NCBI GenBank assembly: GCA_965216785.1
Contig: OZ244197.1
Span: forward strand, 2,848,001-2,912,000
Reading direction: 5' to 3'
Source of the DNA: Thermodesulfobacteriota bacterium
GTDB taxonomy: Bacteria; Desulfobacterota_D; UBA1144; Nemesobacterales; UBA2774
Length of the DNA stretch: 64,000 nt
The translations under genes were made by a program, and so were the position numbers. Shown in pieces: positions 1-64,000 of this stretch. The notes under the pieces were generated by a model. That model made no database searches. It saw only the letters and a program-made list of their open reading frames with translations, and was not told the origin of the DNA. The first letter of the stretch is position 1, and every line of letters starts with the position of its first letter.

Positions 1-938
1 ATGAGATCATTCATAGCGGCGTCCACAATGACGAATTTTTTTGCAGTGCCTTCTTTTAAATACAGCACCTTCGTGATCATAATCCCGGCATTGCCCATGA
101 GCGAGCGGCCGGGCTCAAGAACGAGACTGTAGGGTTTATCCTTCATCTCGTTAATGATTACAGCTGCATATTCACTGTGACGGGGAGGCTTTTCATCCTT
201 CTCATAACTTATTCCCAAACCTCCGCCTATATCGATATACCTTATGTTTAATCCCGCTTCGAGCAAGCTATCGGCAAGACCGACAAGCTTCTTAACCGAG
301 TCGGAAAACGGTGTCAGATCGAATATCTGAGAGCCGATATGTGCGTCTATAGCGACTACTTCAATCCCCTCCATTTGATTCGCCTCTTTGTATACTTGCA
401 CCGCTCTGCCGACTTCAATTCCGAATTTGCTTTTCTTAAACCCTGTAGAAATGTACGGGTGTGTCTTGGGGTCGATGTCGGGGTTTACTCTGAGCGCGAT
501 CGGCGCTTTTGTGCCTAACTCAATCCCTACATCATTTAAAAGGCGCAGCTCTTCCTCTGACTCAACATTAAAAAATAATATCCCTGCTCCTATTGCGGCT
601 TTCATTTCATCTGCGGTCTTGCCTACCCCGGAGAACACCACTTTTGACGTATCTCCCCCGGCCTTCTTTACGCGAAGGAGCTCACCTACAGAGACTATGT
701 CGTATCCGGAGCCTAGATCGGCGAAGGATTTAAGTACCGCAAGGTTCGAGTTTGCCTTTACAGAGTAGCAGATGAGAGTATCTATATCTGAAAACGCCTC
801 TTTGTATTTCATGAAGCTGTCTTTCAATGCCCCGTAGCTGTAGATGTAGCACGGCGTTCCTACTTCCCGGGCAATCCGCGCCACGGACACGTCCTCTATA
901 TATAATTCCCCATCTTTATAGTTATAGAAATCCTGCAT
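1..938 (-). CDS. lysA: Diaminopimelate decarboxylase (3' end runs off the window)
   Basis: Manual minus-strand translation from ATG at 938 (RBS AAGGAGAG upstream): MQDFYNYKDGELYIEDV...GTPCYIYS...CYSVKANSN (PLP Lys)...HIGSQ...DIGGG...EPGRS. Confidence 0.95.
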   Translation of the reverse strand, partial: MQDFYNYKDGELYIEDVSVARIAREVGTPCYIYSYGALKDSFMKYKEAFSDIDTLICYSVKANSNLAVLKSFADLGSGYDIVSVGELLRVKKAGGDTSKVVFSGVGKTADEMKAAIGAGILFFNVESEEELRLLNDVGIELGTKAPIALRVNPDIDPKTHPYISTGFKKSKFGIEVGRAVQVYKEANQMEGIEVVAIDAHIGSQIFDLTPFSDSVKKLVGLADSLLEAGLNIRYIDIGGGLGISYEKDEKPPRHSEYAAVIINEMKDKPYSLVLEPGRSLMGNAGIMITKVLYLKEGTAKKFVIVDAAMNDL

Positions 939-971
939 CTAAATACTCTCCTTATCTGCTCTTTCTAATTC

Positions 972-1565
972 CTAGGCGTTTTCTTTAAGATACCGGTTCA
1001 GAAAATCGAGCCTGTCGTTACCCCAGTACATTTTATCGTCGACAAAAATGGTGGGCGCGCCGAATACTCCGCGCTCAATGGCTGTAGTGGTCTCATCTCT
1101 AAGCATATCTTTTATATCCTGCTCGGCAATCCTTGCAAGAAACCATTCAGGTTCAATATCTATTGTGCCTACAGCTTCCCCGAGTACTTCAGGGCGGCTG
1201 AGATCGGATCCTTCGACAAAGTAGAGTCTGAACATTAGGTGGTTGTATTCTACGAGCTTGTTTTGCTCGGAAGCTGCGAATGCCCCGCGCATAGACCTTA
1301 CGCTGTTCAGTGGAAAGACTTCGGGATAATTAAAAGGCACTCCGTAGTATTCCGCGCAGTTCACCGTGTCCTGCCTTAAGTACCTTATCTTGTTATCAAT
1401 CTGTACAGCAGGTGTGGAGCCTATTTCGTTAAAGACCCCGCCCAGTAAGAAGGGCTTCCACACAAGAGTTGCGCCGTTATCCTGGCATATAGCCTCTATC
1501 CTTTCTGAGGCTATGTAGGTATAGGGACTGCTGAAGTCATAATAGAACTCTACTGTCTTTGACAT
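972..1565 (-). CDS. 2-hydroxychromene-2-carboxylate isomerase / DsbA (GST-kappa) family protein
   Basis: FYYDFSSPYTY, GVFGAPT and WGNDRL motifs. Confidence 0.9.
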   Translation of the reverse strand: MSKTVEFYYDFSSPYTYIASERIEAICQDNGATLVWKPFLLGGVFNEIGSTPAVQIDNKIRYLRQDTVNCAEYYGVPFNYPEVFPLNSVRSMRGAFAASEQNKLVEYNHLMFRLYFVEGSDLSRPEVLGEAVGTIDIEPEWFLARIAEQDIKDMLRDETTTAIERGVFGAPTIFVDDKMYWGNDRLDFLNRYLKENA

Positions 1566-1666
1566 TTACACTCTCCCCGGAACTGAAAAGTTAACCAGGG
1601 GATTATAAGAAATATGGGAGTTAATATCAAGCCGGATCCCTTGTATCTCATATTAAATACATTAAA

Positions 1667-1694
1667 TTGACCAGTTCCCCGGCTATGCTAAACT
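1667..1694 (+). promoter_or_regulatory. Putative sigma70 promoter of hemDE-hemH
   Basis: TTGACC-16 nt-TAAACT with an extended -10 TG, 30 nt before the start codon. Confidence 0.4.
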
Positions 1695-1724
1695 CAAAAT
1701 ACGTCTGATCGGGAGTAATTAAAT

Positions 1725-3695
1725 ATGGCAAGCGAGTACAGTTTTGAGGGTCTTCGGGTTACGGCTTTTGAGAGCCGGAGGGCCAAGGAAATAGACAGGC
1801 TTATACGTTATCACGGCGGCGTGCCCAGTGTGGCGCCCTCTATGCGCGAAGTACCGCTGACAGAGTCTGGGGAAGCACTTTTATTTGCGGAGAAATTGTT
1901 TAAGGGTGAGTATGATCTCGTGATCCTTATGACGGGCGTGGGGACAAGAGCGCTTAAGGACGCAGTGTCTGAGAACTACCCTCTTGAGAAATTCGTTGAG
2001 GCCCTTAAAAAAGTGACCCTGCTTGCCCGCGGACCTAAACCGGTTGCGGCGCTTAAGGAGCTTGGCCTAAGGCCCGAGATTATTGTACCCGAGCCCAACA
2101 CGTGGCGGGACATACTGGCAACGCTGGACGGGAGCTTCGATCTTAAAGAAAAGAGGGTTGCGGTTCAGGAGTATGGGATTACTAACACCGAGTTTATAGA
2201 CGCTCTTAAGCAGCGCGGGGCGGATGTAACTGCCGTGCCGATATATAAATGGGCGCTGCCCGAAGACGTCGGGCCGCTTAAGGACGCTATACGCTCTATA
2301 GCGAAGAATGAAGAAGACGTTTCTTTATTCACAAGCTCTCAGCAGATTTACCACTTGTTTGAAGTCGCGAAAGCCGAGGGGCTTGAGGATGAGCTGCGTG
2401 AAGGATTTAAAAGGGTGGTGATAGGCTCGATCGGTCCGACCACAACGGAGACACTGGACAGGTTTGGACTTTCTACGGATTATGAGCCTGACAGCCCCAA
2501 GATGGGTAATCTGATTCGCGAGATGGCCAGGAGCGGGAGGGAGCTTCTTAGAAAGAAGAGGACCGCGCTAGAGAACGGTGTTAACACTAACAGTTGGCAA
2601 AAGGTAGACATGGTATGGGATAAAACCCTAAAAAACAAAAGGGAAGAGATCACCAGGGACTCTGTTTTTATGAAAGCGTGCAGAAGAGAGAAAACCGACT
2701 ATACACCCGTATGGATTATGAGACAGGCGGGAAGGTATATGCGTGAATACAGAGAGCTTCGGGCAAAGGTTTCGTTCCTCGATCTGTGCAAGACCCCGGA
2801 GCTTGCGGCGGAAGTCACTCTAAGCGCTGTAGACCGCCTTTCAGTAGACGCCGCTATAATATTCTCCGACATTCTGCTTATACTTCAGTCTTTCGGGATC
2901 GGGCTTGAGTTCTCAAAAGGCGAAGGGCCGAGGATAAGAAGACCTGTCCGCAGCGGAAAAGCAGTCTCGAGGCTTGAGGAATTTGACCCTGGGTCGCTGG
3001 ATTTTGTATACGAAGCGCTAAAGATAACCAGGAGGGCGCTTGATCCCGAGACCGCGTTAATTGGATTTGCGGGGGCCCCTTTCACAGTAGCCTCATACGC
3101 GATTGAAGGAGGCGGATCGAAAAACTATGAGAACACAAAAGGGTTTATGTATAAAGACCCTGAGGGATGGCATGACTTTATGGGCAGGCTGTCCGCCGCT
3201 ACGACCAAGTATCTTAACAATCAAATATCTGCGGGAGCTGACGCGGTTCAGGTTTTCGATAGCTGGGCAGGATCACTTGCCCCTGACGATTACGAAGAGT
3301 TCGTGCTTCCTCATATGAAAAAACTAATAGGCGGGATTAAAGAAGGCGTACCTGTAATACATTTCGGAACAGGCACTGACGCACTGCTGGGACTGATAAA
3401 GGAATCGGGCTGCAGCGTGATGGGACTTGACTGGAGAGTGGACCTAGGGGCGGCATGGAAACGGGTGGGATATGATTTGGCGGTGCAGGGGAATATGGAC
3501 CCGGTGGCGCTATTCGCGCCGCATGCGGAAATAAGAAAAAGGGCAAAGAGCGTGCTTGATAAAGCAGAGGGAAGACCCGGGCATATATTCAACCTAGGCC
3601 ATGGGGTACTGCCTAAAACCCCTGTGGACAACGTACTGGCGCTGGTGGACTTTGTTCATGAATACACGGATAAGAATCGGGAGAAAGTACAGTGA
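1725..3695 (+). CDS. hemE: Uroporphyrinogen-III synthase / uroporphyrinogen decarboxylase fusion (HemD-HemE)
   Basis: N-terminal HEM4 domain (ESRR, MTGVG, ARGPKP, FTSSQQ, SIGPTT); C-terminal URO-D (PVWIMRQAGRY, FSDIL, FAGAPFT, QVFDSW, FNLGHG). Confidence 0.93.
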   Translation: MASEYSFEGLRVTAFESRRAKEIDRLIRYHGGVPSVAPSMREVPLTESGEALLFAEKLFKGEYDLVILMTGVGTRALKDAVSENYPLEKFVEALKKVTLLARGPKPVAALKELGLRPEIIVPEPNTWRDILATLDGSFDLKEKRVAVQEYGITNTEFIDALKQRGADVTAVPIYKWALPEDVGPLKDAIRSIAKNEEDVSLFTSSQQIYHLFEVAKAEGLEDELREGFKRVVIGSIGPTTTETLDRFGLSTDYEPDSPKMGNLIREMARSGRELLRKKRTALENGVNTNSWQKVDMVWDKTLKNKREEITRDSVFMKACRREKTDYTPVWIMRQAGRYMREYRELRAKVSFLDLCKTPELAAEVTLSAVDRLSVDAAIIFSDILLILQSFGIGLEFSKGEGPRIRRPVRSGKAVSRLEEFDPGSLDFVYEALKITRRALDPETALIGFAGAPFTVASYAIEGGGSKNYENTKGFMYKDPEGWHDFMGRLSAATTKYLNNQISAGADAVQVFDSWAGSLAPDDYEEFVLPHMKKLIGGIKEGVPVIHFGTGTDALLGLIKESGCSVMGLDWRVDLGAAWKRVGYDLAVQGNMDPVALFAPHAEIRKRAKSVLDKAEGRPGHIFNLGHGVLPKTPVDNVLALVDFVHEYTDKNREKVQ

Positions 3696-4615
3696 GCAAG
3701 AAATACGACGCAATTTTAATGATTGGATATGGTGCGCCTGAGAAAAAAGAAGATATACGCCCCTTTCTGCAAAACGTGGCAAAAGGAAGGCCCATACCTC
3801 CTGACCGGCTGGAAGAGGTAGCTCACCACTATGAGATGTTCGGAGGATCGCCCCTTAACGAATATACCTATAAACAAGCCAAAGGGCTCGAGGACAAACT
3901 GGCTGAAGACGGCGGGAAGATTCCCGTATATGTGGGCATGCGGAACTGGAACCCCTTTATTCCCGATACGCTCAAGCAGATGGCGGAAGCAGGAACTAAG
4001 AAGGCAATCGGGATGATAATGGCCGCGCACCAGAGCGACGCTAGCTGGGAGAGGTATCAGAGGGACGTTGAGCAAGGACTCAAAGAAGCCGGAGTGGATA
4101 TAGAGTTTGAGTACTCCCCTCCCCTTTTCGACCATCCTCTTTTTATTGAGGATTCGGCAGACCGGGTCGCCGATTGTTTGGAGCAGATTGCCGAAGACAA
4201 GAGGCACGGAACACTGATACTCTTTACAGCTCATAGCATACCGACACCTATGGCAGAGAGCTCGCCTTATGTAGAGCAGCTTCTTACGACCGCGGAGATG
4301 ATTGCCAAAAAGCTGGGGCATGAGAACTGGCGGCTAGTGTATCAGAGCAGGAGCGGACGTCCAACGGACCCATGGCTTGAGCCGGACGTTTGCGACGTGA
4401 TTCATGAGGTAGCAAAAGAAGGGGTTGAGAATATCATAGCCCAGCCTATCGGGTTTTTATGTGATCACATAGAGGTGTTGTTCGATATCGGAGTCGAGGC
4501 CGAGGAGGCGGCACAGGAAGCCGGGATAAAACTGCTCCGCGCAAAAACCGTGAACGACGACCCGAAATTTATAGAGGCGCTCGCGGACGCCGTGCAAAAG
4601 ATGGCGCACGAGTAA
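3692..4615 (+). CDS. hemH: Ferrochelatase (probably coproporphyrin ferrochelatase type)
   Basis: GGSPL, GMRNW, FTAHSIP, YQSRSG..PWLEPD, GFLCDHIEVLFD; 4-nt overlap with hemDE. Confidence 0.93.
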   Translation: MSKKYDAILMIGYGAPEKKEDIRPFLQNVAKGRPIPPDRLEEVAHHYEMFGGSPLNEYTYKQAKGLEDKLAEDGGKIPVYVGMRNWNPFIPDTLKQMAEAGTKKAIGMIMAAHQSDASWERYQRDVEQGLKEAGVDIEFEYSPPLFDHPLFIEDSADRVADCLEQIAEDKRHGTLILFTAHSIPTPMAESSPYVEQLLTTAEMIAKKLGHENWRLVYQSRSGRPTDPWLEPDVCDVIHEVAKEGVENIIAQPIGFLCDHIEVLFDIGVEAEEAAQEAGIKLLRAKTVNDDPKFIEALADAVQKMAHE

Positions 4616-4637
4616 TATTCGCTGAGCAAGAACTACT

Positions 4638-5117
4638 ATGGCCGCATACGAATTCGAGACTATATGGCGTGTGTACGCGCCTATTGAAACAGTATGGAAT
4701 GAGATTTATTACTCTGAGAAATGGCCCGAGTGGTGGCCTGGAGTTGAGAATGTCGAGGAGCTCAAGAAGGGTGATGATCTTGGGATCGGAAGTATCCGAC
4801 GCTACACCTGGAAAAGCAAATTACCCTATAAATTGACATTCGATGTAGAGACCGTGCGGGTTCAGCCTCCCAGGATTCTTGAAGGAAAGGCATTCGGCGA
4901 GCTTGAGGGAACGGGGTTCTGGACTCTGATCGAGGATAACGATACAACCGTTGCCAGGTATGACTGGCGAGTTAGCACGAAAAAGTGGTGGATGAATTTC
5001 CTGGCTCCGCTGGCAAGGCCAATCTTTAAGTGGAACCACGATGTTGTTATGAGCTGGGGAGCACAGGGACTACAAAAGAGGCTCGGAGCAAAAGTGGTTG
5101 AAGAATCGATCCTATAA
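4638..5117 (+). CDS. SRPBCC / polyketide cyclase family protein
   Basis: APIETVW, WPEWWPGV and WNHDVVM motifs. Confidence 0.8.
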   Translation: MAAYEFETIWRVYAPIETVWNEIYYSEKWPEWWPGVENVEELKKGDDLGIGSIRRYTWKSKLPYKLTFDVETVRVQPPRILEGKAFGELEGTGFWTLIEDNDTTVARYDWRVSTKKWWMNFLAPLARPIFKWNHDVVMSWGAQGLQKRLGAKVVEESIL

Positions 5118-5138
5118 GAGTATATTCACAAGCCTGAT

Positions 5139-5573
5139 ATGAACTTTTTCCAAAAAGAAATCCATCTGTCCCCGAAAAGCCGCGGCTTTCACCTGGTAAC
5201 TCGTGAGATATTACAGCAGCTGCCGGAGCTTGCTGAATTCTCTGTCGGTATGGCTAACATCTTCATCTGCCATACCTCGGCATCTCTCACACTGAACGAG
5301 AACGCAGACCCGGATGTAAGGGTCGATTTTGAGAGCCATTTTAACGAATATGTCCCCGAGAATGCGCCTTATTACGTACATACGATTGAAGGACCGGACG
5401 ACATGCCGGCACACATAAAAGCCTCACTTCTTGGAAGCTCGGTGACAGTGCCTGTCACAAACGGAAGGTTTAACGTTGGTGTATGGCAGGGAGTGTACCT
5501 CTGTGAGCACCGAAACCACGGGGGCTCACGAAAGTTGATTGTGACGATTTATGGGGAGAGGAATAAATCTTAA
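5139..5573 (+). CDS. yjbQ: YjbQ/UPF0047 family (secondary thiamine-phosphate synthase)
   Basis: HTSASLTLNENADPDV, EGPDDMPAHIK and GVWQGVYLCEHR. Confidence 0.92.
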   Translation: MNFFQKEIHLSPKSRGFHLVTREILQQLPELAEFSVGMANIFICHTSASLTLNENADPDVRVDFESHFNEYVPENAPYYVHTIEGPDDMPAHIKASLLGSSVTVPVTNGRFNVGVWQGVYLCEHRNHGGSRKLIVTIYGERNKS

Positions 5574-5578
5574 AAACC

Positions 5579-5923
5579 TTACCTCCTACCCAAGAGTAGA
5601 CCAATAATGAATCCAAGAATGAGAGCTCCGGCCAATTTTTTCTTACTGCCTAGCGGGATGTAGCGGGTGTCTTCTTTTGTAACCTCAATTACGCCAAGAG
5701 GCTTTACGGCAACCCCTGCGCCGACGCCGCCTCCCTCGCCTTCCTTCCCGTCTTTTTGCTCGCCCTTGGCCTCCCCGTATCCGCCGCCGAAACCGTAGGC
5801 CACCTTGGCAACGGGGATAACTGTTTTATCCTGGGTTTCTATAGGCTCACCGTAGACAGCTTTTACATCAGCGCTGCTTTGAAGTCCGTCTTTTAGTGAT
5901 TCGAAAAATTCCTTCATACCCAT
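5579..5923 (-). CDS. GerW/YtfJ family protein
   Basis: VYGEPI, VIPVAKV-YGFGGG and GGG-G-G-VKPLG pattern, plus a C-terminal hydrophobic helix. Confidence 0.8.
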   Translation of the reverse strand: MGMKEFFESLKDGLQSSADVKAVYGEPIETQDKTVIPVAKVAYGFGGGYGEAKGEQKDGKEGEGGGVGAGVAVKPLGVIEVTKEDTRYIPLGSKKKLAGALILGFIIGLLLGRR

Positions 5924-6059
5924 CGTTATTTACCCCCAATGCATATATTACAAACCCGATACCTAAAGTATAAACCATAGAAGGCAAAACTCATTTATTT
6001 TATTGATAGAAATACATTAGTGTGTAAAATGGGTAGGTAATTCTGTAAAGGAGCATAAT

Positions 6060-7280
6060 ATGTCTGAAATAAAGCGCGGTAAGACACGAGTGAAGGGGTT
6101 CAGCGATGAGGAGATGGACTTTCAGCTCATAAGGCAAATGGGCTCGTCCTCGTTTATGGGCTCGTCCGTGGGGGAGTGCTTGTCTGTCGCGGGGCGCATT
6201 AACGAGGGCGACCCTAAAAGCTGGGTCGAGGAGTTCAAGAAGCTTGCGGAGTGGCAGGAAAACGACGCCAGAAAAAGAGCGCATAAAGGTCACACGATAA
6301 GCGCGCGTGACCAGTTTCTGAAAGCCACGAATTCCTATAGAGCAGCAGAATACTATACTAGCGTTCTAAACCCAGAGCACAGAGAGCTTGGACTGAAAGC
6401 GCGCTATTGCTTTGCTGAAGCGATGCACAACCTCTGGCATACATTTGAAGAGACCATGCTGACGTATAAGAATATAGAGCTCCCGGTCTATTTTATGTCT
6501 CCAGGCCCTGATGTTTCTGACAGAAAGACGCTTATGATAGTTAGCGGCTTTGACGGTACGCTTGAGGAAGAGTACTTGATGCGCGGTTTCTCGGCTCTCG
6601 AGCGGGGATATAATGTGGCGCTCTTTGCGGGCCCCGGGCAGATGGATGTATTTAGATTTTATTCCACTACTCGGTTTGAGCCCGACTTTGAGAACCCGGT
6701 GCAGACCGTACTTGAATACGTAGCTAATAGACCTGAGGTGGATAGCACAAAGATCGCGCTTATGGGAATAAGCTTCGGAGGCTACTTCGCTACCAGAGCA
6801 GCGGCGCACGTACCTGAAATAAAGGCGCTAATTGCGAACTCCCCAATATTGAGACTCCACGATTACCTTACGGCTTTTACAGGGTATGACCCGGCAGAGG
6901 CTCCTGATGAGATGAACTTTACGATTGAAGATATAGCAGAGATACCTGATGAGGAATTTCCTCCGGAAAGAAAGATCGCGGGTGAGAACTTGATAGCCAG
7001 ATTCGGCGAGAAATCCTTTAAGGATACGTTCATTTACTTAAGAGATTTCAGTTTAGGTGACGCAATTGAGAACATAACCTGCCCTTGCCTCGCACTTGTG
7101 GGCGAAGGGGAAGGAGGCGAGCCAGAGAAACAGTCGGAAGAGTTTACAAAAAAGGTGAAAGGACCTGTGACTAAGTATAAATTCACAGAGTTTGAGGGCG
7201 CTGACGCGCATTGTCAGCTGGGGAACGTCTCATACGCGGCAGCCGTGGCGCTTGACTGGCTGGACGAGATATTCGATTGA
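6060..7280 (+). CDS. Alpha/beta hydrolase (FrsA / 2,6-dihydropseudooxynicotine hydrolase-like)
   Basis: GFDGT, GPGQ, nucleophile elbow GISFGG and catalytic His in GADAHCQ. Confidence 0.82.
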   Translation: MSEIKRGKTRVKGFSDEEMDFQLIRQMGSSSFMGSSVGECLSVAGRINEGDPKSWVEEFKKLAEWQENDARKRAHKGHTISARDQFLKATNSYRAAEYYTSVLNPEHRELGLKARYCFAEAMHNLWHTFEETMLTYKNIELPVYFMSPGPDVSDRKTLMIVSGFDGTLEEEYLMRGFSALERGYNVALFAGPGQMDVFRFYSTTRFEPDFENPVQTVLEYVANRPEVDSTKIALMGISFGGYFATRAAAHVPEIKALIANSPILRLHDYLTAFTGYDPAEAPDEMNFTIEDIAEIPDEEFPPERKIAGENLIARFGEKSFKDTFIYLRDFSLGDAIENITCPCLALVGEGEGGEPEKQSEEFTKKVKGPVTKYKFTEFEGADAHCQLGNVSYAAAVALDWLDEIFD

Positions 7281-7336
7281 ATAGCGCAGGGCTGTGTGTA
7301 GACTTTCAAATAAAACATTCATCCGAATACATATCT

Positions 7337-8164
7337 ATGAAAAATTCAATATTCAGAACATCAACAAGGTGTTTGATTTTGGTCCTGTCATTCCTGCTGC
7401 TCACGGCCTTTCACGTTAACGCGGATCAGACAGAAGCTGAGAACATCGACTTGGGTAATTGGACAGAGTCAAAGCTCGCTGAGCTGATGCAGCAGAAATC
7501 AAAAAAGCTGGGCACACAGGATCAGATAGACTTTCTATCGGAGCAGTTTCTCGGAACTCCGTACAAAGGGCATACCCTGACGGGTGATATAGACACGCCC
7601 GAGGTCTTTACCATAAACCTCGGCGGTATGGACTGCTTCACATATATAGACTATGTGGAGGCACTCAGAGTATCGGGCTCCTATCCTGATTTTAAAGATA
7701 GCCTTCAGAATATCAGATACCGTGGAGGTGATATCTCCTTTCTAAACAGAAACCATTTCTTTACCGACTGGCCTGTAAATAACCCACAGCATGTTAAGGA
7801 CGTAACACGTGAAATCGGTGGGGACAAAACCGTGAGTGTTAAAAAGAGGCTTAATATTAAAAAGGACGGTGGTAAATATCTTCCGGGAATACCGGCAAAT
7901 GAAAGAGAGGTTTACTATATTCCCTCAGCTTCAATAGACGAAGATATTGTGGGAGAGCTAAATACCGGGGACTACGTAGGAATTTACACTGAGCTCCCGG
8001 GGCTTGACGTCACACACACGGGAATAGTTATCAAGAGAAACGGGCGAGCATACCTTAGACACGCCTCTTCCAGAAGCGTAAATGACAGGGTTGTAGACGA
8101 AGATTTACTTGAATATATGCAGAATAAGCCGGGACTAGTGGTATTCAGACCACTCAGCAGATGA
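7337..8164 (+). CDS. Exported DUF1460 / NlpC-P60-like amidase
   Basis: Signal peptide from ATG 7337 (start chosen by hand); FLGTPY, DCFTY (Cys), RNHFFTDW, GLDVTHTG and HASS. Confidence 0.85.
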   Translation: MKNSIFRTSTRCLILVLSFLLLTAFHVNADQTEAENIDLGNWTESKLAELMQQKSKKLGTQDQIDFLSEQFLGTPYKGHTLTGDIDTPEVFTINLGGMDCFTYIDYVEALRVSGSYPDFKDSLQNIRYRGGDISFLNRNHFFTDWPVNNPQHVKDVTREIGGDKTVSVKKRLNIKKDGGKYLPGIPANEREVYYIPSASIDEDIVGELNTGDYVGIYTELPGLDVTHTGIVIKRNGRAYLRHASSRSVNDRVVDEDLLEYMQNKPGLVVFRPLSR

Positions 8165-8241
8165 AGCCTTGCTATTGAGCAGATAATTGTATATTTACTG
8201 TAAGTTACAGACAATACATAAAGCATTATAGGAACCTAACA

Positions 8242-8940
8242 ATGACCGATATATCATCGCAACCACCTGCAGATACTACCGCTGAAGACTATGTTCTGTT
8301 AGCTACGGATCACTACTACAACGGCGAGTTTGATAAGTCGCTCGAAGCGCTTGATAAAGCAATAGAGCTTAGGCCTGATTTTGCGGAGGCATGGTACAAC
8401 AAAGGGGTTACACTGTCAGTAATGGGACGGATTGAGGAAGAAATCGCTACTTATGATGAGGCACTCGGTCTAAACCCTGAATACGCGGAGGCCTGGAATA
8501 ATAAGGCGTCGGCGCTCGGAAAATTGAACAGACTCGAAGAGGCTTTAGACTGCTCTGAAAAAGCGATAGAGCTGAGACCTGGTTTTGCTGTAGCCTGGTG
8601 CAATAAAGGGGCCGCGCTCAGCGGACTCGGAAGGGACAGCGAGGCCGCAGGAGCGTATGATAAGGCAATTGAGCTTCAGGGAGATTATTTCGAGGCCTGG
8701 TTCAATAAGGCCGTATCACTGCACAATCTCGATAATTTACACGATGCTTATAAAGCCTATAACAGGGCTCTTGAGCTTATGCCGAATTACGCGGACGCAT
8801 ATTACAACAGGGCGGGGCTTTACATACAGCTTGGCGATACCGAGAGCGCCGATGCCGATTTGAAAAGAGCGATAGAGCTCGATCCCGCACTTAGAGAAAG
8901 GGCGAAATCGGACGAAGCTTTGAGCGAATTGGTGTCATAA
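8242..8940 (+). CDS. Tetratricopeptide repeat protein
   Basis: About six 34-aa repeats of the form AW(Y/N/C/F)NK(G/A)...KAIELxP. Confidence 0.92.
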   Translation: MTDISSQPPADTTAEDYVLLATDHYYNGEFDKSLEALDKAIELRPDFAEAWYNKGVTLSVMGRIEEEIATYDEALGLNPEYAEAWNNKASALGKLNRLEEALDCSEKAIELRPGFAVAWCNKGAALSGLGRDSEAAGAYDKAIELQGDYFEAWFNKAVSLHNLDNLHDAYKAYNRALELMPNYADAYYNRAGLYIQLGDTESADADLKRAIELDPALRERAKSDEALSELVS

Positions 8941-9010
8941 AGAGCGTGCTGAAATTTTTTGAAATTAATGTTAAGCTAGAAATAGTTATTAGAAATCATA
9001 GGAGGGTCTT

Positions 9011-9433
9011 ATGGCACTTGATGTAAAACAGCTTACTGACTTATCGCAAAATTCCGCTAAAGCGGGACGCCACCTGGACCAGGTACGTGACTTTGTGGAC
9101 CTGATAAAAAAAAACGCCGAGCACCTCGAGGGCGATGTTATGTCTTCAGGGGACAGAATTGAAGAATTATCGATCGAAATACATAAGCACTTAGAGGAAA
9201 TTAAAAAACTGGTTGATATACAGCTAAACAAGATCCCCGTAGACGAGAAGACGACAAAGGACGCGGCAAAGAAGCTTGCCTTGTACCACGATTCTCTTCA
9301 TCAGGTGATTGCATGGGCGGAGACTCAAAAGAGCAACCACCCTGAAAACTCATACTGGTGGCGTTACTGGGTAAGCGTTCTGGAGAACGTGATGCAGGAC
9401 GCCGCAGAAAAAGGGGAGCTTGAAAAAACATAA
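9011..9433 (+). CDS. Hypothetical protein (coiled-coil N-terminus, SYWWRYW motif)
   Basis: GGAGG RBS; 140-aa ORF; no family recognised. Confidence 0.7.
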   Translation: MALDVKQLTDLSQNSAKAGRHLDQVRDFVDLIKKNAEHLEGDVMSSGDRIEELSIEIHKHLEEIKKLVDIQLNKIPVDEKTTKDAAKKLALYHDSLHQVIAWAETQKSNHPENSYWWRYWVSVLENVMQDAAEKGELEKT

Positions 9434-9468
9434 ACATATTAACATGTAATTACAGAAGGTTAAAGCTA

Positions 9469-10383
9469 TTACTTAATGCGCGGCATTATGTAGTTTGAGA
9501 GTAACTCCATAGTGCTATAAATCTCTTCAAGGCTGTCAGCGGCCGGGTCGAACACTATGTGTGATACCCCAAAATCTCTATAGCTGGATACTAATTCCGT
9601 AATTTCATCCACTGTGCCAAGTAGGGAAAATGGCGCGTCCTGAGGCTGATCTTTAATATAATTCTCTTTCGCTTCTGAATTGCCGAATATTTTTATCCTG
9701 TTTCTGACCGAATATGTGAACCCTTCTAGGTCCCTTCCGGCCTTGTCGGCAAGAAGCTTTATTGTGGAAATACCTTGACTCACATCTTGCGGGCTCACCC
9801 AGGTTGGCTGCCAGCCGTCTCCTAGAATAGCGGCTCTTTTAAGAGCGAACTTGCTTGAGCCCGCGATCAAAATGGGTGGATTGGGGTCTTGAAGCGGCTT
9901 GGGCTCGAACTTTATGTCTGAAAACGAGCAAAATTCACCTTCAAATAAGGGTGATTCACTCTGCCACAACTCTCGGATGGCTTTTATATATTCATCGGTC
10001 ATCTTCCCTCTTTCTTTTAACCGCACTCCCAAAGTTTCAAACTCTTCCTTCATCCATCCGGGACCAACGCCGAACATAACTCTTCCGCCCGACAAAACGT
10101 CCAGGGTTGCGATTTGCTTTGCAATGACGAGTGGGTTTCTGTAGGGGAGGATTATTACACTCGTTCCGAGAGATATTGTAGAGGTTACGGCTGAGATATA
10201 AGATAGGAGTGTAAAAGGCTCGTAGAATATCTCTGAGAACATTCCCCGGTGTTTTTCGGGCATGACTATGTGGTCGCTCACCCAGAGTGAGTCAAAACCA
10301 AGCTCTTGGGCTTTAACCGCAATATCAATATTGTCCGAGGCTGAAGCCTTGAGCCTGATAGGAAGGCATATACCGAATTTCAT
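9469..10383 (-). CDS. LLM-class (probably F420-dependent) oxidoreductase
   Basis: GFDSLWVSDH, LGTSVIILPYRNP, LDVLSGGR, GWMKEEF and PKPLQ. Confidence 0.9.
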   Translation of the reverse strand: MKFGICLPIRLKASASDNIDIAVKAQELGFDSLWVSDHIVMPEKHRGMFSEIFYEPFTLLSYISAVTSTISLGTSVIILPYRNPLVIAKQIATLDVLSGGRVMFGVGPGWMKEEFETLGVRLKERGKMTDEYIKAIRELWQSESPLFEGEFCSFSDIKFEPKPLQDPNPPILIAGSSKFALKRAAILGDGWQPTWVSPQDVSQGISTIKLLADKAGRDLEGFTYSVRNRIKIFGNSEAKENYIKDQPQDAPFSLLGTVDEITELVSSYRDFGVSHIVFDPAADSLEEIYSTMELLSNYIMPRIK

Positions 10384-10486
10384 TTCAGCTATTTAGGTTA
10401 ATGCTATTTTTAAGATTGCCAAATTGACATCGGATTATATCCGCTTTAGCATAATTCGACTCTAAATTACGTTTGCCTCAACAACA

Positions 10487-11371
10487 ATGAACGAAAGCAA
10501 TATATATACAGAATCAGAACATATAGAGAAAACTAAAAACAGAACCCGAAGAGATTGGGTAATATCTATTATATATCTTATAGTTATTGTTGTTTATATT
10601 GCCCTTATATGGGCGCGCCTGGCGGAGCTGCTGCCGGAGCCGTATAACCGCTGGACATTTATATACGAGCCGTTAATCGGCCAGTGGTGGATTGACAACT
10701 TCTTTCTGGATCAGCCCGAATACGTTAGGCTGACGATTCTCTGGTACATAATCTGCTTCATATTCTCGATGGTCTTGCCATTCATATTTTTTAAGCTCAG
10801 AGGACGCAGGCTCACAGACTTTGGTATCGGGATGCTGAATACACTGGGGATACGGCTTACAAGCATTGCCATTATAGTTTCCATTCCGTTCGGGCTCTGG
10901 ATACAGCTCGCCTCGCCCTACCCTCACAGGCTGAGCGTTATGTATATACTGTCGCTCTTTAACAAGGTCCCTGAGCACTTCCTGATATGCGGAATACTGA
11001 CAGCCTTTCTGCTGCCGCTGAGACGGCTGCCCAACCCCGTATACCTGGCTCCAATTGAAGGCTCGCGGGGCAAGAAAGTACTTCGCTGGCTCGGGATATC
11101 GCAGCCGATGACAGTAGATTCTGACAACCGCGCGCTTGCGTGGTTCGGGCTCAACTGGACGTCGCTTTTTGCAATTACCGCATCGGGACTGGCGTTTTTT
11201 ATGATACACATCGGAAGGGAAAACCAGGTTGAAATGTGGCTGTCGCTTCCTGGCGGAATCACAATCGCCTATATTACGCTGAGAACTCACTCTATATGGC
11301 ACGCGATACCGGCGCACTGGACACTTAACCTGGTGCCGATGGGCATCATATACCTTTGGGACAAGTATTAA
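10487..11371 (+). CDS. Membrane protein, CPBP/Abi (CAAX protease)-like with divergent motifs
   Basis: Several TM helices; PEHF (EE motif variant), FFMIH and RTHSIW...AHW. Confidence 0.6.
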   Translation: MNESNIYTESEHIEKTKNRTRRDWVISIIYLIVIVVYIALIWARLAELLPEPYNRWTFIYEPLIGQWWIDNFFLDQPEYVRLTILWYIICFIFSMVLPFIFFKLRGRRLTDFGIGMLNTLGIRLTSIAIIVSIPFGLWIQLASPYPHRLSVMYILSLFNKVPEHFLICGILTAFLLPLRRLPNPVYLAPIEGSRGKKVLRWLGISQPMTVDSDNRALAWFGLNWTSLFAITASGLAFFMIHIGRENQVEMWLSLPGGITIAYITLRTHSIWHAIPAHWTLNLVPMGIIYLWDKY

Positions 11372-11382
11372 TTACTCAAAAA

Positions 11383-12342
11383 TCAGAGATTTTCTGCAAT
11401 CTGAACGACTTCTTCAGCGCAGCCCCAGGAAAGCGTGAACCCGGCGCCTCCGTGGCCGTAATTGTGGATTACGGGGCCTACGCCCGGAATATCTTCTAGC
11501 TCGAGCCTTACCTCTGTCCTGCCCGGCCTGAGGCCTACTAAGTATCCGAGAACCTCGGCGTCACTCAGCTTGGGCTCGAGAATCCTGCATTTGCGCAGGA
11601 TTTCATCAGAAGTTGCGGGGTCTATTTCAAGACTCCAGTCGTTCTCCTCCGCAGTTCCGCCCAGGATGCAGTCGTTATCGCGGGGGACTATGTATGAGAC
11701 AGCAAGCGGCCCGAGCTCGTCATTAACACCCCTGCAGAGTCCCGGGTTAGACGTCCGTACGAGCTGGCCTCTGATCGGAAATGAGTTTTCATCATTGCAA
11801 AGCTGCCGGCTTCCGAGACCGCTGCAATTGATTATTAAATTATTTTCTCCGGAAATTTCACTGATATTGGAAAGTTCGTTTTCGAGTACTTCAATTTCAC
11901 CGCCGGACTCGAGGAAGCGCTTTACGAGATAGCGCATGTATACCGGGGTCTCTATACGCGGCACCTCCGCGACAAAGCCGCATACATAACCCTGGGGCAG
12001 CTCGTCGGCACCTGCGTTCCTGAACGACCTCACGGCACCGCTCCAGAAGGGCTCTTCCATATAGCGGTCGAATATTTTCAAAAGCTCAAAGACCGAGATA
12101 CCTGACTCGGGAACCTCAGTCAGCGAAAGGAATTTCTTATAAGAATAAGAGGCCCAGCCGAGCACTTTATCCTGAGGTGAAACTTTGTACGGGTACCAAT
12201 AGGCCGCGGCTATATTGGACGTCGTATCGGGCGGGAGAGACGTGGCTACAATTTTAACTCTGTAGCCCTCTTCCAAAAACCTTATACCGCAGGTTAGACC
12301 GGAAACTCCGCATCCGATGATTGTTATGCTATTTTCGCTCAA
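11383..12342 (-). CDS. dao: D-amino acid oxidase
   Basis: GCGVSG FAD motif, TTSNIAAAYW, INCSGLG, PIRGQ, GLRPGR and HNYGHGGAG. Confidence 0.9.
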   Translation of the reverse strand: MSENSITIIGCGVSGLTCGIRFLEEGYRVKIVATSLPPDTTSNIAAAYWYPYKVSPQDKVLGWASYSYKKFLSLTEVPESGISVFELLKIFDRYMEEPFWSGAVRSFRNAGADELPQGYVCGFVAEVPRIETPVYMRYLVKRFLESGGEIEVLENELSNISEISGENNLIINCSGLGSRQLCNDENSFPIRGQLVRTSNPGLCRGVNDELGPLAVSYIVPRDNDCILGGTAEENDWSLEIDPATSDEILRKCRILEPKLSDAEVLGYLVGLRPGRTEVRLELEDIPGVGPVIHNYGHGGAGFTLSWGCAEEVVQIAENL

Positions 12343-12343
12343 T

Positions 12344-13141
12344 TCAAGTTTCTCCGCGGGCTTGCTCGACCATTTCTACGGCGGCGTCTCTTGCCTGCTC
12401 TGATGTACTTACTTCCCTCGGGAACCCTACCCTCCTACTGTAGAACTCGCCTTGATGTTTAAACCGGACCTGAAAACCGAGCCTGTCGACCAAGGTCATT
12501 GAAGCCTCATCAGCGTCCATTCCCAAGAACTCCTTTACAATCAGGGCAAGGGCATCGGGGTGGTCTTCATTTACATGCTGTATAATCCCGGAGGCTGAAT
12601 CAGCGAGCGGATCGACATTGGCAGCAGCGTATTCTTCCGCAGTAACCCAGCCCATAGCGCCGAAGCCGCCTACGAAGTATATGTCTGTTATATCCATACG
12701 ATAGAAAGAGAAATCGTCAAAATCAACCCAGTAACTCGCGTTCTTATAGCGCGATAAATAGGGCTCCCTTACGTCTGCAATTTCTTTTTCCGGAACTTTC
12801 GCAACCTTGCCCATGAGCGTGACGCGTGAGGCGTCTAGCGGGTCACCGCCGGAGTCTGTCTGAGACACGAACAGGCTTGCCTTGGGATCTTGAATCAGAT
12901 TATGAGTGTGCGTTGCCATGGTGCTGATGAGAAAAACGGGACGGCCTTTATCGTCAAGTCCGTAAGGCATCAGCGAGCCGAACGGTGAGCCCGGGTGTTT
13001 TTCCGACATAGTGGAAAGAGTTCCGGAGTTAGTTCTATAGACAAGCGTGCGAACCCTTTCAGCGTAGGATGGCTCGGGGAATTGCGGTTCGTTTCTTGAG
13101 GATGTTGTGTAGCCGTGTGATCTTTTAGAGGTTTCTGCCAT
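12344..13141 (-). CDS. HugZ-like heme utilisation protein (PNPOx-like + DUF2470)
   Basis: GTLST, PFGS, S-MATHT-NL, RVTL-G, VGGFG and HVNEDH. Confidence 0.85.
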   Translation of the reverse strand: MAETSKRSHGYTTSSRNEPQFPEPSYAERVRTLVYRTNSGTLSTMSEKHPGSPFGSLMPYGLDDKGRPVFLISTMATHTHNLIQDPKASLFVSQTDSGGDPLDASRVTLMGKVAKVPEKEIADVREPYLSRYKNASYWVDFDDFSFYRMDITDIYFVGGFGAMGWVTAEEYAAANVDPLADSASGIIQHVNEDHPDALALIVKEFLGMDADEASMTLVDRLGFQVRFKHQGEFYSRRVGFPREVSTSEQARDAAVEMVEQARGET

Positions 13142-13205
13142 TTGTTTGCTCCCAGTTTAAAGTTAATCAGGAAAAATAGTGATGACAATATATTTAGGAA
13201 AGAAT

Positions 13206-13538
13206 TTAGGTATTGCGGGGACTTATAAAAACATATACATGATAGAAAAATAAACCCCATAGGAGGCTGTTTATGCCGAGCAGGATGTATCCCCAGGGGC
13301 CTCCGACCGAGGCCAGGGGAAGGACCTCCTGGAAAAAATTGAGCGGGAAAAAGAATATATTAGATATAAATTCGAAAACGCGCTCGATGAATGAAGGGGG
13401 AAGCCCGCTTTCCAGTCTCTGTGTTTTGTAGCTTACCACACGGGACAGTGAAAAAAGAAGCACTATAATCTGCGCAACCGAGAAAATAAGAATTATTAAA
13501 ATGGCTTTTACGCTCTTACCCAGAAGAGTAAATGACAA
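13206..13538 (-). CDS. Hypothetical small membrane protein
   Basis: Two or three hydrophobic segments; TTG start; lies upstream of the hugZ-like gene on the same strand. Confidence 0.5.
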   Translation of the reverse strand: MSFTLLGKSVKAILIILIFSVAQIIVLLFSLSRVVSYKTQRLESGLPPSFIERVFEFISNIFFFPLNFFQEVLPLASVGGPWGYILLGINSLLWGLFFYHVYVFISPRNT

Positions 13539-13648
13539 CTTTTATTACCCCCGATTCAAGATTTAACCACCCTGCTTCCGTTAAAGCTTTAACGCCTATA
13601 TTATGAGCAGAGTTTATATAATCAAACGCATTGTTATAATACATAACC

Positions 13649-14683
13649 ATGGTCAAGTTTATAGACGAAGCGAAGATATACATAAAATCGGGAGACGGAG
13701 GCAGGGGCTGCGTGAGCTTTAGGCGTGAGAAGTACGTACCTCGCGGAGGACCGAACGGAGGGGACGGGGGAAACGGAGGGGACGTGGTGATGATAGCAAA
13801 GCGCAATATGTCTTCACTACTCGATCACCGCTACCAGCAGCACTACCGGGCTAAACGGGGTGAGCACGGAAGGGGTAAGGACCAGCACGGGAAGAACGCT
13901 GAGGACTTAATGATACCGGTGCCGCTTGGCACAATTATAAAAGACCAGGAGACGGGAGAAGTGTTGGGCGACCTGACAAAGGACGGCGAGACTCTGATTG
14001 TCGCCAAAGGAGGAAATGGCGGAAAGGGGAACGCACGTTTTGTGACATCCACAAACCAGGCGCCTAAAACCGCCGAGCCTGGAGGTGAAGGTGAAGAAAA
14101 AACGCTCCTTCTAGAGCTTAAGCTACTCGCGGACGTGGGGATTATAGGTTTTCCTAACGCAGGGAAGTCTACTCTTATTTCCAGAATCTCAGCAGCGCGG
14201 CCTAAGATCGCCGATTACCCTTTTACGACTCTGGTCCCGAACCTTGGGGTCGTGAGCTACGGGGACGGCGCTACATTTGTAGTCGCGGATATTCCGGGAC
14301 TGATCGAAGGGGCGCACGAGGGCGCAGGCCTCGGGATACAATTCTTAAGACACATAGAGCGGACAAAGGTGCTCGTACACATGATTGATCTATCACCTAT
14401 TACCAACCGTGACCCGGTGGAAGATTACGAGACAATGAATAACGAGCTCAAGTCGTACAGCGAGGAGCTTTATGGAAAACCTCAGATTGTGGCTGCCAAT
14501 AAGATAGATATCACCGAGGCTCAAGAGAGACTGAGCGGGCTAAAAGAGTATTGTGAGACAAAAGGGATAGAACTTTTTCCTATATCATCCGCAACCGGCG
14601 AGGGCCTGGATGAGCTCAAATGGGGTATAGTGAAGCTCCTGGAAAACATCCGCACTCAAGGCCCGGCGGAATCAACCCAATAG
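13649..14683 (+). CDS. obgE: GTPase ObgE/CgtA
   Basis: Gly-rich Obg domain FRREKYVPRGGPNGGDGG; GFPNAGKS, YPFTT, DIPG and NKID. Confidence 0.98.
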   Translation: MVKFIDEAKIYIKSGDGGRGCVSFRREKYVPRGGPNGGDGGNGGDVVMIAKRNMSSLLDHRYQQHYRAKRGEHGRGKDQHGKNAEDLMIPVPLGTIIKDQETGEVLGDLTKDGETLIVAKGGNGGKGNARFVTSTNQAPKTAEPGGEGEEKTLLLELKLLADVGIIGFPNAGKSTLISRISAARPKIADYPFTTLVPNLGVVSYGDGATFVVADIPGLIEGAHEGAGLGIQFLRHIERTKVLVHMIDLSPITNRDPVEDYETMNNELKSYSEELYGKPQIVAANKIDITEAQERLSGLKEYCETKGIELFPISSATGEGLDELKWGIVKLLENIRTQGPAESTQ

Positions 14684-14754
14684 CCGCTACATATAGCAAG
14701 TAAACCTATTGATTCGAATTTTAAATTATGTTATTCAGTAAGGGGAGGAATAAC

Positions 14755-16437
14755 ATGAATATAATAAGGGACTATAAGCTATATATTGCATTTCTTCTAA
14801 TCGTTTCTATTTTTACATTCTCTCAAACAAGTAAAGCAGCAGTATTCAACGTAACTAACGCGGCAGAGCTGCGCGCCGCTCTTCTTACCGCGCAATCAAA
14901 CGGGGAGACTGATTTTATCAATCTCGCGGCTGAGGCCTATAACACAGGGGGAGTGCCGTTTACTTACACCGCATCACTATTTGAGAACTTCGGTCTAAAT
15001 ATTTCAGGATCCGGAACAGCTTTCTCATTGTTAGAAGGCTCGACACAAACCGCAGTACTCATTATAGATACAACTGCTGTACTAGGCGACTTCAATGTGA
15101 ATATTAATATAGATTCCCTGAGTATAACGCAAGGCAGCACTGCGGCGTTCTCCGGCTTTGCCGGGGGGCTGACCATACTAAGTGATAACGGGAACGTGAT
15201 GATGGAGGACTGCAACTTCTCGTTCAATACGGGCGGCATGAGCGGGGGAGCTTATATCGACACCCTGGGGCAGGTTTCAATTTCTAACAGCGATTTCTTT
15301 GAAAACACATCTTTAACAAGCAACGGCGGAGGCGCTCTACTTACGGGAAATTTCATACTCCTTACTGATAATTTATTTGAAGAAAATTCCACAAACTCAG
15401 TATTAGCAAGGGGCGGCGGTTTAAGTGCTTCGGCTCTAGCTACAAACGGCGGAGACCCGGCAAACGGCACAATGATACTTAACGGAAATGTCTTTTCTGA
15501 AAACGACAGCGAGGGGCACGGCGGAGCGAGCCTCACGGCTGCTTTCGGGGCCGCTCTTCAGGGAAACGGTTTTGTGGATAATACAGCCGGGGAAGCAGGT
15601 GCCGGAGGACTGTTTATAAACGTAGTTAACACAGACCCCGGTGACACGATGCAAAATACCCTTTTGACGGAGCTCTTCAGTAATTTGTTTCAGGGCAACT
15701 CAAGCACGGGCGGGAACGCTGGAGGCGCCGAGGTAATAGCGGGAATAGATATCATAATGGTTAATAACATATTCCTGCAAAACACTGCCGAGTCCGCGGG
15801 CGGCGCGCTCCTAGACGCTCCCGATATAATAGCTACCAATAACACCTTCACCCTAAATAACGCAAACGGAGAACTCGCCAGCGGCGACGGGGGCGGGATG
15901 CTGCTTTTTGTAACGGATGACACCACAGGAGAGATATACAACAATATTGTTTATGACAACAGCGCAACCGGATTCGGAGCGGATATATTCGTTGACGACG
16001 ATACTGACAACAATCAAATTGGTTCTACTGTGGACCTGATGTTCAATGACTTTTCAGACTTTTTCAGCGTTTGTGAAAATAATCCACCCTGCGTACCCGA
16101 CGTCAACACTATGGGGAATATAGACAGAAACCCGAGGTTTGTTAACGCTCAGCAAGGAGACGTAAACCTTCAGAGAAACTCTCCGGCGAGGCGCGCGGGA
16201 GACGATATGGCCCCTCAACTTCCAAGCTCCGACGCTGTAGGAAACCCACTGGGCGACCCTCCTGACATGGGCGCATTGCAGTTCGTGGGCGGAGGAGGAG
16301 GAGGCAGCGGGAGCTGCTCGCTTGCTTATGAAGATTCGACGAGAAGCGGTTTATTTAATAGCTTAGCACTATTAATTTTACCGCTGGCTTATTTGCTTGT
16401 ACTCGGAATTAGAAGAAAGAGCGCCACGCCGCAATAA
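14755..16437 (+). CDS. Secreted parallel beta-helix surface protein with C-terminal Gly-Cys/TM/basic sorting signal
   Basis: RBS AGGGGAGG before ATG 14755; signal peptide; repeated F-x-x-N...GG(A/G) motifs; choice-of-anchor-Q-like DMGA; ends GGGGGGSGSCSL + hydrophobic helix + RRK. Confidence 0.75.
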   Translation: MNIIRDYKLYIAFLLIVSIFTFSQTSKAAVFNVTNAAELRAALLTAQSNGETDFINLAAEAYNTGGVPFTYTASLFENFGLNISGSGTAFSLLEGSTQTAVLIIDTTAVLGDFNVNINIDSLSITQGSTAAFSGFAGGLTILSDNGNVMMEDCNFSFNTGGMSGGAYIDTLGQVSISNSDFFENTSLTSNGGGALLTGNFILLTDNLFEENSTNSVLARGGGLSASALATNGGDPANGTMILNGNVFSENDSEGHGGASLTAAFGAALQGNGFVDNTAGEAGAGGLFINVVNTDPGDTMQNTLLTELFSNLFQGNSSTGGNAGGAEVIAGIDIIMVNNIFLQNTAESAGGALLDAPDIIATNNTFTLNNANGELASGDGGGMLLFVTDDTTGEIYNNIVYDNSATGFGADIFVDDDTDNNQIGSTVDLMFNDFSDFFSVCENNPPCVPDVNTMGNIDRNPRFVNAQQGDVNLQRNSPARRAGDDMAPQLPSSDAVGNPLGDPPDMGALQFVGGGGGGSGSCSLAYEDSTRSGLFNSLALLILPLAYLLVLGIRRKSATPQ

Positions 16438-16455
16438 CTACTGTCTGATAACATA

Positions 16456-17907
16456 CTAGGGCAGTACTGCTTCTATTACAGCCATCATACCGTTATCTTC
16501 ATGCTCGCCTATGTGGCAGTGATATACGAACTTACCCTCTATAATCGGGTTCCTGAAATCTATCGCAATCTTAACTTCCCCGGGCCCTACTACGCCGGGG
16601 TCCTGACCCATATAGGGTACATTGATCGTATCCTGCAAGCCGTTAAAAGGCTGCTGAACACCGTTGATCTCGCATACCTGAAAGTCTGTCTGGTGGATAT
16701 GAAACACATGAAGCTCTTCTGATATATTCTGCACAGTCCACTCTTCTATACCGCCTATCGTAACGGTAGTATCCACCCTTTCAGGATCGAACTGCCTGTC
16801 GTTAATGAAAAAAGTGTTGCCGTCGGGCGTTTCTGAAAAAACAATTGTTCTCTTATTGTCAGGAACCGCTTCGCATAGGTTCTCAACGGGCGGGAACTGG
16901 TTCTCAGGTATCGGCAGCACAATTGGATTCTCTACGGGCTCACCCTCGACCTTTACAGTGAGGAGAGTCGCGCCTCCGTACATATCACCCGCGGGACCGG
17001 TATTGAATTCCCTTGCCCTAAGCCTGAATGTCCCCCTTCTATCAGCCTGCACGAGAACACCCACACGTGAAGCCGTGGGCATGAGAATTTCGGTTCTTTC
17101 TAAAGTCCTGGTCTGACGAAGTCCATCCCTTTCTATTTGAAAAAAGCTATGACCGTCAAGAACAAGGTCGTAATAGAGATTAGCCCCTATGTTAAAAAAC
17201 TGCCAGTACTGAGTCTCACCGGGCCTCATGGTAATTACGGGGTTTGTCTGCCCGTTTACGGTGAAATTTGTAGGCGCGCTCGGGTCGATATCGGCTTCGG
17301 ACGGAACCATGCCGTCTACGATCTGGATATCCTTTAGGTACATTACCTGCTCGGTAATACCGTCAAGCTGTGGGAATGGCGTCAAATTGTTTCCCACTAT
17401 TATTCCGCCTGAGAGGCCGCTCATAATCTGAAACTGCGTTATTCCGAAAAGATGCGCGTGATAATAGTAAAGGCCTTGAGGGTGGTCGCCCGGTATCTCT
17501 ACTTCGTACTGGAAGCCGCCGTTTTGAGGGATCATGATGAATACGTCGTCCGAGGGAGGAAGCGGGCTTACCTGCATACCGTGGTAGTGAATGTTCGTCA
17601 TCGCTTCAAGGAGATTATTCACATCGAGCAAAATTGTGTCGCCGGGATCGACTCTGAGTGTAGGCGGCGCAAACATACCGTTATACTGAGCGCTCATAAA
17701 TTCCTGGCCGTCAACTTCCCCAGGGAACACATCTACATCGAACGTGAGATCGAGCACTCCGTTCACACTAGTGATTTGAACCGGGTTCTGAAATGGAGGG
17801 CCAAGGGGAGTGCCCCCACCGCCTGAATTACTGCATGTACTGTTTGACAGAAGTGCAATTACAAATATTGAAAGGAATATTGCAAACATTTGGGACAGTT
17901 TAATCAT
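16456..17907 (-). CDS. Exported three-domain multicopper oxidase
   Basis: Cu motifs HYHG, YHAH, HVFHIH and HCHIGEHEDNGM; N-terminal signal. Confidence 0.92.
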   Translation of the reverse strand: MIKLSQMFAIFLSIFVIALLSNSTCSNSGGGGTPLGPPFQNPVQITSVNGVLDLTFDVDVFPGEVDGQEFMSAQYNGMFAPPTLRVDPGDTILLDVNNLLEAMTNIHYHGMQVSPLPPSDDVFIMIPQNGGFQYEVEIPGDHPQGLYYYHAHLFGITQFQIMSGLSGGIIVGNNLTPFPQLDGITEQVMYLKDIQIVDGMVPSEADIDPSAPTNFTVNGQTNPVITMRPGETQYWQFFNIGANLYYDLVLDGHSFFQIERDGLRQTRTLERTEILMPTASRVGVLVQADRRGTFRLRAREFNTGPAGDMYGGATLLTVKVEGEPVENPIVLPIPENQFPPVENLCEAVPDNKRTIVFSETPDGNTFFINDRQFDPERVDTTVTIGGIEEWTVQNISEELHVFHIHQTDFQVCEINGVQQPFNGLQDTINVPYMGQDPGVVGPGEVKIAIDFRNPIIEGKFVYHCHIGEHEDNGMMAVIEAVLP

Positions 17908-17949
17908 GAATACCTCCTCCTATGTATCCTGTCATCCATTATAAAATAA

Positions 17950-18585
17950 TTAACCTCTATCTTGCAATAGTTTTTTAATATCTCTGGCGATGCCATCTGC
18001 ATCGTGCATGTGGTGGGGATAAGTGAGATACAACCTGCCGGTTTTGTCGACCAGGTATATGGTATTGGTGTGTGTCATAAGGTACCTGTCCCAGGTGTCG
18101 TTCCTGCCCAGTCCGTACACAGGCGGATGTTTCACAATGGTGACCCCGTATTCGCGGGCGAGGACATCGATCTCTTCACTAGTACCGGTAAGACCCATAA
18201 AGCTTTCATTGAAATAAGGAACATAAGACTTTAGCCGCTCCTCTGTATCCCTTTGGGGGTCAACAGTAATATAGAGAACTTGTACGTCCTTCGCCTGCTC
18301 CCCTAAATCATCCATTACCGTATTGAGCATACCGAGTGTAAGAGGACATATATCGGGACAGTTAGTGTAGCCCCACGATATGAGCACTATTTTGTCACGG
18401 AATCTGTCGAGCCTGAGTTTATTGCCGTTATGGTCTGTTAGAGAAAACGGCGGAGCCTGGCGGTGGTATATCTTCCCGTGATAGTTGCCTTTATTAACAG
18501 AGTCGTAGTACTCAAACCCGAACAAACCCCATCCGGCGATTACTAGTAAAATCAATATCGATAAAAGAACCTTATCTCTCATCAC
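17950..18585 (-). CDS. SCO1/SenC copper chaperone
   Basis: N-terminal TM anchor; GYTNCPDICP, VDPQRDT and His in THTN. Confidence 0.92.
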   Translation of the reverse strand: MMRDKVLLSILILLVIAGWGLFGFEYYDSVNKGNYHGKIYHRQAPPFSLTDHNGNKLRLDRFRDKIVLISWGYTNCPDICPLTLGMLNTVMDDLGEQAKDVQVLYITVDPQRDTEERLKSYVPYFNESFMGLTGTSEEIDVLAREYGVTIVKHPPVYGLGRNDTWDRYLMTHTNTIYLVDKTGRLYLTYPHHMHDADGIARDIKKLLQDRG

Positions 18586-18705
18586 AATCTCTCGTCAAGA
18601 TTTCTCATAACAAAATACTTTGATAATTATAACTAAGGCAAATAGCAAAGAGGCAATGAACTATATAAAGTTGTGGAAGATAATAACAATATACATTAAA
18701 CTATT

Positions 18706-19131
18706 ATGATGATGAGAACGATTCTAATTGCAGTAATTCTATTGGGTTTTGCTATGCCTGGTATTGCCCAGGATACACCTCAAAAGCCGCTTGATTATTC
18801 GAGTAACCAGGTGCTGCACCCCGAGTGGTTTATAAAAGTTACGAACTGGTCGTTTTTCACCGCTGCCAGGGTAGGAATGCTGAGCTCGGTCGTCATCGAA
18901 AACACCGCGGACATAGCGTATAAGGACATTCAGGTGAGGATATCTATGTATACAACCTCCCCTCCCGCTGTAGGACAGACAATCGCAAACAACACGGCTG
19001 TGCTTCCTATTACGCTGCCACCTAAAAGCAAGGGGAAATACCTAAAAGGCGGTATACCTGTCGGGGGCGGAAGTCAGAGTTACAGGGTAAGCGATATACA
19101 AGTTATATCGGCAACTCCTATTACCAACTAA
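18706..19131 (+). CDS. Hypothetical exported protein
   Basis: Signal peptide ending GIA-Q; beta-rich mature domain. Confidence 0.7.
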   Translation: MMMRTILIAVILLGFAMPGIAQDTPQKPLDYSSNQVLHPEWFIKVTNWSFFTAARVGMLSSVVIENTADIAYKDIQVRISMYTTSPPAVGQTIANNTAVLPITLPPKSKGKYLKGGIPVGGGSQSYRVSDIQVISATPITN

Positions 19132-19159
19132 TAGATTCAGATATCTTGGAGGAATAAAA

Positions 19160-19603
19160 ATGAAAAAGATACTCCTGTTCTCTACCCTATTATTCACTTT
19201 TATTTTTGGCCTGCACTACTTATCCCATGCCGATTATGTAGTACATGAATCCGGGGTGCAGATTCAATACGGTGATCCGGGACCACCGCCTATACCCGAT
19301 ACGCCAGAGGCTCCGGGACCGGGGGAGATTGAAGACCCCGCGCTATCAGGAGAAACAGTATTAGGAGCGCCCGACCCTGCTCTTGGTGACGAGAGCGTTG
19401 TATCGGAGCCTAACCCCGTAGTTGAAGAGGGAGATCCACTTGTTGAACAGACCGAGCCTCTTGTGGAACAGCCCGCCGCATTGGTAGAACAACCGGACGC
19501 TCTGGTAGAGGAGCCTGAAGCACTTGTGCCTCAGGGAGAGCCGATGGCAGAACAACCAGAGCCTCTGGGAGACAGAGAAGCCGAGGGACGCGGTATCAGG
19601 TAG
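19160..19603 (+). CDS. Exported acidic Pro/Glu-rich low-complexity protein
   Basis: GGAGG RBS; signal peptide ending SHA-D; internal repeats. Confidence 0.7.
   Translation: MKKILLFSTLLFTFIFGLHYLSHADYVVHESGVQIQYGDPGPPPIPDTPEAPGPGEIEDPALSGETVLGAPDPALGDESVVSEPNPVVEEGDPLVEQTEPLVEQPAALVEQPDALVEEPEALVPQGEPMAEQPEPLGDREAEGRGIR
19415..19561 (+). repeat. Degenerate 21-nt coding tandem repeat, seven units
   Basis: PVVEEGD PLVEQTE PLVEQPA ALVEQPD ALVEEPE ALVPQGE PMAEQPE. Confidence 0.85.
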
Positions 19604-19670
19604 TAAATACTGAAAAAACAGTTACATTCTCTTAATAAATCTCACATAAGATCAATGGAGGTACAGGCTA

Positions 19671-20018
19671 TTGTTATTCGACAGGAAAATAGAATTCAGT
19701 GACGATAAAAAGGAAGAATGGGAATTAATACGCTCAAAGGTAGGCCAAGGAATTGAGCTGCCGCTGCCGGATTCGGAACGATGGTTCCGCACAACCGTGG
19801 ACGGAGAGCACCTGGTCGTAGAAAGCGCGCAGCACAACGTACGGCCGCTTATGATATACGATCCGATTAAAATTGATTTCGACGAATTCCATATCGTTGC
19901 TACGCATTACAACAGATTTTTGGAGCTTCAGGTACGCACAATGAACGATACACATGAAGTAAAAGACCAGTCGGCGAACCTCAGGTATATCTTCATGATG
20001 ATATATCATCTCTTATAG
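19671..20018 (+). CDS. Hypothetical protein
   Basis: GGAGG RBS before a TTG start; 115 aa. Confidence 0.65.
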   Translation: MLFDRKIEFSDDKKEEWELIRSKVGQGIELPLPDSERWFRTTVDGEHLVVESAQHNVRPLMIYDPIKIDFDEFHIVATHYNRFLELQVRTMNDTHEVKDQSANLRYIFMMIYHLL

Positions 20019-20076
20019 AGCCCTTCTTTACCAGCACACAACCCCAAAAAAGCCGAAACTGAGCAGGGTTGCTTTT

Positions 20077-20586
20077 ATGAAGCCAACAAATTATTACGAG
20101 CTTATGGCTCAGTACAATAAGTGGATGGACTCAAAGCTATATTCCGTTTGCGCAGACATCCCCGACTCTGACCGGAGAAAAGATATGGGCGCTTTCTTTA
20201 AATCCATACACGGCACTCTGAACCATATTTATTACGGTGATATCGCCTGGATCGAGAGGCTAAGGGACCAGAAATTTACACCGAGGGAATTGGGTGTCGA
20301 TCTCTTCAATGATTTTCAAGAGCTAAGGGAAGCACAGGAAAAATTGGACGGCGAGATACTTGAATGGTCACAAACATTATCTGAAGAGTTTTTACAAGAA
20401 CCCTATGATTACGTAAGTAACGTGGATATGAAAACGAGAGTAATGCCGACTTGGGTACTGGCGGTGCACATGTTCAACCATCAGACACACCACAGGGGTC
20501 AGTTGACCACACTCATTAAGCAGCTTGGGTACGAGCCGGGAATTACCGACATACCCTGGCTCCCCAGCCTGGTAGGCTTTGAATGA
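20077..20586 (+). CDS. DinB family protein
   Basis: YNKW, FFKSIHGTLNHI and HMFNHQTHHRGQ. Confidence 0.92.
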   Translation: MKPTNYYELMAQYNKWMDSKLYSVCADIPDSDRRKDMGAFFKSIHGTLNHIYYGDIAWIERLRDQKFTPRELGVDLFNDFQELREAQEKLDGEILEWSQTLSEEFLQEPYDYVSNVDMKTRVMPTWVLAVHMFNHQTHHRGQLTTLIKQLGYEPGITDIPWLPSLVGFE

Positions 20587-20689
20587 GGGAATATACGGTC
20601 TTAATATATCCTTAATGCTGCGTTAACTAATTGAGAATATCTTTTGAATCCGGTAAATACTTGATAAAGTGGTAGGAGGAGAAAGATTT

Positions 20690-21400
20690 ATGAGATATAC
20701 AACCTATATTATTCCGCTATTCTTATCCCTCTTTTCTATTTGTTTATTTAATAGCAAGAATACTCATGCACAAACTGAGGGTTTTGACGTAAAGACTCCG
20801 ATCCAAATAATAGCCGAGGACTCTGAGAGCCTAGTTAAGAAGCTTATAAAAGATAGAAAGGATAAAGAGAGAGAAGCCGTACCAAAGAATATTTTATGCA
20901 GCGCTAAATGTATCGTTGTACTCCCAAAGGTAAAACCTGAAAACCAGCGGGATGATTTTAAAGGAACGGGTCTTATGAGCTGTCTAAAAATCAACTCTGA
21001 TGATCTCACCCCTCCGTTATTCTATGAGATTGACGAGCTCAAATCATTCTACGAGAGTGAAGGCAGCATTATAGTTTTCGTTACAAATGAAACCGGAGTT
21101 AAATCTATACTGGCAAATAGTATTGGGCTTACCTCGGATAATTCTCAGGCAGGGCCCGCAGGATTTAAAAATGAGGCTAAAACCTCTAAGTCTTATATCA
21201 CATACGCTAAGCCAAAGGGTGGAAGCTTAGAAGGATACGAACTAAGCGGCAGCGATCTGATTTACGGAAATAAAGATACGTTTAAAGCATATCAAAAAAT
21301 AATGGTGCCCATTGATATATTGCTGTATAGCGAAGATATACCGCCTGATCTGAGAGGTTTTGACTCAGCCGTCAAAGAGTTCCGGGCAGTTTGTAAATAG
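20690..21400 (+). CDS. Exported protein, degenerate YSC84/SYLF-like
   Basis: Signal peptide from ATG 20690; AKCIVVLP...GTGLMSC resembles the SYLF N-terminal half; AGPAG and ITYAK. Confidence 0.5.
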   Translation: MRYTTYIIPLFLSLFSICLFNSKNTHAQTEGFDVKTPIQIIAEDSESLVKKLIKDRKDKEREAVPKNILCSAKCIVVLPKVKPENQRDDFKGTGLMSCLKINSDDLTPPLFYEIDELKSFYESEGSIIVFVTNETGVKSILANSIGLTSDNSQAGPAGFKNEAKTSKSYITYAKPKGGSLEGYELSGSDLIYGNKDTFKAYQKIMVPIDILLYSEDIPPDLRGFDSAVKEFRAVCK

Positions 21401-21420
21401 ACTCAGCCCCCCTCAGGATA

Positions 21421-21645
21421 CTATTCGAAATAACAAGTCCCAGACTCAGGGATACCGCCGCCCTCATCCTGCTCTTCTTCGTATGAGTACTGGCAATAAC
21501 AAACTCCTATCTCTCCGCAATCATAAGATGTGCTGCACTGCTTTCCCTGTTTGCAGTCCTCACATTCTACAGGCTTTGCACTCATATAAAGCACGCCTGC
21601 GATAACAAATATAAATACAATAAGTCCGATTAATATCTTTTTCAT
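21421..21645 (-). CDS. Small exported or anchored Cys-rich protein
   Basis: GGAGG RBS before ATG 21645; hydrophobic N-terminus; seven Cys in ~50 aa. Confidence 0.65.
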   Translation of the reverse strand: MKKILIGLIVFIFVIAGVLYMSAKPVECEDCKQGKQCSTSYDCGEIGVCYCQYSYEEEQDEGGGIPESGTCYFE

Positions 21646-21872
21646 AATAGGAACCTCCATGAGATTGAATTGTCCTGTGCATATAAATAATTTTAAAGCA
21701 CATTATAGCACATAATAAATAGATGAGAGCTCAATTTCTTTCAATTACCCTATGCACTAAGAAGCTTGTACGGATCTTTACATAAACAGCTGTAATATGA
21801 TATTGTATATCCGTAGGTTGAGGTCTAAATTCAAGCCAAACACAAAATGAATCTATCTGATGGAGGGTAATT

Positions 21873-22691
21873 ATGACTACAAGAGTAGAAGTATATTTCA
21901 GGACTTATTTGTTTGCCGCTGTGGCTATCTGTTTTCTAAGCGCGCTTGTGGGAGTGCATACCCCGGCGCAAGCTCAAGATACAAACCCCAATATTGACCC
22001 GCAGGCTGCGGAAATTCTTCAGAATATGAGCTATTTCTTGGGCAGCAAATCTGAATATACATTTAAAGCGGACGCAATGTTCGACGTTTTGATAAGAGGT
22101 GAGCGAAAAATACAATACTCCGCAAGTGAGACTGTATTCCTTCAGAAACCCGATAAATTCACCATTGAATATGTAACCGATATAGGCGGGTATAAGATAT
22201 GGTACACAGCCGGGCAGGCAACGATATTGTCCTTACCGACTAACGATTTCACGTTGACCACGCTTCCGGGATCGATTGATCAGGCTTTGAATAAGCTTCT
22301 GGAGCAATATAGTTTTGCTCCCGCGCTGAGTGAGTTTCTGTTCATAAACACATACAGAGAGATGACTCAGAATGTAACTTCAGGCGCATATTTTGGATCA
22401 AGCAGAGTCTTTGGCACAAACTGTAACCACCTGGCATTTGTGCAGGAAAATATAGACTGGCAAATATGGATAGATGCCGGAAGGCGCCCTGTTCCCAGAA
22501 AATTGGTTATTACATATAAAAATCTTCCGGGCTCACCTCAGTTTATCGCTATAATCAAAGACTGGGTAACGGATAAACCGATTACGGGATATGCCTTTAA
22601 GGCAGACATACCGAACATTAACAGCCGTGTGGATATTAATCAGATAATGCAAAACCCAAAACTGGATATGGGAAGCATTAGGAATAAGTAG
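21873..22691 (+). CDS. DUF2092 family exported protein (LolA-like)
   Basis: Signal peptide; KIQYS, KPDK, CNHLAF-QE-IDWQIWI and PRKLVITY. Confidence 0.85.
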   Translation: MTTRVEVYFRTYLFAAVAICFLSALVGVHTPAQAQDTNPNIDPQAAEILQNMSYFLGSKSEYTFKADAMFDVLIRGERKIQYSASETVFLQKPDKFTIEYVTDIGGYKIWYTAGQATILSLPTNDFTLTTLPGSIDQALNKLLEQYSFAPALSEFLFINTYREMTQNVTSGAYFGSSRVFGTNCNHLAFVQENIDWQIWIDAGRRPVPRKLVITYKNLPGSPQFIAIIKDWVTDKPITGYAFKADIPNINSRVDINQIMQNPKLDMGSIRNK

Positions 22692-22743
22692 TATTAATAA
22701 GTGAATTGAAGCTTTAGATTAAAAAAATTTTGGATGGAAAAAG

Positions 22744-22778
22744 AAAAGTGCGCTGTATTACTACAGCGCACTTTTTTT
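22744..22778. terminator. Intrinsic terminator, probably bidirectional
   Basis: AAAAGTGCGCTGTA-TTAC-TACAGCGCACTTTT hairpin with A and T tracts, between convergent DUF2092 and csp genes. Confidence 0.88.
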
Positions 22779-22785
22779 ATAGTCG

Positions 22786-22995
22786 TTAGGCTATTACTAC
22801 ATTCTGGGCTTGCGGACCTTTTTGTCCGTCAACAACCGTGAACTCTACGCGCTGTCCCTCTTCGAGAGAGCGGTAGCCGGTGTCGTTGATTTCACTGTAG
22901 TGAACGAAAACGTCTTTTTCATTCTCAAGCTCAATGAAACCAAAGCCTTTTGTAGAATTGAACCACTTTACGGTGCCAATTTTACGTTCTGACAT
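22786..22995 (-). CDS. cspA: Cold-shock protein
   Basis: GTVKWFN, KGFGFI, DVFVHYS and KGPQA. Confidence 0.95.
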
Positions 22996-23104
22996 ATTGG
23001 GCGTACCTCCTATTATAAAATTGGGTTATGCTAGCGGTTCAAAATCTCTTTTAGATGGGAATCTTAAATAGGACTAGAACTACTGCAAACTCATATAGGA
23101 TGAT

Positions 23105-23133
23105 AATATACTACAAAGAAGCAATAATGTCAA
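23105..23133 (-). promoter_or_regulatory. Sigma70 promoter of the csp gene, giving a ~100-nt 5' UTR
   Basis: Minus strand TTGACA-17 nt-TATATT. Confidence 0.7.
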
Positions 23134-23396
23134 TGTATAAAGGGGGTTTTGCTAATGAGATTTAAATAATAGAATAAAACATATCCGAGAATTAGATAAA
23201 CGCGTCGAATATAACAACAGGACATTCCTTCATTCAGAGACAGATGCCCAAGTACAGCTCAGATCCAAGAGATTTGCTCTCCAAACGCATACCAATTTAC
23301 ACTCCTTTACTATTTTGATGCTTTACACAAAATACCTTTTACATATGATATTGAGTTGCCGTATCTTTCTTGGTATAGTGACAAAAGTAGGTTGAT

Positions 23397-24221
23397 ATGA
23401 GTGAAGCACATAAATTCAGTTTTGGAGACAACTCGGTCGCCGGTGCTTACGACAGCGTTCTGGTACCTGTCCTTTTCGAGCCTTGGGCGGCCCAGATCAT
23501 CGAAGAACACCAGCCCTGGGAAGGCAGGTGCGTACTTGACGTTGCGACCGGCAGCGGAATCTTTGCACATCTAGTCACACCACAAGTAGGCCCAAGCGGG
23601 TCAGTAGTGGGTATAGACATTAACAGTGAGATGTTGTCTATAGCCATAAAACGATGCGCCGGCTTGACACCGGAAGTGAAGTTAATCGAATCGCCTGCAT
23701 ATCCTTTGGAAATCCCTAGCAACTCAATTGACGTAGTTGTTTGCCAACAAGGATTTCAGTTCTTCCCGGATAAAGACGCCGCTGCAAAGGAAATGCAAAG
23801 GGTATTGCGCGACGGGGGCAAAGTTATTGTTACCACCTGGCGCCCCGTAGACGAATGTCAGTTTTTCGGGACAATTTGCGATGCGCTTAGCATGATCGGA
23901 GAGTCTGAAATATCCGACATGATGCGCCTTCCTTTTGACTTCATGCCCGAATCGCAATTGAAAAACCATTTCAAATCGGCCGGTTTCGCGGATGTTCAGA
24001 TCAGCCGGCAAGAACAAGAGTTTCGATTAGAAGGCGGAGTAAAACACGCAATAGATGTTGCATACGCAACCCCTATAAGACCAAAGCTTCTGGCATTGCC
24101 TGAGGAAAGGCAAAACGCGTTCCGGAATACATTCGCCGAGCTTATAGGAGAACTTAGCGGCGGTGGAATCTCTATGGGACGTATGGTGTCTAATGTGCTA
24201 ACAGCCAAGAAAGAATTATGA
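23397..24221 (+). CDS. Class I SAM-dependent methyltransferase (UbiE-like)
   Basis: VLDVATGSG, GIDIN, DVVVCQQGFQFFPD and RVLRDGG. Confidence 0.9.
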   Translation: MSEAHKFSFGDNSVAGAYDSVLVPVLFEPWAAQIIEEHQPWEGRCVLDVATGSGIFAHLVTPQVGPSGSVVGIDINSEMLSIAIKRCAGLTPEVKLIESPAYPLEIPSNSIDVVVCQQGFQFFPDKDAAAKEMQRVLRDGGKVIVTTWRPVDECQFFGTICDALSMIGESEISDMMRLPFDFMPESQLKNHFKSAGFADVQISRQEQEFRLEGGVKHAIDVAYATPIRPKLLALPEERQNAFRNTFAELIGELSGGGISMGRMVSNVLTAKKEL

Positions 24222-24281
24222 CAAACGCCTCATGCTTCATTATTTACAATTCAAACATTAATCGAACTTAATGGATGGAAA

Positions 24282-27200
24282 CTAGACTTTCCCTTCTAGA
24301 AGGTCATCTTCAAACGCTATTATCCCATTTAGATTATCTTTATATTGGCTCGTATCGGGGAAATCGAGCGCGCAAATTTTATTATAAACAATTTTGATAA
24401 GCTCCTCGGTGCGCAAGAGCTCATCTTGACCTATCTCCCAATCTAAATCTATGAGCACCCCGTCCCTTGGCTCAACAAATTCGAGCATTCCCCGATTGAC
24501 TTTGAACTTATTACCAAAATCTTTTGAGTTCTCGACCAGTATCTTATAGAAAACAAGCTGTCTCCTATAGTTATATAAAAGCGTTTTTTCATAAGCGCTC
24601 TCGCCTTTCCAGTTTTTTTTGGCCTTACCCGTCTTAAAATCGTGAACCAGGATTTCAGAACCACCTAGCGGCACCATCTTATCAATCTTGCCCGACAGGT
24701 GAGCTTCACCTACCATAACGCCCTGATCATAGAAATTAAATTCTGAGAAATGTGACTTATCAAAGCTGCCGATCTTCTCCTTAAAATAAGCGCTGAGAGC
24801 TTCCCTACCCTTCTCGGAGTATTTCTTAAACTCCTTTGAATTCATTCTCTCAATGATAAGCTCCTGATCAAAGCGCTCAAGCACCTGGGAAAGCTCTGGC
24901 AGAGAGCCGGTTTTCTTTAAATGTTTATAGATAAACTCTATAGCGCTATGCACAGAAGAGCCGTAGGAGTTATTGTGGTTTTGTGATTGCGGGAACCTGA
25001 GCAAATTTTGAAGGAAAAACGAATGAGGACCGCCTCTTTGTACATTAAGAAAGTTATTTAGGTGCGTTACGCTAAGCCGGTAGTCCTCCACCAGAGTTTC
25101 GAGTACCTCCCTCTCGTCGTGAACTACCGGAGGGGCGTGAAGAGACTCCCATGAGAGCTCGAGCATAAACTCCAGCTCCTCCAGATTACCCGCGTCAGAA
25201 TCATGCTCTTTAGGAGTAAGGGCGCTACCTAACTGTAAATCCGGCCCTTGGTCCGGCGGCAATATGATAAACGGCAGGAGGGAGGATTCCCTGTTGTTTT
25301 CCTTGTACCGGTAGGATGTTAAATATACGTTGTGCTTCGCCCTCGTTAGCGCCACGTAAAAGAGCCTGAGCTGGTCATCCGAGGTATCGCTCGTAGGGGA
25401 TACCGGCAGATTAAGCGGCATCGGGAGCATAGAGCCCCGCCTTGCGCCCGACCAAATCTCTTCCTGGCAATTTACGATAAATACCGTGTCGAATTCAAGC
25501 CCCTTTGCCTTATGAGCGGTAAGAAGGTTCACAGCGTTTCGGGCGCTAAGGTACTTGCTGTCGTCTATAATAGGTATGTCGTTCCTCTCATGAAGCTCTA
25601 CAAGCTTAACCAGATCCTCGATTTTAAGGACGCTTTCTTTTTTATATTCAGCTATTGCCCGGATGAAAGCCTTTAGGCTTGAGAGAAAATTTAAATATAA
25701 AAGCGGGTTCTCCCTCCGTTTCTCTTCGCTGAAGTAATATTGCTTAAACGGGCTCAGAAACTTTTCCTGGGTGTTATTATCGGGAGCCGCATCGGGCCCT
25801 GATTCCTCTTCATGCTCGTTGTCGGGCGCAAGCTCTTCTTCAGTTCCCATTATAGCATCGAGCACCTTATCCAAGGACTCGCTCATGGACAGCGCGGCAA
25901 GCTCAATCAGAAACTCAGCTATATTATTTATCGATTTGTCCTCGTGTGAGAGCATTATTTCTGCCCAGCTCACCCCGTTGTCTCTTTGCTTATGCGCACG
26001 CCTGGATATTTCCCAAACCGTTTTCCTGCTGAGCCCCCAGAAGGGATAACTTAGAATCTGTGGCAACAGTTCGTCCGCCTCATAACGATTTTTTCTCGCA
26101 AGCGACGCGATATAACGGCAAATAGTGACAAGCTCCCTTACGTGAGGCTCTTCAAGGACATTTCTGTTTCTCTCATACGTAAGAGGCACCCCAAGCTTGT
26201 TTAACAGTGGAGAGAGTCTCTCGAGCTGACGGTGATAGCGCGCTATTACCGCAATCTCCGAGGGCTCTTTCCCGTCATCTATGAGCTTTTTGATCTCTGA
26301 AGCGATCCAGTAGTATTCGTGAAGACTCGTGGGAAAGGAATCGCAGGATATTTCGGCTTTTTTTTCAGACCTGATTTTTGAGGTGATACTCTTTTCGACA
26401 AAAGGCATCTTTGTCTGAAGCCGCTCCTCACTCTGGTCTATGACATATGACGCGATATCCAATATATCCTGGTCCGAACGGTAGTTGGAAGTAATCGTAA
26501 CCACTTTAGAATCAGGGTAAGTTTCGTGGAAATTACGTATGTTTTTAATCTGCGCGCCCTGGAATTTATAGATAGCTTGATCATCATCTCCGACTGCCAT
26601 AACATTTGGGAGCGGCTTAACATCCCCAGGCCCCGTAATTAACCTAAGGAGCTTCATCTGAGCGTCATTCGTATCTTGAAACTCGTCTACGAGAACATAT
26701 TGGTAGATGCCCCTGAGTGTGTGTTTCAGATCGTCATTATTCTCAATTCCAGAAATCGCGTCTAAAATCATATCGTCATAATCGTAGTATCTCTGAGCAT
26801 GTAAACGCTCCTGATACCGAGAGTACACGTGGGCCAGTGAAAGCAGCTTTTCAATATATAGAGTGTCTTTAAGTATGAGCGCTCCGTCATTGTCCTTGCC
26901 CGTCATCCCGTTCTTCCACTCTGTGATAGGCGTCGTTTTGGAGCTTTTGTCGAAATCGCTCAGAACACCCGTGAGGGAATTACTCACAGTATCTATAATA
27001 GAATCTATGCCGGGGAACGGTGAATCATCATGGCCGCTTGAGCTGAGCTCGCTTAGAAAATCTTTTATCGCGGCGGCGGTCTTTTTACTAATCCTTGATG
27101 AAAATACTGAATTAAGACCGGGGTTTAATTGCTCTAACTTTTTCTCATTGTACTCGACGACAGATCTAAAATCATCGGGAGACAGTCCTGCCTTTTTTAA

Positions 27201-27674
27201 TTCGCTTATTGCCGACTTTACGCTGCCGAGATACGCAAAGCCGCCCTCGGGGTGCATGTTCCCGAGATCGTCATTATGAGGCAGATCTGAAAGGATTTCC
27301 TCTAGAATCTCAATCTGAGTTATGTCGTCGGCAGCATTAAAAACCGCGCCTTTGTAAAAATACTCGGGATAGCTCTCAATTATGTCCACACCGAGGCTGT
27401 GAAAGGTGTGTATCGCCACGCTGTAAGCATCCCGTCCAATGAGCTCTGACAGTCTTTTCCTCATGTTCTGAGAGGCCGAGACTGTGAAAGTGAGACAGAG
27501 AATATTTTTGGGTGAAATTTCCGTCTGCCTTAGAATATTGGCCACCCTGAGACTTAGAATCTCCGTCTTTCCGGTGCCCGGGCCCGCGACCACGAGCAGC
27601 GGGCCGTCAATGTGGTCGACAGCCTCTTTTTGCTCGGGGTTTAGTTTTTTATAGCGCTCAGTGAATGTATCCAT
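24282..27674 (-). CDS. UvrD/PcrA-family SF1 helicase with C-terminal PD-(D/E)XK nuclease
   Basis: AGPGTGKT, VDEFQD, VGDDDQAIY, NYRS, TAHKAKGLEF and FYVALTRAK; nuclease motifs GKIDK, DFKTG and QLVFY. Confidence 0.92.
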   Translation of the reverse strand: MDTFTERYKKLNPEQKEAVDHIDGPLLVVAGPGTGKTEILSLRVANILRQTEISPKNILCLTFTVSASQNMRKRLSELIGRDAYSVAIHTFHSLGVDIIESYPEYFYKGAVFNAADDITQIEILEEILSDLPHNDDLGNMHPEGGFAYLGSVKSAISELKKAGLSPDDFRSVVEYNEKKLEQLNPGLNSVFSSRISKKTAAAIKDFLSELSSSGHDDSPFPGIDSIIDTVSNSLTGVLSDFDKSSKTTPITEWKNGMTGKDNDGALILKDTLYIEKLLSLAHVYSRYQERLHAQRYYDYDDMILDAISGIENNDDLKHTLRGIYQYVLVDEFQDTNDAQMKLLRLITGPGDVKPLPNVMAVGDDDQAIYKFQGAQIKNIRNFHETYPDSKVVTITSNYRSDQDILDIASYVIDQSEERLQTKMPFVEKSITSKIRSEKKAEISCDSFPTSLHEYYWIASEIKKLIDDGKEPSEIAVIARYHRQLERLSPLLNKLGVPLTYERNRNVLEEPHVRELVTICRYIASLARKNRYEADELLPQILSYPFWGLSRKTVWEISRRAHKQRDNGVSWAEIMLSHEDKSINNIAEFLIELAALSMSESLDKVLDAIMGTEEELAPDNEHEEESGPDAAPDNNTQEKFLSPFKQYYFSEEKRRENPLLYLNFLSSLKAFIRAIAEYKKESVLKIEDLVKLVELHERNDIPIIDDSKYLSARNAVNLLTAHKAKGLEFDTVFIVNCQEEIWSGARRGSMLPMPLNLPVSPTSDTSDDQLRLFYVALTRAKHNVYLTSYRYKENNRESSLLPFIILPPDQGPDLQLGSALTPKEHDSDAGNLEELEFMLELSWESLHAPPVVHDEREVLETLVEDYRLSVTHLNNFLNVQRGGPHSFFLQNLLRFPQSQNHNNSYGSSVHSAIEFIYKHLKKTGSLPELSQVLERFDQELIIERMNSKEFKKYSEKGREALSAYFKEKIGSFDKSHFSEFNFYDQGVMVGEAHLSGKIDKMVPLGGSEILVHDFKTGKAKKNWKGESAYEKTLLYNYRRQLVFYKILVENSKDFGNKFKVNRGMLEFVEPRDGVLIDLDWEIGQDELLRTEELIKIVYNKICALDFPDTSQYKDNLNGIIAFEDDLLEGKV

Positions 27675-27866
27675 CAGATTACTGTATTAATAATTATCAC
27701 TGAGTAATCCCCCTATTTCTATAACAGAACCTAAAGGACTCAATTGATAATATTAGGCAACCTTGCCCCTATCTTGCTGAATATAATGGTGTAAATATGG
27801 CTGATTCGGTGTAAATTATTGTATCTTAATAGCTGCGGTAGTAATCAAATATTTGGAAGCTTACTC

Positions 27867-30521
27867 ATGTTAGCAAAACAACTACGGAAATGGGCCGAGA
27901 GCCAGCCTGAGAAGACCGCCCTACAGATAAGACACGCGGACGGTGCTTATTCCAAAGTCAGCTACCGGGATTTGTATGACAGCTGCATCCGACTGCATGC
28001 AAAGCTTATATCCATGGGATTTAAGCCGGGGGACCGTATATCGGTATACGGAGACAATTCCCCAGAGTGGGTGATAGCCTACTTTGCTATTCATTTCACA
28101 GGAGCTGTAGTCGTGCCCCTTGACGCGCTGCTGGCATCGCAGGATATATATAACTTTCTTGAGTTCTCACAGGCTAAAGCCGTAATCGCGGACAGATCTC
28201 ACCTAGATAAGCTCAAGGAGGAACTTACAGCCAAAGGCTCTGATATTAAAGCACTATCGATGGAATCAGAAACCGTCGAGCCGGAAGAAAAAAAGCCTGT
28301 TGAGCCATACGAGGAGGACCCGGATTCTTTATTAGCCATACTGTTCACCTCGGGCACCACTGGGGTGCCGAAAGGAGTGCAGTTATCAAACGGCAACGTA
28401 CTAGCAACTATAAAAGCGATCCTCGAAGATATTCATCTGACTCCCGAGGACAACATTCTGAATATACTACCGGTCCACCACGGGTACTCATCCATCGTTG
28501 CATTGCTTACACCTCTTTGGGCCGGCGCTACCGTTACGTTCTCTGAATCAATTAAAAGTACAGATCTTGTTTCAGCGATCAAAGAAACAAAAGTTACTAT
28601 CTTCCCAGGTGTTCCAAGGCTTTTTGAGCTCTTGAATAATGAAATTGAAAACAGGGTCGAGCACCTTCCATTTACCCAAAAGATGGTGTTTAAAAGTCTT
28701 TTCAAAATCTCTGAAATGGCTTGGAAGTCTATAAATTTGAGGCTTGGCAAACTCTTTTTCGGGAAGATTCACGAGCCGTTCGGAAGGCAGTTCCGGTTTT
28801 TCACATCCGGCGGAGCAAAGCTCGATCCGAAAGTGTATAGAAGCTTCCTGAGCCTCGGGTTCAAGGTCGCCGAAGGGTATGGGATGACGGAGACAGCAGC
28901 TGTTTCCACTTTAACTTCCCCTGATAGCGTCACACCCGGAAGCGCCGGGAAACCGCTTCACGGCGTTGAGATTAAAGTGCATAACCCCGATGATACGGGT
29001 ACCGGGGAGATATGTATAAAAGGTCCGAACATTACGCCCGGCTACTACAAAAATGAGAGCGCGACGAAAGAGCTCATTAAAGACGGTTGGCTGCACACAG
29101 GGGACCTGGGGAATATAGATTCAAAGAACAACGTCTATATAACAGGAAGGGCAAAAGAAGTGATAGTGCTTCCTTCGGGAAAGAATATTTATCCTGAGGA
29201 CGTTGAGAATCAGTACAACAAAAGCCCTATTATAAAAGAGATTTGTGTCATACCGCTCTTTACCGAGAGCGGGAGCGTAAAGGGCCTGGGTACTGTTGTT
29301 GTTCCCAATATGAGGGAGATCAAGGAAAGAAACGTCTTTGATATCAGGGACAGAGTACGCTCTATCATATCTATGACAGGCTCGAGCCTACCCTCGTATA
29401 TGCAGATATCGGATGTACTTATATATAACGATGAATTGCCAAAAACCAGACTCGGGAAATTCAAGAGAAATGAGATTGAGAAGATTGCTGACCAGCTCAA
29501 GAGCGGGACTGAGATTAAGGAAGCTGAGCTAACACCCCAAGCCCTTGAGATACTGAACAAGCCTGTATCAGTGAAATTCCTGAAGCGCTTTTCCGAGATA
29601 ACAAAGCTTAAGGGGCCCTTTCATCCCGATGAAGACCTTACACTAGACCTTGGAGTCGACTCTCTCACATTGGTCGAGATTACAGCCCTTCTTGAAAAAG
29701 AGTTCGGGGTAATAATTGAAGAAAAAGATTATCCCGATGTGAGAACTATAGGAGATATTCTTGAGAGATTGCCCGAATCTGCTCCAAAATTTGTTCAAGC
29801 AGATACGGATATTGAGACATCGCTGGAAGCAGAAGCAACCGAGTCGATAGAGGAAGTATTTAATCTGAACCGCGGGATCTTTAAACGAGCCGTGATGAGA
29901 GTACTGCAGCTTTGTCTTAGGTTATTAGTACTGATCGCATTCAGGGCCAGAATTTATAACGCTCATAAGATACCAAAAGATAAAGCCGTGCTTATTTGCC
30001 CAAACCACCAGAGCCTGATCGACCCGATACTTATTTTCGCGCTCCTTCCCGGGCATATGCTAAATAGAATTTTGTTTACAGGATTCGGTGAATATTTCAG
30101 TAAGCCCCCTCTTTCGTGGATTGTGCAACCTATGAGGATCATACTGACCGGAACCAGCAGGACTAATACAGAGTCACTAAGGCTTGCTTCACAAGGCCTA
30201 AGGCTCGGCATGTCGTTATGCATCTTTCCTGAAGGGCAGAGAACCGATACGGGTAAGATCAAGGAGCCCAAGGTAGGAACGGGAGTGCTGAGCGTTGAAA
30301 CGGGGACGATGATCGTGCCTATTTACATTGACGGGGCGACTAAAACTCTCTCGCCGCTGCACCCGGGGATGGGCTTTCCGAATGTTACACTTACCGTGCT
30401 TGACCCGATAGAACCCGCAGGGGCGGATGAAGAGGAGAAAGAGCTGTTTCAGGAAACTGTTGAGAGGTGGAAAGAGGCTGTAGAAAAGTTTGAGGGGAGT
30501 AGTTCACTAAACTCTGGTTAA
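27867..30521 (+). CDS. Long-chain acyl-CoA/ACP ligase - ACP - PlsC-type acyltransferase fusion
   Basis: FTSGTTG, EGYGMTET and HTGDLG (adenylation); LGVDSL (Ppant Ser); NHQSLID and FPEGQR (acyltransferase). Start taken as ATG 27867. Confidence 0.9.
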   Translation: MLAKQLRKWAESQPEKTALQIRHADGAYSKVSYRDLYDSCIRLHAKLISMGFKPGDRISVYGDNSPEWVIAYFAIHFTGAVVVPLDALLASQDIYNFLEFSQAKAVIADRSHLDKLKEELTAKGSDIKALSMESETVEPEEKKPVEPYEEDPDSLLAILFTSGTTGVPKGVQLSNGNVLATIKAILEDIHLTPEDNILNILPVHHGYSSIVALLTPLWAGATVTFSESIKSTDLVSAIKETKVTIFPGVPRLFELLNNEIENRVEHLPFTQKMVFKSLFKISEMAWKSINLRLGKLFFGKIHEPFGRQFRFFTSGGAKLDPKVYRSFLSLGFKVAEGYGMTETAAVSTLTSPDSVTPGSAGKPLHGVEIKVHNPDDTGTGEICIKGPNITPGYYKNESATKELIKDGWLHTGDLGNIDSKNNVYITGRAKEVIVLPSGKNIYPEDVENQYNKSPIIKEICVIPLFTESGSVKGLGTVVVPNMREIKERNVFDIRDRVRSIISMTGSSLPSYMQISDVLIYNDELPKTRLGKFKRNEIEKIADQLKSGTEIKEAELTPQALEILNKPVSVKFLKRFSEITKLKGPFHPDEDLTLDLGVDSLTLVEITALLEKEFGVIIEEKDYPDVRTIGDILERLPESAPKFVQADTDIETSLEAEATESIEEVFNLNRGIFKRAVMRVLQLCLRLLVLIAFRARIYNAHKIPKDKAVLICPNHQSLIDPILIFALLPGHMLNRILFTGFGEYFSKPPLSWIVQPMRIILTGTSRTNTESLRLASQGLRLGMSLCIFPEGQRTDTGKIKEPKVGTGVLSVETGTMIVPIYIDGATKTLSPLHPGMGFPNVTLTVLDPIEPAGADEEEKELFQETVERWKEAVEKFEGSSSLNSG

Positions 30522-30522
30522 T

Positions 30523-31953
30523 TTACATTCGGGAATTTAATAACCTTTCCGCCGCTTCTTCGCCTGAGCGCACGCAATCGGGGATACCTACCCCGCTGTA
30601 AGCGTTTCCCGCAAGCTCTAAGCCCGGGAAACTTTTTGTCCTATTGTTGATCCGAGCTATACGCTCCTGATGGCCCACTGCGTATTGGGGCAGTGACTCG
30701 TGGTTTCTGCTAACCGTCCCGAAAAGCGGCTCTGATGTAATGCCCATAAGGGGCGACAAAGTGTCGTGCGCGATCTTGGCAAGCCATGTGTCGTCTCTGT
30801 CGTGGACATCGGATATTATGGATCCACCTATAAAACAGCGAAGATGAACCTTTTCACGCGGAGTACGCCCGGGGAATTTTACGCTGCTGAACGTACATGC
30901 CGTGATCGGCGCGTTTTCGGTTTTAGGGACGACAAAGCCTACTCCGTTAAGAGGAGAGGAAAAGTCTTTCCTGTTGTAGACGAGGTTAATAACAATCGAT
31001 GATGAATATTTTATATCTGACAAATAATTCCCGAGCTGAGTGTCAAAGCCCCTTACTAGACCTGATGCATGTATAGAGGGCACAGCTACTACAACACCGT
31101 CAGCAGCTATAGATTCGTTATCTTTCGTTAACACCCTCCACCCTTTCTTACTACGCTCTATTTTTCTAACGGACTTATTGAGTCTCATACACCCTTCGGG
31201 GAGAGAGGACGCAAGCATGTCTACAAAACCCTTCATCCCATTTTGCAATGATATAAACTTATTGTAACGCCGGGATTTATCTCCATTATGGGAGCCATTA
31301 TCAGTGCGGGCGGCATTCCTGATAGCTCTTATGATGCTTCCGTGCTTTTCTTCCATCTCTGCAAGATGGGGCAATGTGGCACGAATGCTGAGATTTTCAG
31401 GATCTGCGCCGTAAATTCCGCTCAGCAGAGGCTGCACTAGGAGGTTGAACGCTTCACTCCCCAAACGGCGAGTGAAGAAAGACTTTACGCTCTCGTCCTC
31501 TTTTGACGTTCGGCGCGGAAGTACAATATCGAGTGACATCCTCAGCTTGCCGAGCATTGAGAACAGCGGAGACAAGATAAAAGGCCTTATACGTGTCGGG
31601 GCAAATGAAAACCCTTCCGGGATAGGAACCAGCTTATCGCGGCGGGCTACAAATATGCGCCTGGCCTCGTCATTGGTCTCTAAAATGTCCCCCTCCAGCC
31701 CCACTCTGAGACAGAGGTCGAGCGCCCGGGGTTTTGTAGTAATAAAAGAGTCCGGCCCCTCCTCTAGTATAAATTCGTCCTTTACCTTTGTGGAAATCAC
31801 GCCGCCCAGCCTACCGCTGCCTTCAAGCAAGATAACCTCGGTGTTAAGAGCGTTCTCTGAGCTTAATTCGATTAAACGGTGGGCCGCGCTTAAACCGCTT
31901 ATACCTCCGCCTATGACGATTACCCTTGCGGGTTTATGTTTAGATGTTCGCAT
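30523..31953 (-). CDS. hemY: Protoporphyrinogen/coproporphyrinogen oxidase, HemY type
   Basis: GGGISGL, EEGPDSF, GIYGAD, SSVKFPGR, PQYAVGH and GVGIPDCV. Confidence 0.93.
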   Translation of the reverse strand: MRTSKHKPARVIVIGGGISGLSAAHRLIELSSENALNTEVILLEGSGRLGGVISTKVKDEFILEEGPDSFITTKPRALDLCLRVGLEGDILETNDEARRIFVARRDKLVPIPEGFSFAPTRIRPFILSPLFSMLGKLRMSLDIVLPRRTSKEDESVKSFFTRRLGSEAFNLLVQPLLSGIYGADPENLSIRATLPHLAEMEEKHGSIIRAIRNAARTDNGSHNGDKSRRYNKFISLQNGMKGFVDMLASSLPEGCMRLNKSVRKIERSKKGWRVLTKDNESIAADGVVVAVPSIHASGLVRGFDTQLGNYLSDIKYSSSIVINLVYNRKDFSSPLNGVGFVVPKTENAPITACTFSSVKFPGRTPREKVHLRCFIGGSIISDVHDRDDTWLAKIAHDTLSPLMGITSEPLFGTVSRNHESLPQYAVGHQERIARINNRTKSFPGLELAGNAYSGVGIPDCVRSGEEAAERLLNSRM

Positions 31954-32030
31954 TTATTCTTATAATCCGGGATTGTCATATAAAACCAGAAATCTGTATG
32001 CAATTTTGTTTTGGCTTACAGATTAATTTA

Positions 32031-32046
32031 GGCAAGAGAAGTGCCA
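32031..32046 (-). promoter_or_regulatory. Sigma54 -24/-12 promoter facing hemY
   Basis: Minus strand TGGCAC-TTCTC-TTGCC, matching TGGCAC-N5-TTGC. Confidence 0.65.
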
Positions 32047-32243
32047 TTGGAATATGCTTATCTGGCAGGGTTTTTGTTTGCAAATTATGTCGGTTGTCAG
32101 AAACTGCTACATAAATCGCCTTACATATACTTGAATATTTGATAGTCCGGTTCATACGTTGAATGGAAATTACCCTCTATTGATCGCGTTATTATTCCCA
32201 AAACATTCTAAGAAAGCCATCTGCGGCTAAAAGACTTTCCGAT

Positions 32244-32259
32244 TGGCATAGGGATTGCA
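32244..32259 (+). promoter_or_regulatory. Sigma54 -24/-12 promoter facing the radical SAM gene
   Basis: TGGCAT-AGGGA-TTGCA (GG-N10-GC). Confidence 0.65.
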
Positions 32260-32276
32260 CCCTAATGTTAAGTATT

Positions 32277-33425
32277 ATGAGAAAGAACGGACATTCCGCC
32301 CATAGCGGCATGATGAAAAAGCTCCATGATATCGATTTTGCCCAGTCTCCTTTTATTGTAATCTGGGAAATTACACAGGCTTGCGACCTTGCGTGCAGAC
32401 ATTGCAGGGCGGAAGCAATTGACTGGCGCGACCCCAGAGAGCTTTCTACCCAGGAGGGGCTTGATCTGATTTCAGACGTGAGCTCTATGGGTTCACAAAT
32501 TATGGTGTTGACGGGCGGAGACCCGGTTAAGAGGGACGATATATTTGATTTAATACGCCATGGCTCTCAATTGGGGCTTAGAATGGCCACAATCCCGGCC
32601 GCTACCAAAATGCTTACCCAAGAGCTGGTTAATGAGCTAAAATCTGCCGGGCTATCACAGATGGCTCTTAGCCTTGACGGCCATAACGCTGAGGTTCACG
32701 ATACATTTCGAGGCGTACCGGGAGCATTCGATATAACAATGAAAGGAGCGGAATACGCCCGCAATGCCGCCCTGCCATTTCAGATTAACACAACTTTCAG
32801 TAAATATAATTTTCATTACTTTGATGAGATCGCAGAGCTTGTGAAGTCTCTAGGGGTAGTGTTCTGGGAAGTGTTTTTCCTAGTACCTATGGGGAGAGGC
32901 AAACTCCTAAAGCAAATGAGCGCCAGAGAGTTTGAGAAATTGTTTGAAAAGCTCTACAAATTTTCAAAAGAGGTTGATTTTATAGTAAAGATTACAGAAG
33001 CGCAGCACTACAGAAGATACGCGGTAGAGCAGGAGAGAAATAACGGGCCTTCACGGAAAAGCACTTCCGAAATTGAATTACCGGACCGTATGACGCGTGA
33101 TTTCGGACCAGGAGGCAGTATCGGGCACGCGCCAAAGGGCGTTAACGCGGGAAACGGTTATGTTTTCATCTCGCACACGGGAGAAATATACCCGAGCGGG
33201 TTTCTCCCCCTAAAAACGGGAGATGTACGCAGTGATTCCCTGGCCGAGGTTTACAGAGATCACGAGGTTTTTCAGCTTCTAAGAGACACTGACCGTTTGC
33301 TGGGTAAGTGTGGTATATGTGAGTACAGAGCCATCTGCGCAGGCTCTCGCTCGCGTGCATACGCTATGTCGGGCAACTTAATGGCGCCAGAGCCCTTTTG
33401 CGTCTATCAGCCTCCTCATGACTGA
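32277..33425 (+). CDS. Radical SAM/SPASM protein, AhbD/NirJ-related (TIGR04053-like)
   Basis: IWEITQACDLACRHC, LTGGDP, SLDG, YPSGFLP and C-terminal CGICEYRAIC..C. Start moved downstream of the sigma54 site (32277 or 32310). Confidence 0.85.
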   Translation: MRKNGHSAHSGMMKKLHDIDFAQSPFIVIWEITQACDLACRHCRAEAIDWRDPRELSTQEGLDLISDVSSMGSQIMVLTGGDPVKRDDIFDLIRHGSQLGLRMATIPAATKMLTQELVNELKSAGLSQMALSLDGHNAEVHDTFRGVPGAFDITMKGAEYARNAALPFQINTTFSKYNFHYFDEIAELVKSLGVVFWEVFFLVPMGRGKLLKQMSAREFEKLFEKLYKFSKEVDFIVKITEAQHYRRYAVEQERNNGPSRKSTSEIELPDRMTRDFGPGGSIGHAPKGVNAGNGYVFISHTGEIYPSGFLPLKTGDVRSDSLAEVYRDHEVFQLLRDTDRLLGKCGICEYRAICAGSRSRAYAMSGNLMAPEPFCVYQPPHD

Positions 33426-33441
33426 CAATCAGAGGCTGCTA

Positions 33442-34641
33442 TCAGGGCTTTTTCTCTAATGCGGGTCGAAGCAGCATCGGGAAAAACGAGACCGCGAAGA
33501 TGAGAAACGATACAATCCACATAAGTTGCGAGACAGCTATCCAAACCCCGTAATAACTCATATCTATAATCGGAAAGAATACTCTCACGACTGTTCCAGA
33601 AAATAAAATTATAAAGATCCAAAAAGCTATATTCGGTGGGTCAAATACGTTTCTTCCAGTATGCCCAAGAGTCACACGGGACATGAACCCGATTGTCATA
33701 AGACCTATGCCGCCATAAGTAAAGCTGTGAGTAGAGAGAACTGTTGGGATATTAAAAAACCCTGAGAGGAATAAGAGAGCAAACCCTACTACGATCCAGG
33801 AGTAAGCCCCAAACATAACCCAGAGTAGCGGCTTATCCAATATTTTATTTGAATACCATCCGGATAACCTGAGTGAATATAGAAGGGCCAGTATTCCCGC
33901 TATTATAAGAACAAACTGACCACTATTGTAGAAAAGCTCCAGTATGAAAAATAAGATAAAAAACGCCATGCTTAGTATATCTACGACTCTGTAGTTTTTG
34001 GGCTCGAATTTATATTCCATTAGCGCATTGCGGATAAATATAGGCGTCATTCTCCGTCCCATGAGCAAAATAATTGATATTACAACGTATAAGGCAGAGT
34101 ACACTCCAAGGCGCTCAGCATTTGGGATTATACCGAACAGTCCCAGATAGAAGATGATATTACTCGCCGCTATAATAGCCAGGTGCGCGGCCAAGACTGT
34201 TTTATCCCAGGCCTTGGCGCTTAAGATCGGATACAAAACTCTTATGGTAAGAACGATAAAGAATAAGCAGTCAATGACAGCTCCGTAAATATAAGAAATG
34301 CCCGAAAACAAGGGCGCTGAGATTAATATCCTTGCAAGGACCCATAGGATTAATAGAAAAATGAGCGTGTACTTCTTGTTTATTTCAACCCCCAGCCAAT
34401 ACTTCTCGACAGTTAGCAGAAAGCCCGCAATTACAGCCGCTGTGTAGCCGAACAGCATCTCGTGGGCATGCCACATCGTAGGTGAAATGTTCTGGAAATT
34501 GAGGTCGAGCTTAAATGTATAATAAACCGTCCAGATTATCATATAGTATAGGGAGGCTATTCCCGCCAGTAAAAAAAACGGTCTGAACGGTGTTTCGAGA
34601 ACTGAGAATTTTTGATTTTCGTTTCTTATTATCCGCTTCAT
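33442..34641 (-). CDS. nnrS: NnrS family membrane protein
   Basis: PFRPFFL, WHAHEMLFGY, GFLLT and SRVTLGHTGR; about 12 TM helices. Confidence 0.92.
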   Translation of the reverse strand: MKRIIRNENQKFSVLETPFRPFFLLAGIASLYYMIIWTVYYTFKLDLNFQNISPTMWHAHEMLFGYTAAVIAGFLLTVEKYWLGVEINKKYTLIFLLILWVLARILISAPLFSGISYIYGAVIDCLFFIVLTIRVLYPILSAKAWDKTVLAAHLAIIAASNIIFYLGLFGIIPNAERLGVYSALYVVISIILLMGRRMTPIFIRNALMEYKFEPKNYRVVDILSMAFFILFFILELFYNSGQFVLIIAGILALLYSLRLSGWYSNKILDKPLLWVMFGAYSWIVVGFALLFLSGFFNIPTVLSTHSFTYGGIGLMTIGFMSRVTLGHTGRNVFDPPNIAFWIFIILFSGTVVRVFFPIIDMSYYGVWIAVSQLMWIVSFLIFAVSFFPMLLRPALEKKP

Positions 34642-34724
34642 TGTCTATCCTGTGATCATATGTATGTGAGGAGAATACTAAAAATTCATCCTATTCTGAG
34701 TCGTTACAATCTGGAATGTTGTCG

Positions 34725-35633
34725 TTAGTGCTTTCCCCCCTCCATCATACGATAGAGGTGGATAATATAGGGAAAGAGCGCGTCCATTGATTCCTTGGCG
34801 CCTTTTGATGAGCCGGGGAGCGTTAATATTAACGTTTCTCCACTGAGCCCCGACACACCTCTTGAAAGCATGGAGTAAGGGGTTCTGTTCTGGCCGTAGC
34901 TCCTGGCCGCCTCCATGATCCCAGGTATTTCTTTTTCGATCAGCGGACGAAGTGCTTCAGGTGTATTGTCCCTCGGTGAAAGACCGGTGCCGCCTGTTGT
35001 AACTACCAGCTTGTAGCCGCTCTCACACCACTTGGTAACGGTGTTTCTTATATCCTCGGGTTCATCCGGAACAATCCTGTATTCGGCATTTTCTATTCCA
35101 ACCTCTCGTAGTTTAGAGAGGATATTCTTACCTGCCGTGTCCTGCTTCTTTTCGGCGAAAACAGAATCCGAGATCACAAGAACACCCGCTTTCATACCCT
35201 CTGGGATTTTCTCTTTAAACTGTGACTTGCCGCCCGATTTCTCAAGAAGCTTTATGGATGTAATCTCCATACTCTTATCTATAGGTTTACACATGTCATA
35301 TACAGTAAGGGCCGCGGCGCTTGCCGCCGTTAGGGCCTCCATCTCACAGCCCGTCTTAGCCGTAGACTGAACGGTTACATCAATTATTATCCTCTTCTCG
35401 TCCTGTATTTCCGTCTCCGTTTCCACCCACTCAACTGGGATATTGTGGCAGAATAAGAGAATTTCCGGGGTCTTTTTAGCCCCTACCATCGCGGCTGCCT
35501 TTGTGAATTCAAGCACATCCCCTTTAGGCACTTCCCGGTTAAGTATTCTTTGAGCGGTCTCCGGAGCCATCTCCACAACTGCCCGGGCTTTTGCGATTCT
35601 AAGAGTAGTCGTCTTATTACTCACATTTATCAT
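34725..35633 (-). CDS. moaCB: Bifunctional MoaC-MoaB/Mog
   Basis: PKGDV, KTGCEMEAL, YDMCK and EKSGGKS; then TTGGTG, RDNTPEA and LPGS. Confidence 0.92.
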   Translation of the reverse strand: MINVSNKTTTLRIAKARAVVEMAPETAQRILNREVPKGDVLEFTKAAAMVGAKKTPEILLFCHNIPVEWVETETEIQDEKRIIIDVTVQSTAKTGCEMEALTAASAAALTVYDMCKPIDKSMEITSIKLLEKSGGKSQFKEKIPEGMKAGVLVISDSVFAEKKQDTAGKNILSKLREVGIENAEYRIVPDEPEDIRNTVTKWCESGYKLVVTTGGTGLSPRDNTPEALRPLIEKEIPGIMEAARSYGQNRTPYSMLSRGVSGLSGETLILTLPGSSKGAKESMDALFPYIIHLYRMMEGGKH

Positions 35634-35710
35634 TCAACGTATCTCCTATCATAACTTTTCTTATATTGCTTTAATCCTAGCACTCTAATATCTATTAATT
35701 AACCTCATGA

Positions 35711-36445
35711 CTATACAAACATGTAAAAAATCCTGAGTGATACAAAAAGCACCAGGAGCGCCGTAATATCCCTGACCAGTCTCTGTGAGAGTATAGTCCC
35801 CGATCCAAGGCGGCTCCCGATCTGCCCGCCAATGAGAACAGCGAGAAAAAGAGGCCAGTGATTTGTTACTTCTACAAAATTCACCCCCTTTGCCAATTGG
35901 CCCGCAAGACCCGCAAGCGAATTGAGTAGTATAAACATCGCTGCCGTAGCGGCTATCTGCTTTGGCAAACCCCATCTCGAGTATAGGAGAAGAGGAGCAA
36001 GAAATATTCCCCCTCCTATTCCAACCATACCGGCCAGGAGCCCGAGCACCGATCCTAAGAGGAGCGCGATAGGCACTGAGGGTAGTTTATATTCTTCATA
36101 ATTTCTGTTAATACGCTTAACTAATAGAAGCCTTAAAGCTACTAAAAACAAACACGACGCAAGGAGCAAAAGAAATACCTCTTTACTTATGGGGATACTC
36201 CCGCCTATGTAAGCCATCGGTATCGAGGTCACGCCAAAAGGCCAGAATAGTTTCCATTTAAAATGTCCATTCTTACGAAATAAATAAACCCCGCCTGAAA
36301 CTACTATTAAATTGCAAATCAGTGCGATCACCGGAATTGACTCGTAGGGGTAACCGAACAGCGCGAGCGCTGCAATATAAGACGACCCTCCCCCGAATCC
36401 TACGGATGAGTAAACAAGAGCGATTATTAAAAATAATAACGGCAT
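35711..36445 (-). CDS. TauE/SafE (DUF81) family membrane protein
   Basis: YSSVGFGGGSSY and GMVGIGGGIFLAP; 7-8 TM helices. Confidence 0.9.
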   Translation of the reverse strand: MPLLFLIIALVYSSVGFGGGSSYIAALALFGYPYESIPVIALICNLIVVSGGVYLFRKNGHFKWKLFWPFGVTSIPMAYIGGSIPISKEVFLLLLASCLFLVALRLLLVKRINRNYEEYKLPSVPIALLLGSVLGLLAGMVGIGGGIFLAPLLLYSRWGLPKQIAATAAMFILLNSLAGLAGQLAKGVNFVEVTNHWPLFLAVLIGGQIGSRLGSGTILSQRLVRDITALLVLFVSLRIFYMFV

Positions 36446-36473
36446 ACTATTCCTCTCATTACACTTATATTAT

Positions 36474-36899
36474 TTAGGCTCCGTGGTGCTCGCTGCACTG
36501 AACCCACTTGGGTTCTCCACTCGTATAATGCTCCTTTTTCCATATCGGGAGTCTGTGCTTTATTTCATCAATCATATACCTGCAAGCATCAAACGCGCTC
36601 CCGCGGTGCTCTGCAATAACCCCGATCCAAACCGCTATGTCCCCAATGGCCAGATGCCCCTGGCGGTGCACCCCTACTACCTCTAAAATGTTGAACTTCT
36701 CCTTTGCCTCCGCCACAATGCGGAGCGCTTCTTTTACGGCAAGCTCCTCGTAAACCTCGTATTCAAGCGAGGTAACTTCTTCTCCGTCATTATGATTGCG
36801 TACCCTGCCCTCAAAACACACAAATGCCCCGGCCCTTGAATTTATCAGCTCTTTAGTAAGAAAATCGGTATCTATAGACTCATCGGATATCGAGAACAT
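36474..36899 (-). CDS. moaE: Molybdopterin synthase catalytic subunit
   Basis: GAFVCFEGRVR, LEYE, HRQG, HRG-AF and PIWKKE. Confidence 0.95.
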   Translation of the reverse strand: MFSISDESIDTDFLTKELINSRAGAFVCFEGRVRNHNDGEEVTSLEYEVYEELAVKEALRIVAEAKEKFNILEVVGVHRQGHLAIGDIAVWIGVIAEHRGSAFDACRYMIDEIKHRLPIWKKEHYTSGEPKWVQCSEHHGA

Positions 36900-36902
36900 T
36901 CA

Positions 36903-37154
36903 TTAACCTCCCGCCACCGGGGGAATGAAGATGACACGATCCCCCGAGCATAGAGCTGTATCCATACTCTGGAACTCTTCGTTAATCGACACTCTGATGC
37001 TCCTTGAATCTTGAGGGAAACCGTATTCCCCCGAAAGGTCTTTATATAGCTCCTGGGGAGTCGCGGCGAAAGATTCTATATCTTCCTCTCTCTTCCCGGC
37101 TTTCTCTCTCAACATTGCATAGTAATGAATATTTAAGACTTTGGGTTTTTCCAT
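36903..37154 (-). CDS. moaD: Molybdopterin synthase sulfur carrier
   Basis: YAMLRE; C-terminal FIPPVAGG. Confidence 0.95.
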   Translation of the reverse strand: MEKPKVLNIHYYAMLREKAGKREEDIESFAATPQELYKDLSGEYGFPQDSRSIRVSINEEFQSMDTALCSGDRVIFIPPVAGG

Positions 37155-38341
37155 TACCGTTCTCCTTTATCTAAATTGGATTTTGCTGTTTTAAATTCCT
37201 CTTCATTGTTAATATTTTCGAGATTTTCACGCTCTGTCTGTTCGACCGTTTCCACCGGTGAGTGCATGAGAATGTCTCTTGGGGACATGTTGCCCGCTGC
37301 GAGATTCTGAAGGAGCCTTAGTCTTATTTTAGGCTCATAGATAGAGCAAAGAGGCTCTGGGAGATCGCCCTTAGCGCTACTGAAACAGGTGGCTATTTTC
37401 AAGGGATTTCGGTTCTTTAAAAGCCTCTCAATAGTCTCTCGGTCCACATAAGGCAGATCGCAGGCAACCACAAGCCAGGCCGCTTGAGGATGAGCGTGCA
37501 TTGCGGAGAGAATTCCCGAAAGTGGGCCCAACCCGATGAATACGTCATGTATCTGAGGCAGTTTCCCCAAACTCTGAGCTTTCCACTGATCCTTTTTGGA
37601 CGATATGAATACTTTGCCGCAAACCTCAGACAAAAGCCTGTAAACCACCTCTGCCTGAGGCCGTCCGTGATAATCGATCATGGCCTTGTCCCTATCCATT
37701 CGCCGGCTGTCGCCACCTGTGAGCACAAGACCGTAAAGAGGCGTCTCTGAAGCTAAAGCGGCAAGATACTCTCTGATAAAATCTACGATACCAAAAACGT
37801 CATCCCGATGAAAATAGGGCGCGTCTACGGGAAGTCTGTCAACTCTTTGTTCTGAGCCGATAAAGCCGATTACGTTTTCTATATCACCGCAAGATACGGA
37901 GCTTAGAATCTCCTTCTTATCATCTATTAATAAGAGCTTATTAACGAGCGTTTTCTTAAAACCTTCTATGAACACTAAATCACAGGAGTTAAACGCGGCC
38001 TGTATCTCTAATGGCGTAGGCACGCCCCTATGAATATTGGCCGTATGGCGGGAATCTGAGATAGAGATGCGGGAAGCCCCGCTCGACCAGGCTCTTTGCG
38101 TATCCTTCCCCTCTTTATCTATCTCAAACTGATGTATGCCGTATTTTATATAGCCAATATCGAACTCTTGGCTTAAGCTCTCGATAAGGCGCGTAATCAG
38201 AGTCGTTTTCCCCGTATTTGAATAACCGCAGATCGAGATTTCGAAGGGATGAAATATATACCCGTCCTGAGCTACAGCGCTCTGGCCGCTTGAATCGCGT
38301 TTGATATCCGTAATCCCGGTAATGTTTTTAAAATCTTCCAT
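37154..38341 (-). CDS. mobAB: MobB-MobA fusion (MGD biosynthesis)
   Basis: N-terminal GYSNTGKTT and IEGFK; C-terminal LTGGDSRRM-DK, GPLSG, VACDLP and EPLC-IY. Confidence 0.9.
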   Translation of the reverse strand: MEDFKNITGITDIKRDSSGQSAVAQDGYIFHPFEISICGYSNTGKTTLITRLIESLSQEFDIGYIKYGIHQFEIDKEGKDTQRAWSSGASRISISDSRHTANIHRGVPTPLEIQAAFNSCDLVFIEGFKKTLVNKLLLIDDKKEILSSVSCGDIENVIGFIGSEQRVDRLPVDAPYFHRDDVFGIVDFIREYLAALASETPLYGLVLTGGDSRRMDRDKAMIDYHGRPQAEVVYRLLSEVCGKVFISSKKDQWKAQSLGKLPQIHDVFIGLGPLSGILSAMHAHPQAAWLVVACDLPYVDRETIERLLKNRNPLKIATCFSSAKGDLPEPLCSIYEPKIRLRLLQNLAAGNMSPRDILMHSPVETVEQTERENLENINNEEEFKTAKSNLDKGER

Positions 38342-38364
38342 AGCTATGGACTCTGTCGCTAAAA

Positions 38365-39339
38365 TCAGCCTCCTATCTTATACATATCCTGCTCTACGCG
38401 CTCGATCCTTCTATACGGTTTCATCTTAAGTAGCTCGTTTAATTTACTTTTAAATTCCTGAGGCTCTACATCACGTATGTATACGCCGTCCTCCGACATC
38501 AGGCAGGCCCTTAAAAATCCGTCCGCAGAGAGCCTCCATCTGGAGCAATTACGGCAGAATGGAAGGGTCTCGGAGGCAATAAATCCGATACTGGCCCCTG
38601 TTGCAGTCTTGAAGTTAAAAGAGGTCGAATCACTCTCTGACTGCTCGCTTATTAGCTCCACCTGACTCGATATTTTCTGAATTGCTTGCGCAGCGGAGAC
38701 AAAGAGCTTATCTTTAGAGCCGCCCGCCTGCCCAATGCTCATGAGCTCAAGGAACCTCACCTGAATTCCGTGATCGGCAGAAAATTTTATAAAATCCAAT
38801 ATCTCGTGCTCGTTAATTCCACTCATGAGCACTGTATTGATCTTCACATGAAACCCAAGCTGTTTGGCGCGCAAAACCGAATCCAGAACCTTATCGAAGT
38901 AGTCTCTTCTCGCGATACGGTTAAAAGTATCCTTGGTGAGCGAATCAAGACTTATGTTGATGTGCTTACAGTTGGTATCATTTAAGAAGTCGAGCTCTTT
39001 TGTTAAATTCCAGCCGTTTGTGGTAAGCCCGAGCTTCTCAAGCGGAAGTGAAGAGAGGCGAAGGACAATATCCCTGAAATCCTCACGTAAAGTAGGCTCT
39101 CCGCCCGTTATACGTATCTGCTCCAATCCGAAATTAACTAAAGTAGAGCATACGCTCTCGATCTCATCCGGGCGAAGCCAACGTGATGAATCCATAAATA
39201 CAGGATTTAGCGGCATACAGTAAACACAGCGGAAATTGCACGCATCCAGAAGAGAAACCCTGAGTTTTCTGATCCTTCTTCCATAGTTGTCAATTAGCGG
39301 TACGATAGGTTTAACGTTCATAGCGGTTGTCCTCTCCAC
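38365..39339 (-). CDS. moaA: GTP 3',8-cyclase
   Basis: LRVSL, CNFRCVYC, ITGGEP, FCRNCSR and C-terminal IGG; the start may be the second Met (39318). Confidence 0.95.
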   Translation of the reverse strand: MERTTAMNVKPIVPLIDNYGRRIRKLRVSLLDACNFRCVYCMPLNPVFMDSSRWLRPDEIESVCSTLVNFGLEQIRITGGEPTLREDFRDIVLRLSSLPLEKLGLTTNGWNLTKELDFLNDTNCKHINISLDSLTKDTFNRIARRDYFDKVLDSVLRAKQLGFHVKINTVLMSGINEHEILDFIKFSADHGIQVRFLELMSIGQAGGSKDKLFVSAAQAIQKISSQVELISEQSESDSTSFNFKTATGASIGFIASETLPFCRNCSRWRLSADGFLRACLMSEDGVYIRDVEPQEFKSKLNELLKMKPYRRIERVEQDMYKIGG

Positions 39340-40535
39340 AGGTATAGTGGAAATGCTTTTCCTTTTTCGAAATAATTTTTTTCTTCTGAAAGCTCGATGA
39401 ACCCAGAGCTGTAGGCAAGGGACGTGAAATCCCCCGAGCCGTTAAGCGCGACAGGTGCACCAGTAATTGTCCCGTTCTCACGGTATGTAATTTTGACGGG
39501 CAAGAAGTATGTAAGATCTTTTTCAAATATGAAATCTTCTTCCAAAACTGCATATGGCATGTGTGCCTTAGTATCGATACCTAAAGATTTCCAGAGTGAG
39601 GGCAGTACGTAGCGGTGCAGGCAAACGAGAGCTGAATTGGGGTTTCCAGGGAGCCCGAAAACTCTTTTCCCTTCTTGAGTACAGCCAAACCAAAGAGGTT
39701 TTCCGGGGCGCTGTTTGACCCTGTGAAACAGCTCTTCCACACCAAGGTGTTTTAACGCTCCGGGGATAAAATCGAACTTACCCTTTGAGACCCCTCCGGA
39801 AATAATAACCACGTCCGACGTATCGAGTATTTTCCCAAGTGAGGATAAAATCTCATCCTCACTATCGTGAAGGTGATAACTGTTAATATCGTTAAACTCG
39901 TATGCTGAAAGTGATGTCATGAGAGCATAAGAATTAGACTGTCTTATCTGATAATCGGCGGGTTTTTGATCGACGTCGACAAGCTCGTCCCCGGTGCTGA
40001 CAACAGATATGGGAGGACGCTTGGACACTTTTATGTCCGCACACCCGACTGCAGCTGCGATTGCGGCATATGGGGCGCTTAGCACACATCCTCCGTTATT
40101 GATTACTTCACCCCCTCTACAATCAGTACCCATGCGGTGGACGTTCTGCATTTTTTCCAAAGTGAGAGAGCCATCAATACCCGCTATGCCGTCCTTTATG
40201 CACACGTCTTCGTATCTGATTACGGCGTCTGAGCCCTTGGGGAGCGGCGCTCCTGTCATAACTTCGATACAGTTCTCCGGATTTTTAAGAGCCATCTGAG
40301 GCTGCCCGGCTTTTTGGCATCCTTCAATCGGATAGTCCGTCCGTCCGCTCTCCCTGCTTTGTACGGAGACGGCAATACCGTCCATAGCTGCGCGGTTAAA
40401 CGGAGGATAATCCCTGTCGGCAACGAGGGGCTGCCTGAGCACTTCGCCCTGTATACTGCAGATTTCGGTAAGGGTTGAATCTGCCGGTAACGATCGGCTG
40501 AGAATAATTTCTTCGGCTTTTTTAACTGATATCAT
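39318..40535 (-). CDS. moeA: Molybdopterin molybdenumtransferase
   Basis: PPFNRAAMDG, MTGA, STGDEL, SGGVSKG, RPGKP and LPGNP. Confidence 0.96.
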   Translation of the reverse strand: MISVKKAEEIILSRSLPADSTLTEICSIQGEVLRQPLVADRDYPPFNRAAMDGIAVSVQSRESGRTDYPIEGCQKAGQPQMALKNPENCIEVMTGAPLPKGSDAVIRYEDVCIKDGIAGIDGSLTLEKMQNVHRMGTDCRGGEVINNGGCVLSAPYAAIAAAVGCADIKVSKRPPISVVSTGDELVDVDQKPADYQIRQSNSYALMTSLSAYEFNDINSYHLHDSEDEILSSLGKILDTSDVVIISGGVSKGKFDFIPGALKHLGVEELFHRVKQRPGKPLWFGCTQEGKRVFGLPGNPNSALVCLHRYVLPSLWKSLGIDTKAHMPYAVLEEDFIFEKDLTYFLPVKITYRENGTITGAPVALNGSGDFTSLAYSSGFIELSEEKNYFEKGKAFPLYLWRGQPL

Positions 40536-40540
40536 ATAGG

Positions 40541-40665
40541 CTCCTTTCCAAGCACGGGAGGCCAGGCGTTTTCACTGCTCTGACCCCGGCAAATATATTT
40601 CTATATTTGCGGCTTAGCCCCCATATTCAAAGAGCTGAACTTAGAGAGCTAAGCTCGGAACTTCT
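40541..40665 (-). ncRNA. Moco RNA motif (molybdenum cofactor riboswitch)
   Basis: Minus strand TCCGAGC...CTAAG...TATGG...GCCG, hairpin GCAAATATA-GAAA-TATATTTGC, GGGT...GAAA...GCCTCCCGTGCTTGGAAAGGAG; 3' end overlaps the moeA RBS. Confidence 0.88.
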
Positions 40666-40700
40666 GGTTTATAGTTTAAGTTACTTTGTTCTCTTCTCCT

Positions 40701-41264
40701 TCATAACGGTTCCACTGTTATTGCTTTCCCTGTTTGGCTTACACAAATGTAGGCGCACTTTCCGCACCCTATGCATTTATCTCCGTCTATTACCGGATAC
40801 TTATCGTCGTGCATGGATATTGCCGACACACCGGGTGGACACGTGTTGAAACAGTAATCACAGTACTGTCCCTGCTTTACCAAACAGTGTTTTAAATCGA
40901 CGTGCGCGGCGCCGATTCTAAGCTCTTTATCGTCATTTTCTCTAAGTGCTAATGGCTCACAGGACTTTATGCAAGGCATGTCCTCACAGAACCTGCAGGG
41001 GGCATAGTACGGGTCTATAAATGGGGTTCCGGCGTTAACACCACCTGTGAGCAGATCAACCAAGTGCACCGCATCGTGCGGGCAGGCTTTCCTGCAGTCC
41101 CCGCAGCGCGTGCACGTAATGAGGAACTGCTCCTCACGGAGCGCCCCCGGAGGTCTTATCGCCGGGCGTTTAAACTTGTGCTTTAGCCCCTTATCTATAA
41201 GCTTGGTGCTTTCTTTAAAACCGAACTTTAAAAATCCTCTCCTGCTCAGCTGCTCAGATTGCAT
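40701..41264 (-). CDS. NapG/MauM/NapF-like polyferredoxin, probably cytoplasmic
   Basis: SRRGFLK with no hydrophobic h-region; RPPGA; four Cys clusters, e.g. CTRCGDCRKAC and CIGCGKCAYIC. Confidence 0.85.
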   Translation of the reverse strand: MQSEQLSRRGFLKFGFKESTKLIDKGLKHKFKRPAIRPPGALREEQFLITCTRCGDCRKACPHDAVHLVDLLTGGVNAGTPFIDPYYAPCRFCEDMPCIKSCEPLALRENDDKELRIGAAHVDLKHCLVKQGQYCDYCFNTCPPGVSAISMHDDKYPVIDGDKCIGCGKCAYICVSQTGKAITVEPL

Positions 41265-41267
41265 ATA

Positions 41268-42989
41268 CTAGTAGCTCCCCCTCATCGCCATAGGCTGGAA
41301 TACAAACCATATCCCTAAAATCCCGATCGCGAGTAAAAGCGCATAATGGGCATAATAAAGACTCCTGCCCTTTGCAGCTTCAGATCCGAACAATTTATCG
41401 GAAATGCTAAAAGACCTTATCTTTAAAATTTTTGCCGAATAGTAAAATCCCAAACAGATGGCAATTAACTGCAGAGCCATCATTGTACCGTGCCCGGCAA
41501 GCGGCCCAGGGGTGTAGCCCTTGAGACCCAGCAGGTTCCATCCCCAACCAAACGGATCGTTAAAAAGCGGGAACAGATATGTGACCTCATCCAGTATATG
41601 CATGAGGTTATGACCTATGTGATAACCCAGCACAACCGGCACCAGGGCATAAATCATCATCATGGAAATACCCTTTTTGCCAAACCTGTGCCCGATGAGC
41701 TTTTCAAATAGGTAGAAAACCGCAAACGAGCCGGCGAGTATTGTAGTGAGCAGTATGGAAAAAACGGACAGATAAGAGAGATCGAGCGCCCTGCCTATTC
41801 CCTCCGTCCATTCCACCCAGATGTTAGTCATAGTAAGCCCATGGAAAAAAGTAAGCACCAGTATAACGTAAATAAGAATCGATTCATCCATCCGGTACGT
41901 CGATGTGTTTTGTAAGTCGTATGCAGGAGGACGAAGCTTCAGGGTCAGATTGTCTTTATCGCAAGAGCGGACGCATTCGGTGCAAAGGGTGCAGTAAGTA
42001 TTCTGGCTTAGTTTGAACGGAACTTCAAGCGTGGGGCATGGAGTGGAATAAGTGCCCCCTCTAACACAGTCTATGGTTTTACAGTCTTTACATACCTGCG
42101 CGTCTTTTTGCCTAAGCTCCAAGGGTGAGAATTGAGCGTAAATACCGCTGATACGGCCTATTGGGCATGCGTAGCGGCAAAAAGAGCGTTTTTCAAATAT
42201 CAGTGCCGACAGTACCGCAATAACCACGACAGAAAGCCCGAGCCAGGCGGTCAGATATGAGTTCTGTGTAAGCTCCACACCAAGCTCAAGCCAGGTGAAT
42301 ATGATGAAAAACACAACTGCCAGATATGTATTTCTAAGGAGCTTTGGCCATTTAAGGTTTAGAGTCTGCACTTTTCCCTTAACCCTGTAGAACCAGCCGA
42401 ACTGAAATAGGTTAGAGAAAAAATCCCACGGGCACGCTGCGCAGAATATCTTTCCCCCGAACGCGACGAAAAATATAAGCAGTGTCCACCAAAATAGCCA
42501 CGTAAACGGAGCGGCCAGGTTTGCCCTTGTGCGGCCGAAGAACCCCGTAGCAAGCACAAGGATAAAAAGTAAGGCAGGTATGAGACGGAGTGAGAATGAA
42601 AAATACGGTGACTTAACCGCCTTCTCCAGAAGCGGGAGCCTGAACAAATCGAACCTTTTCTCTGAAACGGGCTTTACGGCTTTTGCGGCAACCCATACGC
42701 CCACAACAACAAAGAACAGGATCGAAAGCCAAGCGCCGGCGGCGCCCCCGTACATTCCGTGGTGGGCTCCGTGGTCCATGTTCATACCGTGCGCAGGCAT
42801 CTGAACCTCGGTATGGGCTGAGCTTTGCATATCGTGGCCCATTTCCCCGTGCCCTTCGTGAGTATCCATATTCATTTCGTGCCCAGAGCCCTGATCCACA
42901 CCCATACTATGATCACTTTCGGGCATCTCATGCTGGATACTTTTATGATCGTCGTGATTCATGTTTTTATCTTGCATCTCATCTGGCAT
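41268..42989 (-). CDS. NapH/FixG-like membrane polyferredoxin with His/Met-rich N-terminus
   Basis: GKIFCAACPW, FCRYACPIG, CKDC..C..C and CTLCTECVRSC; many TM helices; ~80-aa His/Met-rich leader. Confidence 0.85.
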   Translation of the reverse strand: MPDEMQDKNMNHDDHKSIQHEMPESDHSMGVDQGSGHEMNMDTHEGHGEMGHDMQSSAHTEVQMPAHGMNMDHGAHHGMYGGAAGAWLSILFFVVVGVWVAAKAVKPVSEKRFDLFRLPLLEKAVKSPYFSFSLRLIPALLFILVLATGFFGRTRANLAAPFTWLFWWTLLIFFVAFGGKIFCAACPWDFFSNLFQFGWFYRVKGKVQTLNLKWPKLLRNTYLAVVFFIIFTWLELGVELTQNSYLTAWLGLSVVVIAVLSALIFEKRSFCRYACPIGRISGIYAQFSPLELRQKDAQVCKDCKTIDCVRGGTYSTPCPTLEVPFKLSQNTYCTLCTECVRSCDKDNLTLKLRPPAYDLQNTSTYRMDESILIYVILVLTFFHGLTMTNIWVEWTEGIGRALDLSYLSVFSILLTTILAGSFAVFYLFEKLIGHRFGKKGISMMMIYALVPVVLGYHIGHNLMHILDEVTYLFPLFNDPFGWGWNLLGLKGYTPGPLAGHGTMMALQLIAICLGFYYSAKILKIRSFSISDKLFGSEAAKGRSLYYAHYALLLAIGILGIWFVFQPMAMRGSY

Positions 42990-42991
42990 GA

Positions 42992-43597
42992 CTAAGCACC
43001 TGCCGTACCCACCTGTTTCCCCGGGGCCTGCTCTTTATTCTTTTGCAGCCTTGAAGTAACGATCTTTAGCATAATTACGACTGCGAAAAACAGGGCGATA
43101 AAGATATATAGCGAGTATTTCTGGAAAAATGTTTGAGTGATCTGAAACGGCATCTCGAGCCTTACGGGAGCACCGTTCTTGTCGGCAAACTCAACATTCA
43201 ACACCAAATCGTCCTGCTCCTTAATTTGCTCCTGTATTACGTAAATGCTTTCCTGCTCGGGTGGGATAAACCCTGTTTTATATACTGTTTTGCCGTGGGA
43301 CAGCACCTCGAAGCTAGCCTCATTTTGAAACACTTTATCTGCCTCGATGTCGTAGATAAATATGTATAGTCTCACATCATCCGAGGATTCGACCTGCTCC
43401 AGATTAAGCCCCTGGAAGTTGTAAACCGTAACGAAGAGCTCATACTCAGGCGTCTCTTTTATAAATTCCAGATAAGGAACCTGGGGATAGTTCTCAAAAT
43501 ACCCGTAATGGGGAAGCCCCTTATAGTGATGGGCTCCCGCACTGATTGCGGGGAGAATGAATATTGCGATTAAAACCATAAATTTAAGCAGTTTCAT
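42992..43597 (-). CDS. Hypothetical exported protein with C-terminal membrane anchor
   Basis: Signal peptide ending AGA, mature N-terminus HHYKGLPHY, C-terminal TM helix; overlaps the upstream gene. Confidence 0.8.
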   Translation of the reverse strand: MKLLKFMVLIAIFILPAISAGAHHYKGLPHYGYFENYPQVPYLEFIKETPEYELFVTVYNFQGLNLEQVESSDDVRLYIFIYDIEADKVFQNEASFEVLSHGKTVYKTGFIPPEQESIYVIQEQIKEQDDLVLNVEFADKNGAPVRLEMPFQITQTFFQKYSLYIFIALFFAVVIMLKIVTSRLQKNKEQAPGKQVGTAGA

Positions 43598-44582
43598 GTT
43601 GTGCTACTTCCTCTAATTTTTCGTATCCGGGATTTGGCTTTTTATAAAGCGGATTTAAGCCGAGCGCTATGTTTGTCGTAGGGCAGTTATCGACGCATTT
43701 GAGACACAGATGACAGGAGTAGAGATCTCCCTCTTTAGGGAATAGTTCCACCGGGCATACTTTATTGCAAAGAGTGCAGCCGCTCGGGCATTTCGAGGCT
43801 TCGACTCTGAGTTTTACAACACTGAACTTTCCTAGATAGGACAATAAAAACCCGGTCGGACATACGGAGTTGCAAAACTGTCCGGGCACAAGTCCAATGT
43901 CCAGCACTAGTAGCGCGATTATGAAATAAAACCCAACATTGAATGTGGAAAATACAAAATATGAAAACATCTCGTGCGTAAATGAGATATAAGGCAGAAT
44001 GAAGTGCCAGACCCAGGCGCCGAATAGGTAGGAAAGCACCAGCCCTCCCCAAAATACTATCACCCTCGTTTTCCTCTCAAGTCTGACTGACATAAGAGGG
44101 ATACCGACCCTGAGCATTATTGAGCGTATATAACCCGTCACGCCGTACAGCACAGTCATGGGACACAACCATGAACAGAACACCCGTCCGAGCAAAAGCA
44201 CCACAACAAAAGGTATGAGCCCCCCGATCAGGTACTTGAGCGGGAATTTCACAGAGTTTATGAGCTCTGAGATTAACCCAAGCGGGTCTGAGAACGGTAC
44301 GCCCAATATCGTAAAGGCCCAGAGGGAGCCGTTATTGGAAGTTGCCGCCGTCACGGGATCATCCCACATAGAGTAAAACCAATCCAGCGCTGCATAAGTG
44401 CTGCCCATCATAGGACCGTAGCTCAGACCCACTAGATGAGAGTGGTTATAAGAGATTTTGTTGTTAGCGTACCAACTGCTGAGCGGAACAAATATAAAAA
44501 ACAGTAATACGCTTAATAGAATAGCGTATCTTAGATACTGGTATTTAGACCTTTTTATTCTAAGTCTTTTTGATCTTTTCAT
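43584..44582 (-). CDS. napH: NapH/MauN-like membrane ferredoxin
   Basis: SDPLG, GRVFCSWLCP, FCNSVCPTG, CTLCNKVCP and CHLCLKCVDNCP; start taken as ATG 44582. Confidence 0.85.
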   Translation of the reverse strand: MKRSKRLRIKRSKYQYLRYAILLSVLLFFIFVPLSSWYANNKISYNHSHLVGLSYGPMMGSTYAALDWFYSMWDDPVTAATSNNGSLWAFTILGVPFSDPLGLISELINSVKFPLKYLIGGLIPFVVVLLLGRVFCSWLCPMTVLYGVTGYIRSIMLRVGIPLMSVRLERKTRVIVFWGGLVLSYLFGAWVWHFILPYISFTHEMFSYFVFSTFNVGFYFIIALLVLDIGLVPGQFCNSVCPTGFLLSYLGKFSVVKLRVEASKCPSGCTLCNKVCPVELFPKEGDLYSCHLCLKCVDNCPTTNIALGLNPLYKKPNPGYEKLEEVAQHETA

Positions 44583-44587
44583 TCCAG

Positions 44588-45160
44588 CTACACCGGACGA
44601 ACGCGTATGGCCTGCGGCATATGTATACACGCCTGCTCACAAAGTCCGCACCCTACGCACTCATCTTCATTCACAATCGGCTGCTCGTACAAGCCAACGC
44701 TAAGAGCCTTGCCAGGAAGCGGACACGCTCTGTAGCAAACACCGCATGTACGCCCGTGATATGAAAAGCAAAGATCCTTGTCAACATAGGCAATGCCCAT
44801 TTTAACTTCTTTTCTCACGACGTCCATATCACGGGAAATCGTCGTCAAAGCTCCGGTCGGGCAAACTTCCGTACAACGCATACAGAGTGTACATCCCTTA
44901 CTTCTGGGAACTACAATGGGCGTGTGTACGTTTTCAAACCCGTACTCAAAACCAGCCATCTGTATACAGTTGTTAGGACAAGCGGTCGCACACTTAAAAC
45001 ACCCTATGCACTGCTCTTTGAACTCAGCTTCCTTAAGAGCCCCTGGAGGTCTCAGGAATCTTATCTTTGCCCTAATCTTATCCCGCGTGGCTATGTAGAA
45101 AACCGGCGTTAGGAAAAATAATGCTGAGATTAGGGCAAAGAAAAACCTTCTTCTGTTCAT
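44588..45160 (-). CDS. napG: NapG/MauM-like exported polyferredoxin
   Basis: MNRRRFFF twin-Arg plus hydrophobic stretch; LRPPGA; four Fe-S Cys motifs. Confidence 0.88.
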   Translation of the reverse strand: MNRRRFFFALISALFFLTPVFYIATRDKIRAKIRFLRPPGALKEAEFKEQCIGCFKCATACPNNCIQMAGFEYGFENVHTPIVVPRSKGCTLCMRCTEVCPTGALTTISRDMDVVRKEVKMGIAYVDKDLCFSYHGRTCGVCYRACPLPGKALSVGLYEQPIVNEDECVGCGLCEQACIHMPQAIRVRPV

Positions 45161-45162
45161 TT

Positions 45163-45948
45163 TCAGTCTTGTAAACTTCTAAGGTAAGCCACAATGTTGT
45201 TAATGTCGGTCTCGTCAATGTTGGCAAGACCTCTTCCGTGACCAAAAGGCTTCATAGCCGTTCCGGCACGGCCTACCTGAATTGTTTTCTTGATGTAATC
45301 ATCCGACGCTACATCTAGAAAACCGGGGAGACCAATACCCGGACCCGAACCCCCGTCCGCATAACCCCCGCCGTTAATTCCGTGACAGGACGCGCAGAAG
45401 TTACGAAAAGCTTTTTGCCCTTCCTTAGGGTCACCGTCTATAGTAGCCGTCCAATCAACGTGGTAGTCTCTGAATGTAGCATAATCGTTTTGCCAGGATC
45501 TTATATAAACCACGAGATCATCGACGTTATCAGCTACGTTAGGCATTACCTTGTAACCTATCATCGCCGTTCCCGGCCGCCCGTTTAGGATTGTATCCTT
45601 GATATACGTGTCATTGGCAAGCCCTAAGAAGTCCGGGCTGTTGAGCCTCGGCGCTAGCCCTGCCCTTCCTGCCCCGTCGGGCTGGTGGCACGCAACACAG
45701 ATTTGGTTAAAGAGCACTTTCCCTCTTTCTACCTGCTCCTCATCCAACTCGACTGTTTCGGGATGTGGCTCGGGCATGACATCATCACCTGTTGCCTTGG
45801 CGTGCTCATTTTTAGTTTCCTCTTCAGATACCGACTGCTTGGCCGCATTGGCCTTTGCAACAATATCTGTCGATACATCTGTGCCCCCCTGCTCCCCGCA
45901 GCCAATCAACGCCACGATGGCTATTAGTAGAAGTGTAATATTTTTCAT
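45163..45948 (-). CDS. Lipoprotein diheme class I cytochrome c
   Basis: Lipobox LIG-C; CVACH and CASCH; duplicated GR(P/A)GTAM distal-Met motifs. Confidence 0.9.
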   Translation of the reverse strand: MKNITLLLIAIVALIGCGEQGGTDVSTDIVAKANAAKQSVSEEETKNEHAKATGDDVMPEPHPETVELDEEQVERGKVLFNQICVACHQPDGAGRAGLAPRLNSPDFLGLANDTYIKDTILNGRPGTAMIGYKVMPNVADNVDDLVVYIRSWQNDYATFRDYHVDWTATIDGDPKEGQKAFRNFCASCHGINGGGYADGGSGPGIGLPGFLDVASDDYIKKTIQVGRAGTAMKPFGHGRGLANIDETDINNIVAYLRSLQD

Positions 45949-45962
45949 CGTCCATTATCTCC

Positions 45963-48701
45963 TTATGATATCTTTTCAATTCTTGCTGCCAGCTTCTTAA
46001 AGTCGACCTGCCCTGAGACCGGATCATACGCTCTGTGGGATACTCCGTTAACTAGCCATTTATTCTTTTCAGGATCGGCTGAGTCCGCAACGGAGAGGTT
46101 CCACGGGCTAAATACATACCCTTTAGGAACCGTATTCCTGGCCGGCTTAACCACTGAATCAAGCCCTATGGATACTCTGCCCTCGTATTCTCCGCGGCGT
46201 GTAATGAGCTTTACCCACTCACCGTCTTTAACTCCAAGCTCCTTAGCGTCATCAGGGTGCATCTCAACATACTGCTCAGGAACCAACTTTCTCGTTGTAC
46301 CAGAGCGTATGGTTTTCGCGGTGTGGAAGTGTTCGTATACAACACCGAGCCCAAGCCAGAAGGGGTACTTATCATCAGGAACATCGCTCCATTTCTTCCC
46401 GAGGTAATCAAAGTCGGGAAGCTCTGGTGTAAGCGCCATGTCGCGCGCCTTCACTAGAAGCTCTTGATTGTCTATCGCGTAGAAATCTTTCTCTACACCC
46501 AACTTCATCAGCTCATCCGTAATCTCCTTACGCTGTGAGTAATCCTGATCGCAGAAATGCATGTGGAGCTTTCCGTCTTTTTGTCTGAACTCCCCGTACG
46601 GTTTGCCGGGCCAATCGCCTTCTTGCCCCATGTATCTGCGTTTGGTTCCGCCGTTCTTAGCAATCTCGGCTGTGGGTGCAGGCCACTGGATTCCCCTAAG
46701 GTCTCTTATTTGATCATAGAGTCCTTTTCCGGTTTCCTTCTCCACTTCGAGCATTCCGGTAAGATCGGCGTCCGTTCCCTTCGAGGCAATTACAAAGTCG
46801 CGGAACACCTCTTCAGGATCATAGAACCCGTTTTCCTTTCTCTGATACGGGAATATCTTCTCACTATCGAGTCCGAGCTTGTCGGCGATGAGTTTTCCTT
46901 TATCTATTACCATGTCCATGTCGGGACGCGTTCCCTTGATTGGGTTTGCGGTACCGTCACAGACAAAGAGCCTTCTTTCCGACTGAATATATATACCGCC
47001 TACCCATTCTCCCCACGTTGCGGCAGGCAAGATCACGTCTGAATAGAGGTTATTAGGAGCATGGCGGTAGATTTCCTGTGACACGGTGAAACACCTCGTA
47101 AGAGCGGGGCGCACCAGATGGTAGCTGTCCGGAAGGTCAATGTGGGTAGCGTAGATTAAAAACATAGCGTGCACGTCGCCTTTTTGAGCGCGCTCCATCA
47201 TACCGATCGCCATACCCTGGTTGTTCTGTGTCGCCACTTTATCGAGCCTCTCCTGAGGTACTCCCCAGAGATCGGCAATTTTATGACGGTGGGCTTCGTC
47301 GTTGATCCCTATATTAAACGGCAGCCTGCCGGTCAGGCCTCCTGTCAGACGCTCACCCATAGCGTTTGGCTGTCCTGTCTGAGAGTGCGCTCCGCAGCCT
47401 GGTCTTCCTATGTTGCCGGTAAGAGCCATAAGGTTCACAAGTCCGACAGTGTTGTTCTGTCCGTGTATGTGCTGGTTGTAGCCGATACCCCAGAATGTGA
47501 GTACTCCGCCTTTGCCGTTCTTCCTACCTTTTACAGAGGCATCCGCCCACAGAGCGGCTATTTTATATATTTCCTCAGCAGGAACCATGGTCATGGGCTC
47601 TACGTCTTTTGGATTAAATTTAGCCTGTACTTTCTCAATATAGTCTTCCCAACCGGTGACGCTCTTCTTTAAGAATTCGTAGTCAACGGCTTCAGGGTGT
47701 TTCTCCAAGATAGCGTAGGCTATTGCGTTATGTATGGAGATGTCACCGTTTATTGTCTGAAAGTGGAAAGAATTACCAGGGTTGATCTCCTCTAACCCCT
47801 GAACAGAACCCGTTCTTCGGGGGTCTACTATTAAGGTGGGGATGTTATTTATTTTTTTATGGTCCGCCACCCTCCAGAAAAGGATCGGATGAGCTCCCCT
47901 CGGGTTATGGCCCCAGAAGGTGATCATGTCGGCCATTTCTATATCGTCGTAACACGTGGCCGGAGTATCCGAGCCGAATGTTTTGAAGTATCCCGTAACG
48001 GCAGAGGTCATGCACATCCTTGCGTTTGCCTCAATCGTATTTGACCCCAGAACTCCCTTCATGAATATATTCTCAAGATACTGCCCTTCAAGAGTCAACT
48101 GGCCCGATCCGTAAAGCCCTACGGAGTTACCCCCTTTTTCTTTTACTATATTAGCGACCTGCTCAGAGATCAGCTCTTCCGCCTCATCCCATGAAGCTTC
48201 CCGGAAGTCGCTTGCTTTAAAGCTGCCCTTTGTTTTTGATACGTGCCCCTTAAGAGGATCTGACATATCTTTTCTGATTAAAGGTTTCGTGAGACGGTCT
48301 ACGTATATCGCTTCCGCCGACGCGAGCCCCTTGATACACTGAAGGCCCTTATTAGTAGGATGGTCTTTGTCGGGAATGACTCCGACGATTTTACCTTTTT
48401 TAACTTGCAGGATAGTGCCGCAGCCGACTCCACAGTAAGGACACGCGGCCAAAAGATCGTTTTTATATTCAGTATTGGTAAGCTCATACTCCTCGGTCTC
48501 CTGAGAATGAGCTATTTTCCCGTTACCGCCGGTAAAGAGACCTAAGGCTGTCGCAGCAGCCCCGACCCCGGCAGATGTTTTTATAAAATTTCTCCGCCCA
48601 ACATCGGCTAGTTCCGAAGCTTCGGGAGCCTCGGTTCGAAGCTCATGTTTCTTAGCCTCGTCAATAGGTAATTTTACTTCTTTTGATTTGTTTCCCTTCA
48701 T
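45963..48701 (-). CDS. Tat-exported molybdo-bis-PGD oxidoreductase of the nitrate reductase (Nap/Nas) family
   Basis: GRRNFIK Tat motif plus h-region; CPYCGVGC..CIKG [4Fe-4S]; GSGQ; NARMCMTSA (Cys230 Mo ligand); TGQPNAMG; C-terminal MGD-binding domain. Confidence 0.9.
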   Translation of the reverse strand: MKGNKSKEVKLPIDEAKKHELRTEAPEASELADVGRRNFIKTSAGVGAAATALGLFTGGNGKIAHSQETEEYELTNTEYKNDLLAACPYCGVGCGTILQVKKGKIVGVIPDKDHPTNKGLQCIKGLASAEAIYVDRLTKPLIRKDMSDPLKGHVSKTKGSFKASDFREASWDEAEELISEQVANIVKEKGGNSVGLYGSGQLTLEGQYLENIFMKGVLGSNTIEANARMCMTSAVTGYFKTFGSDTPATCYDDIEMADMITFWGHNPRGAHPILFWRVADHKKINNIPTLIVDPRRTGSVQGLEEINPGNSFHFQTINGDISIHNAIAYAILEKHPEAVDYEFLKKSVTGWEDYIEKVQAKFNPKDVEPMTMVPAEEIYKIAALWADASVKGRKNGKGGVLTFWGIGYNQHIHGQNNTVGLVNLMALTGNIGRPGCGAHSQTGQPNAMGERLTGGLTGRLPFNIGINDEAHRHKIADLWGVPQERLDKVATQNNQGMAIGMMERAQKGDVHAMFLIYATHIDLPDSYHLVRPALTRCFTVSQEIYRHAPNNLYSDVILPAATWGEWVGGIYIQSERRLFVCDGTANPIKGTRPDMDMVIDKGKLIADKLGLDSEKIFPYQRKENGFYDPEEVFRDFVIASKGTDADLTGMLEVEKETGKGLYDQIRDLRGIQWPAPTAEIAKNGGTKRRYMGQEGDWPGKPYGEFRQKDGKLHMHFCDQDYSQRKEITDELMKLGVEKDFYAIDNQELLVKARDMALTPELPDFDYLGKKWSDVPDDKYPFWLGLGVVYEHFHTAKTIRSGTTRKLVPEQYVEMHPDDAKELGVKDGEWVKLITRRGEYEGRVSIGLDSVVKPARNTVPKGYVFSPWNLSVADSADPEKNKWLVNGVSHRAYDPVSGQVDFKKLAARIEKIS

Positions 48702-48750
48702 GGCATTCGGCCTCCTTTGATCTACTCATTTCTGTAGAATATTTAAGCAT

Positions 48751-48772
48751 ATATTTGACTTCTGTCAAATAT
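48751..48772. promoter_or_regulatory. FNR/Dnr (Crp-family)-type palindrome
   Basis: Perfect inverted repeat ATATTTGAC-TTCT-GTCAAATAT (core TTGAC-N4-GTCAA) between the divergent reductase and rrf2 genes. Confidence 0.7.
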
Positions 48773-48865
48773 CCTGATATACTTTTAGTGTTTTGTTAAT
48801 ATTAAAGATGACTTACAGATCATCAAGTCTTCTATAGATATTATACCTTAATAAATTCAAATAAA

Positions 48866-49318
48866 ATGTTTAGCAAAAAAGTAGCTTACGCAATAAGGTG
48901 TTTGGTTTATTTATCTAATCAAAACGATCCTGTTTTGATTAGGGAAATTTCCGATGAAACGGGTATGCCGCGTCCGTTTTTAGCTAAGATTGTAAATACT
49001 CTGACCAGGAAAGGTTTTCTCCACTCACAGCGCGGCGTTGGGGGCGGCATATCTCTTTCGAGAAAACCAGAGCTAATAAGCATTTGCGATGTTTGCATCG
49101 CGCTTGATGACCCTTTATTAGATGACCAGTGCATCGTGGGACTGCCCGACTGCTCCGCGGAGAACGCCTGCGCCCTTCACGGCTTTTGGTCGAAACAAAA
49201 ACAGGCGATTATAGAATTTTTGACAATTAACACAATAGCCACGTTAGCAGTCACAAATAAAAAAGCGAAAAAGGATCTTTTAAAAGAGGTAAAACTTCAT
49301 AATGCTATTTCCGAGTAG
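48866..49318 (+). CDS. Rrf2 family Fe-S transcriptional regulator
   Basis: YAIR, FLAKI, SQRGVGGG and C-x6-C-x5-C-x2-H. Confidence 0.93.
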   Translation: MFSKKVAYAIRCLVYLSNQNDPVLIREISDETGMPRPFLAKIVNTLTRKGFLHSQRGVGGGISLSRKPELISICDVCIALDDPLLDDQCIVGLPDCSAENACALHGFWSKQKQAIIEFLTINTIATLAVTNKKAKKDLLKEVKLHNAISE

Positions 49319-49430
49319 CCGCTTTATGTTTTAAAGTGTTTTAAAGTATAATTTAGCACTCCGAAGTTATCTGCCAAGAAGAATGCCGCAACTAAAGACA
49401 CTAAACTTTTATTATCAGAGGAGGGGCGCC

Positions 49431-50945
49431 TTGCGATATCTCAAACCAAAATCCGATTTACCTTTACGTCAGTATTTTTCGTTTGCCGCGGTATTTATTG
49501 TAGTTGTTGCCGCCGCTTTTTGTATGTATTTAATTGATACAACTGAAGCGTTAGCTCAAGACTCTCAGGGTTTTTCCCAAACAATAAAGGACCACACAAC
49601 ACTTGGGATTAACGTCAGACTTCGGAACGAGTACTGGAATACATTTGAGAAAAAGGGGACCGACACTGAAAGATCCTATAACTTCTTTCTCATAAGAGCA
49701 AGGGCTTTTGCAGATTTTAAATGGCAAAAATACAGAATCCATATACTCACCCAGGGAGTAAAAGCATTTGACTTCCCAAGAAACGGGGCATTCGGTCCGG
49801 GTCCCCTATACTTCAACGCGAGTGACCGGAAAACCGGTCCCGGCAACTTTCAGTTTGTAGAAGCCTTTTTCCAGTACGATGATCCCGAAGGGTTTTATTT
49901 TACGGGAGGGCGTATTCCCATTCGTGAAGGAGCCGAGGTTCTGTATAAGGACAACCCAAAGTTAAATTGGGTTATCAAAAAGAGGCTTTCAGAGCGCCTC
50001 ATCGGAACATGGGACTGGACGAACATAGGAAGAAGATTCGACGGGGCAAGCCTTGGGTATCACAACTCCACATTTGATTTTAACGCGTTCGGGTCGTGGG
50101 TAACTTTCGGCGGATTTGATTTTGATGACGGTTACTGGAAAGACCTGGATAATGTTGTGGTTGTTGGCGGATCGTTCACCATAAAAGAAGGTGTGCTCTT
50201 GGATAATACCCAGTTTAAGCTATTTAACTATTACTATTTCGATAACAGAAATGTCGCGGTTGATTTTGCCGGTGATGATTTGAAGATAGACACTATAGGG
50301 GTAAACATGGTCGGCGCTTATCCCGCGGGACCGGGGGAAATCGATCTTATGTTGTGGGGTGCGCTTCAGTTCGGGAGCTTCGGCGACCTAGACCAAAAAG
50401 CCGGAGCTTTTATAGGAGAGGTAGGATACCAGCTTACAGAAGTTCCATGGAAACCATGGCTTAGAGCGGGTATAGCATATGCCTCGGGAGACGGCGACCC
50501 GAATGACGGAGATAACGGCACTTTCTTCAATATGGTCCCTACGAATCACAAATTTTACGGCTATGTAGACGCAAACGCTTTTAGTAACCTCGTGGATACC
50601 TATTTGCAGTTCTTTTTATCCCCCCACAAGAGAATCAACCTGGCCGTAGACGGCCATCTGTTTTGGCTGGCCTCGGATGAAGAGGTCTGGATCGGCGGAT
50701 CGGGACCTTTTAACGACGCGGTTTTCGGTTACGCGTTCAGAAACCCGGTCGAAGGGAATAATATAGAGCAAGACCTTGGCGGCGAGATCGACATTGGCGC
50801 AAATATAGTCGCCTTGGACTTCCTGTCGTTTCAAGTCGGATACTCTCACTTCTTTGGTGGAGACGGCGTGAGCGTCGTATTTGATAGGGAAGATAACCTG
50901 GATTGGTTCTATGCTCAGTGCATAATCAACTTCCAGACAAAATAA
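49431..50945 (+). CDS. Alginate-export family outer-membrane beta-barrel
   Basis: RBS GAGGAGG before TTG 49431; signal ending ALA-Q; ERLIGTWDW..RRFDG, YASGDGDPND, PTNHKFYG; terminal aromatic beta strand. Confidence 0.8.
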   Translation: MRYLKPKSDLPLRQYFSFAAVFIVVVAAAFCMYLIDTTEALAQDSQGFSQTIKDHTTLGINVRLRNEYWNTFEKKGTDTERSYNFFLIRARAFADFKWQKYRIHILTQGVKAFDFPRNGAFGPGPLYFNASDRKTGPGNFQFVEAFFQYDDPEGFYFTGGRIPIREGAEVLYKDNPKLNWVIKKRLSERLIGTWDWTNIGRRFDGASLGYHNSTFDFNAFGSWVTFGGFDFDDGYWKDLDNVVVVGGSFTIKEGVLLDNTQFKLFNYYYFDNRNVAVDFAGDDLKIDTIGVNMVGAYPAGPGEIDLMLWGALQFGSFGDLDQKAGAFIGEVGYQLTEVPWKPWLRAGIAYASGDGDPNDGDNGTFFNMVPTNHKFYGYVDANAFSNLVDTYLQFFLSPHKRINLAVDGHLFWLASDEEVWIGGSGPFNDAVFGYAFRNPVEGNNIEQDLGGEIDIGANIVALDFLSFQVGYSHFFGGDGVSVVFDREDNLDWFYAQCIINFQTK

Positions 50946-50985
50946 TAGGCGGCTCGTATTTCTTAATGACAGCCCCAAGAGAAGT

Positions 50986-52368
50986 CTAAAACCTCGGATC
51001 GGGATAGTAGAACTTAAACGAGAGCGGGTCGAAATCTCCTGCGGGAGACTCGATAAAGAATTCATAGTGAGTGCGCGGCTCGTAGTTAAAATCCATCCCG
51101 TAGGTACTGCGGTTAATTATAGATATAGGGTGCGTCACAGTCTCATATTCTTCCCTATGAAGCTCCTTTCCTTCTCTCCACTGGATTAGCGTAAGGGGCT
51201 TTGTGTATATTTTATCACCGTCTTTTATGTGAACGTAAAGAGACAGATCGCCGGGCTTATTTTCGTAAGCGGCTCTTCCGAACACTGAGTAAAATACATT
51301 TAGCTCCTTACCGCTTCGGTCTTTTGTAGTAGACTCGCCCTCAAAGAAGGTCTTCTCTAGAACGATATTATGATAATCCTCTTTATCGCTCCACGAGTCT
51401 GCCATGGAGCTCTCAGCCGGCAATAAAAGAAGCAGTGAGACCAAAGCCACGCTTATGAACTTTATCCTTCCGGTAGGGCAATGATCCAGACAGCGCGAGC
51501 ACATATCGCACCTGGGGTCGTTGATCCTGGCCATCGGCGAGAGACCGAGCCAGCACTCTTCCATACACTGCATACACCCCTTTGGACAGCTGAGATCAGA
51601 ATCGTGTCTGAGGCGGAAGACCTTGAGCTTCCCGACTACGCTTAGAAAAATGCCTGTGGGGCATAAATACCTGCAGAAATAACCGGGCTTAGACAACTCA
51701 AATACAACTAAACCCAGAAACAGCGCTCCCCAAAGAGTCCAGCCACCCCATAGTAAAAAATCCGAGACCGAATGCTGAAATATCGCGGGCGGAAGTAGGT
51801 ACTGCAGCACAAGCGGATTTGTGATGACGAGCAAGAAGAGCACTATCATATACACTACCCTACCCTTTTTTTTAAACATCGTTCCGGGAGGAGCCTGCGC
51901 CTTAATTTTTCTTCCAAAAAACTTTCTCTGGATTTTGAGGTTTGTGGATACAATAAGGGACATCGGGCATATATATCCGCAGAATGCCCGTCCGAACAAT
52001 AAAGCGAGACCAAGTGCGATCAGTAATGTCGTAAGGAAAACCCAGTTCCAGGAAGCGGGCTCTAGAACGCTGTTCACAGCCTGCACCGTAATAGTGAGCG
52101 GCTCTGTGAATATTACGGGGAAAAATTTAAACGTGTACGGGCCGCCGGACACATTTTCGTAAATAGGATCGAGCGAGGACCTGAGCCAGTGATCGAACTG
52201 AATAAGAAAATCCCTGCTCCACTGTGTCGTAACAGCGGGAGAGGTGGGGTATGGATAGGGGTCCTGCCTGAATGTTCTGATCAGCTGGAACAGCGGGCTT
52301 ATGAAGAGGATCAATATAATAAATATCTGCAGAGTGCGTCTTACCCATGGGAGTGTTTTATGAGGCAT
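50986..52368 (-). CDS. NapH-like membrane ferredoxin with an extra C-terminal exported domain
   Basis: RBS AGGAGG before ATG 52368; EPL, GRAFCGYICP, FCRYLCPTG, CMQC-EEC and CDMCSRCLDHCP; then a hydrophobic helix and a ~140-aa soluble domain. Confidence 0.85.
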   Translation of the reverse strand: MPHKTLPWVRRTLQIFIILILFISPLFQLIRTFRQDPYPYPTSPAVTTQWSRDFLIQFDHWLRSSLDPIYENVSGGPYTFKFFPVIFTEPLTITVQAVNSVLEPASWNWVFLTTLLIALGLALLFGRAFCGYICPMSLIVSTNLKIQRKFFGRKIKAQAPPGTMFKKKGRVVYMIVLFLLVITNPLVLQYLLPPAIFQHSVSDFLLWGGWTLWGALFLGLVVFELSKPGYFCRYLCPTGIFLSVVGKLKVFRLRHDSDLSCPKGCMQCMEECWLGLSPMARINDPRCDMCSRCLDHCPTGRIKFISVALVSLLLLLPAESSMADSWSDKEDYHNIVLEKTFFEGESTTKDRSGKELNVFYSVFGRAAYENKPGDLSLYVHIKDGDKIYTKPLTLIQWREGKELHREEYETVTHPISIINRSTYGMDFNYEPRTHYEFFIESPAGDFDPLSFKFYYPDPRF

Positions 52369-52963
52369 AATTTTCCTCCTTTGGCAAGACGTATATCGCG
52401 GTCGGGGTTTGCGGGCAGCGCTCTTCGCACCTGCCGCACCCGATGCAGTGGTCTTCATGCACGACGGGCTTTGCCCTTGGGATAAGAGTAATGGCGCTTC
52501 CTTTCAGAGGGCAGGCGTCGTGGCAAATCCCGCATATCCTGCCGTTATAGGAAAGACAATTTGTCTCGAGCACTACAGCCGTTCCCATATCTACTTTTTC
52601 GCTGATCTCCTGAAGATCGCGTTTGATGGGCGAGAGAGCGCCAGAAGGACACACCTGAGTGCAGTTCATGCACAGATTGCATGACCTGATCCTCGTATTA
52701 AGAAACGGGGTTCCGGCGAGCCGCTCGTTCTCTGTAAAGCTGAAAAAGCGTATGCACCCGGCCTGGCACACATTGGCGCAGGCGCGGCACCTGATGCATT
52801 CCTTTACGAATTCGCGCTCGGCTTTAGCGCCCGGGGGGCGGACGTACCTGTGCGCAAGCGCTGAATCTGGGAAGAAAAAATTAAACAACCGGAAGAACTG
52901 GAAAGTGAAACTTACCAGGAGAAATGAAATGAACCATAAAAACTGGTTTCTTGTTATCTTCAA
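52358..52963 (-). CDS. NapG/MauM-like exported polyferredoxin (second copy)
   Basis: TTG start with AAGGAG RBS; TRNQFL Tat-like variant plus h-region; RPPGA; CIRCRAC, CNLCMNC, CGICHDAC and CIGCGRC. Confidence 0.88.
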   Translation of the reverse strand: MKITRNQFLWFISFLLVSFTFQFFRLFNFFFPDSALAHRYVRPPGAKAEREFVKECIRCRACANVCQAGCIRFFSFTENERLAGTPFLNTRIRSCNLCMNCTQVCPSGALSPIKRDLQEISEKVDMGTAVVLETNCLSYNGRICGICHDACPLKGSAITLIPRAKPVVHEDHCIGCGRCEERCPQTPTAIYVLPKEENYAS

Positions 52964-53156
52964 GAGACAACTCCTTAAGCTTCGTTTATCATTCAGCTCG
53001 CCACGTTATTGTCTCGATCAGTAATACTACCTGAGTTAGTGGATTAGGCTATATGCAAATAGACAATGAATAAAAAATCACGCCTAGAATGAGTAAAAGA
53101 CTTTAGAGAAAGCAGAACTGGTAAATATAAAAGTGTTCAGGAATTACCTTGAAAAT

Positions 53157-53232
53157 TGGCTCCGGAGGAGGGATTCGAACCCCCGACCTAGTGATTAACA
53201 GTCACCCGCTCTGCCAGCTGAGCTACTCCGGA
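53157..53232 (-). tRNA. tRNA-Asn (GTT)
   Basis: TCCGGAGTAGCTCAGCTGGCAGAGCGGGTGACTGTTAATCACTAGGTCGGGGGTTCGAATCCCTCCTCCGGAGCCA; 76 nt with encoded CCA. Confidence 0.97.
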
Positions 53233-53426
53233 ACCGAAAACTAAGCTCAGAACTAAGGCATTAACTTTATCCATTAGATCAGGGTGAGTCAAGGTTTTTA
53301 AGCTGCTTATTTCTATATGCTCTATTTTTACATTCATAGCTTTCATATCCGCAAATACCCTGTTGCTTAGGAATACGCAAAAACGTATACTAAACAGTAT
53401 AAATGCGTTAACCTAAGTGCTGATAT

Positions 53427-54326
53427 ATGTCAGAAAAACCCGATAAAAAAGTTAAAAAAGAAAAGAAGCAATCCAAAAACCTTCTGCCGGCACAAACAAC
53501 TTCGCTCCACCGCTATCTTGCGGAGATAAGTAATTATCCCGTGCTGAGCCGCGAGGAAGAGTACGAGCTCGCCATGAAATATAAGAATGAAGGCGACTTG
53601 GAAGCGGCCAGGAAGCTCGTAACATCGAACCTAAAATTCGTCGTGAGCGTCGCCAATGAGTACAAAAACTACGGCTTTAACACGATGGACATAATTCAGG
53701 AAGGAAACGTCGGGCTCATGCACGCCGTAAAGGGGTTCGACCCAACAAAAGGGTACCGCCTTATATCCTACGCTGTGTGGTGGATAAGGGCGTACATGCA
53801 AAACTACATAATAAAGAGCTGGAGCCTGGTAAAAGTGGGCACGACACAGGCCCAGAGAAAGCTATTCTACAAGCTTAGGTCCGCCAAGAACGAGCTTGCT
53901 AAGGAAAATCTGAGCGCCGAGGACTATAAAGAGCTTGCCGCTAAGCTCAACGTATCGGACAAGGCCGTGATCGAGATGGACCAGAGAATGGGGGGTAAGG
54001 ACCTGTCGCTGGACGCTGAGATAAAGAGCGATAACGATATGTCGCACCTTGATTTCCTGGCGGACTCGGAAGTGAACCAGGAAGACCTGCTCACAAAAAC
54101 GCAGGAATCGGAGATGGTGAGAGACGGGATGGAAGACGCGCTCGATACCCTTAAAGACAGAGAGCGCTACATCATCGAAGAGAGAGTCCTCTCGGACAAC
54201 CCTAAGACGCTCGATGAGCTCGGGACGAAGTTCAACATTTCAAGAGAAAGGGTGAGGCAGATTGAGAGCGCAGCGCTTAAAAAGATTAAGACCGTCCTTC
54301 AGGAAAAAGGAATCAGAAAAGAATAG
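53427..54326 (+). CDS. rpoH: RNA polymerase sigma factor RpoH
   Basis: DIIQEGNVGL, YAVWWI, RpoH box TTQAQRKLFYKLR and SRERVRQIE. Confidence 0.95.
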   Translation: MSEKPDKKVKKEKKQSKNLLPAQTTSLHRYLAEISNYPVLSREEEYELAMKYKNEGDLEAARKLVTSNLKFVVSVANEYKNYGFNTMDIIQEGNVGLMHAVKGFDPTKGYRLISYAVWWIRAYMQNYIIKSWSLVKVGTTQAQRKLFYKLRSAKNELAKENLSAEDYKELAAKLNVSDKAVIEMDQRMGGKDLSLDAEIKSDNDMSHLDFLADSEVNQEDLLTKTQESEMVRDGMEDALDTLKDRERYIIEERVLSDNPKTLDELGTKFNISRERVRQIESAALKKIKTVLQEKGIRKE

Positions 54327-56963
<2,637 letters not shown>

Positions 56964-57003
56964 CTATACCATTAATTACCTTTTGTATTTGTAGTAGTTA
57001 AAT

Positions 57004-58068
57004 TCAGGCCCCCTGAGCACGGGCTTTGATTTGCGCGGTTTTGGCCGGATAGCTCGCGGCAAGCTGTCCGCATGCGCCCAGAATATCCGTTCCGCGGCTC
57101 TTTCTTATCCTTACGTTTATCCCGTAGGACATTAGAATCTTTTGAAACGCTAACACACCATCCATGGAAGGCGTACGGTAGGACAGAGGCGGAGCTTCAT
57201 TAAACGGAATCAGGTTCACTTTACACCTGATACCCCGCAGCAGCTCACCCAAGTCATAGGCGTCTTTAATCGAATCGTTTACTCCTTTTAACATCACGTA
57301 TTCGAACATAAGGTCTTTTCTGGGAGGAAGCGGGAACCGCATGCATTCCTTAAGCAGCTTTTTTATCGGGTAGCGCTTATTTATGGGCATTATTTCATTT
57401 CTCAACTCGTCTCTGGGCGCGTTCAACGACACAGCCAGATTAACCGAAACCTCTTTGCCTAGCTCGCCGATCTTAGGAACGATACCCGAAGTGGATACGG
57501 TAATCCTCTTAGCTGATAATGATATGAAATTTGTGTCCATAAGAATATTAAGCGCTTTAACCAGGTTCTCGAGGTTATCCAGAGGCTCTCCCATTCCCAT
57601 GAATACGATATTAGTAACGCCGTCCCCGCAGTAGCGGTTGGCAAGAATGTACTGATCGACGATCTCAGAGGGGCTGAGGTTTCTTATCTTGCCTACCGTG
57701 CCTGTCAGGCAGAATTTACATGCAAGCGCGCACCCTACCTGAGAGGAGATACAGAGCGTATTCCTCGTCTTCTCGGGTATCAAAACCGACTCTATGCGCT
57801 TTCCGTCCCAAAGCTCAAAAAGGAATTTCCTGGTGCCGTCCGTTGAGACCTGCTCGTCCGAAAGCTCGAGCGCGCAGTCAAGAGTGAAGTTTTCTTTGAG
57901 AACCTCCCTTAGCTCTTTTGACAGATCGGTCATATCGTCAAAAGAGGAGGCGTCCTTTTGGTAGAGCCATTTTCCGATCTGGCGCGAGCGGTAAGGCTCG
58001 AGACCTTTTGACTCAATAAATTCCTCGATATCCTTAGGACTTAGGTCTTTTATATTTACTTTATCCAT
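57004..58068 (-). CDS. rlmN: 23S rRNA/tRNA m2A methyltransferase RlmN
   Basis: CISSQVGCALACKFC, VFMGMGEP, NLIPFN and GACGQL. Confidence 0.97.
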   Translation of the reverse strand: MDKVNIKDLSPKDIEEFIESKGLEPYRSRQIGKWLYQKDASSFDDMTDLSKELREVLKENFTLDCALELSDEQVSTDGTRKFLFELWDGKRIESVLIPEKTRNTLCISSQVGCALACKFCLTGTVGKIRNLSPSEIVDQYILANRYCGDGVTNIVFMGMGEPLDNLENLVKALNILMDTNFISLSAKRITVSTSGIVPKIGELGKEVSVNLAVSLNAPRDELRNEIMPINKRYPIKKLLKECMRFPLPPRKDLMFEYVMLKGVNDSIKDAYDLGELLRGIRCKVNLIPFNEAPPLSYRTPSMDGVLAFQKILMSYGINVRIRKSRGTDILGACGQLAASYPAKTAQIKARAQGA

Positions 58069-58228
58069 TTCAATACAACCCTGTATTTATAAACAGTTAA
58101 TGATACAGGCGGTATATATATTATACAATAGCGCGGGAGAGCCGCATGTGAGTCAAAGTAAGCGCAGTTTATTCAGAAGGCAAATCCGAGTTTAAGATGA
58201 TACCACACAGAAACTATAGGTAATTATA

Positions 58229-59230
58229 TCAGGCGTTTTTATTGTCTTTTGAGACCCGGGCCACGAGCTCTGTAAACTCTTGCAGCTCTCTTCTGACTTC
58301 GACTATTTCAGCGTGGAGCTTTTCACGCCGTTTCCCGCTCGATTTGTAGTAAGAAGTTTTTCGGAGCGAGAGGCGGCTTACGAGCATGAGGAACTTTTCT
58401 TTATTTAGATACTCAGGGAACCAGCCGCTTTTTTTCATAGCGCCGTAAGACATCAGAATTTTTTTGTAATCCTCGGGTAGAACGCCCAGGTCAAACTCTT
58501 CTCCCAGCACACTTTCTCTTTGCTTCCGCTCCCCGCGTATGCCGAATACGAATATTATAAAAATAATAACCACATAGACGATGAGAAGTAATACAGCAGT
58601 GCCCCAGCCCTCGGCGCTTCCCGTCGTAACAAGATAATTCCAGCTGCTGTGGAGAAGAACCGCGAGGATATAGGAGCCTAGAACATACATTACCGCTTTT
58701 ACTCCGTGCTCCTTTAGCTTACTTATACCGGCTCCGAAAGTTGCGCTTGCCGCGCAGTGCATATTCGCCGTGAGCATGCTCCGTATGAATATGAGACTTA
58801 GCCACTCATAACCCGGGTCATAACCGGCATATTGAGTGAAATACAGGAAGTTCTCTGTCATTCCGAACCCTAGTCCAGAAGCCGCGCCGTAAACGAGGCC
58901 GTCGGTTACGTTGTCGAAATTTCTGTATCTGAGAAGGAAGAACACTATGAGACCCTTCATGAATTCTTCCACAACCGGGGCAACCACCACAGCTCCGGCA
59001 TCTAGACCCGCGTCGTAAGCAGTATAAATAGCCTCCTGAAACAAGTTTATGCTAAACGTGGAAGCTATTATAGAAAGCCCTATAGCGCCGAATCCGCCCC
59101 ACAGAAACGCCGCCAGAACGAACCTTAGGGGCTCACGGTCATAACGGTCTACCCACCATATGAAATAGAGCATGGCAACCATTGGAGCGACCGCCATTAC
59201 TAACGATACATACAGGATTACATGATCCAT
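58229..59230 (-). CDS. PrsW family intramembrane metalloprotease
   Basis: DRYDREP, APVVEEFMKG, GLGFGMTEN, MH and LHSSWN. Confidence 0.9.
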   Translation of the reverse strand: MDHVILYVSLVMAVAPMVAMLYFIWWVDRYDREPLRFVLAAFLWGGFGAIGLSIIASTFSINLFQEAIYTAYDAGLDAGAVVVAPVVEEFMKGLIVFFLLRYRNFDNVTDGLVYGAASGLGFGMTENFLYFTQYAGYDPGYEWLSLIFIRSMLTANMHCAASATFGAGISKLKEHGVKAVMYVLGSYILAVLLHSSWNYLVTTGSAEGWGTAVLLLIVYVVIIFIIFVFGIRGERKQRESVLGEEFDLGVLPEDYKKILMSYGAMKKSGWFPEYLNKEKFLMLVSRLSLRKTSYYKSSGKRREKLHAEIVEVRRELQEFTELVARVSKDNKNA

Positions 59231-59366
59231 GGGCTAAAATACATAATATTCCCGATTGGGAATTAATACAAGTGCAAAAGTACGGTATTTTTAGGAAGAA
59301 TATATAAGGATTATAGCCCAGTGATTACATCTGAATTTACTGGTATATTATTCCCCGTACAATAAA

Positions 59367-61571
59367 ATGCCAGACTTAAAGACCGCCAAAGAGCACGGAC
59401 TCACAGAAGAAGAATATAATAAAATTATAGATACGCTCGGCAGGGAGCCAAACCTTACGGAGCTAGGCATACTCGCGGCCATGTGGAGTGAGCACTGCTC
59501 CTATAAAAGCTCTAAAATACATCTGAAAACACTGCCCACAGAGGGTGAGCAGGTTATCCAAGGCCCCGGGGAAAACGCCGGGATCGTGGACATAGGTGAG
59601 GGTCTCTGCGCGGTGTTTAAGATGGAGAGCCACAACCACCCCTCTTTTATCGAGCCTTATCAGGGAGCGGCTACGGGAGTGGGCGGTATTCTAAGAGATA
59701 TATTCACAATGGGCGCGCGCCCTGTAGCACTGCTCGATTCGCTAAGGTTCGGAGACCCTTCGCTTCCAAAAACAAAGTTCCTGGTAGACGGCGTTGTAGC
59801 CGGAATTGCGGGTTACGGAAACTGTATAGGCATACCCACCATCGGGGGTGAAGTGTATTTTGACAAATGCTACGATGGAAACCCTCTTGTAAACGTGTTC
59901 GCGCTCGGAATTGCAAAAACCGACGGGATATTCAAAGGCTACGCCGAGGGCGTTGGGAACCCGGTGATCTATGTGGGTTCTAAAACCGGACGGGACGGTA
60001 TACACGGCGCTGTGATGGCATCGGAAACTTTTACAAAAGAAGCCGAGGAGAAGAGACCCGCCGTTCAGGTGGGAGACCCATTTACGGAGAAATTACTGCT
60101 CGAAGCGTGCCTCGAGCTATTCAAGACAGACGCCGTTGTAGGAATTCAGGACATGGGGGCCGCGGGACTTACTTCTTCTTCCACAGAGATGGCAGAGCGC
60201 GCGGGGACCGGGATTACGATCGATATTGACAAAGTACCCCGGCGGGAAGAGTCGATGAGCGCTTATGAGGTAATGCTCTCGGAATCGCAGGAGCGCATGC
60301 TCATGGTGCTTAAAAGAGGTAAAGAAGAGGTAGCCGAGAGGATATTCAAGAAATGGGAACTCGATTTTAGCGTCATTGGAGAGGTTACTGACGACAGCTC
60401 ACTTAAATTGACAGAAAAGGGCGAGCTCGTATGCGATATACCCATAAGTCTCATCGCCGAAGAAGCGCCTCTTTATGATAGGCCATGGAGCGAGCCGGCA
60501 TATCAGAGCGGACTTAACGTCCTTAATACGTCTGACATACCAATACCGGGAGATTTGGGAGGAGTACTCCTCACTCTTCTTTCATCGCCAACACTGGCGA
60601 ATAAACGCTGGATATTCGAGCAGTACGATCATATGGTAAGGACAAACACTGTAGTACTCCCGGGCGGTGACTCTTCTGTAATCAGGGTTAAGGGAACCGA
60701 TAAAGCCTTATCCATGACAGTTAACTGCAACTCTAAATACTGCTACTTGGACCCGTATTGGGGAGCGGCCATTGCTGTTGCGGAATGTGCCAGAAACTTA
60801 GCGGTATCCGGCGCAAGACCCCTTGCGATCACAGATTGTCTTAACTTTGGGAGCCCCGAGAAGCCGGGCGTGATGTGGCAGTTTAAGCGGGCGATTGAAG
60901 GAATGAGTGAAGCGGTGGAAAAATTCAACACGCCGGTTGTGAGCGGCAACGTCAGTTTTTACAATGAAACAGAGGAAAAGGCAATCTACCCGACCCCTAC
61001 AATAGGCATGGTCGGACTCATTGAAAACATAAATAATATGGTAACCCCGTGGTTTAAGAATGAGGGGGATATAATAGTACTGCTGGGAGAGACAAAAGAG
61101 GAACTTGGCGGCAGCGAGTACTTGGAAAAAATTCACGGCAAGGTATGCGGCACTGCTCCAGAGCTTGTGTTCGATTCGGAAATAAAACTGATTGAAACCT
61201 TACTTAAAGCTTCGGGAAAAGGTATACTACACTCTGCACATGATCTATCTGAAGGCGGCCTTGCAATAGCACTTACAGAATCATGCTTCTCACCACAAGG
61301 CAATATTGGTGTTAAAATTTATATACCCATTGATATGAGAGAGGATGCTCTTTTGTTTTCTGAATCACAGTCAAGAGCGATTGTCTCTTTGGATGAAGGA
61401 AACATTGAAAGTCTTAAGGGTATTGCGCAAGAACTCGGCCTTACCGCAAATGTTATCGGCAAGGTCGGAGGCGATAAAATACATATCGAGGACTTAGTGA
61501 ATATATCTCTTGACGAAGCCTTTAGTGCATGGAATACGGGTTTCGAAAATATACTCAAAAGCTATGCCTAA
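59367..61571 (+). CDS. purL: FGAM synthase subunit PurL (small form)
   Basis: [36 protein letters not shown] and HDLSEGG. Confidence 0.98.
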
Positions 61572-62979
61572 GCTCAAAGAAGAGTGCGGAGTTTTCGGTA
61601 TTTACGGCCACCCCGAGGCCGGAAATCTAACTTATCTCGGCCTTCACGCACTTCAGCACAGAGGACAGGAAAGCGCCGGAATTGTGACTTCGGACGGCGT
61701 TAATCTCCATAAACATAGAGACATGGGACTCGTCTCAGATATTTTCTCTGAGGATGTGCTCGCAGGACTCACAGGAGAGAACGCCATTGGGCACGTCCGT
61801 TACTCCACGACAGGATCGAGTCAGATCAAGAACATGCAGCCGATTGTTATAAACTACGTCAGGGGAGCCCTGTCTATAGCTCATAACGGGAACCTCACTA
61901 ACGCGAAGACTCTTCATGACGAGCTCGAGGGTGAGGGAGCAATATTTCAATCCACCACGGATACTGAAGTAATAGTTCACCTGATTGCGAAATCCAAAGA
62001 AGAAAAGCTTGTACAGAGAGTCATCGAAGCCCTTTCCAGATGTAAGGGAGCTTATTCCCTTATGTTCCTAACGCCTGAAATGATGATCGCGGCGAGAGAC
62101 CCTTACGGCTTCAGACCGCTTGTAATGGGCAAGATCGGGGATTCACCGGTGTTCGCATCGGAGACATGCGCGTTTGACCTGATCGAGGCTGATTTCGTAA
62201 GAGAGATCGAGCCCGGTGAGATAGTCGTAGTTGATGATAACGGAGTGGAGTCATTTAAGCCCTTCGTTGAGCAAAAGCATGCTTACTGTGTGTTCGAATA
62301 TATCTACTTTGCACGCCCGGACAGTTTTCTTACGGGAAGAAACGTATATCAGGTGAGAAAAAACCTTGGCAGACAGCTGGCACAGGAGCATCCGGCAGAT
62401 GCTGATATTGTCGTAGCTGTCCCAGATTCTGGAGTGCCATCGGCAATGGGCTTTGCAGAAGAGGCGGGGCTGCCGCTCGAGCTGGGGCTACTCCGAAGCC
62501 ACTATATGGGGAGGACATTTATCGAGCCTCAGCAGTCGATCAGAAACTTTGGGGTTAAGCTCAAACTCAACGCTATTAGGGAAGTACTTGACGGCAAGAG
62601 AGTCGTTATAGTGGATGATTCTATCGTAAGGGGAACTACGAGCAGAAAAATTGTGAAGATGATACGCGCGGCAGGCGCAAAAGAGATTCACATGAGGATA
62701 AGCTCGCCGCCGACCAAGTTCTCGTGCTACTACGGTATAGACACCCCTGTGCGCGAAGAGCTGATAGCAAACTCACTTGATGCCGATGAGATAAGAAAGT
62801 ATATAACCTCTGACTCGCTTGGGTATTTGAGCATGGACGGCGTTATGAAAGCTGTAAACGGCTCAAAGGACGTAAACGGCAAAGAGCACTTTTGTAACGC
62901 CTGTTTTACGGGGAAATATCCGGTCGAGCTTACGGATCATAAAGCTAAGATTAATCAGCTAAAGCTCTTTGGGGAGTGA
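61564..62979 (+). CDS. purF: Amidophosphoribosyltransferase
   Basis: Short propeptide then EECGVFG; QHRGQ, GHVRYST and [10 protein letters not shown]; Fe-S Cys (CNAC). ATG 61564 overlaps the purL stop. Confidence 0.98.
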
Positions 62980-63011
62980 GCAGATATTTAATATTTTAGT
63001 TTCCGGCAAGA

Positions 63012-63509
63012 TCAAGGAGTTCCAAGCGTTTTCCTCGAAGTTATGCGAAATGGTTTGTAGCCCAGCCGTTCCCACACTGCCTCAGCCTCCGTATTACCGA
63101 CAATAAAGTTTAGCTCTATGTGCTCGAGTCCTCTTTCCCTGCACCATTTCTCAACAGCCAAAACCAGCGTACCTGCTACTCCTTTTTTTCTGACGTCAGG
63201 TTCTACCCAACACATAATGATCTCTCCTACCCGCTTTACAGTGGAAAAGGGAAGAAAAGGAGCGGTTTCTTTTGCAATGATTGAGCCTGCAGGAATATTA
63301 TCAATCTCTGCGATCAAGACCAAAGTAGTCGTTTCCTGAATTAAGTCCGAAACCCATGAGTCAAATCCGTGCTCATACCCTTGGACGAGGTCTAAAAAGT
63401 AAGTATCTCGGGAAGTTAGCCTAGTATGCTCAACTAGATCTTTAACTGATTTGGATAGGTAAGAAATGTCTGTAGGCAGGGCTTCTCTGATAATCATATC
63501 ATCTGGCAT
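63012..63509 (-). CDS. GNAT family N-acetyltransferase
   Basis: WVEPDVRKKGVA acetyl-CoA motif; N-EA..WERLGY. Confidence 0.88.
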   Translation of the reverse strand: MPDDMIIREALPTDISYLSKSVKDLVEHTRLTSRDTYFLDLVQGYEHGFDSWVSDLIQETTTLVLIAEIDNIPAGSIIAKETAPFLPFSTVKRVGEIIMCWVEPDVRKKGVAGTLVLAVEKWCRERGLEHIELNFIVGNTEAEAVWERLGYKPFRITSRKTLGTP

Positions 63510-63526
63510 GATACTTATTAAAACTG

Positions 63527-64000
63527 CTAGGATATATCAATTAGCTTCTGAAGCATGTCTTCCATCTTCTTAATCTGGAAGGAAAGCTCTTCAAATTTAT
63601 CTCTTTCTTTTTGGACTACATCTTCAGGAGCCCTATCCAGAAAGTCCGAGTTTCCGAGCTTCTTTTCCGTACGATCAAGGTCCTTGCCAATCTTAGCGAT
63701 CTCTTTTTTTATCCTCTCGGATTCTTTATCCACATCTATCAGGCCTTCGACCGGGATAAACAGCTCAACACCGGGAACCACCTGAGCTACAGCTTTCTCA
63801 GGTTTTGTGCCGTCAATTATCTCAAGACCGGTTAATGAGGCGGAGTTCAAGATAAAATCTCGGTTGGATTCAATCTGTGCCCCTATCTCAGGGCTTTCTG
63901 GGATAAGAGTAACGCTTACCTTCTCAGAAGGGTGAAGCCCGATCACCGCTCTTAAGTTCCTTACACCAACAACTATTGATTTTATGAACTCAAACTCCCT
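63527..64000 (-). CDS. valS: Valine-tRNA ligase, C-terminal part (5' end outside the window)
   Basis: Frame open to the window end; tRNA-binding arm LIDVDKE..KKLGNSDFLDRAPEDVVQKERDK. Confidence 0.93.
   Translation of the reverse strand, partial: REFEFIKSIVVGVRNLRAVIGLHPSEKVSVTLIPESPEIGAQIESNRDFILNSASLTGLEIIDGTKPEKAVAQVVPGVELFIPVEGLIDVDKESERIKKEIAKIGKDLDRTEKKLGNSDFLDRAPEDVVQKERDKFEELSFQIKKMEDMLQKLIDIS

Follow-up and report, generated by a model that had tools for sequence, protein, structure and literature searches.

A probable periplasmic nitrate reductase of a separate Nap/Nas-related lineage, encoded with NapGH-like proteins and a His/Met cytochrome and without NapD

What does a Nap-like molybdoenzyme do when it is encoded beside NapG-like and NapH-like proteins but none of the usual NapB, NapC or NapD, and how might it receive its electrons? 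The question was raised by an earlier note on a 64,000-nt stretch of DNA from a Thermodesulfobacteriota bacterium (GCA_965216785.1 OZ244197.1:2848001-2912000; hereafter the window), which proposed a distinct respiratory module in a tightly coupled minus-strand operon. The operon held up: seven intact minus-strand ORFs encode in series the Mo enzyme, a dihaem lipoprotein cytochrome, NapG-like G1, NapH-like H1, a 201-aa exported protein, NapH-like H3 and NapF-like G3, with intergenic spacing of 14, 2, -43, -14, 2 and 3 bp from enzyme to NapF-like gene. The -43 overlap of G1 and H1 arises because the mechanical GTG start was used for H1, whose true start is probably an ATG 51 nt inside that ORF. 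An rrf2 gene, a porin gene and a second napGH pair adjoin the operon as the note had it; rrf2 and porin lie on the plus strand, divergent from the enzyme, and the second pair lies on the minus strand, converging on the porin. The Moco operon and nnrS claimed downstream are both present; moeB was unrecognised among the window ORFs scanned. NCBIfam identified three NapG/NapF-like and three NapH-like proteins, every score under cut-off. The features are as follows.

33442..34641, minus: nnrS (Pfam NnrS, 1.6e-91)
34725..40535, minus: Moco biosynthesis run (Pfam and genome searches)
40701..41264, minus: G3, NapF-like ferredoxin (NCBIfam match)
41268..42989, minus: H3, 573-aa NapH-like polyferredoxin membrane protein (Pfam and NCBIfam matches)
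42992..43597, minus: 201-aa exported, C-terminally anchored Ig-like protein (alignment of 77, structure model)
43584..44630, minus: H1, NapH-like membrane ferredoxin (NCBIfam match)
44588..45160, minus: G1, NapG-like polyferredoxin (NCBIfam match, twin-arginine start, hydrophobic anchor)
45163..45948, minus: 261-aa dihaem class-I cytochrome c, lipobox LIGC (two CxxCH; Pfam Cytochrom_C/CBB3)
45963..48701, minus: catalytic subunit, 912 aa, a Tat-exported Mo-bisPGD enzyme in a Nap/Nas-related clade of its own (Pfam, NCBIfam, motifs, trees)
48751..48772, no strand: 22-bp perfect palindrome, core TTGAC-N4-GTCAA, lying 54 bp upstream of the start of the enzyme gene
48807..48824, no strand: GATGA-N8-TCATC palindrome before rrf2, candidate Rrf2 operator
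48866..49318, plus: Rrf2-family regulator with three Cys (family match)
49383..50945, plus: porin, Alginate_exp-family outer-membrane barrel (Pfam match; neighbours of relatives' copies)
50986..52458, minus: H2, second NapH-like protein with an extra C-terminal domain, non-core (NCBIfam match)
52358..52963, minus: G2, second NapG-like protein, non-core (NCBIfam match)
53157..53232, minus: tRNA-Asn, right-hand boundary of the region (no second copy of its 3' end found)

The enzyme carries Molybdopterin, Fe4S4, Molydop_binding and TAT domains in Pfam/NCBIfam, and its best PDB sequence matches are NapA. It has the Tat motif GRRNFIK and the N-terminal [4Fe-4S] motif with the conserved Lys seen in NapA, within the motifs CPYCGVGC..QCIK, EANARMCMTSA and GQPNAMGER. 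Among its relatives, a strict pattern found the twin-Arg motif in 52 of 77 and a lenient pattern found it in 76 of 76; the Cys-Met Mo-ligand motif EANARxCMTS occurs in 79 of 82 alignment rows, with three rows lacking a match. Nevertheless, the enzyme failed both NapA models (TIGR01706, 328.6 vs a cut-off of 930.55; NF010055, 362.7 vs 904) and both Nas-type models (279.6 vs 1000; 258.8 vs 1100), and its identity to NapA or Nas is only about 30%. It shares the CPYCGVGC and GQPNAMG motifs with NasA/NasC/NarB, an identity ruled out by the Tat signal, the sub-cut-off scores and placement outside NasA (100/99); unlike those enzymes it has periplasmic partners and a clade of its own. A formate dehydrogenase alpha identity was ruled out by the Cys-Met motif and a score of 329.6 against a cut-off of 666, and the catalytic Lys and Arg after GQPNAMG align with NapA/Nas, unlike the Cys/Sec-His of formate dehydrogenases. 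In the source genome (G000; single contig, 92% complete), the other PF00384 matches look like ActB and NuoG from their sequences and gene neighbours, and the xanthine-oxidase and sulfite-oxidase families had no match. By sequence, the enzyme is the sole bisPGD-type catalytic candidate in this genome.

Phylogeny placed the enzyme apart from NapA, in agreement with the note's view of a distinct module. In an IQ-TREE run, NapA (12 rows, 100/100) and the enzyme clade (9 rows, 100/100) were separate, the latter on a long stem; the run used 42 of the 182 rows and left out four long-branch rows and one fragment without the Cys-Met site that joined the clade in FastTree. The 182-row FastTree likewise separated the clade from NapA. 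An AU test rejected neither sister relation (clade with NapA, p 0.195; clade with NasA, p 0.086). Arg720, a pterin-contact residue given as conserved in NapA (PMC13223375), is replaced in the enzyme clade, where GVVYEHFH stands in 81 of 82 rows. Relatives go under the public names 'molybdopterin-dependent oxidoreductase', 'ferredoxin-nitrate reductase' and 'selenocysteine-containing dehydrogenase'. No clade member was found in 629 matching plasmid records, all below 60% identity.

The absence of NapB, NapC and NapD, reported from the window, extended to the whole genome in profile searches: NapB and NapD each gave 0 matches, and the single NapC/NirT-family match is NrfH, immediately before NrfA and about 80 kb from the enzyme. 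Beside the enzyme is the cytochrome, which has two class-I haem domains and two GRxGTxM-type Met motifs; cytochromes of related loci mostly have 2 or 4 haems with Met motifs to match. The dihaem lipoprotein is predicted to be the electron donor that replaces NapB. NapD is required in E. coli (PMC10609526), and napD is present in all four nap operon types (napEDABC, napDAGHB, napCMADGH and napAGHBFLD; PMC13223375), none of which the operon fits, whether by napD or by the napB or napM/napC cytochrome partner.

Among the closest known systems, the Nap of Desulfovibrio/Caldithrix type, without NapB (napCMADGH; in Caldithrix napM-napA-napG..napH, PMC5317091), also combines a Tat-exported Cys-ligated Mo-bisPGD enzyme with a NapGH-like pair and a non-NapB cytochrome, and Caldithrix Nap, like this module, is without NapC. 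In contrast, the enzyme described here falls outside the NapA clade, which contains even monomeric Selenomonas NapA; its cytochrome is not tetrahaem NapM but a dihaem class-I lipoprotein of His/Met type; and the module, which is without NapD, has the 201-aa protein and H3 besides. The Nap of Campylobacterota (napAGHBFLD) is likewise NapC-independent and NapGH-fed, with a NapF-like gene and an enzyme of about 920 aa, but it has the NapB and NapD missing here, and Sulfuricurvum NapA lies inside NapA, far from the enzyme. The absence of NapB and NapC is not new by itself, being already known in Caldithrix (PMC5317091); the module differs in its enzyme lineage, its lack of NapD and its accessory genes. 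No published description of the module was found in the literature, and the carrier taxa were not found in the supplement of PMC12769810 or in the accessible part of that of PMC10100899.

The gene order proved to be conserved. Loci with the core operon number 80 and come from many phyla; gene order was counted in 50 related loci whose downstream side extends for 7 kb or more. NapG-like and NapH-like genes were present in 50/50, the 201-aa family in 48, a second NapH-like gene in 42 and a NapF-like gene in 43, and the cytochrome in 46/46 loci with both sides visible; with counts of core genes this high, the order is not due to chance. Of 50 carrier genomes, which are incomplete MAGs, 16 also hold bona fide NapA (12 over the cut-off, 4 more placed by tree). 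NapD matches in 13 carriers each adjoin canonical napA, and NapB matches in 11 (3 strong) are all near canonical napA. Nitrite reductases, counted as NrfA, NirS and NirK, were found in 15/50 (3, 5 and 7, respectively), and the low NrfA count rules out DNRA as a family rule. Nitrogen-oxide genes adjoin a minority of the 80 loci: a NarX/NarL-like pair at L079 and L080, canonical napA at L005 and L031, qNor at L055 and RIC at L030 and L031.

The substrate is best indicated by what occupies the same slot in relatives. In a congener (G149), rrf2 and the porin are the same (84% identical DNA) and are followed by divergent cytochrome c, narG, narH, narJ-like and narI genes, and on a second contig two narK-like genes precede the same G3-moeA-moaA (85%); the joining of these contigs, which lack sequence overlap, is deduced from a split haemerythrin gene. 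A member of another genus (G133) carries a porin gene, rrf2, a cytochrome c gene and the first part of narG. The presence of Nar in two genera suggests that Nar came first at the slot, while in G149 a 64-bp match to the H2 3' end, lying behind the porin, suggests the opposite order. A common slot demonstrates that cofactor supply and regulation are shared, though not strictly that the substrate is the same. The 'oxyanion' of the note can be narrowed to nitrate with fair confidence. The source genome has nrfHA, and neither narG nor narK was found in it.

We consider it probable, from the sequence evidence, that the product of the cluster is a respiratory nitrate reductase of the periplasm, which takes its electrons from NapGH-like proteins and a His/Met cytochrome and works without NapD. 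Membrane-bound H1 would oxidise quinol, and electrons would cross the exported Fe-S protein G1 to the lipid-anchored dihaem cytochrome, then pass through the enzyme's [4Fe-4S] cluster to the Cys-ligated Mo-bisPGD, where nitrate would be reduced to nitrite; NrfHA of the source genome could take nitrite on to ammonium. The wiring and purpose might differ, with nitrate still the substrate: nitrate could be reduced as a redox-balancing electron sink or through a high-potential branch (by way of alternative complex III or a bc complex), with NapGH not the main respiratory route. His/Met class-I haems are usually high-potential and an alternative complex III cluster can be read in the source genome sequence, but NapG-like and NapH-like proteins accompany the enzyme in every well-covered locus (50/50), and we regard this variant as unlikely, though a serious contender.

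Reduction of some other oxyanion or oxide (chlorate, perchlorate, bromate, iodate, selenate or an N-oxide), with nitrate at most a side substrate, seems improbable. It would suit the long stem and low identity, the altered pterin patch and the small share of carriers with nitrite reductases, and it gains plausibility because 16 of the 50 carriers hold NapA too; NapA itself reduces chlorate and perchlorate (PMC12769810). However, the enzyme has a Cys-Met site, and in Aio/Idr no amino acid serves as ligand (PMC10100899). Moreover, no chlorite dismutase occurred among the 14 recurrent neighbour clusters scanned, nar genes occupy the same slot in two relatives, and NarX/NarL-like genes neighbour two loci. 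Reverse operation, with the enzyme oxidising nitrite in the periplasm and handing the electrons to a high-potential cytochrome, is very hard to credit: the cytochrome is of high-potential type, and the slot exchange says more about the nitrate/nitrite couple than about its direction, because NarG-like proteins include nitrite oxidoreductases, but the NapGH-like quinol dehydrogenase partners and the narI/narK/nrfHA context point to reduction, and we know of no Nap/Nas-type enzyme that oxidises nitrite in vivo.

The weakest step of the proposed scheme is the role of the unit that the 201-aa protein and H3 would form with H1. A best match to G1 was found in 76/80 loci. G3 has an RR motif and no hydrophobic stretch, is predicted to be cytoplasmic and may act like NapF in maturation. 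The H3 N-terminus is His/Met-rich and varies among relatives. The 201-aa family, found in 65/80 loci, has an invariant HH.KGLPH directly after the signal peptide (alignment of 77); the ORF had no match in Pfam/NCBIfam, and a Pfam scan of the 77 relatives returned no consistent family. Its single-sequence fold was poor (pLDDT 66.6), and an alignment-based model (pLDDT 88.6) was used instead. This model has an Ig-like beta-sandwich resembling CrdA (Z10.1), PmoD (Z9.8) and FtrA/P19 (Z8.2), with rmsd 2.7-3.8 A over about 100 residues; unrelated Ig folds follow close behind (Z 8-9), identity is 8-9%, and the aligned range does not include the His motif. In the ESM Atlas the matches fell in unnamed clusters, with a weak lead to YtkA-like proteins (18% of one cluster). 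We consider the protein a candidate metal-binding accessory. Because it is fused with H1 and/or H3 in 24/66 ORFs, the three probably form one membrane unit, possibly for metal handling or for maturation in place of NapD. The C-terminal domain of H2 had a homology probability of 10% to the 201-aa family and gave no match in the family search.

These data bear on how nitrate respiration is scored. The napA and narG models underlie inventories of the nitrate-to-nitrite step, and the enzyme passes neither cut-off; nitrate-respiring capacity may go unscored, since 32/50 carriers show neither NapA nor NarG. The module would also let one examine how a Nap-like enzyme exported by Tat matures without NapD, and one relative (74% identity) carries the name Lentisphaera profundi and may provide a cultured test organism. 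Tentatively, and short of an even bet, we suggest that respiratory nitrate reductase systems include a third type with a global spread, interchangeable with NarGHI at one slot, matured without NapD and built on a membrane complex of NapH, His-motif protein and polyferredoxin that has a metal site of its own. If that is correct, the nitrate-to-nitrite step would be gained by many bacteria, marine ones and those of low-oxygen settings, that are scored as non-nitrate-respiring, and it might conserve energy via the high-potential haems.

The note gave the module its own porin and cofactor supply, but the porin, rrf2, Moco genes and nnrS are local genes, without support as parts of the conserved system. 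Among the 80 loci, rrf2 adjoins 2, moaA 10 and nnrS 2; porin-like genes were found in 5 (BLAST with the window porin), and a further cluster of them in 7. The porin and Moco genes of relatives work with Nar or Nas instead, and porin relatives adjoin nasA/narK in L137, L138 and L140 and nrfHA in L141. The Moco run (moeA, moaA, mobB-mobA fusion, moaD, moaE, tauE, moaC-mog fusion) holds the only copies of the queried genes found in the source genome. Integration at the tRNA-Asn was rejected, as no repeat of the tRNA 3' end was found. A promoter/terminator scan did no better than shuffled level. The GATGA-N8-TCATC palindrome is kept in G149 and was not found in G133. An FNR-like box was rejected as a family feature, being rare (4/68 loci) though enriched over the 0.25 expected. 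The TTGAC-N4-GTCAA core equals the HcpR consensus (PMC1274295), occurs once in the source genome and overlaps a sigma70 -35-like site. No Crp-type HTH scored over cut-off in that genome; it contains two cNMP-domain matches.

All genes listed for this region in the earlier note were found as intact ORFs in the window, and seven minus-strand ORFs abut or overlap in a run bounded by the following two genes, bearing out the proposed gene set and tight operon:

45963-48701, minus strand: the enzyme, a 912-aa Tat-signal Mo-bisPGD oxidoreductase
40701-41264, minus strand: G3, NapF-like

Between them, in order, lie a dihaem cytochrome c, G1 (NapG-like), H1 (NapH-like), a 201-aa protein and H3 (NapH-like). 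The molybdenum cofactor (Moco) run and then nnrS follow downstream of G3 on the same strand; rrf2 and a porin are on the plus strand, and a second NapG/NapH-like pair (G2/H2) is convergent with the porin. The host genome (G000; 3.12 Mb, one contig, 92% complete) returned no match to NapB or NapD, and its sole NapC-family match was NrfH, ahead of NrfA; the absence of all three, first claimed for the window, thus held genome-wide for NapB and NapD and was narrowed to this one protein for the NapC family. The genome also gave no narK match, consistent with a periplasmic enzyme, and the enzyme is apparently the only client of the genome's Moco genes.

Among solved structures, the best match of the enzyme was NapA. 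It carries a Tat signal, a [4Fe-4S] motif, a conserved Lys, a GQPNAMG motif resembling that of Nas, and a Cys-Met Mo-ligand site of the kind seen in Nap and Nas. Its HMM scores fell below the cut-offs for NapA (of which it reached about one third), Nas and Fdh. A FastTree of 182 rows placed it in its own clade outside NapA and NasA, and IQ-TREE (42 of these rows, LG+G4) likewise separated this clade (100/100, stem 0.5) from NapA (100/100) and NasA (100/99), with reference labels drawn from eight annotated plasmid records and HMM scores, many rows being unnamed. AU tests rejected neither a sister relationship to NapA (p 0.195) nor one to NasA (p 0.086). Given the scores below cut-off and the separate clade in both trees, the enzyme is, as judged from sequence, not NapA by membership. 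Four long-branch relatives (P0254, P0311, P0326 and P0343; 930-960 aa) lack the Cys that would ligate Mo, as well as one Fe-S Cys spacing; they may be MopB proteins that have no cofactor or ligate it differently.

The module is real and conserved. A genome-contig scan confirmed 250 relatives, from which 80 loci (60-84% identity) were kept, titled as Bacteroidota, Verrucomicrobiota, Myxococcota, Planctomycetota, Bdellovibrionota, Pseudomonadota and others, although some record titles look unreliable. Within the host's order the enzyme occurred in only 2 of 101 genomes, the second possibly being the same locus as one of the 80; this patchiness, with high identity across phyla, suggests that the module may have spread horizontally. 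The gene order also recurred: at the 50 loci whose downstream sequence extends for 7 kb or more, NapG-like and NapH-like genes were always present (50/50), the 201-aa family was found in 48, G3 in 43 and H3 in 42, and 15 held three or more G-like genes. Across all 80 loci the cytochrome was upstream in 64 and downstream, the rarer arrangement seen in the window, in 8. The porin and cofactor genes, by contrast, had been counted among the module's own parts, a view that was not supported: rrf2, porin, Moco genes and nnrS were infrequent neighbours in the 80 loci. Other genes seen near the operon were a MOSC-domain protein (10/80; e.g. L040:18709-19212), possibly a sulfur or Moco handling partner, and SCO1/SenC copper-chaperone-like (L005:9160-9888) and DUF255 thioredoxin-like (L075:9954-12284) genes, each clustering in 6/80.

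The 201-aa protein has a signal peptide, the HHYKGLPHY motif, an Ig-like sandwich (pLDDT 88.6) and a C-terminal helix. His23, His24, Lys26, Gly27, Leu28, Pro29 and His30 were invariant in 77/77 aligned family sequences. Its nearest folds were CrdA (Z 10.1), PmoD (9.8) and P19-type proteins (8.2-8.6), with unrelated Ig folds also scoring 8-9, and we treat metal binding as a lead only. The His/Met-rich N-terminal start of H3 is variable and missing in several relatives. Fusions among 66 ORFs containing this domain (16 to H1, 7 to H1 and H3, 1 to H3) suggest that the 201-aa protein, H1 and H3 may form one complex.

What the window contributes is an exchange: between rrf2 and G3, a single slot holds either this module or nar genes. 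In a congener (G149), rrf2 and the porin share 84% DNA identity with the host, and the enzyme's position is occupied by a cytochrome c gene, then narG, narH, a narJ-like gene and narI; the contig stops early in the next gene. Another G149 contig begins inside a haemerythrin gene and continues with two narK-like genes, G3, moeA and moaA, matching window 38690-41251 at 85% identity from G3 onward; we infer that the two contigs join. G133, from another genus, has porin, rrf2 and cytochrome c genes, and its contig breaks off 50 codons into narG, which explains why a narG search of the 101 genomes counted 1. On the G149 and G133 gene orders, the slot holds a predicted Nar cassette in relatives and the module in G000. 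Elsewhere, porin homologues adjoin nasA, narK and Moco genes in L137, L138 and L140, and nrfHA in L141; L139 shows this nasA-narK-Moco cluster too, with the porin lacking annotation. The porin and nrfHA of L141 (G058:C19:30000-35100) are preceded by a run of DMSO-reductase type II-like beta, gamma and chaperone genes.

A perfect 22-bp palindrome (core TTGAC-N4-GTCAA), unique in the genome, lies 54 bp upstream of the enzyme and overlaps a -35-like element. The core equals the HcpR consensus in the available text of PMC1274295; no Crp-type regulator scored over cut-off in G000. A second palindrome, upstream of rrf2, is present in G149 and not in G133.

Our best reading is that the module would be a quinol-fed periplasmic nitrate reductase acting like a NapC-independent Nap: a new form of periplasmic nitrate respiration whose enzyme lineage and accessory set are distinct. 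A 2026 review gives four nap operon types, each with napD (PMC13223375), E. coli NapA without NapD is inactive and degraded (PMC10609526), and a NapA phylogeny covers cultured organisms and canonical operons (PMC12769810). The accessible parts of PMC10100899 do not name the enzyme clade, and those of PMC9751292 hold nothing on it. No description of module or clade was found in the literature searched, where the module is apparently undescribed, though subscription papers or supplements may hold one. The earlier proposal of a distinct system is supported in part: what sets the module apart is its enzyme's lineage, its accessory set and the absence of NapD, and Nap lacking both NapB and NapC is already known (PMC5317091).

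Carriers were surveyed in 50 of the 80 source genomes, which are incomplete MAGs. NapA was present in 16 (12 over cut-off, 4 by tree placement). NapD matches (13/50) and NapB matches (11/50, 3 strong) all adjoin those napA genes, so the 34 carriers without NapA show neither. NarG occurred in 3/50, and NrfA (3), NirS (5) and NirK (7) together in 15/50 of these incomplete MAGs; the few nitrite reductases, and carriage of the enzyme alongside NapA, speak against a simple nitrate-respiration reading. At L005:17963-22652 and G003:C8:73625-89170, a canonical napA cluster comes immediately after the module, with nirK about 4 kb beyond.

Several further features were seen. The host NrfA (nrfHA, G000:C1:2814382-2816374, L001) has five CxxCH motifs, including at the first haem, where NrfA usually has CxxCK, and a tRNA-like sequence lies immediately upstream of nrfHA. 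A TIGR04053 radical SAM/SPASM protein (window 32265-33425, over cut-off) is convergent with nnrS, and L076 carries a homologue close to its cluster. Flanking the region, window 27819-30521 encodes a putative 900-aa acyl-CoA ligase/carrier/acyltransferase-like fusion. Elsewhere in the genome, G000:C1:169422-176751 encodes a probable alternative complex III-like cluster with a 974-aa ActB-like protein and pentahaem cytochrome. Secreted-protein runs occur at L136:4607-11367 and L001:212-1096, one ending in an IPT-type C-terminal anchor-like motif.

Follow-up and report, generated by a model that had tools for sequence, protein, structure and literature searches.

A predicted Tat-exported molybdenum enzyme lineage separate from NapA and NasA, and probably a nitrate reductase

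What kind of enzyme is encoded at positions 45963 to 48701 (minus strand) of the window, the 64,000-nucleotide stretch of DNA analysed here, and what does it reduce? The gene specifies a catalytic Mo-bisPGD/[4Fe-4S] subunit of 912 residues from a Nap/Nas-related clade, for which a preliminary description had proposed a separate group of periplasmic nitrate-reductase-like enzymes. Our results place the subunit in a lineage of molybdenum enzymes distinct from both NapA and NasA, of which no account was found in the literature searched. Tat-dependent export is predicted for this unnamed lineage, which probably reduces nitrate at low oxygen with electrons from a dihaem cytochrome c of its own and is likely a third lineage of soluble nitrate reductases.

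The open reading frame, preceded by AAGGAGG 9 nt 5' of its ATG, and all of the motifs quoted in the preliminary description were found in place. The predicted Tat signal (48504..48701, minus strand) has a long charged n-region, an arginine pair at residues 36-37 within GRRNFIK, a hydrophobic stretch and a predicted cleavage site near residue 66. Residues 1-68 have low pLDDT in the predicted structure, and the Pfam TAT_signal score of 21.6 bits falls slightly below the 22.7 cut-off. Our comparison rows comprised 241 close relatives, 20 NapA, 66 NasA and 12 Fdh sequences; a regular expression for a Tat-like motif matched 217 of the 241 clade members versus 0 of the 66 NasA rows, and tatC was found in the genome. 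Judged from sequence and its conservation in the clade, the enzyme is predicted to be Tat-exported. The statement that NasA and NarB carry no Tat signal holds for these 66 rows, but Tat-bearing Nas-like proteins do exist outside the clade (P0129, P0130, P0134, P0146 and P0199).

The [4Fe-4S] motif CPYCGVGCG begins at residue 87 (48417..48443, minus), with the fourth cysteine at residue 122 and a conserved Lys124. NARMCMTSA, at residue 226, contains the predicted Mo ligand Cys230 (48012..48014, minus; Cys140 in Desulfovibrio desulfuricans NapA), followed by Met231. FWGIGYNQH lies at residue 403; in the GIGYNQHIHGQNN segment (47451..47489, minus), I406 stands in place of Met308 and H411, H413 and N417 are invariant. 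SQTGQPNAMGERL lies at residue 440 and HFHTAKT at residue 791; GQPNAMGERL (47346..47375, minus) retains Gln444 (Gln346) and Arg451 (Arg354) and has Leu452 in place of Asp355. The insertion reported before the C-terminal domain is also present, at approximately residues 692-779 (46365..46628, minus), and its segments are absent from E. coli NapA, a NasA and FdhF in our alignment.

Curated NapA and NasA profiles do not name the clade. The enzyme scored 363 bits against a cut-off of 904 with the NapA profile PRK13532 and 329 against 931 with TIGR01706; since Desulfovibrio-type NapA rows also fall below the NapA cut-offs (557-765 bits), this shortfall alone is not decisive. The NasA and NasC profiles gave 280 of 1000 and 259 of 1100 bits, with haloarchaeal and Bacillus-type cut-offs that proteobacterial NasA miss too, and the Fdh and AioA profiles gave 330 of 666 and 125 of 359 bits. 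Identity to the NapA and NasA rows, the latter labelled by a motif that we take to mark NasA, was 33-39%. In the tree, the enzyme and its relatives form one branch (SH-aLRT 100) among the Nap/Nas enzymes and apart from Fdh, outside both NapA in the broad sense (20 rows, support 99) and NasA (18 tree rows, support 100; the tree took in no labelled cyanobacterial NarB). A position as sister to core NapA was rejected (AU p=0.0009), and sister positions to broad-sense NapA (p=0.45) and to NasA (p=0.58) were not. The branch and these tests bear out the separate clade proposed earlier: the sequence does not nest within canonical NapA or NasA, and its substitutions are rare or absent in those rows.

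On sequence grounds the catalytic core is Nap/Nas-like. C87, C90, C94, C122, K124, C230 and M231 are invariant in the clade, as are the equivalents of the NapA Cys-Met pair, Arg138, Asp155, Gln312, Gln346, Arg354 and the electron-transfer Lys (roles as given in PMC13223375). The altered active-site motifs are real: all 241 close relatives have I406 where all 20 NapA rows have Met, the pair E450-R451 never varies across the clade, and position 452 (ERL in place of GRE) is L, F or I in at least 240 of 241 relatives versus an acidic residue in 20/20 NapA and 66/66 NasA rows. The Met of MGxNQ, earlier called conserved, is so in NapA, but NasA rows have Gln (36/66) or Met (30/66); Met is also kept at the position of I406 in two of the three deepest clade members. 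Similarly, GQPNA had been taken as a Nas reading, but it is also that of Desulfovibrio-type NapA (7 of 8 rows), so that the enzyme is a Nap/Nas mosaic rather than simply Nas-like.

Met308, which we take to be one of the NapA funnel residues, is replaced in essentially all 241 members together with two acidic funnel residues, the equivalents of Glu156 and Asp355. The funnel residues of NapA, with their roles, include Arg354, Asp155, Glu156 and Asp355 (PMC13223375); in the enzyme the first two are retained, Glu156 is Thr and Asp355 is Leu, and three substrate-channel positions are unlike every NapA row. Mapped by alignment, the invariant channel changes of the clade are T246, R268, I406, E450 and L/F452, plus extra His residues.

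The enzyme gene stands in a conserved operon that the preliminary description missed and that defines the system. Next to it, and likewise on the minus strand, lies a gene for a dihaem class I cytochrome c with a lipoprotein-type signal (LIGC; 45163..45948), whose invariant Met129 and Met232 are predicted axial ligands (His/Met). There follow the NapG-like polyferredoxin G1 (44588..45160; 131 bits, cut-off 269), the NapH-like membrane ferredoxin H1 (43584..44630; 105 bits, cut-off 234), protein X (42992..43597; signal peptide, Ig-like domain and C-terminal membrane helix), the large membrane polyferredoxin H2 with a His/Met-rich N-terminus (41268..42989) and G2, a second NapG/NapF-like ferredoxin (40701..41264). 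Common to the clade are the His/Met dihaem cytochrome, the NapG/NapH-like proteins, the exported His-His protein and the second polyferredoxin pair. A co-oriented block (33442..40535, minus) contains moeA, moaA, mobB/mobA-like, moaD-like, moaE-like, TauE-family and moaC-like genes and nnrS; moeA, TauE and NnrS were identified by profile matches, and the moa and mob genes were named by inspection from motifs that we presume to be diagnostic. An Alginate-export-family outer-membrane barrel (49383..50945, plus) adjoins the operon in 2 of 80 loci. Beyond it lies a third NapG-like/NapH-like pair, G3/H3 (50986..52963, minus); a G3-type gene was the best match in 11 of 80 loci, and the C-terminal domain of H3 had only weak atlas matches (<0.9).

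None of the six partner genes in the window's operon matched the NapB family, their sole cytochrome being class I, and this operon contains no Rieske gene. An E. coli NapD query matched nothing in 108 loci or in the genome, although single E. coli queries are insensitive: the E. coli NapB query also missed NapB-like genes in L004 and L030. Among the neighbours of 80 loci, compared with no dedicated profile, no recurring family of assimilatory nitrite reductases or nitrate transporters was recognised. PF01077 could not tell nitrite reductases from sulfite reductases.

Among the closest known systems is the monomeric NapA of D. desulfuricans (PDB 2JIO/2NAP; napCMADGH type). It was the top match of the predicted structure (Z 48.1, rmsd 1.9 Å over 695 residues) in a fold search where NapA and Fdh were tied, and it shares the Cys-Met ligand loop, GQPNA, Arg354, Asp155, Gln346, NapG/H partners and the lack of NapB. 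In contrast, structural alignment gives only 31-32% identity, the three funnel substitutions and the long insertion set the enzyme apart, and the clade has the class I dihaem cytochrome, protein X and a second polyferredoxin, with no NapD seen by the insensitive query. NapAB of E. coli, Cupriavidus and Cereibacter and the NapC-independent napAGHBFLD system of Campylobacterota likewise have a Tat signal, the [4Fe-4S] and Mo-bisPGD fold, NAR.CM, GSGQ and NQH motifs and NapG/H-like genes, but identity to E. coli NapA is 33%, and the clade reads CPYC rather than CRFC and GQPNAMGER rather than GQPSACGTAR and is without NapB. NasA, NasC and NarB share CPYCGVGCG, GQPNAMG and the absence of Glu at the 156 position, whereas the clade has a Tat-like signal, periplasmic partners and ERL/ERF in place of GRE. 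FdhF and FdhA have the same fold (Z 44-46) and Fe-S motif; unlike them, the enzyme has Met231 where 12 of 12 Fdh rows have His and lacks RGQNN, and it is 27% identical to E. coli FdhF.

Protein X has an invariant His-His at its predicted mature N-terminus and no credible sequence match in the PDB. Its Ig-like fold resembles those of the copper-binding periplasmic beta-sandwich proteins CrdA (Z 10.4, rmsd 2.7 Å over 102 residues), PmoD (Z 9.5) and HftA/Tp34/FtrA of the P19/FtrA type (Z 8.6-8.9), but identities are 8-12%, the N-terminal His-His and C-terminal anchor are its own, and unrelated Ig folds also reach Z 8-9. Copper binding is a candidate function of protein X.

The preliminary description held nitrate to be the likeliest substrate given NnrS, Rrf2 and an FNR box. 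Nitrate is still the likeliest, but not on those grounds. Of 108 related loci, only 4 have nnrS close to the operon, and no rrf2 homologue was found in 50 long-flank loci. The presumed FNR box is a real and perfect 9-bp inverted repeat with a 4-nt spacer, ATATTTGAC-N4-GTCAAATAT (48751..48772, no strand), between the enzyme gene and a divergent Rrf2-family regulator (48866..49318, plus). The FNR reading was set aside as probably wrong, and an Rrf2 operator is more likely, since the 92%-complete, one-contig genome encodes no Crp/Fnr HTH above the Pfam cut-off. This is the genome's only TTGAC-N4-GTCAA, versus about 2 expected, and it shares sequence with the site that looked most promoter-like for the divergent rrf2 in a promoter and terminator scan that was at chance overall (26 found versus 27.7 expected). 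It is likely either an Rrf2 operator or a pair of back-to-back -35 elements.

Nitrate is better supported by proteobacterial copies of the operon, through their NarX-type sensors and FNR boxes. Of 29 proteobacterial loci, 5 have a NarX/NarQ-like sensor within the flank, immediately adjacent in L078, L124, L208 and L220, and 4 of these 5 sensors matched a P-box-like pattern. An FNR consensus occurs within 500 nt upstream in 14 of 26 proteobacterial loci versus 2.8% of random windows, and 14 of 29 have a NapC/NirT-type gene. Against nitrate, no NarX was found among 79 non-proteobacterial loci, the window's own group, and only 4 of 67 first-set loci had an FNR box.

Co-occurrence was counted in carriers only, 50 of the first 80 loci and 22 gammaproteobacteria. 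Counting against nitrate, 16 of the 50 (11 over cut-off) and 6 of the 22 (5 over cut-off), or 22 of 72, also have a separate NapA-type gene. Within the 50, nrfA, nirK or nirS was found in 8 of the 16 carriers with NapA but in only 7 of the 34 that lack it (Fisher p=0.049, related carriers not being independent), and 26 of 33 carriers without Nap and Nar, MAGs of unestablished completeness, show none of the three. Of 16 NapA-less gammaproteobacterial carriers, 10 were searched; 2 have nirS and 4 a below-cut-off nirK-like match. In favour of nitrate, G187 and G331, one contig each, have nirS and no NapA or NarG match, and among the frames listed neither has a Tat-bearing Mo enzyme other than the clade enzyme. 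In the window's genome the clade enzyme is the only Nap/Nas/Nar-type enzyme. Its nrfA was rejected as nitrate evidence and says nothing on substrate, because nrfA is a family trait found in 12 of 32 relatives, none with the clade enzyme.

As a nitrate reductase, the system could work as follows. The NapH/NapG-like pair would oxidise quinol and pass electrons to the membrane-anchored His/Met dihaem cytochrome, acting in place of NapB, and from there they would reach the [4Fe-4S] cluster and the Mo bound by Cys230. Arg451 and Gln444 would hold nitrate at this site while it gives up an oxygen atom. Loss of the acidic Glu156 and Asp355 equivalents and gain of Arg268 would make the channel less negative; anion affinity may thus rise, which may explain coexistence with ordinary NapA. 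Metal supply or maturation would fall to protein X and the second polyferredoxin.

The invariant channel changes, very high conservation across phyla, coexistence with NapA, weak link to nitrite reductases and mostly marine named records could also point to a periplasmic reductase that arose from Nap/Nas stock to act on a different oxyanion of seawater, such as iodate, chlorate, bromate or selenate, and that would reduce nitrate as a side reaction if at all; the His/Met cytochrome would suit a high-potential acceptor. We consider this possible but doubtful, given the NarX-type sensors beside proteobacterial copies. Chlorite-dismutase-linked (per)chlorate reductases have a cld gene in their cluster, but only 12 of 51 genomes gave chlorite-dismutase family (PF06778) matches. 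These lie on separate contigs or at a distance from the operon, none was seen within it, and by their motifs most resemble coproheme decarboxylase. The uncharacterised chlorate-reductase clade tied to chlorite dismutase by Barnum and Coates in 2020 is reportedly a different branch. Iodate reductase has a Rieske subunit alongside IdrA, unlike the window's operon, and cytochrome c peroxidase-like neighbours occur in only 6 of 80 loci. IdrA is an AioA-like subunit without an amino-acid Mo ligand (PMC10100899), whereas Cys230 is invariant in the clade and the AioA score is below the cut-off. In an unlikely variant, the lineage would be specialised in respiring a seawater oxyanion other than nitrate, such as iodate, and gene transfer would have carried it across marine phyla; the rebuilt channel (R268, H411, H413, E450, L/F452) and the copper-protein-like His-His partner would then point to a second metal site next to Mo. 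We know of no such site in this enzyme family.

That the enzyme instead oxidises, for example, formate or nitrite and sends electrons through the His/Met cytochrome to terminal oxidases is improbable. The profile that best fits the cytochrome, although at 51 bits it falls far short of the cut-off, is CcoP of cbb3 oxidase, Fdh folds lie within 3 Z units of NapA, and many carriers come from groups generally regarded as aerobic, but Cys-Met rather than Cys-His, the missing Fdh motif, the placement with Nap/Nas and the linkage to NapG/H/C-type quinol dehydrogenases and anoxia boxes argue against it. We regard as most improbable a merely divergent NapA/NasA, or an assimilatory enzyme that stays in the cytoplasm and whose signal is a remnant. 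The two unrejected sister positions, the Tat score just under its cut-off and database labels of NapA or ferredoxin-nitrate reductase would fit, against which stand the low profile scores and identities, the fully supported branch, the conserved Tat-like motif and the periplasmic partners.

If the clade reduces nitrate, as we favour, surveys miss part of the nitrate respiration and nitrite supply of oxygen-poor seawater and sediments, and some nirS denitrifiers that look truncated are in fact complete; with another substrate, it would represent an unrecognised marine redox process. Its naturally occurring channel variants could also be used to probe what makes Nap specific for nitrate.

The clade is common, with members across many phyla at 60-85% identity: 22 of the 400 genomes sampled from one proteobacterial class carry it, as do verrucomicrobial, planctomycete, bacteroidete, myxococcal and other records. 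A plasmid collection held no member (best identities about 31%), and a metagenome scan with a deep-member alignment found 8 clade loci, none close to the deepest members P0122 or P0123. Database labels are inconsistent and extend to selenocysteine dehydrogenase. The lineage is testable in culture, since the records name Lentisphaera profundi, Ruegeria sp. HKCCD8929 and Microaerobacter geothermalis as cultured carriers.

The enzyme gene is a minus-strand open reading frame at window positions 45963-48701, with a clear ribosome-binding site in front, that encodes a protein of 912 aa. The preliminary description had portrayed the product as an exported molybdenum enzyme with altered motifs; the frame was confirmed, and every motif quoted there was found in the protein. 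Three molybdopterin-oxidoreductase domains were identified with Pfam, and the Tat signal fell just under the Pfam cut-off. Scores against NCBIfam profiles lay far below the cut-offs for NapA (363 of 904 needed), Fdh (330 of 666), NasA (280 of 1000) and NasC (259 of 1100). The AlphaFold model has high confidence (mean pLDDT 91.3), and its top fold match is Desulfovibrio desulfuricans NapA (Z 48.1, rmsd 1.9 Å, 695 residues), with formate dehydrogenases following closely (Z 44-46).

A quick 80-row tree (LG+G4), in which HMM scores, E. coli anchors and characteristic motifs served to label the groups, placed the 17 clade rows on a single branch (SH-aLRT 100). This branch lay outside the groups formed by core NapA (12 rows, 100), by NapA together with Desulfovibrio-type rows (20 rows, 99), by NasA (18 rows, 100) and by Fdh. 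With a 47-row subset, a sister relationship to core NapA was rejected (p=0.0009), while rejection failed for a sister position to all NapA (p=0.45) or to NasA (p=0.58). We conclude that the clade is a distinct lineage, a member of neither NapA nor NasA, as had been proposed from the sequence; that the enzyme is an ordinary NapA or NasA is highly improbable. Five other Tat-bearing Nas-like enzymes (P0129, P0130, P0134, P0146 and P0199) are scattered in the tree outside NapA and the clade. Our literature search, with most subscription papers outside its reach, found no published description of the clade. A broad MopB survey takes NapA and NasC/NasA together as a single group, poorly resolved in MAG data (PMC10100899); its supplements may contain unlabelled clade members.

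Among the 120 homologues listed, identity to the enzyme was 72-100%, and the phylum labels were Verrucomicrobiota, Lentisphaera, Bacteroidota, Myxococcota, Bdellovibrionota and Cloacimonadota. Scanning genomes gave 264 candidate stretches, of which 250 were confirmed; 80 loci at 60-84% identity, by title mostly marine MAGs, were kept. A second search with a Rhodocyclaceae member (62% to the enzyme) recovered at least 120 alpha- and gammaproteobacterial proteins at 81-96%. Among representatives clustered at 50% identity, just three full-length proteins were set off (56, 50 and 42%), beyond which identity fell to 40% or less. The 50% protein is from Microaerobacter geothermalis, which also carries NarGHI (PMC9119079), and its clade copy is therefore uninformative on substrate. 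The gene is patchy: it was found in 2 of the 120 genomes from the window's class and, counting a Thiotrichaceae carrier itself, in 23 of 401 from that carrier's class, which suggests horizontal spread. The one further carrier from the window's class appears as both L010 and G066 (same 38,029-base contig and protein), and the record title of this contig gives a different phylum; MAG titles may misstate host range.

Active-site residues were mapped onto D. desulfuricans NapA by alignment of 241 clade members. Cys140, Met141, Arg138, Asp155, Gln312, Gln346 and Arg354 are kept, as is the Lys between cluster and cofactor. Met308 is replaced by Ile and Ala142 by Thr in all 241, Glu156 by Thr in 240, and Asp355 by Leu, Phe or Ile in at least 240. 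Additionally, Arg268, His413, Asn417, Glu450, Phe792 and Lys796 (enzyme numbering) are new invariant residues. A 2026 review counts Arg354, Asp155, Glu156 and Asp355 as the charged residues of the channel and ties the high nitrate affinity of C. jejuni NapA to positively charged inserts (PMC13223375). NasA likewise lacks Glu156 and often Met308, and Leu follows the Arg in two other Nas-like rows; thus any one of these changes by itself can be reconciled with nitrate reduction. What is clade-specific is their combination.

The enzyme gene is the first of a co-oriented run that continues with a dihaem cytochrome c, NapG-like and NapH-like proteins, protein X, a large polyferredoxin (H2) and a second NapG/F-like protein, followed by Mo-cofactor genes and then nnrS. 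Of the loci, 50 extended at least 7 kb downstream; homologues of the NapG-like and NapH-like genes were present in all 50 of these, the cytochrome in 48, protein X in 47 and H2 in 42. This operon differs from all four nap operon types given in the 2026 review (PMC13223375). Counted by repeat, the cytochrome carries 2, 4 or 6 haem motifs, and Met129 and Met232 are invariant in 32 dihaem forms; it is therefore a class I His/Met type, which excludes NapB. NapD also appears to be missing, which would be notable because one paper describes it as essential for NapA (PMC10609526). The role of NapGH as quinol dehydrogenase is debated, since a Qcr complex carries electrons to Nap in C. jejuni (PMC6195509). 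An alternative-complex-III-like cluster, named by inspection, is present in the window's genome and could feed the cytochrome in place of NapGH.

Protein X (42992-43597, minus strand) opens with His-His after a predicted signal peptide. All 50 aligned rows keep the motif unchanged, and its region was located in 84 of 108 loci. The model is an Ig-like sandwich (pLDDT 87) that best resembles two copper proteins, CrdA (Z 10.4) and PmoD (Z 9.5), followed by P19/FtrA types (about 8.6-8.9). Unrelated Ig folds score at similar Z, so copper binding by this candidate is a lead only. Several myxococcal loci encode protein X and the polyferredoxin downstream of it as one fusion, in frames that measure 718-901 aa counted from His-His. 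The first 70 or so residues of the H2 protein (41268-42989, minus strand) are extremely His- and Met-rich and may act as a metal buffer; judged by length, most homologues lack them (573 versus about 515 aa). A third NapG/NapH-like pair (50986-52963, minus strand), which some other loci carry inside the operon or next to it, includes an H protein with an additional soluble C-terminal domain that has no confident match.

The evidence on substrate is mixed. Among proteobacterial loci, some of them close kin, an FNR consensus stands upstream of the operon in 14 of the 26 with enough flank (2.8% background), and fnr-like, NarX/NarQ-like sensor and NapC/NirT-type genes lie near 8, 5 and 14 of 29, respectively. 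Within the group to which the window belongs, NarX was seen in none of 79 loci and an FNR box in 4 of 67 from the first set. The preliminary description favoured nitrate from NnrS, Rrf2 and an FNR box. The window's palindrome is real, but its genome holds no Crp/Fnr protein over the cut-off and the palindrome overlaps a promoter-like element of rrf2; an Rrf2 operator is therefore likelier, and the regulatory argument is corrected accordingly. The nitrate reading itself is supported, being favoured by the regulators and core residues. We consider it probable that the clade functions as a Nap does, using an electron-transfer chain of its own.

Another oxyanion as substrate is rather unlikely; it stays in consideration because the clade enzyme is redundant with NapA in carriers and nitrite reductases are scarce. 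In 50 of the 80 carrier genomes, searches found a separate NapA-type gene in 16, NarG in 2, nrfA in 4, nirK in 7 and nirS in 4. Nitrite reductases occurred in 8 of 16 carriers with NapA versus 7 of 34 with the clade enzyme alone (p=0.049, before kinship or incompleteness is considered). NapA was present in 6 of 22 gammaproteobacterial carriers and NarG, over the cut-off, in 1, with 2 further strong fragments. In two genomes that each form a single contig, nirS and cytoplasmic Nas-type enzymes were found without Nap or Nar. The window's genome has nrfHA (G000:C1:2814382-2816374, outside the window), and nrfA is common in its family without the clade enzyme. Its nosZ-like gene, also outside the window, scores 418 bits, below the clade I cut-off. 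Chlorite-dismutase-family genes are unlinked to the operon. An oxidative role for the enzyme is quite improbable.

Several minor observations were made. Canonical napA and a NapB-like cytochrome lie within about 10 kb of the clade operon in L004 (17963-20992) and L030. The nirS-bearing carriers L226 and L227 each have, besides NasA, a second cytoplasmic Nas-like enzyme of 726 aa with GQCNAMGTRE. The nosZ-like gene of the window's genome, with nosD/F/Y/L-like neighbours (G000:C1:2714869-2722172), adjoins a cbb3 oxidase cluster. A 240-aa chlorite-dismutase-family type with an IRLxxHGLD motif (G000:C1:1457168-1457893, L119, L122, L123) matches only the C-terminal half of the profile and may be either Cld or coproheme decarboxylase. 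Cytochrome c peroxidase-like dihaem proteins directly follow or lie near the operon in six mostly verrucomicrobial loci (L025, L032, L038, L042, L047, L065) and could be lineage background. A thioredoxin-domain protein of 700-870 aa, presumably YyaL-like, is found close to the operon in 8 of 108 loci from different phyla (L004, L006, L011, L074, L078, L079, L124, L220), and the type also occurs elsewhere in the window's genome. Finally, flanking haem-synthesis genes (1725-4615 and 30523-33425), HemD-like and ferrochelatase-like by inspection, with a HemY-like oxidase and a TIGR04053 radical SAM protein over the cut-off, converge on nnrS.
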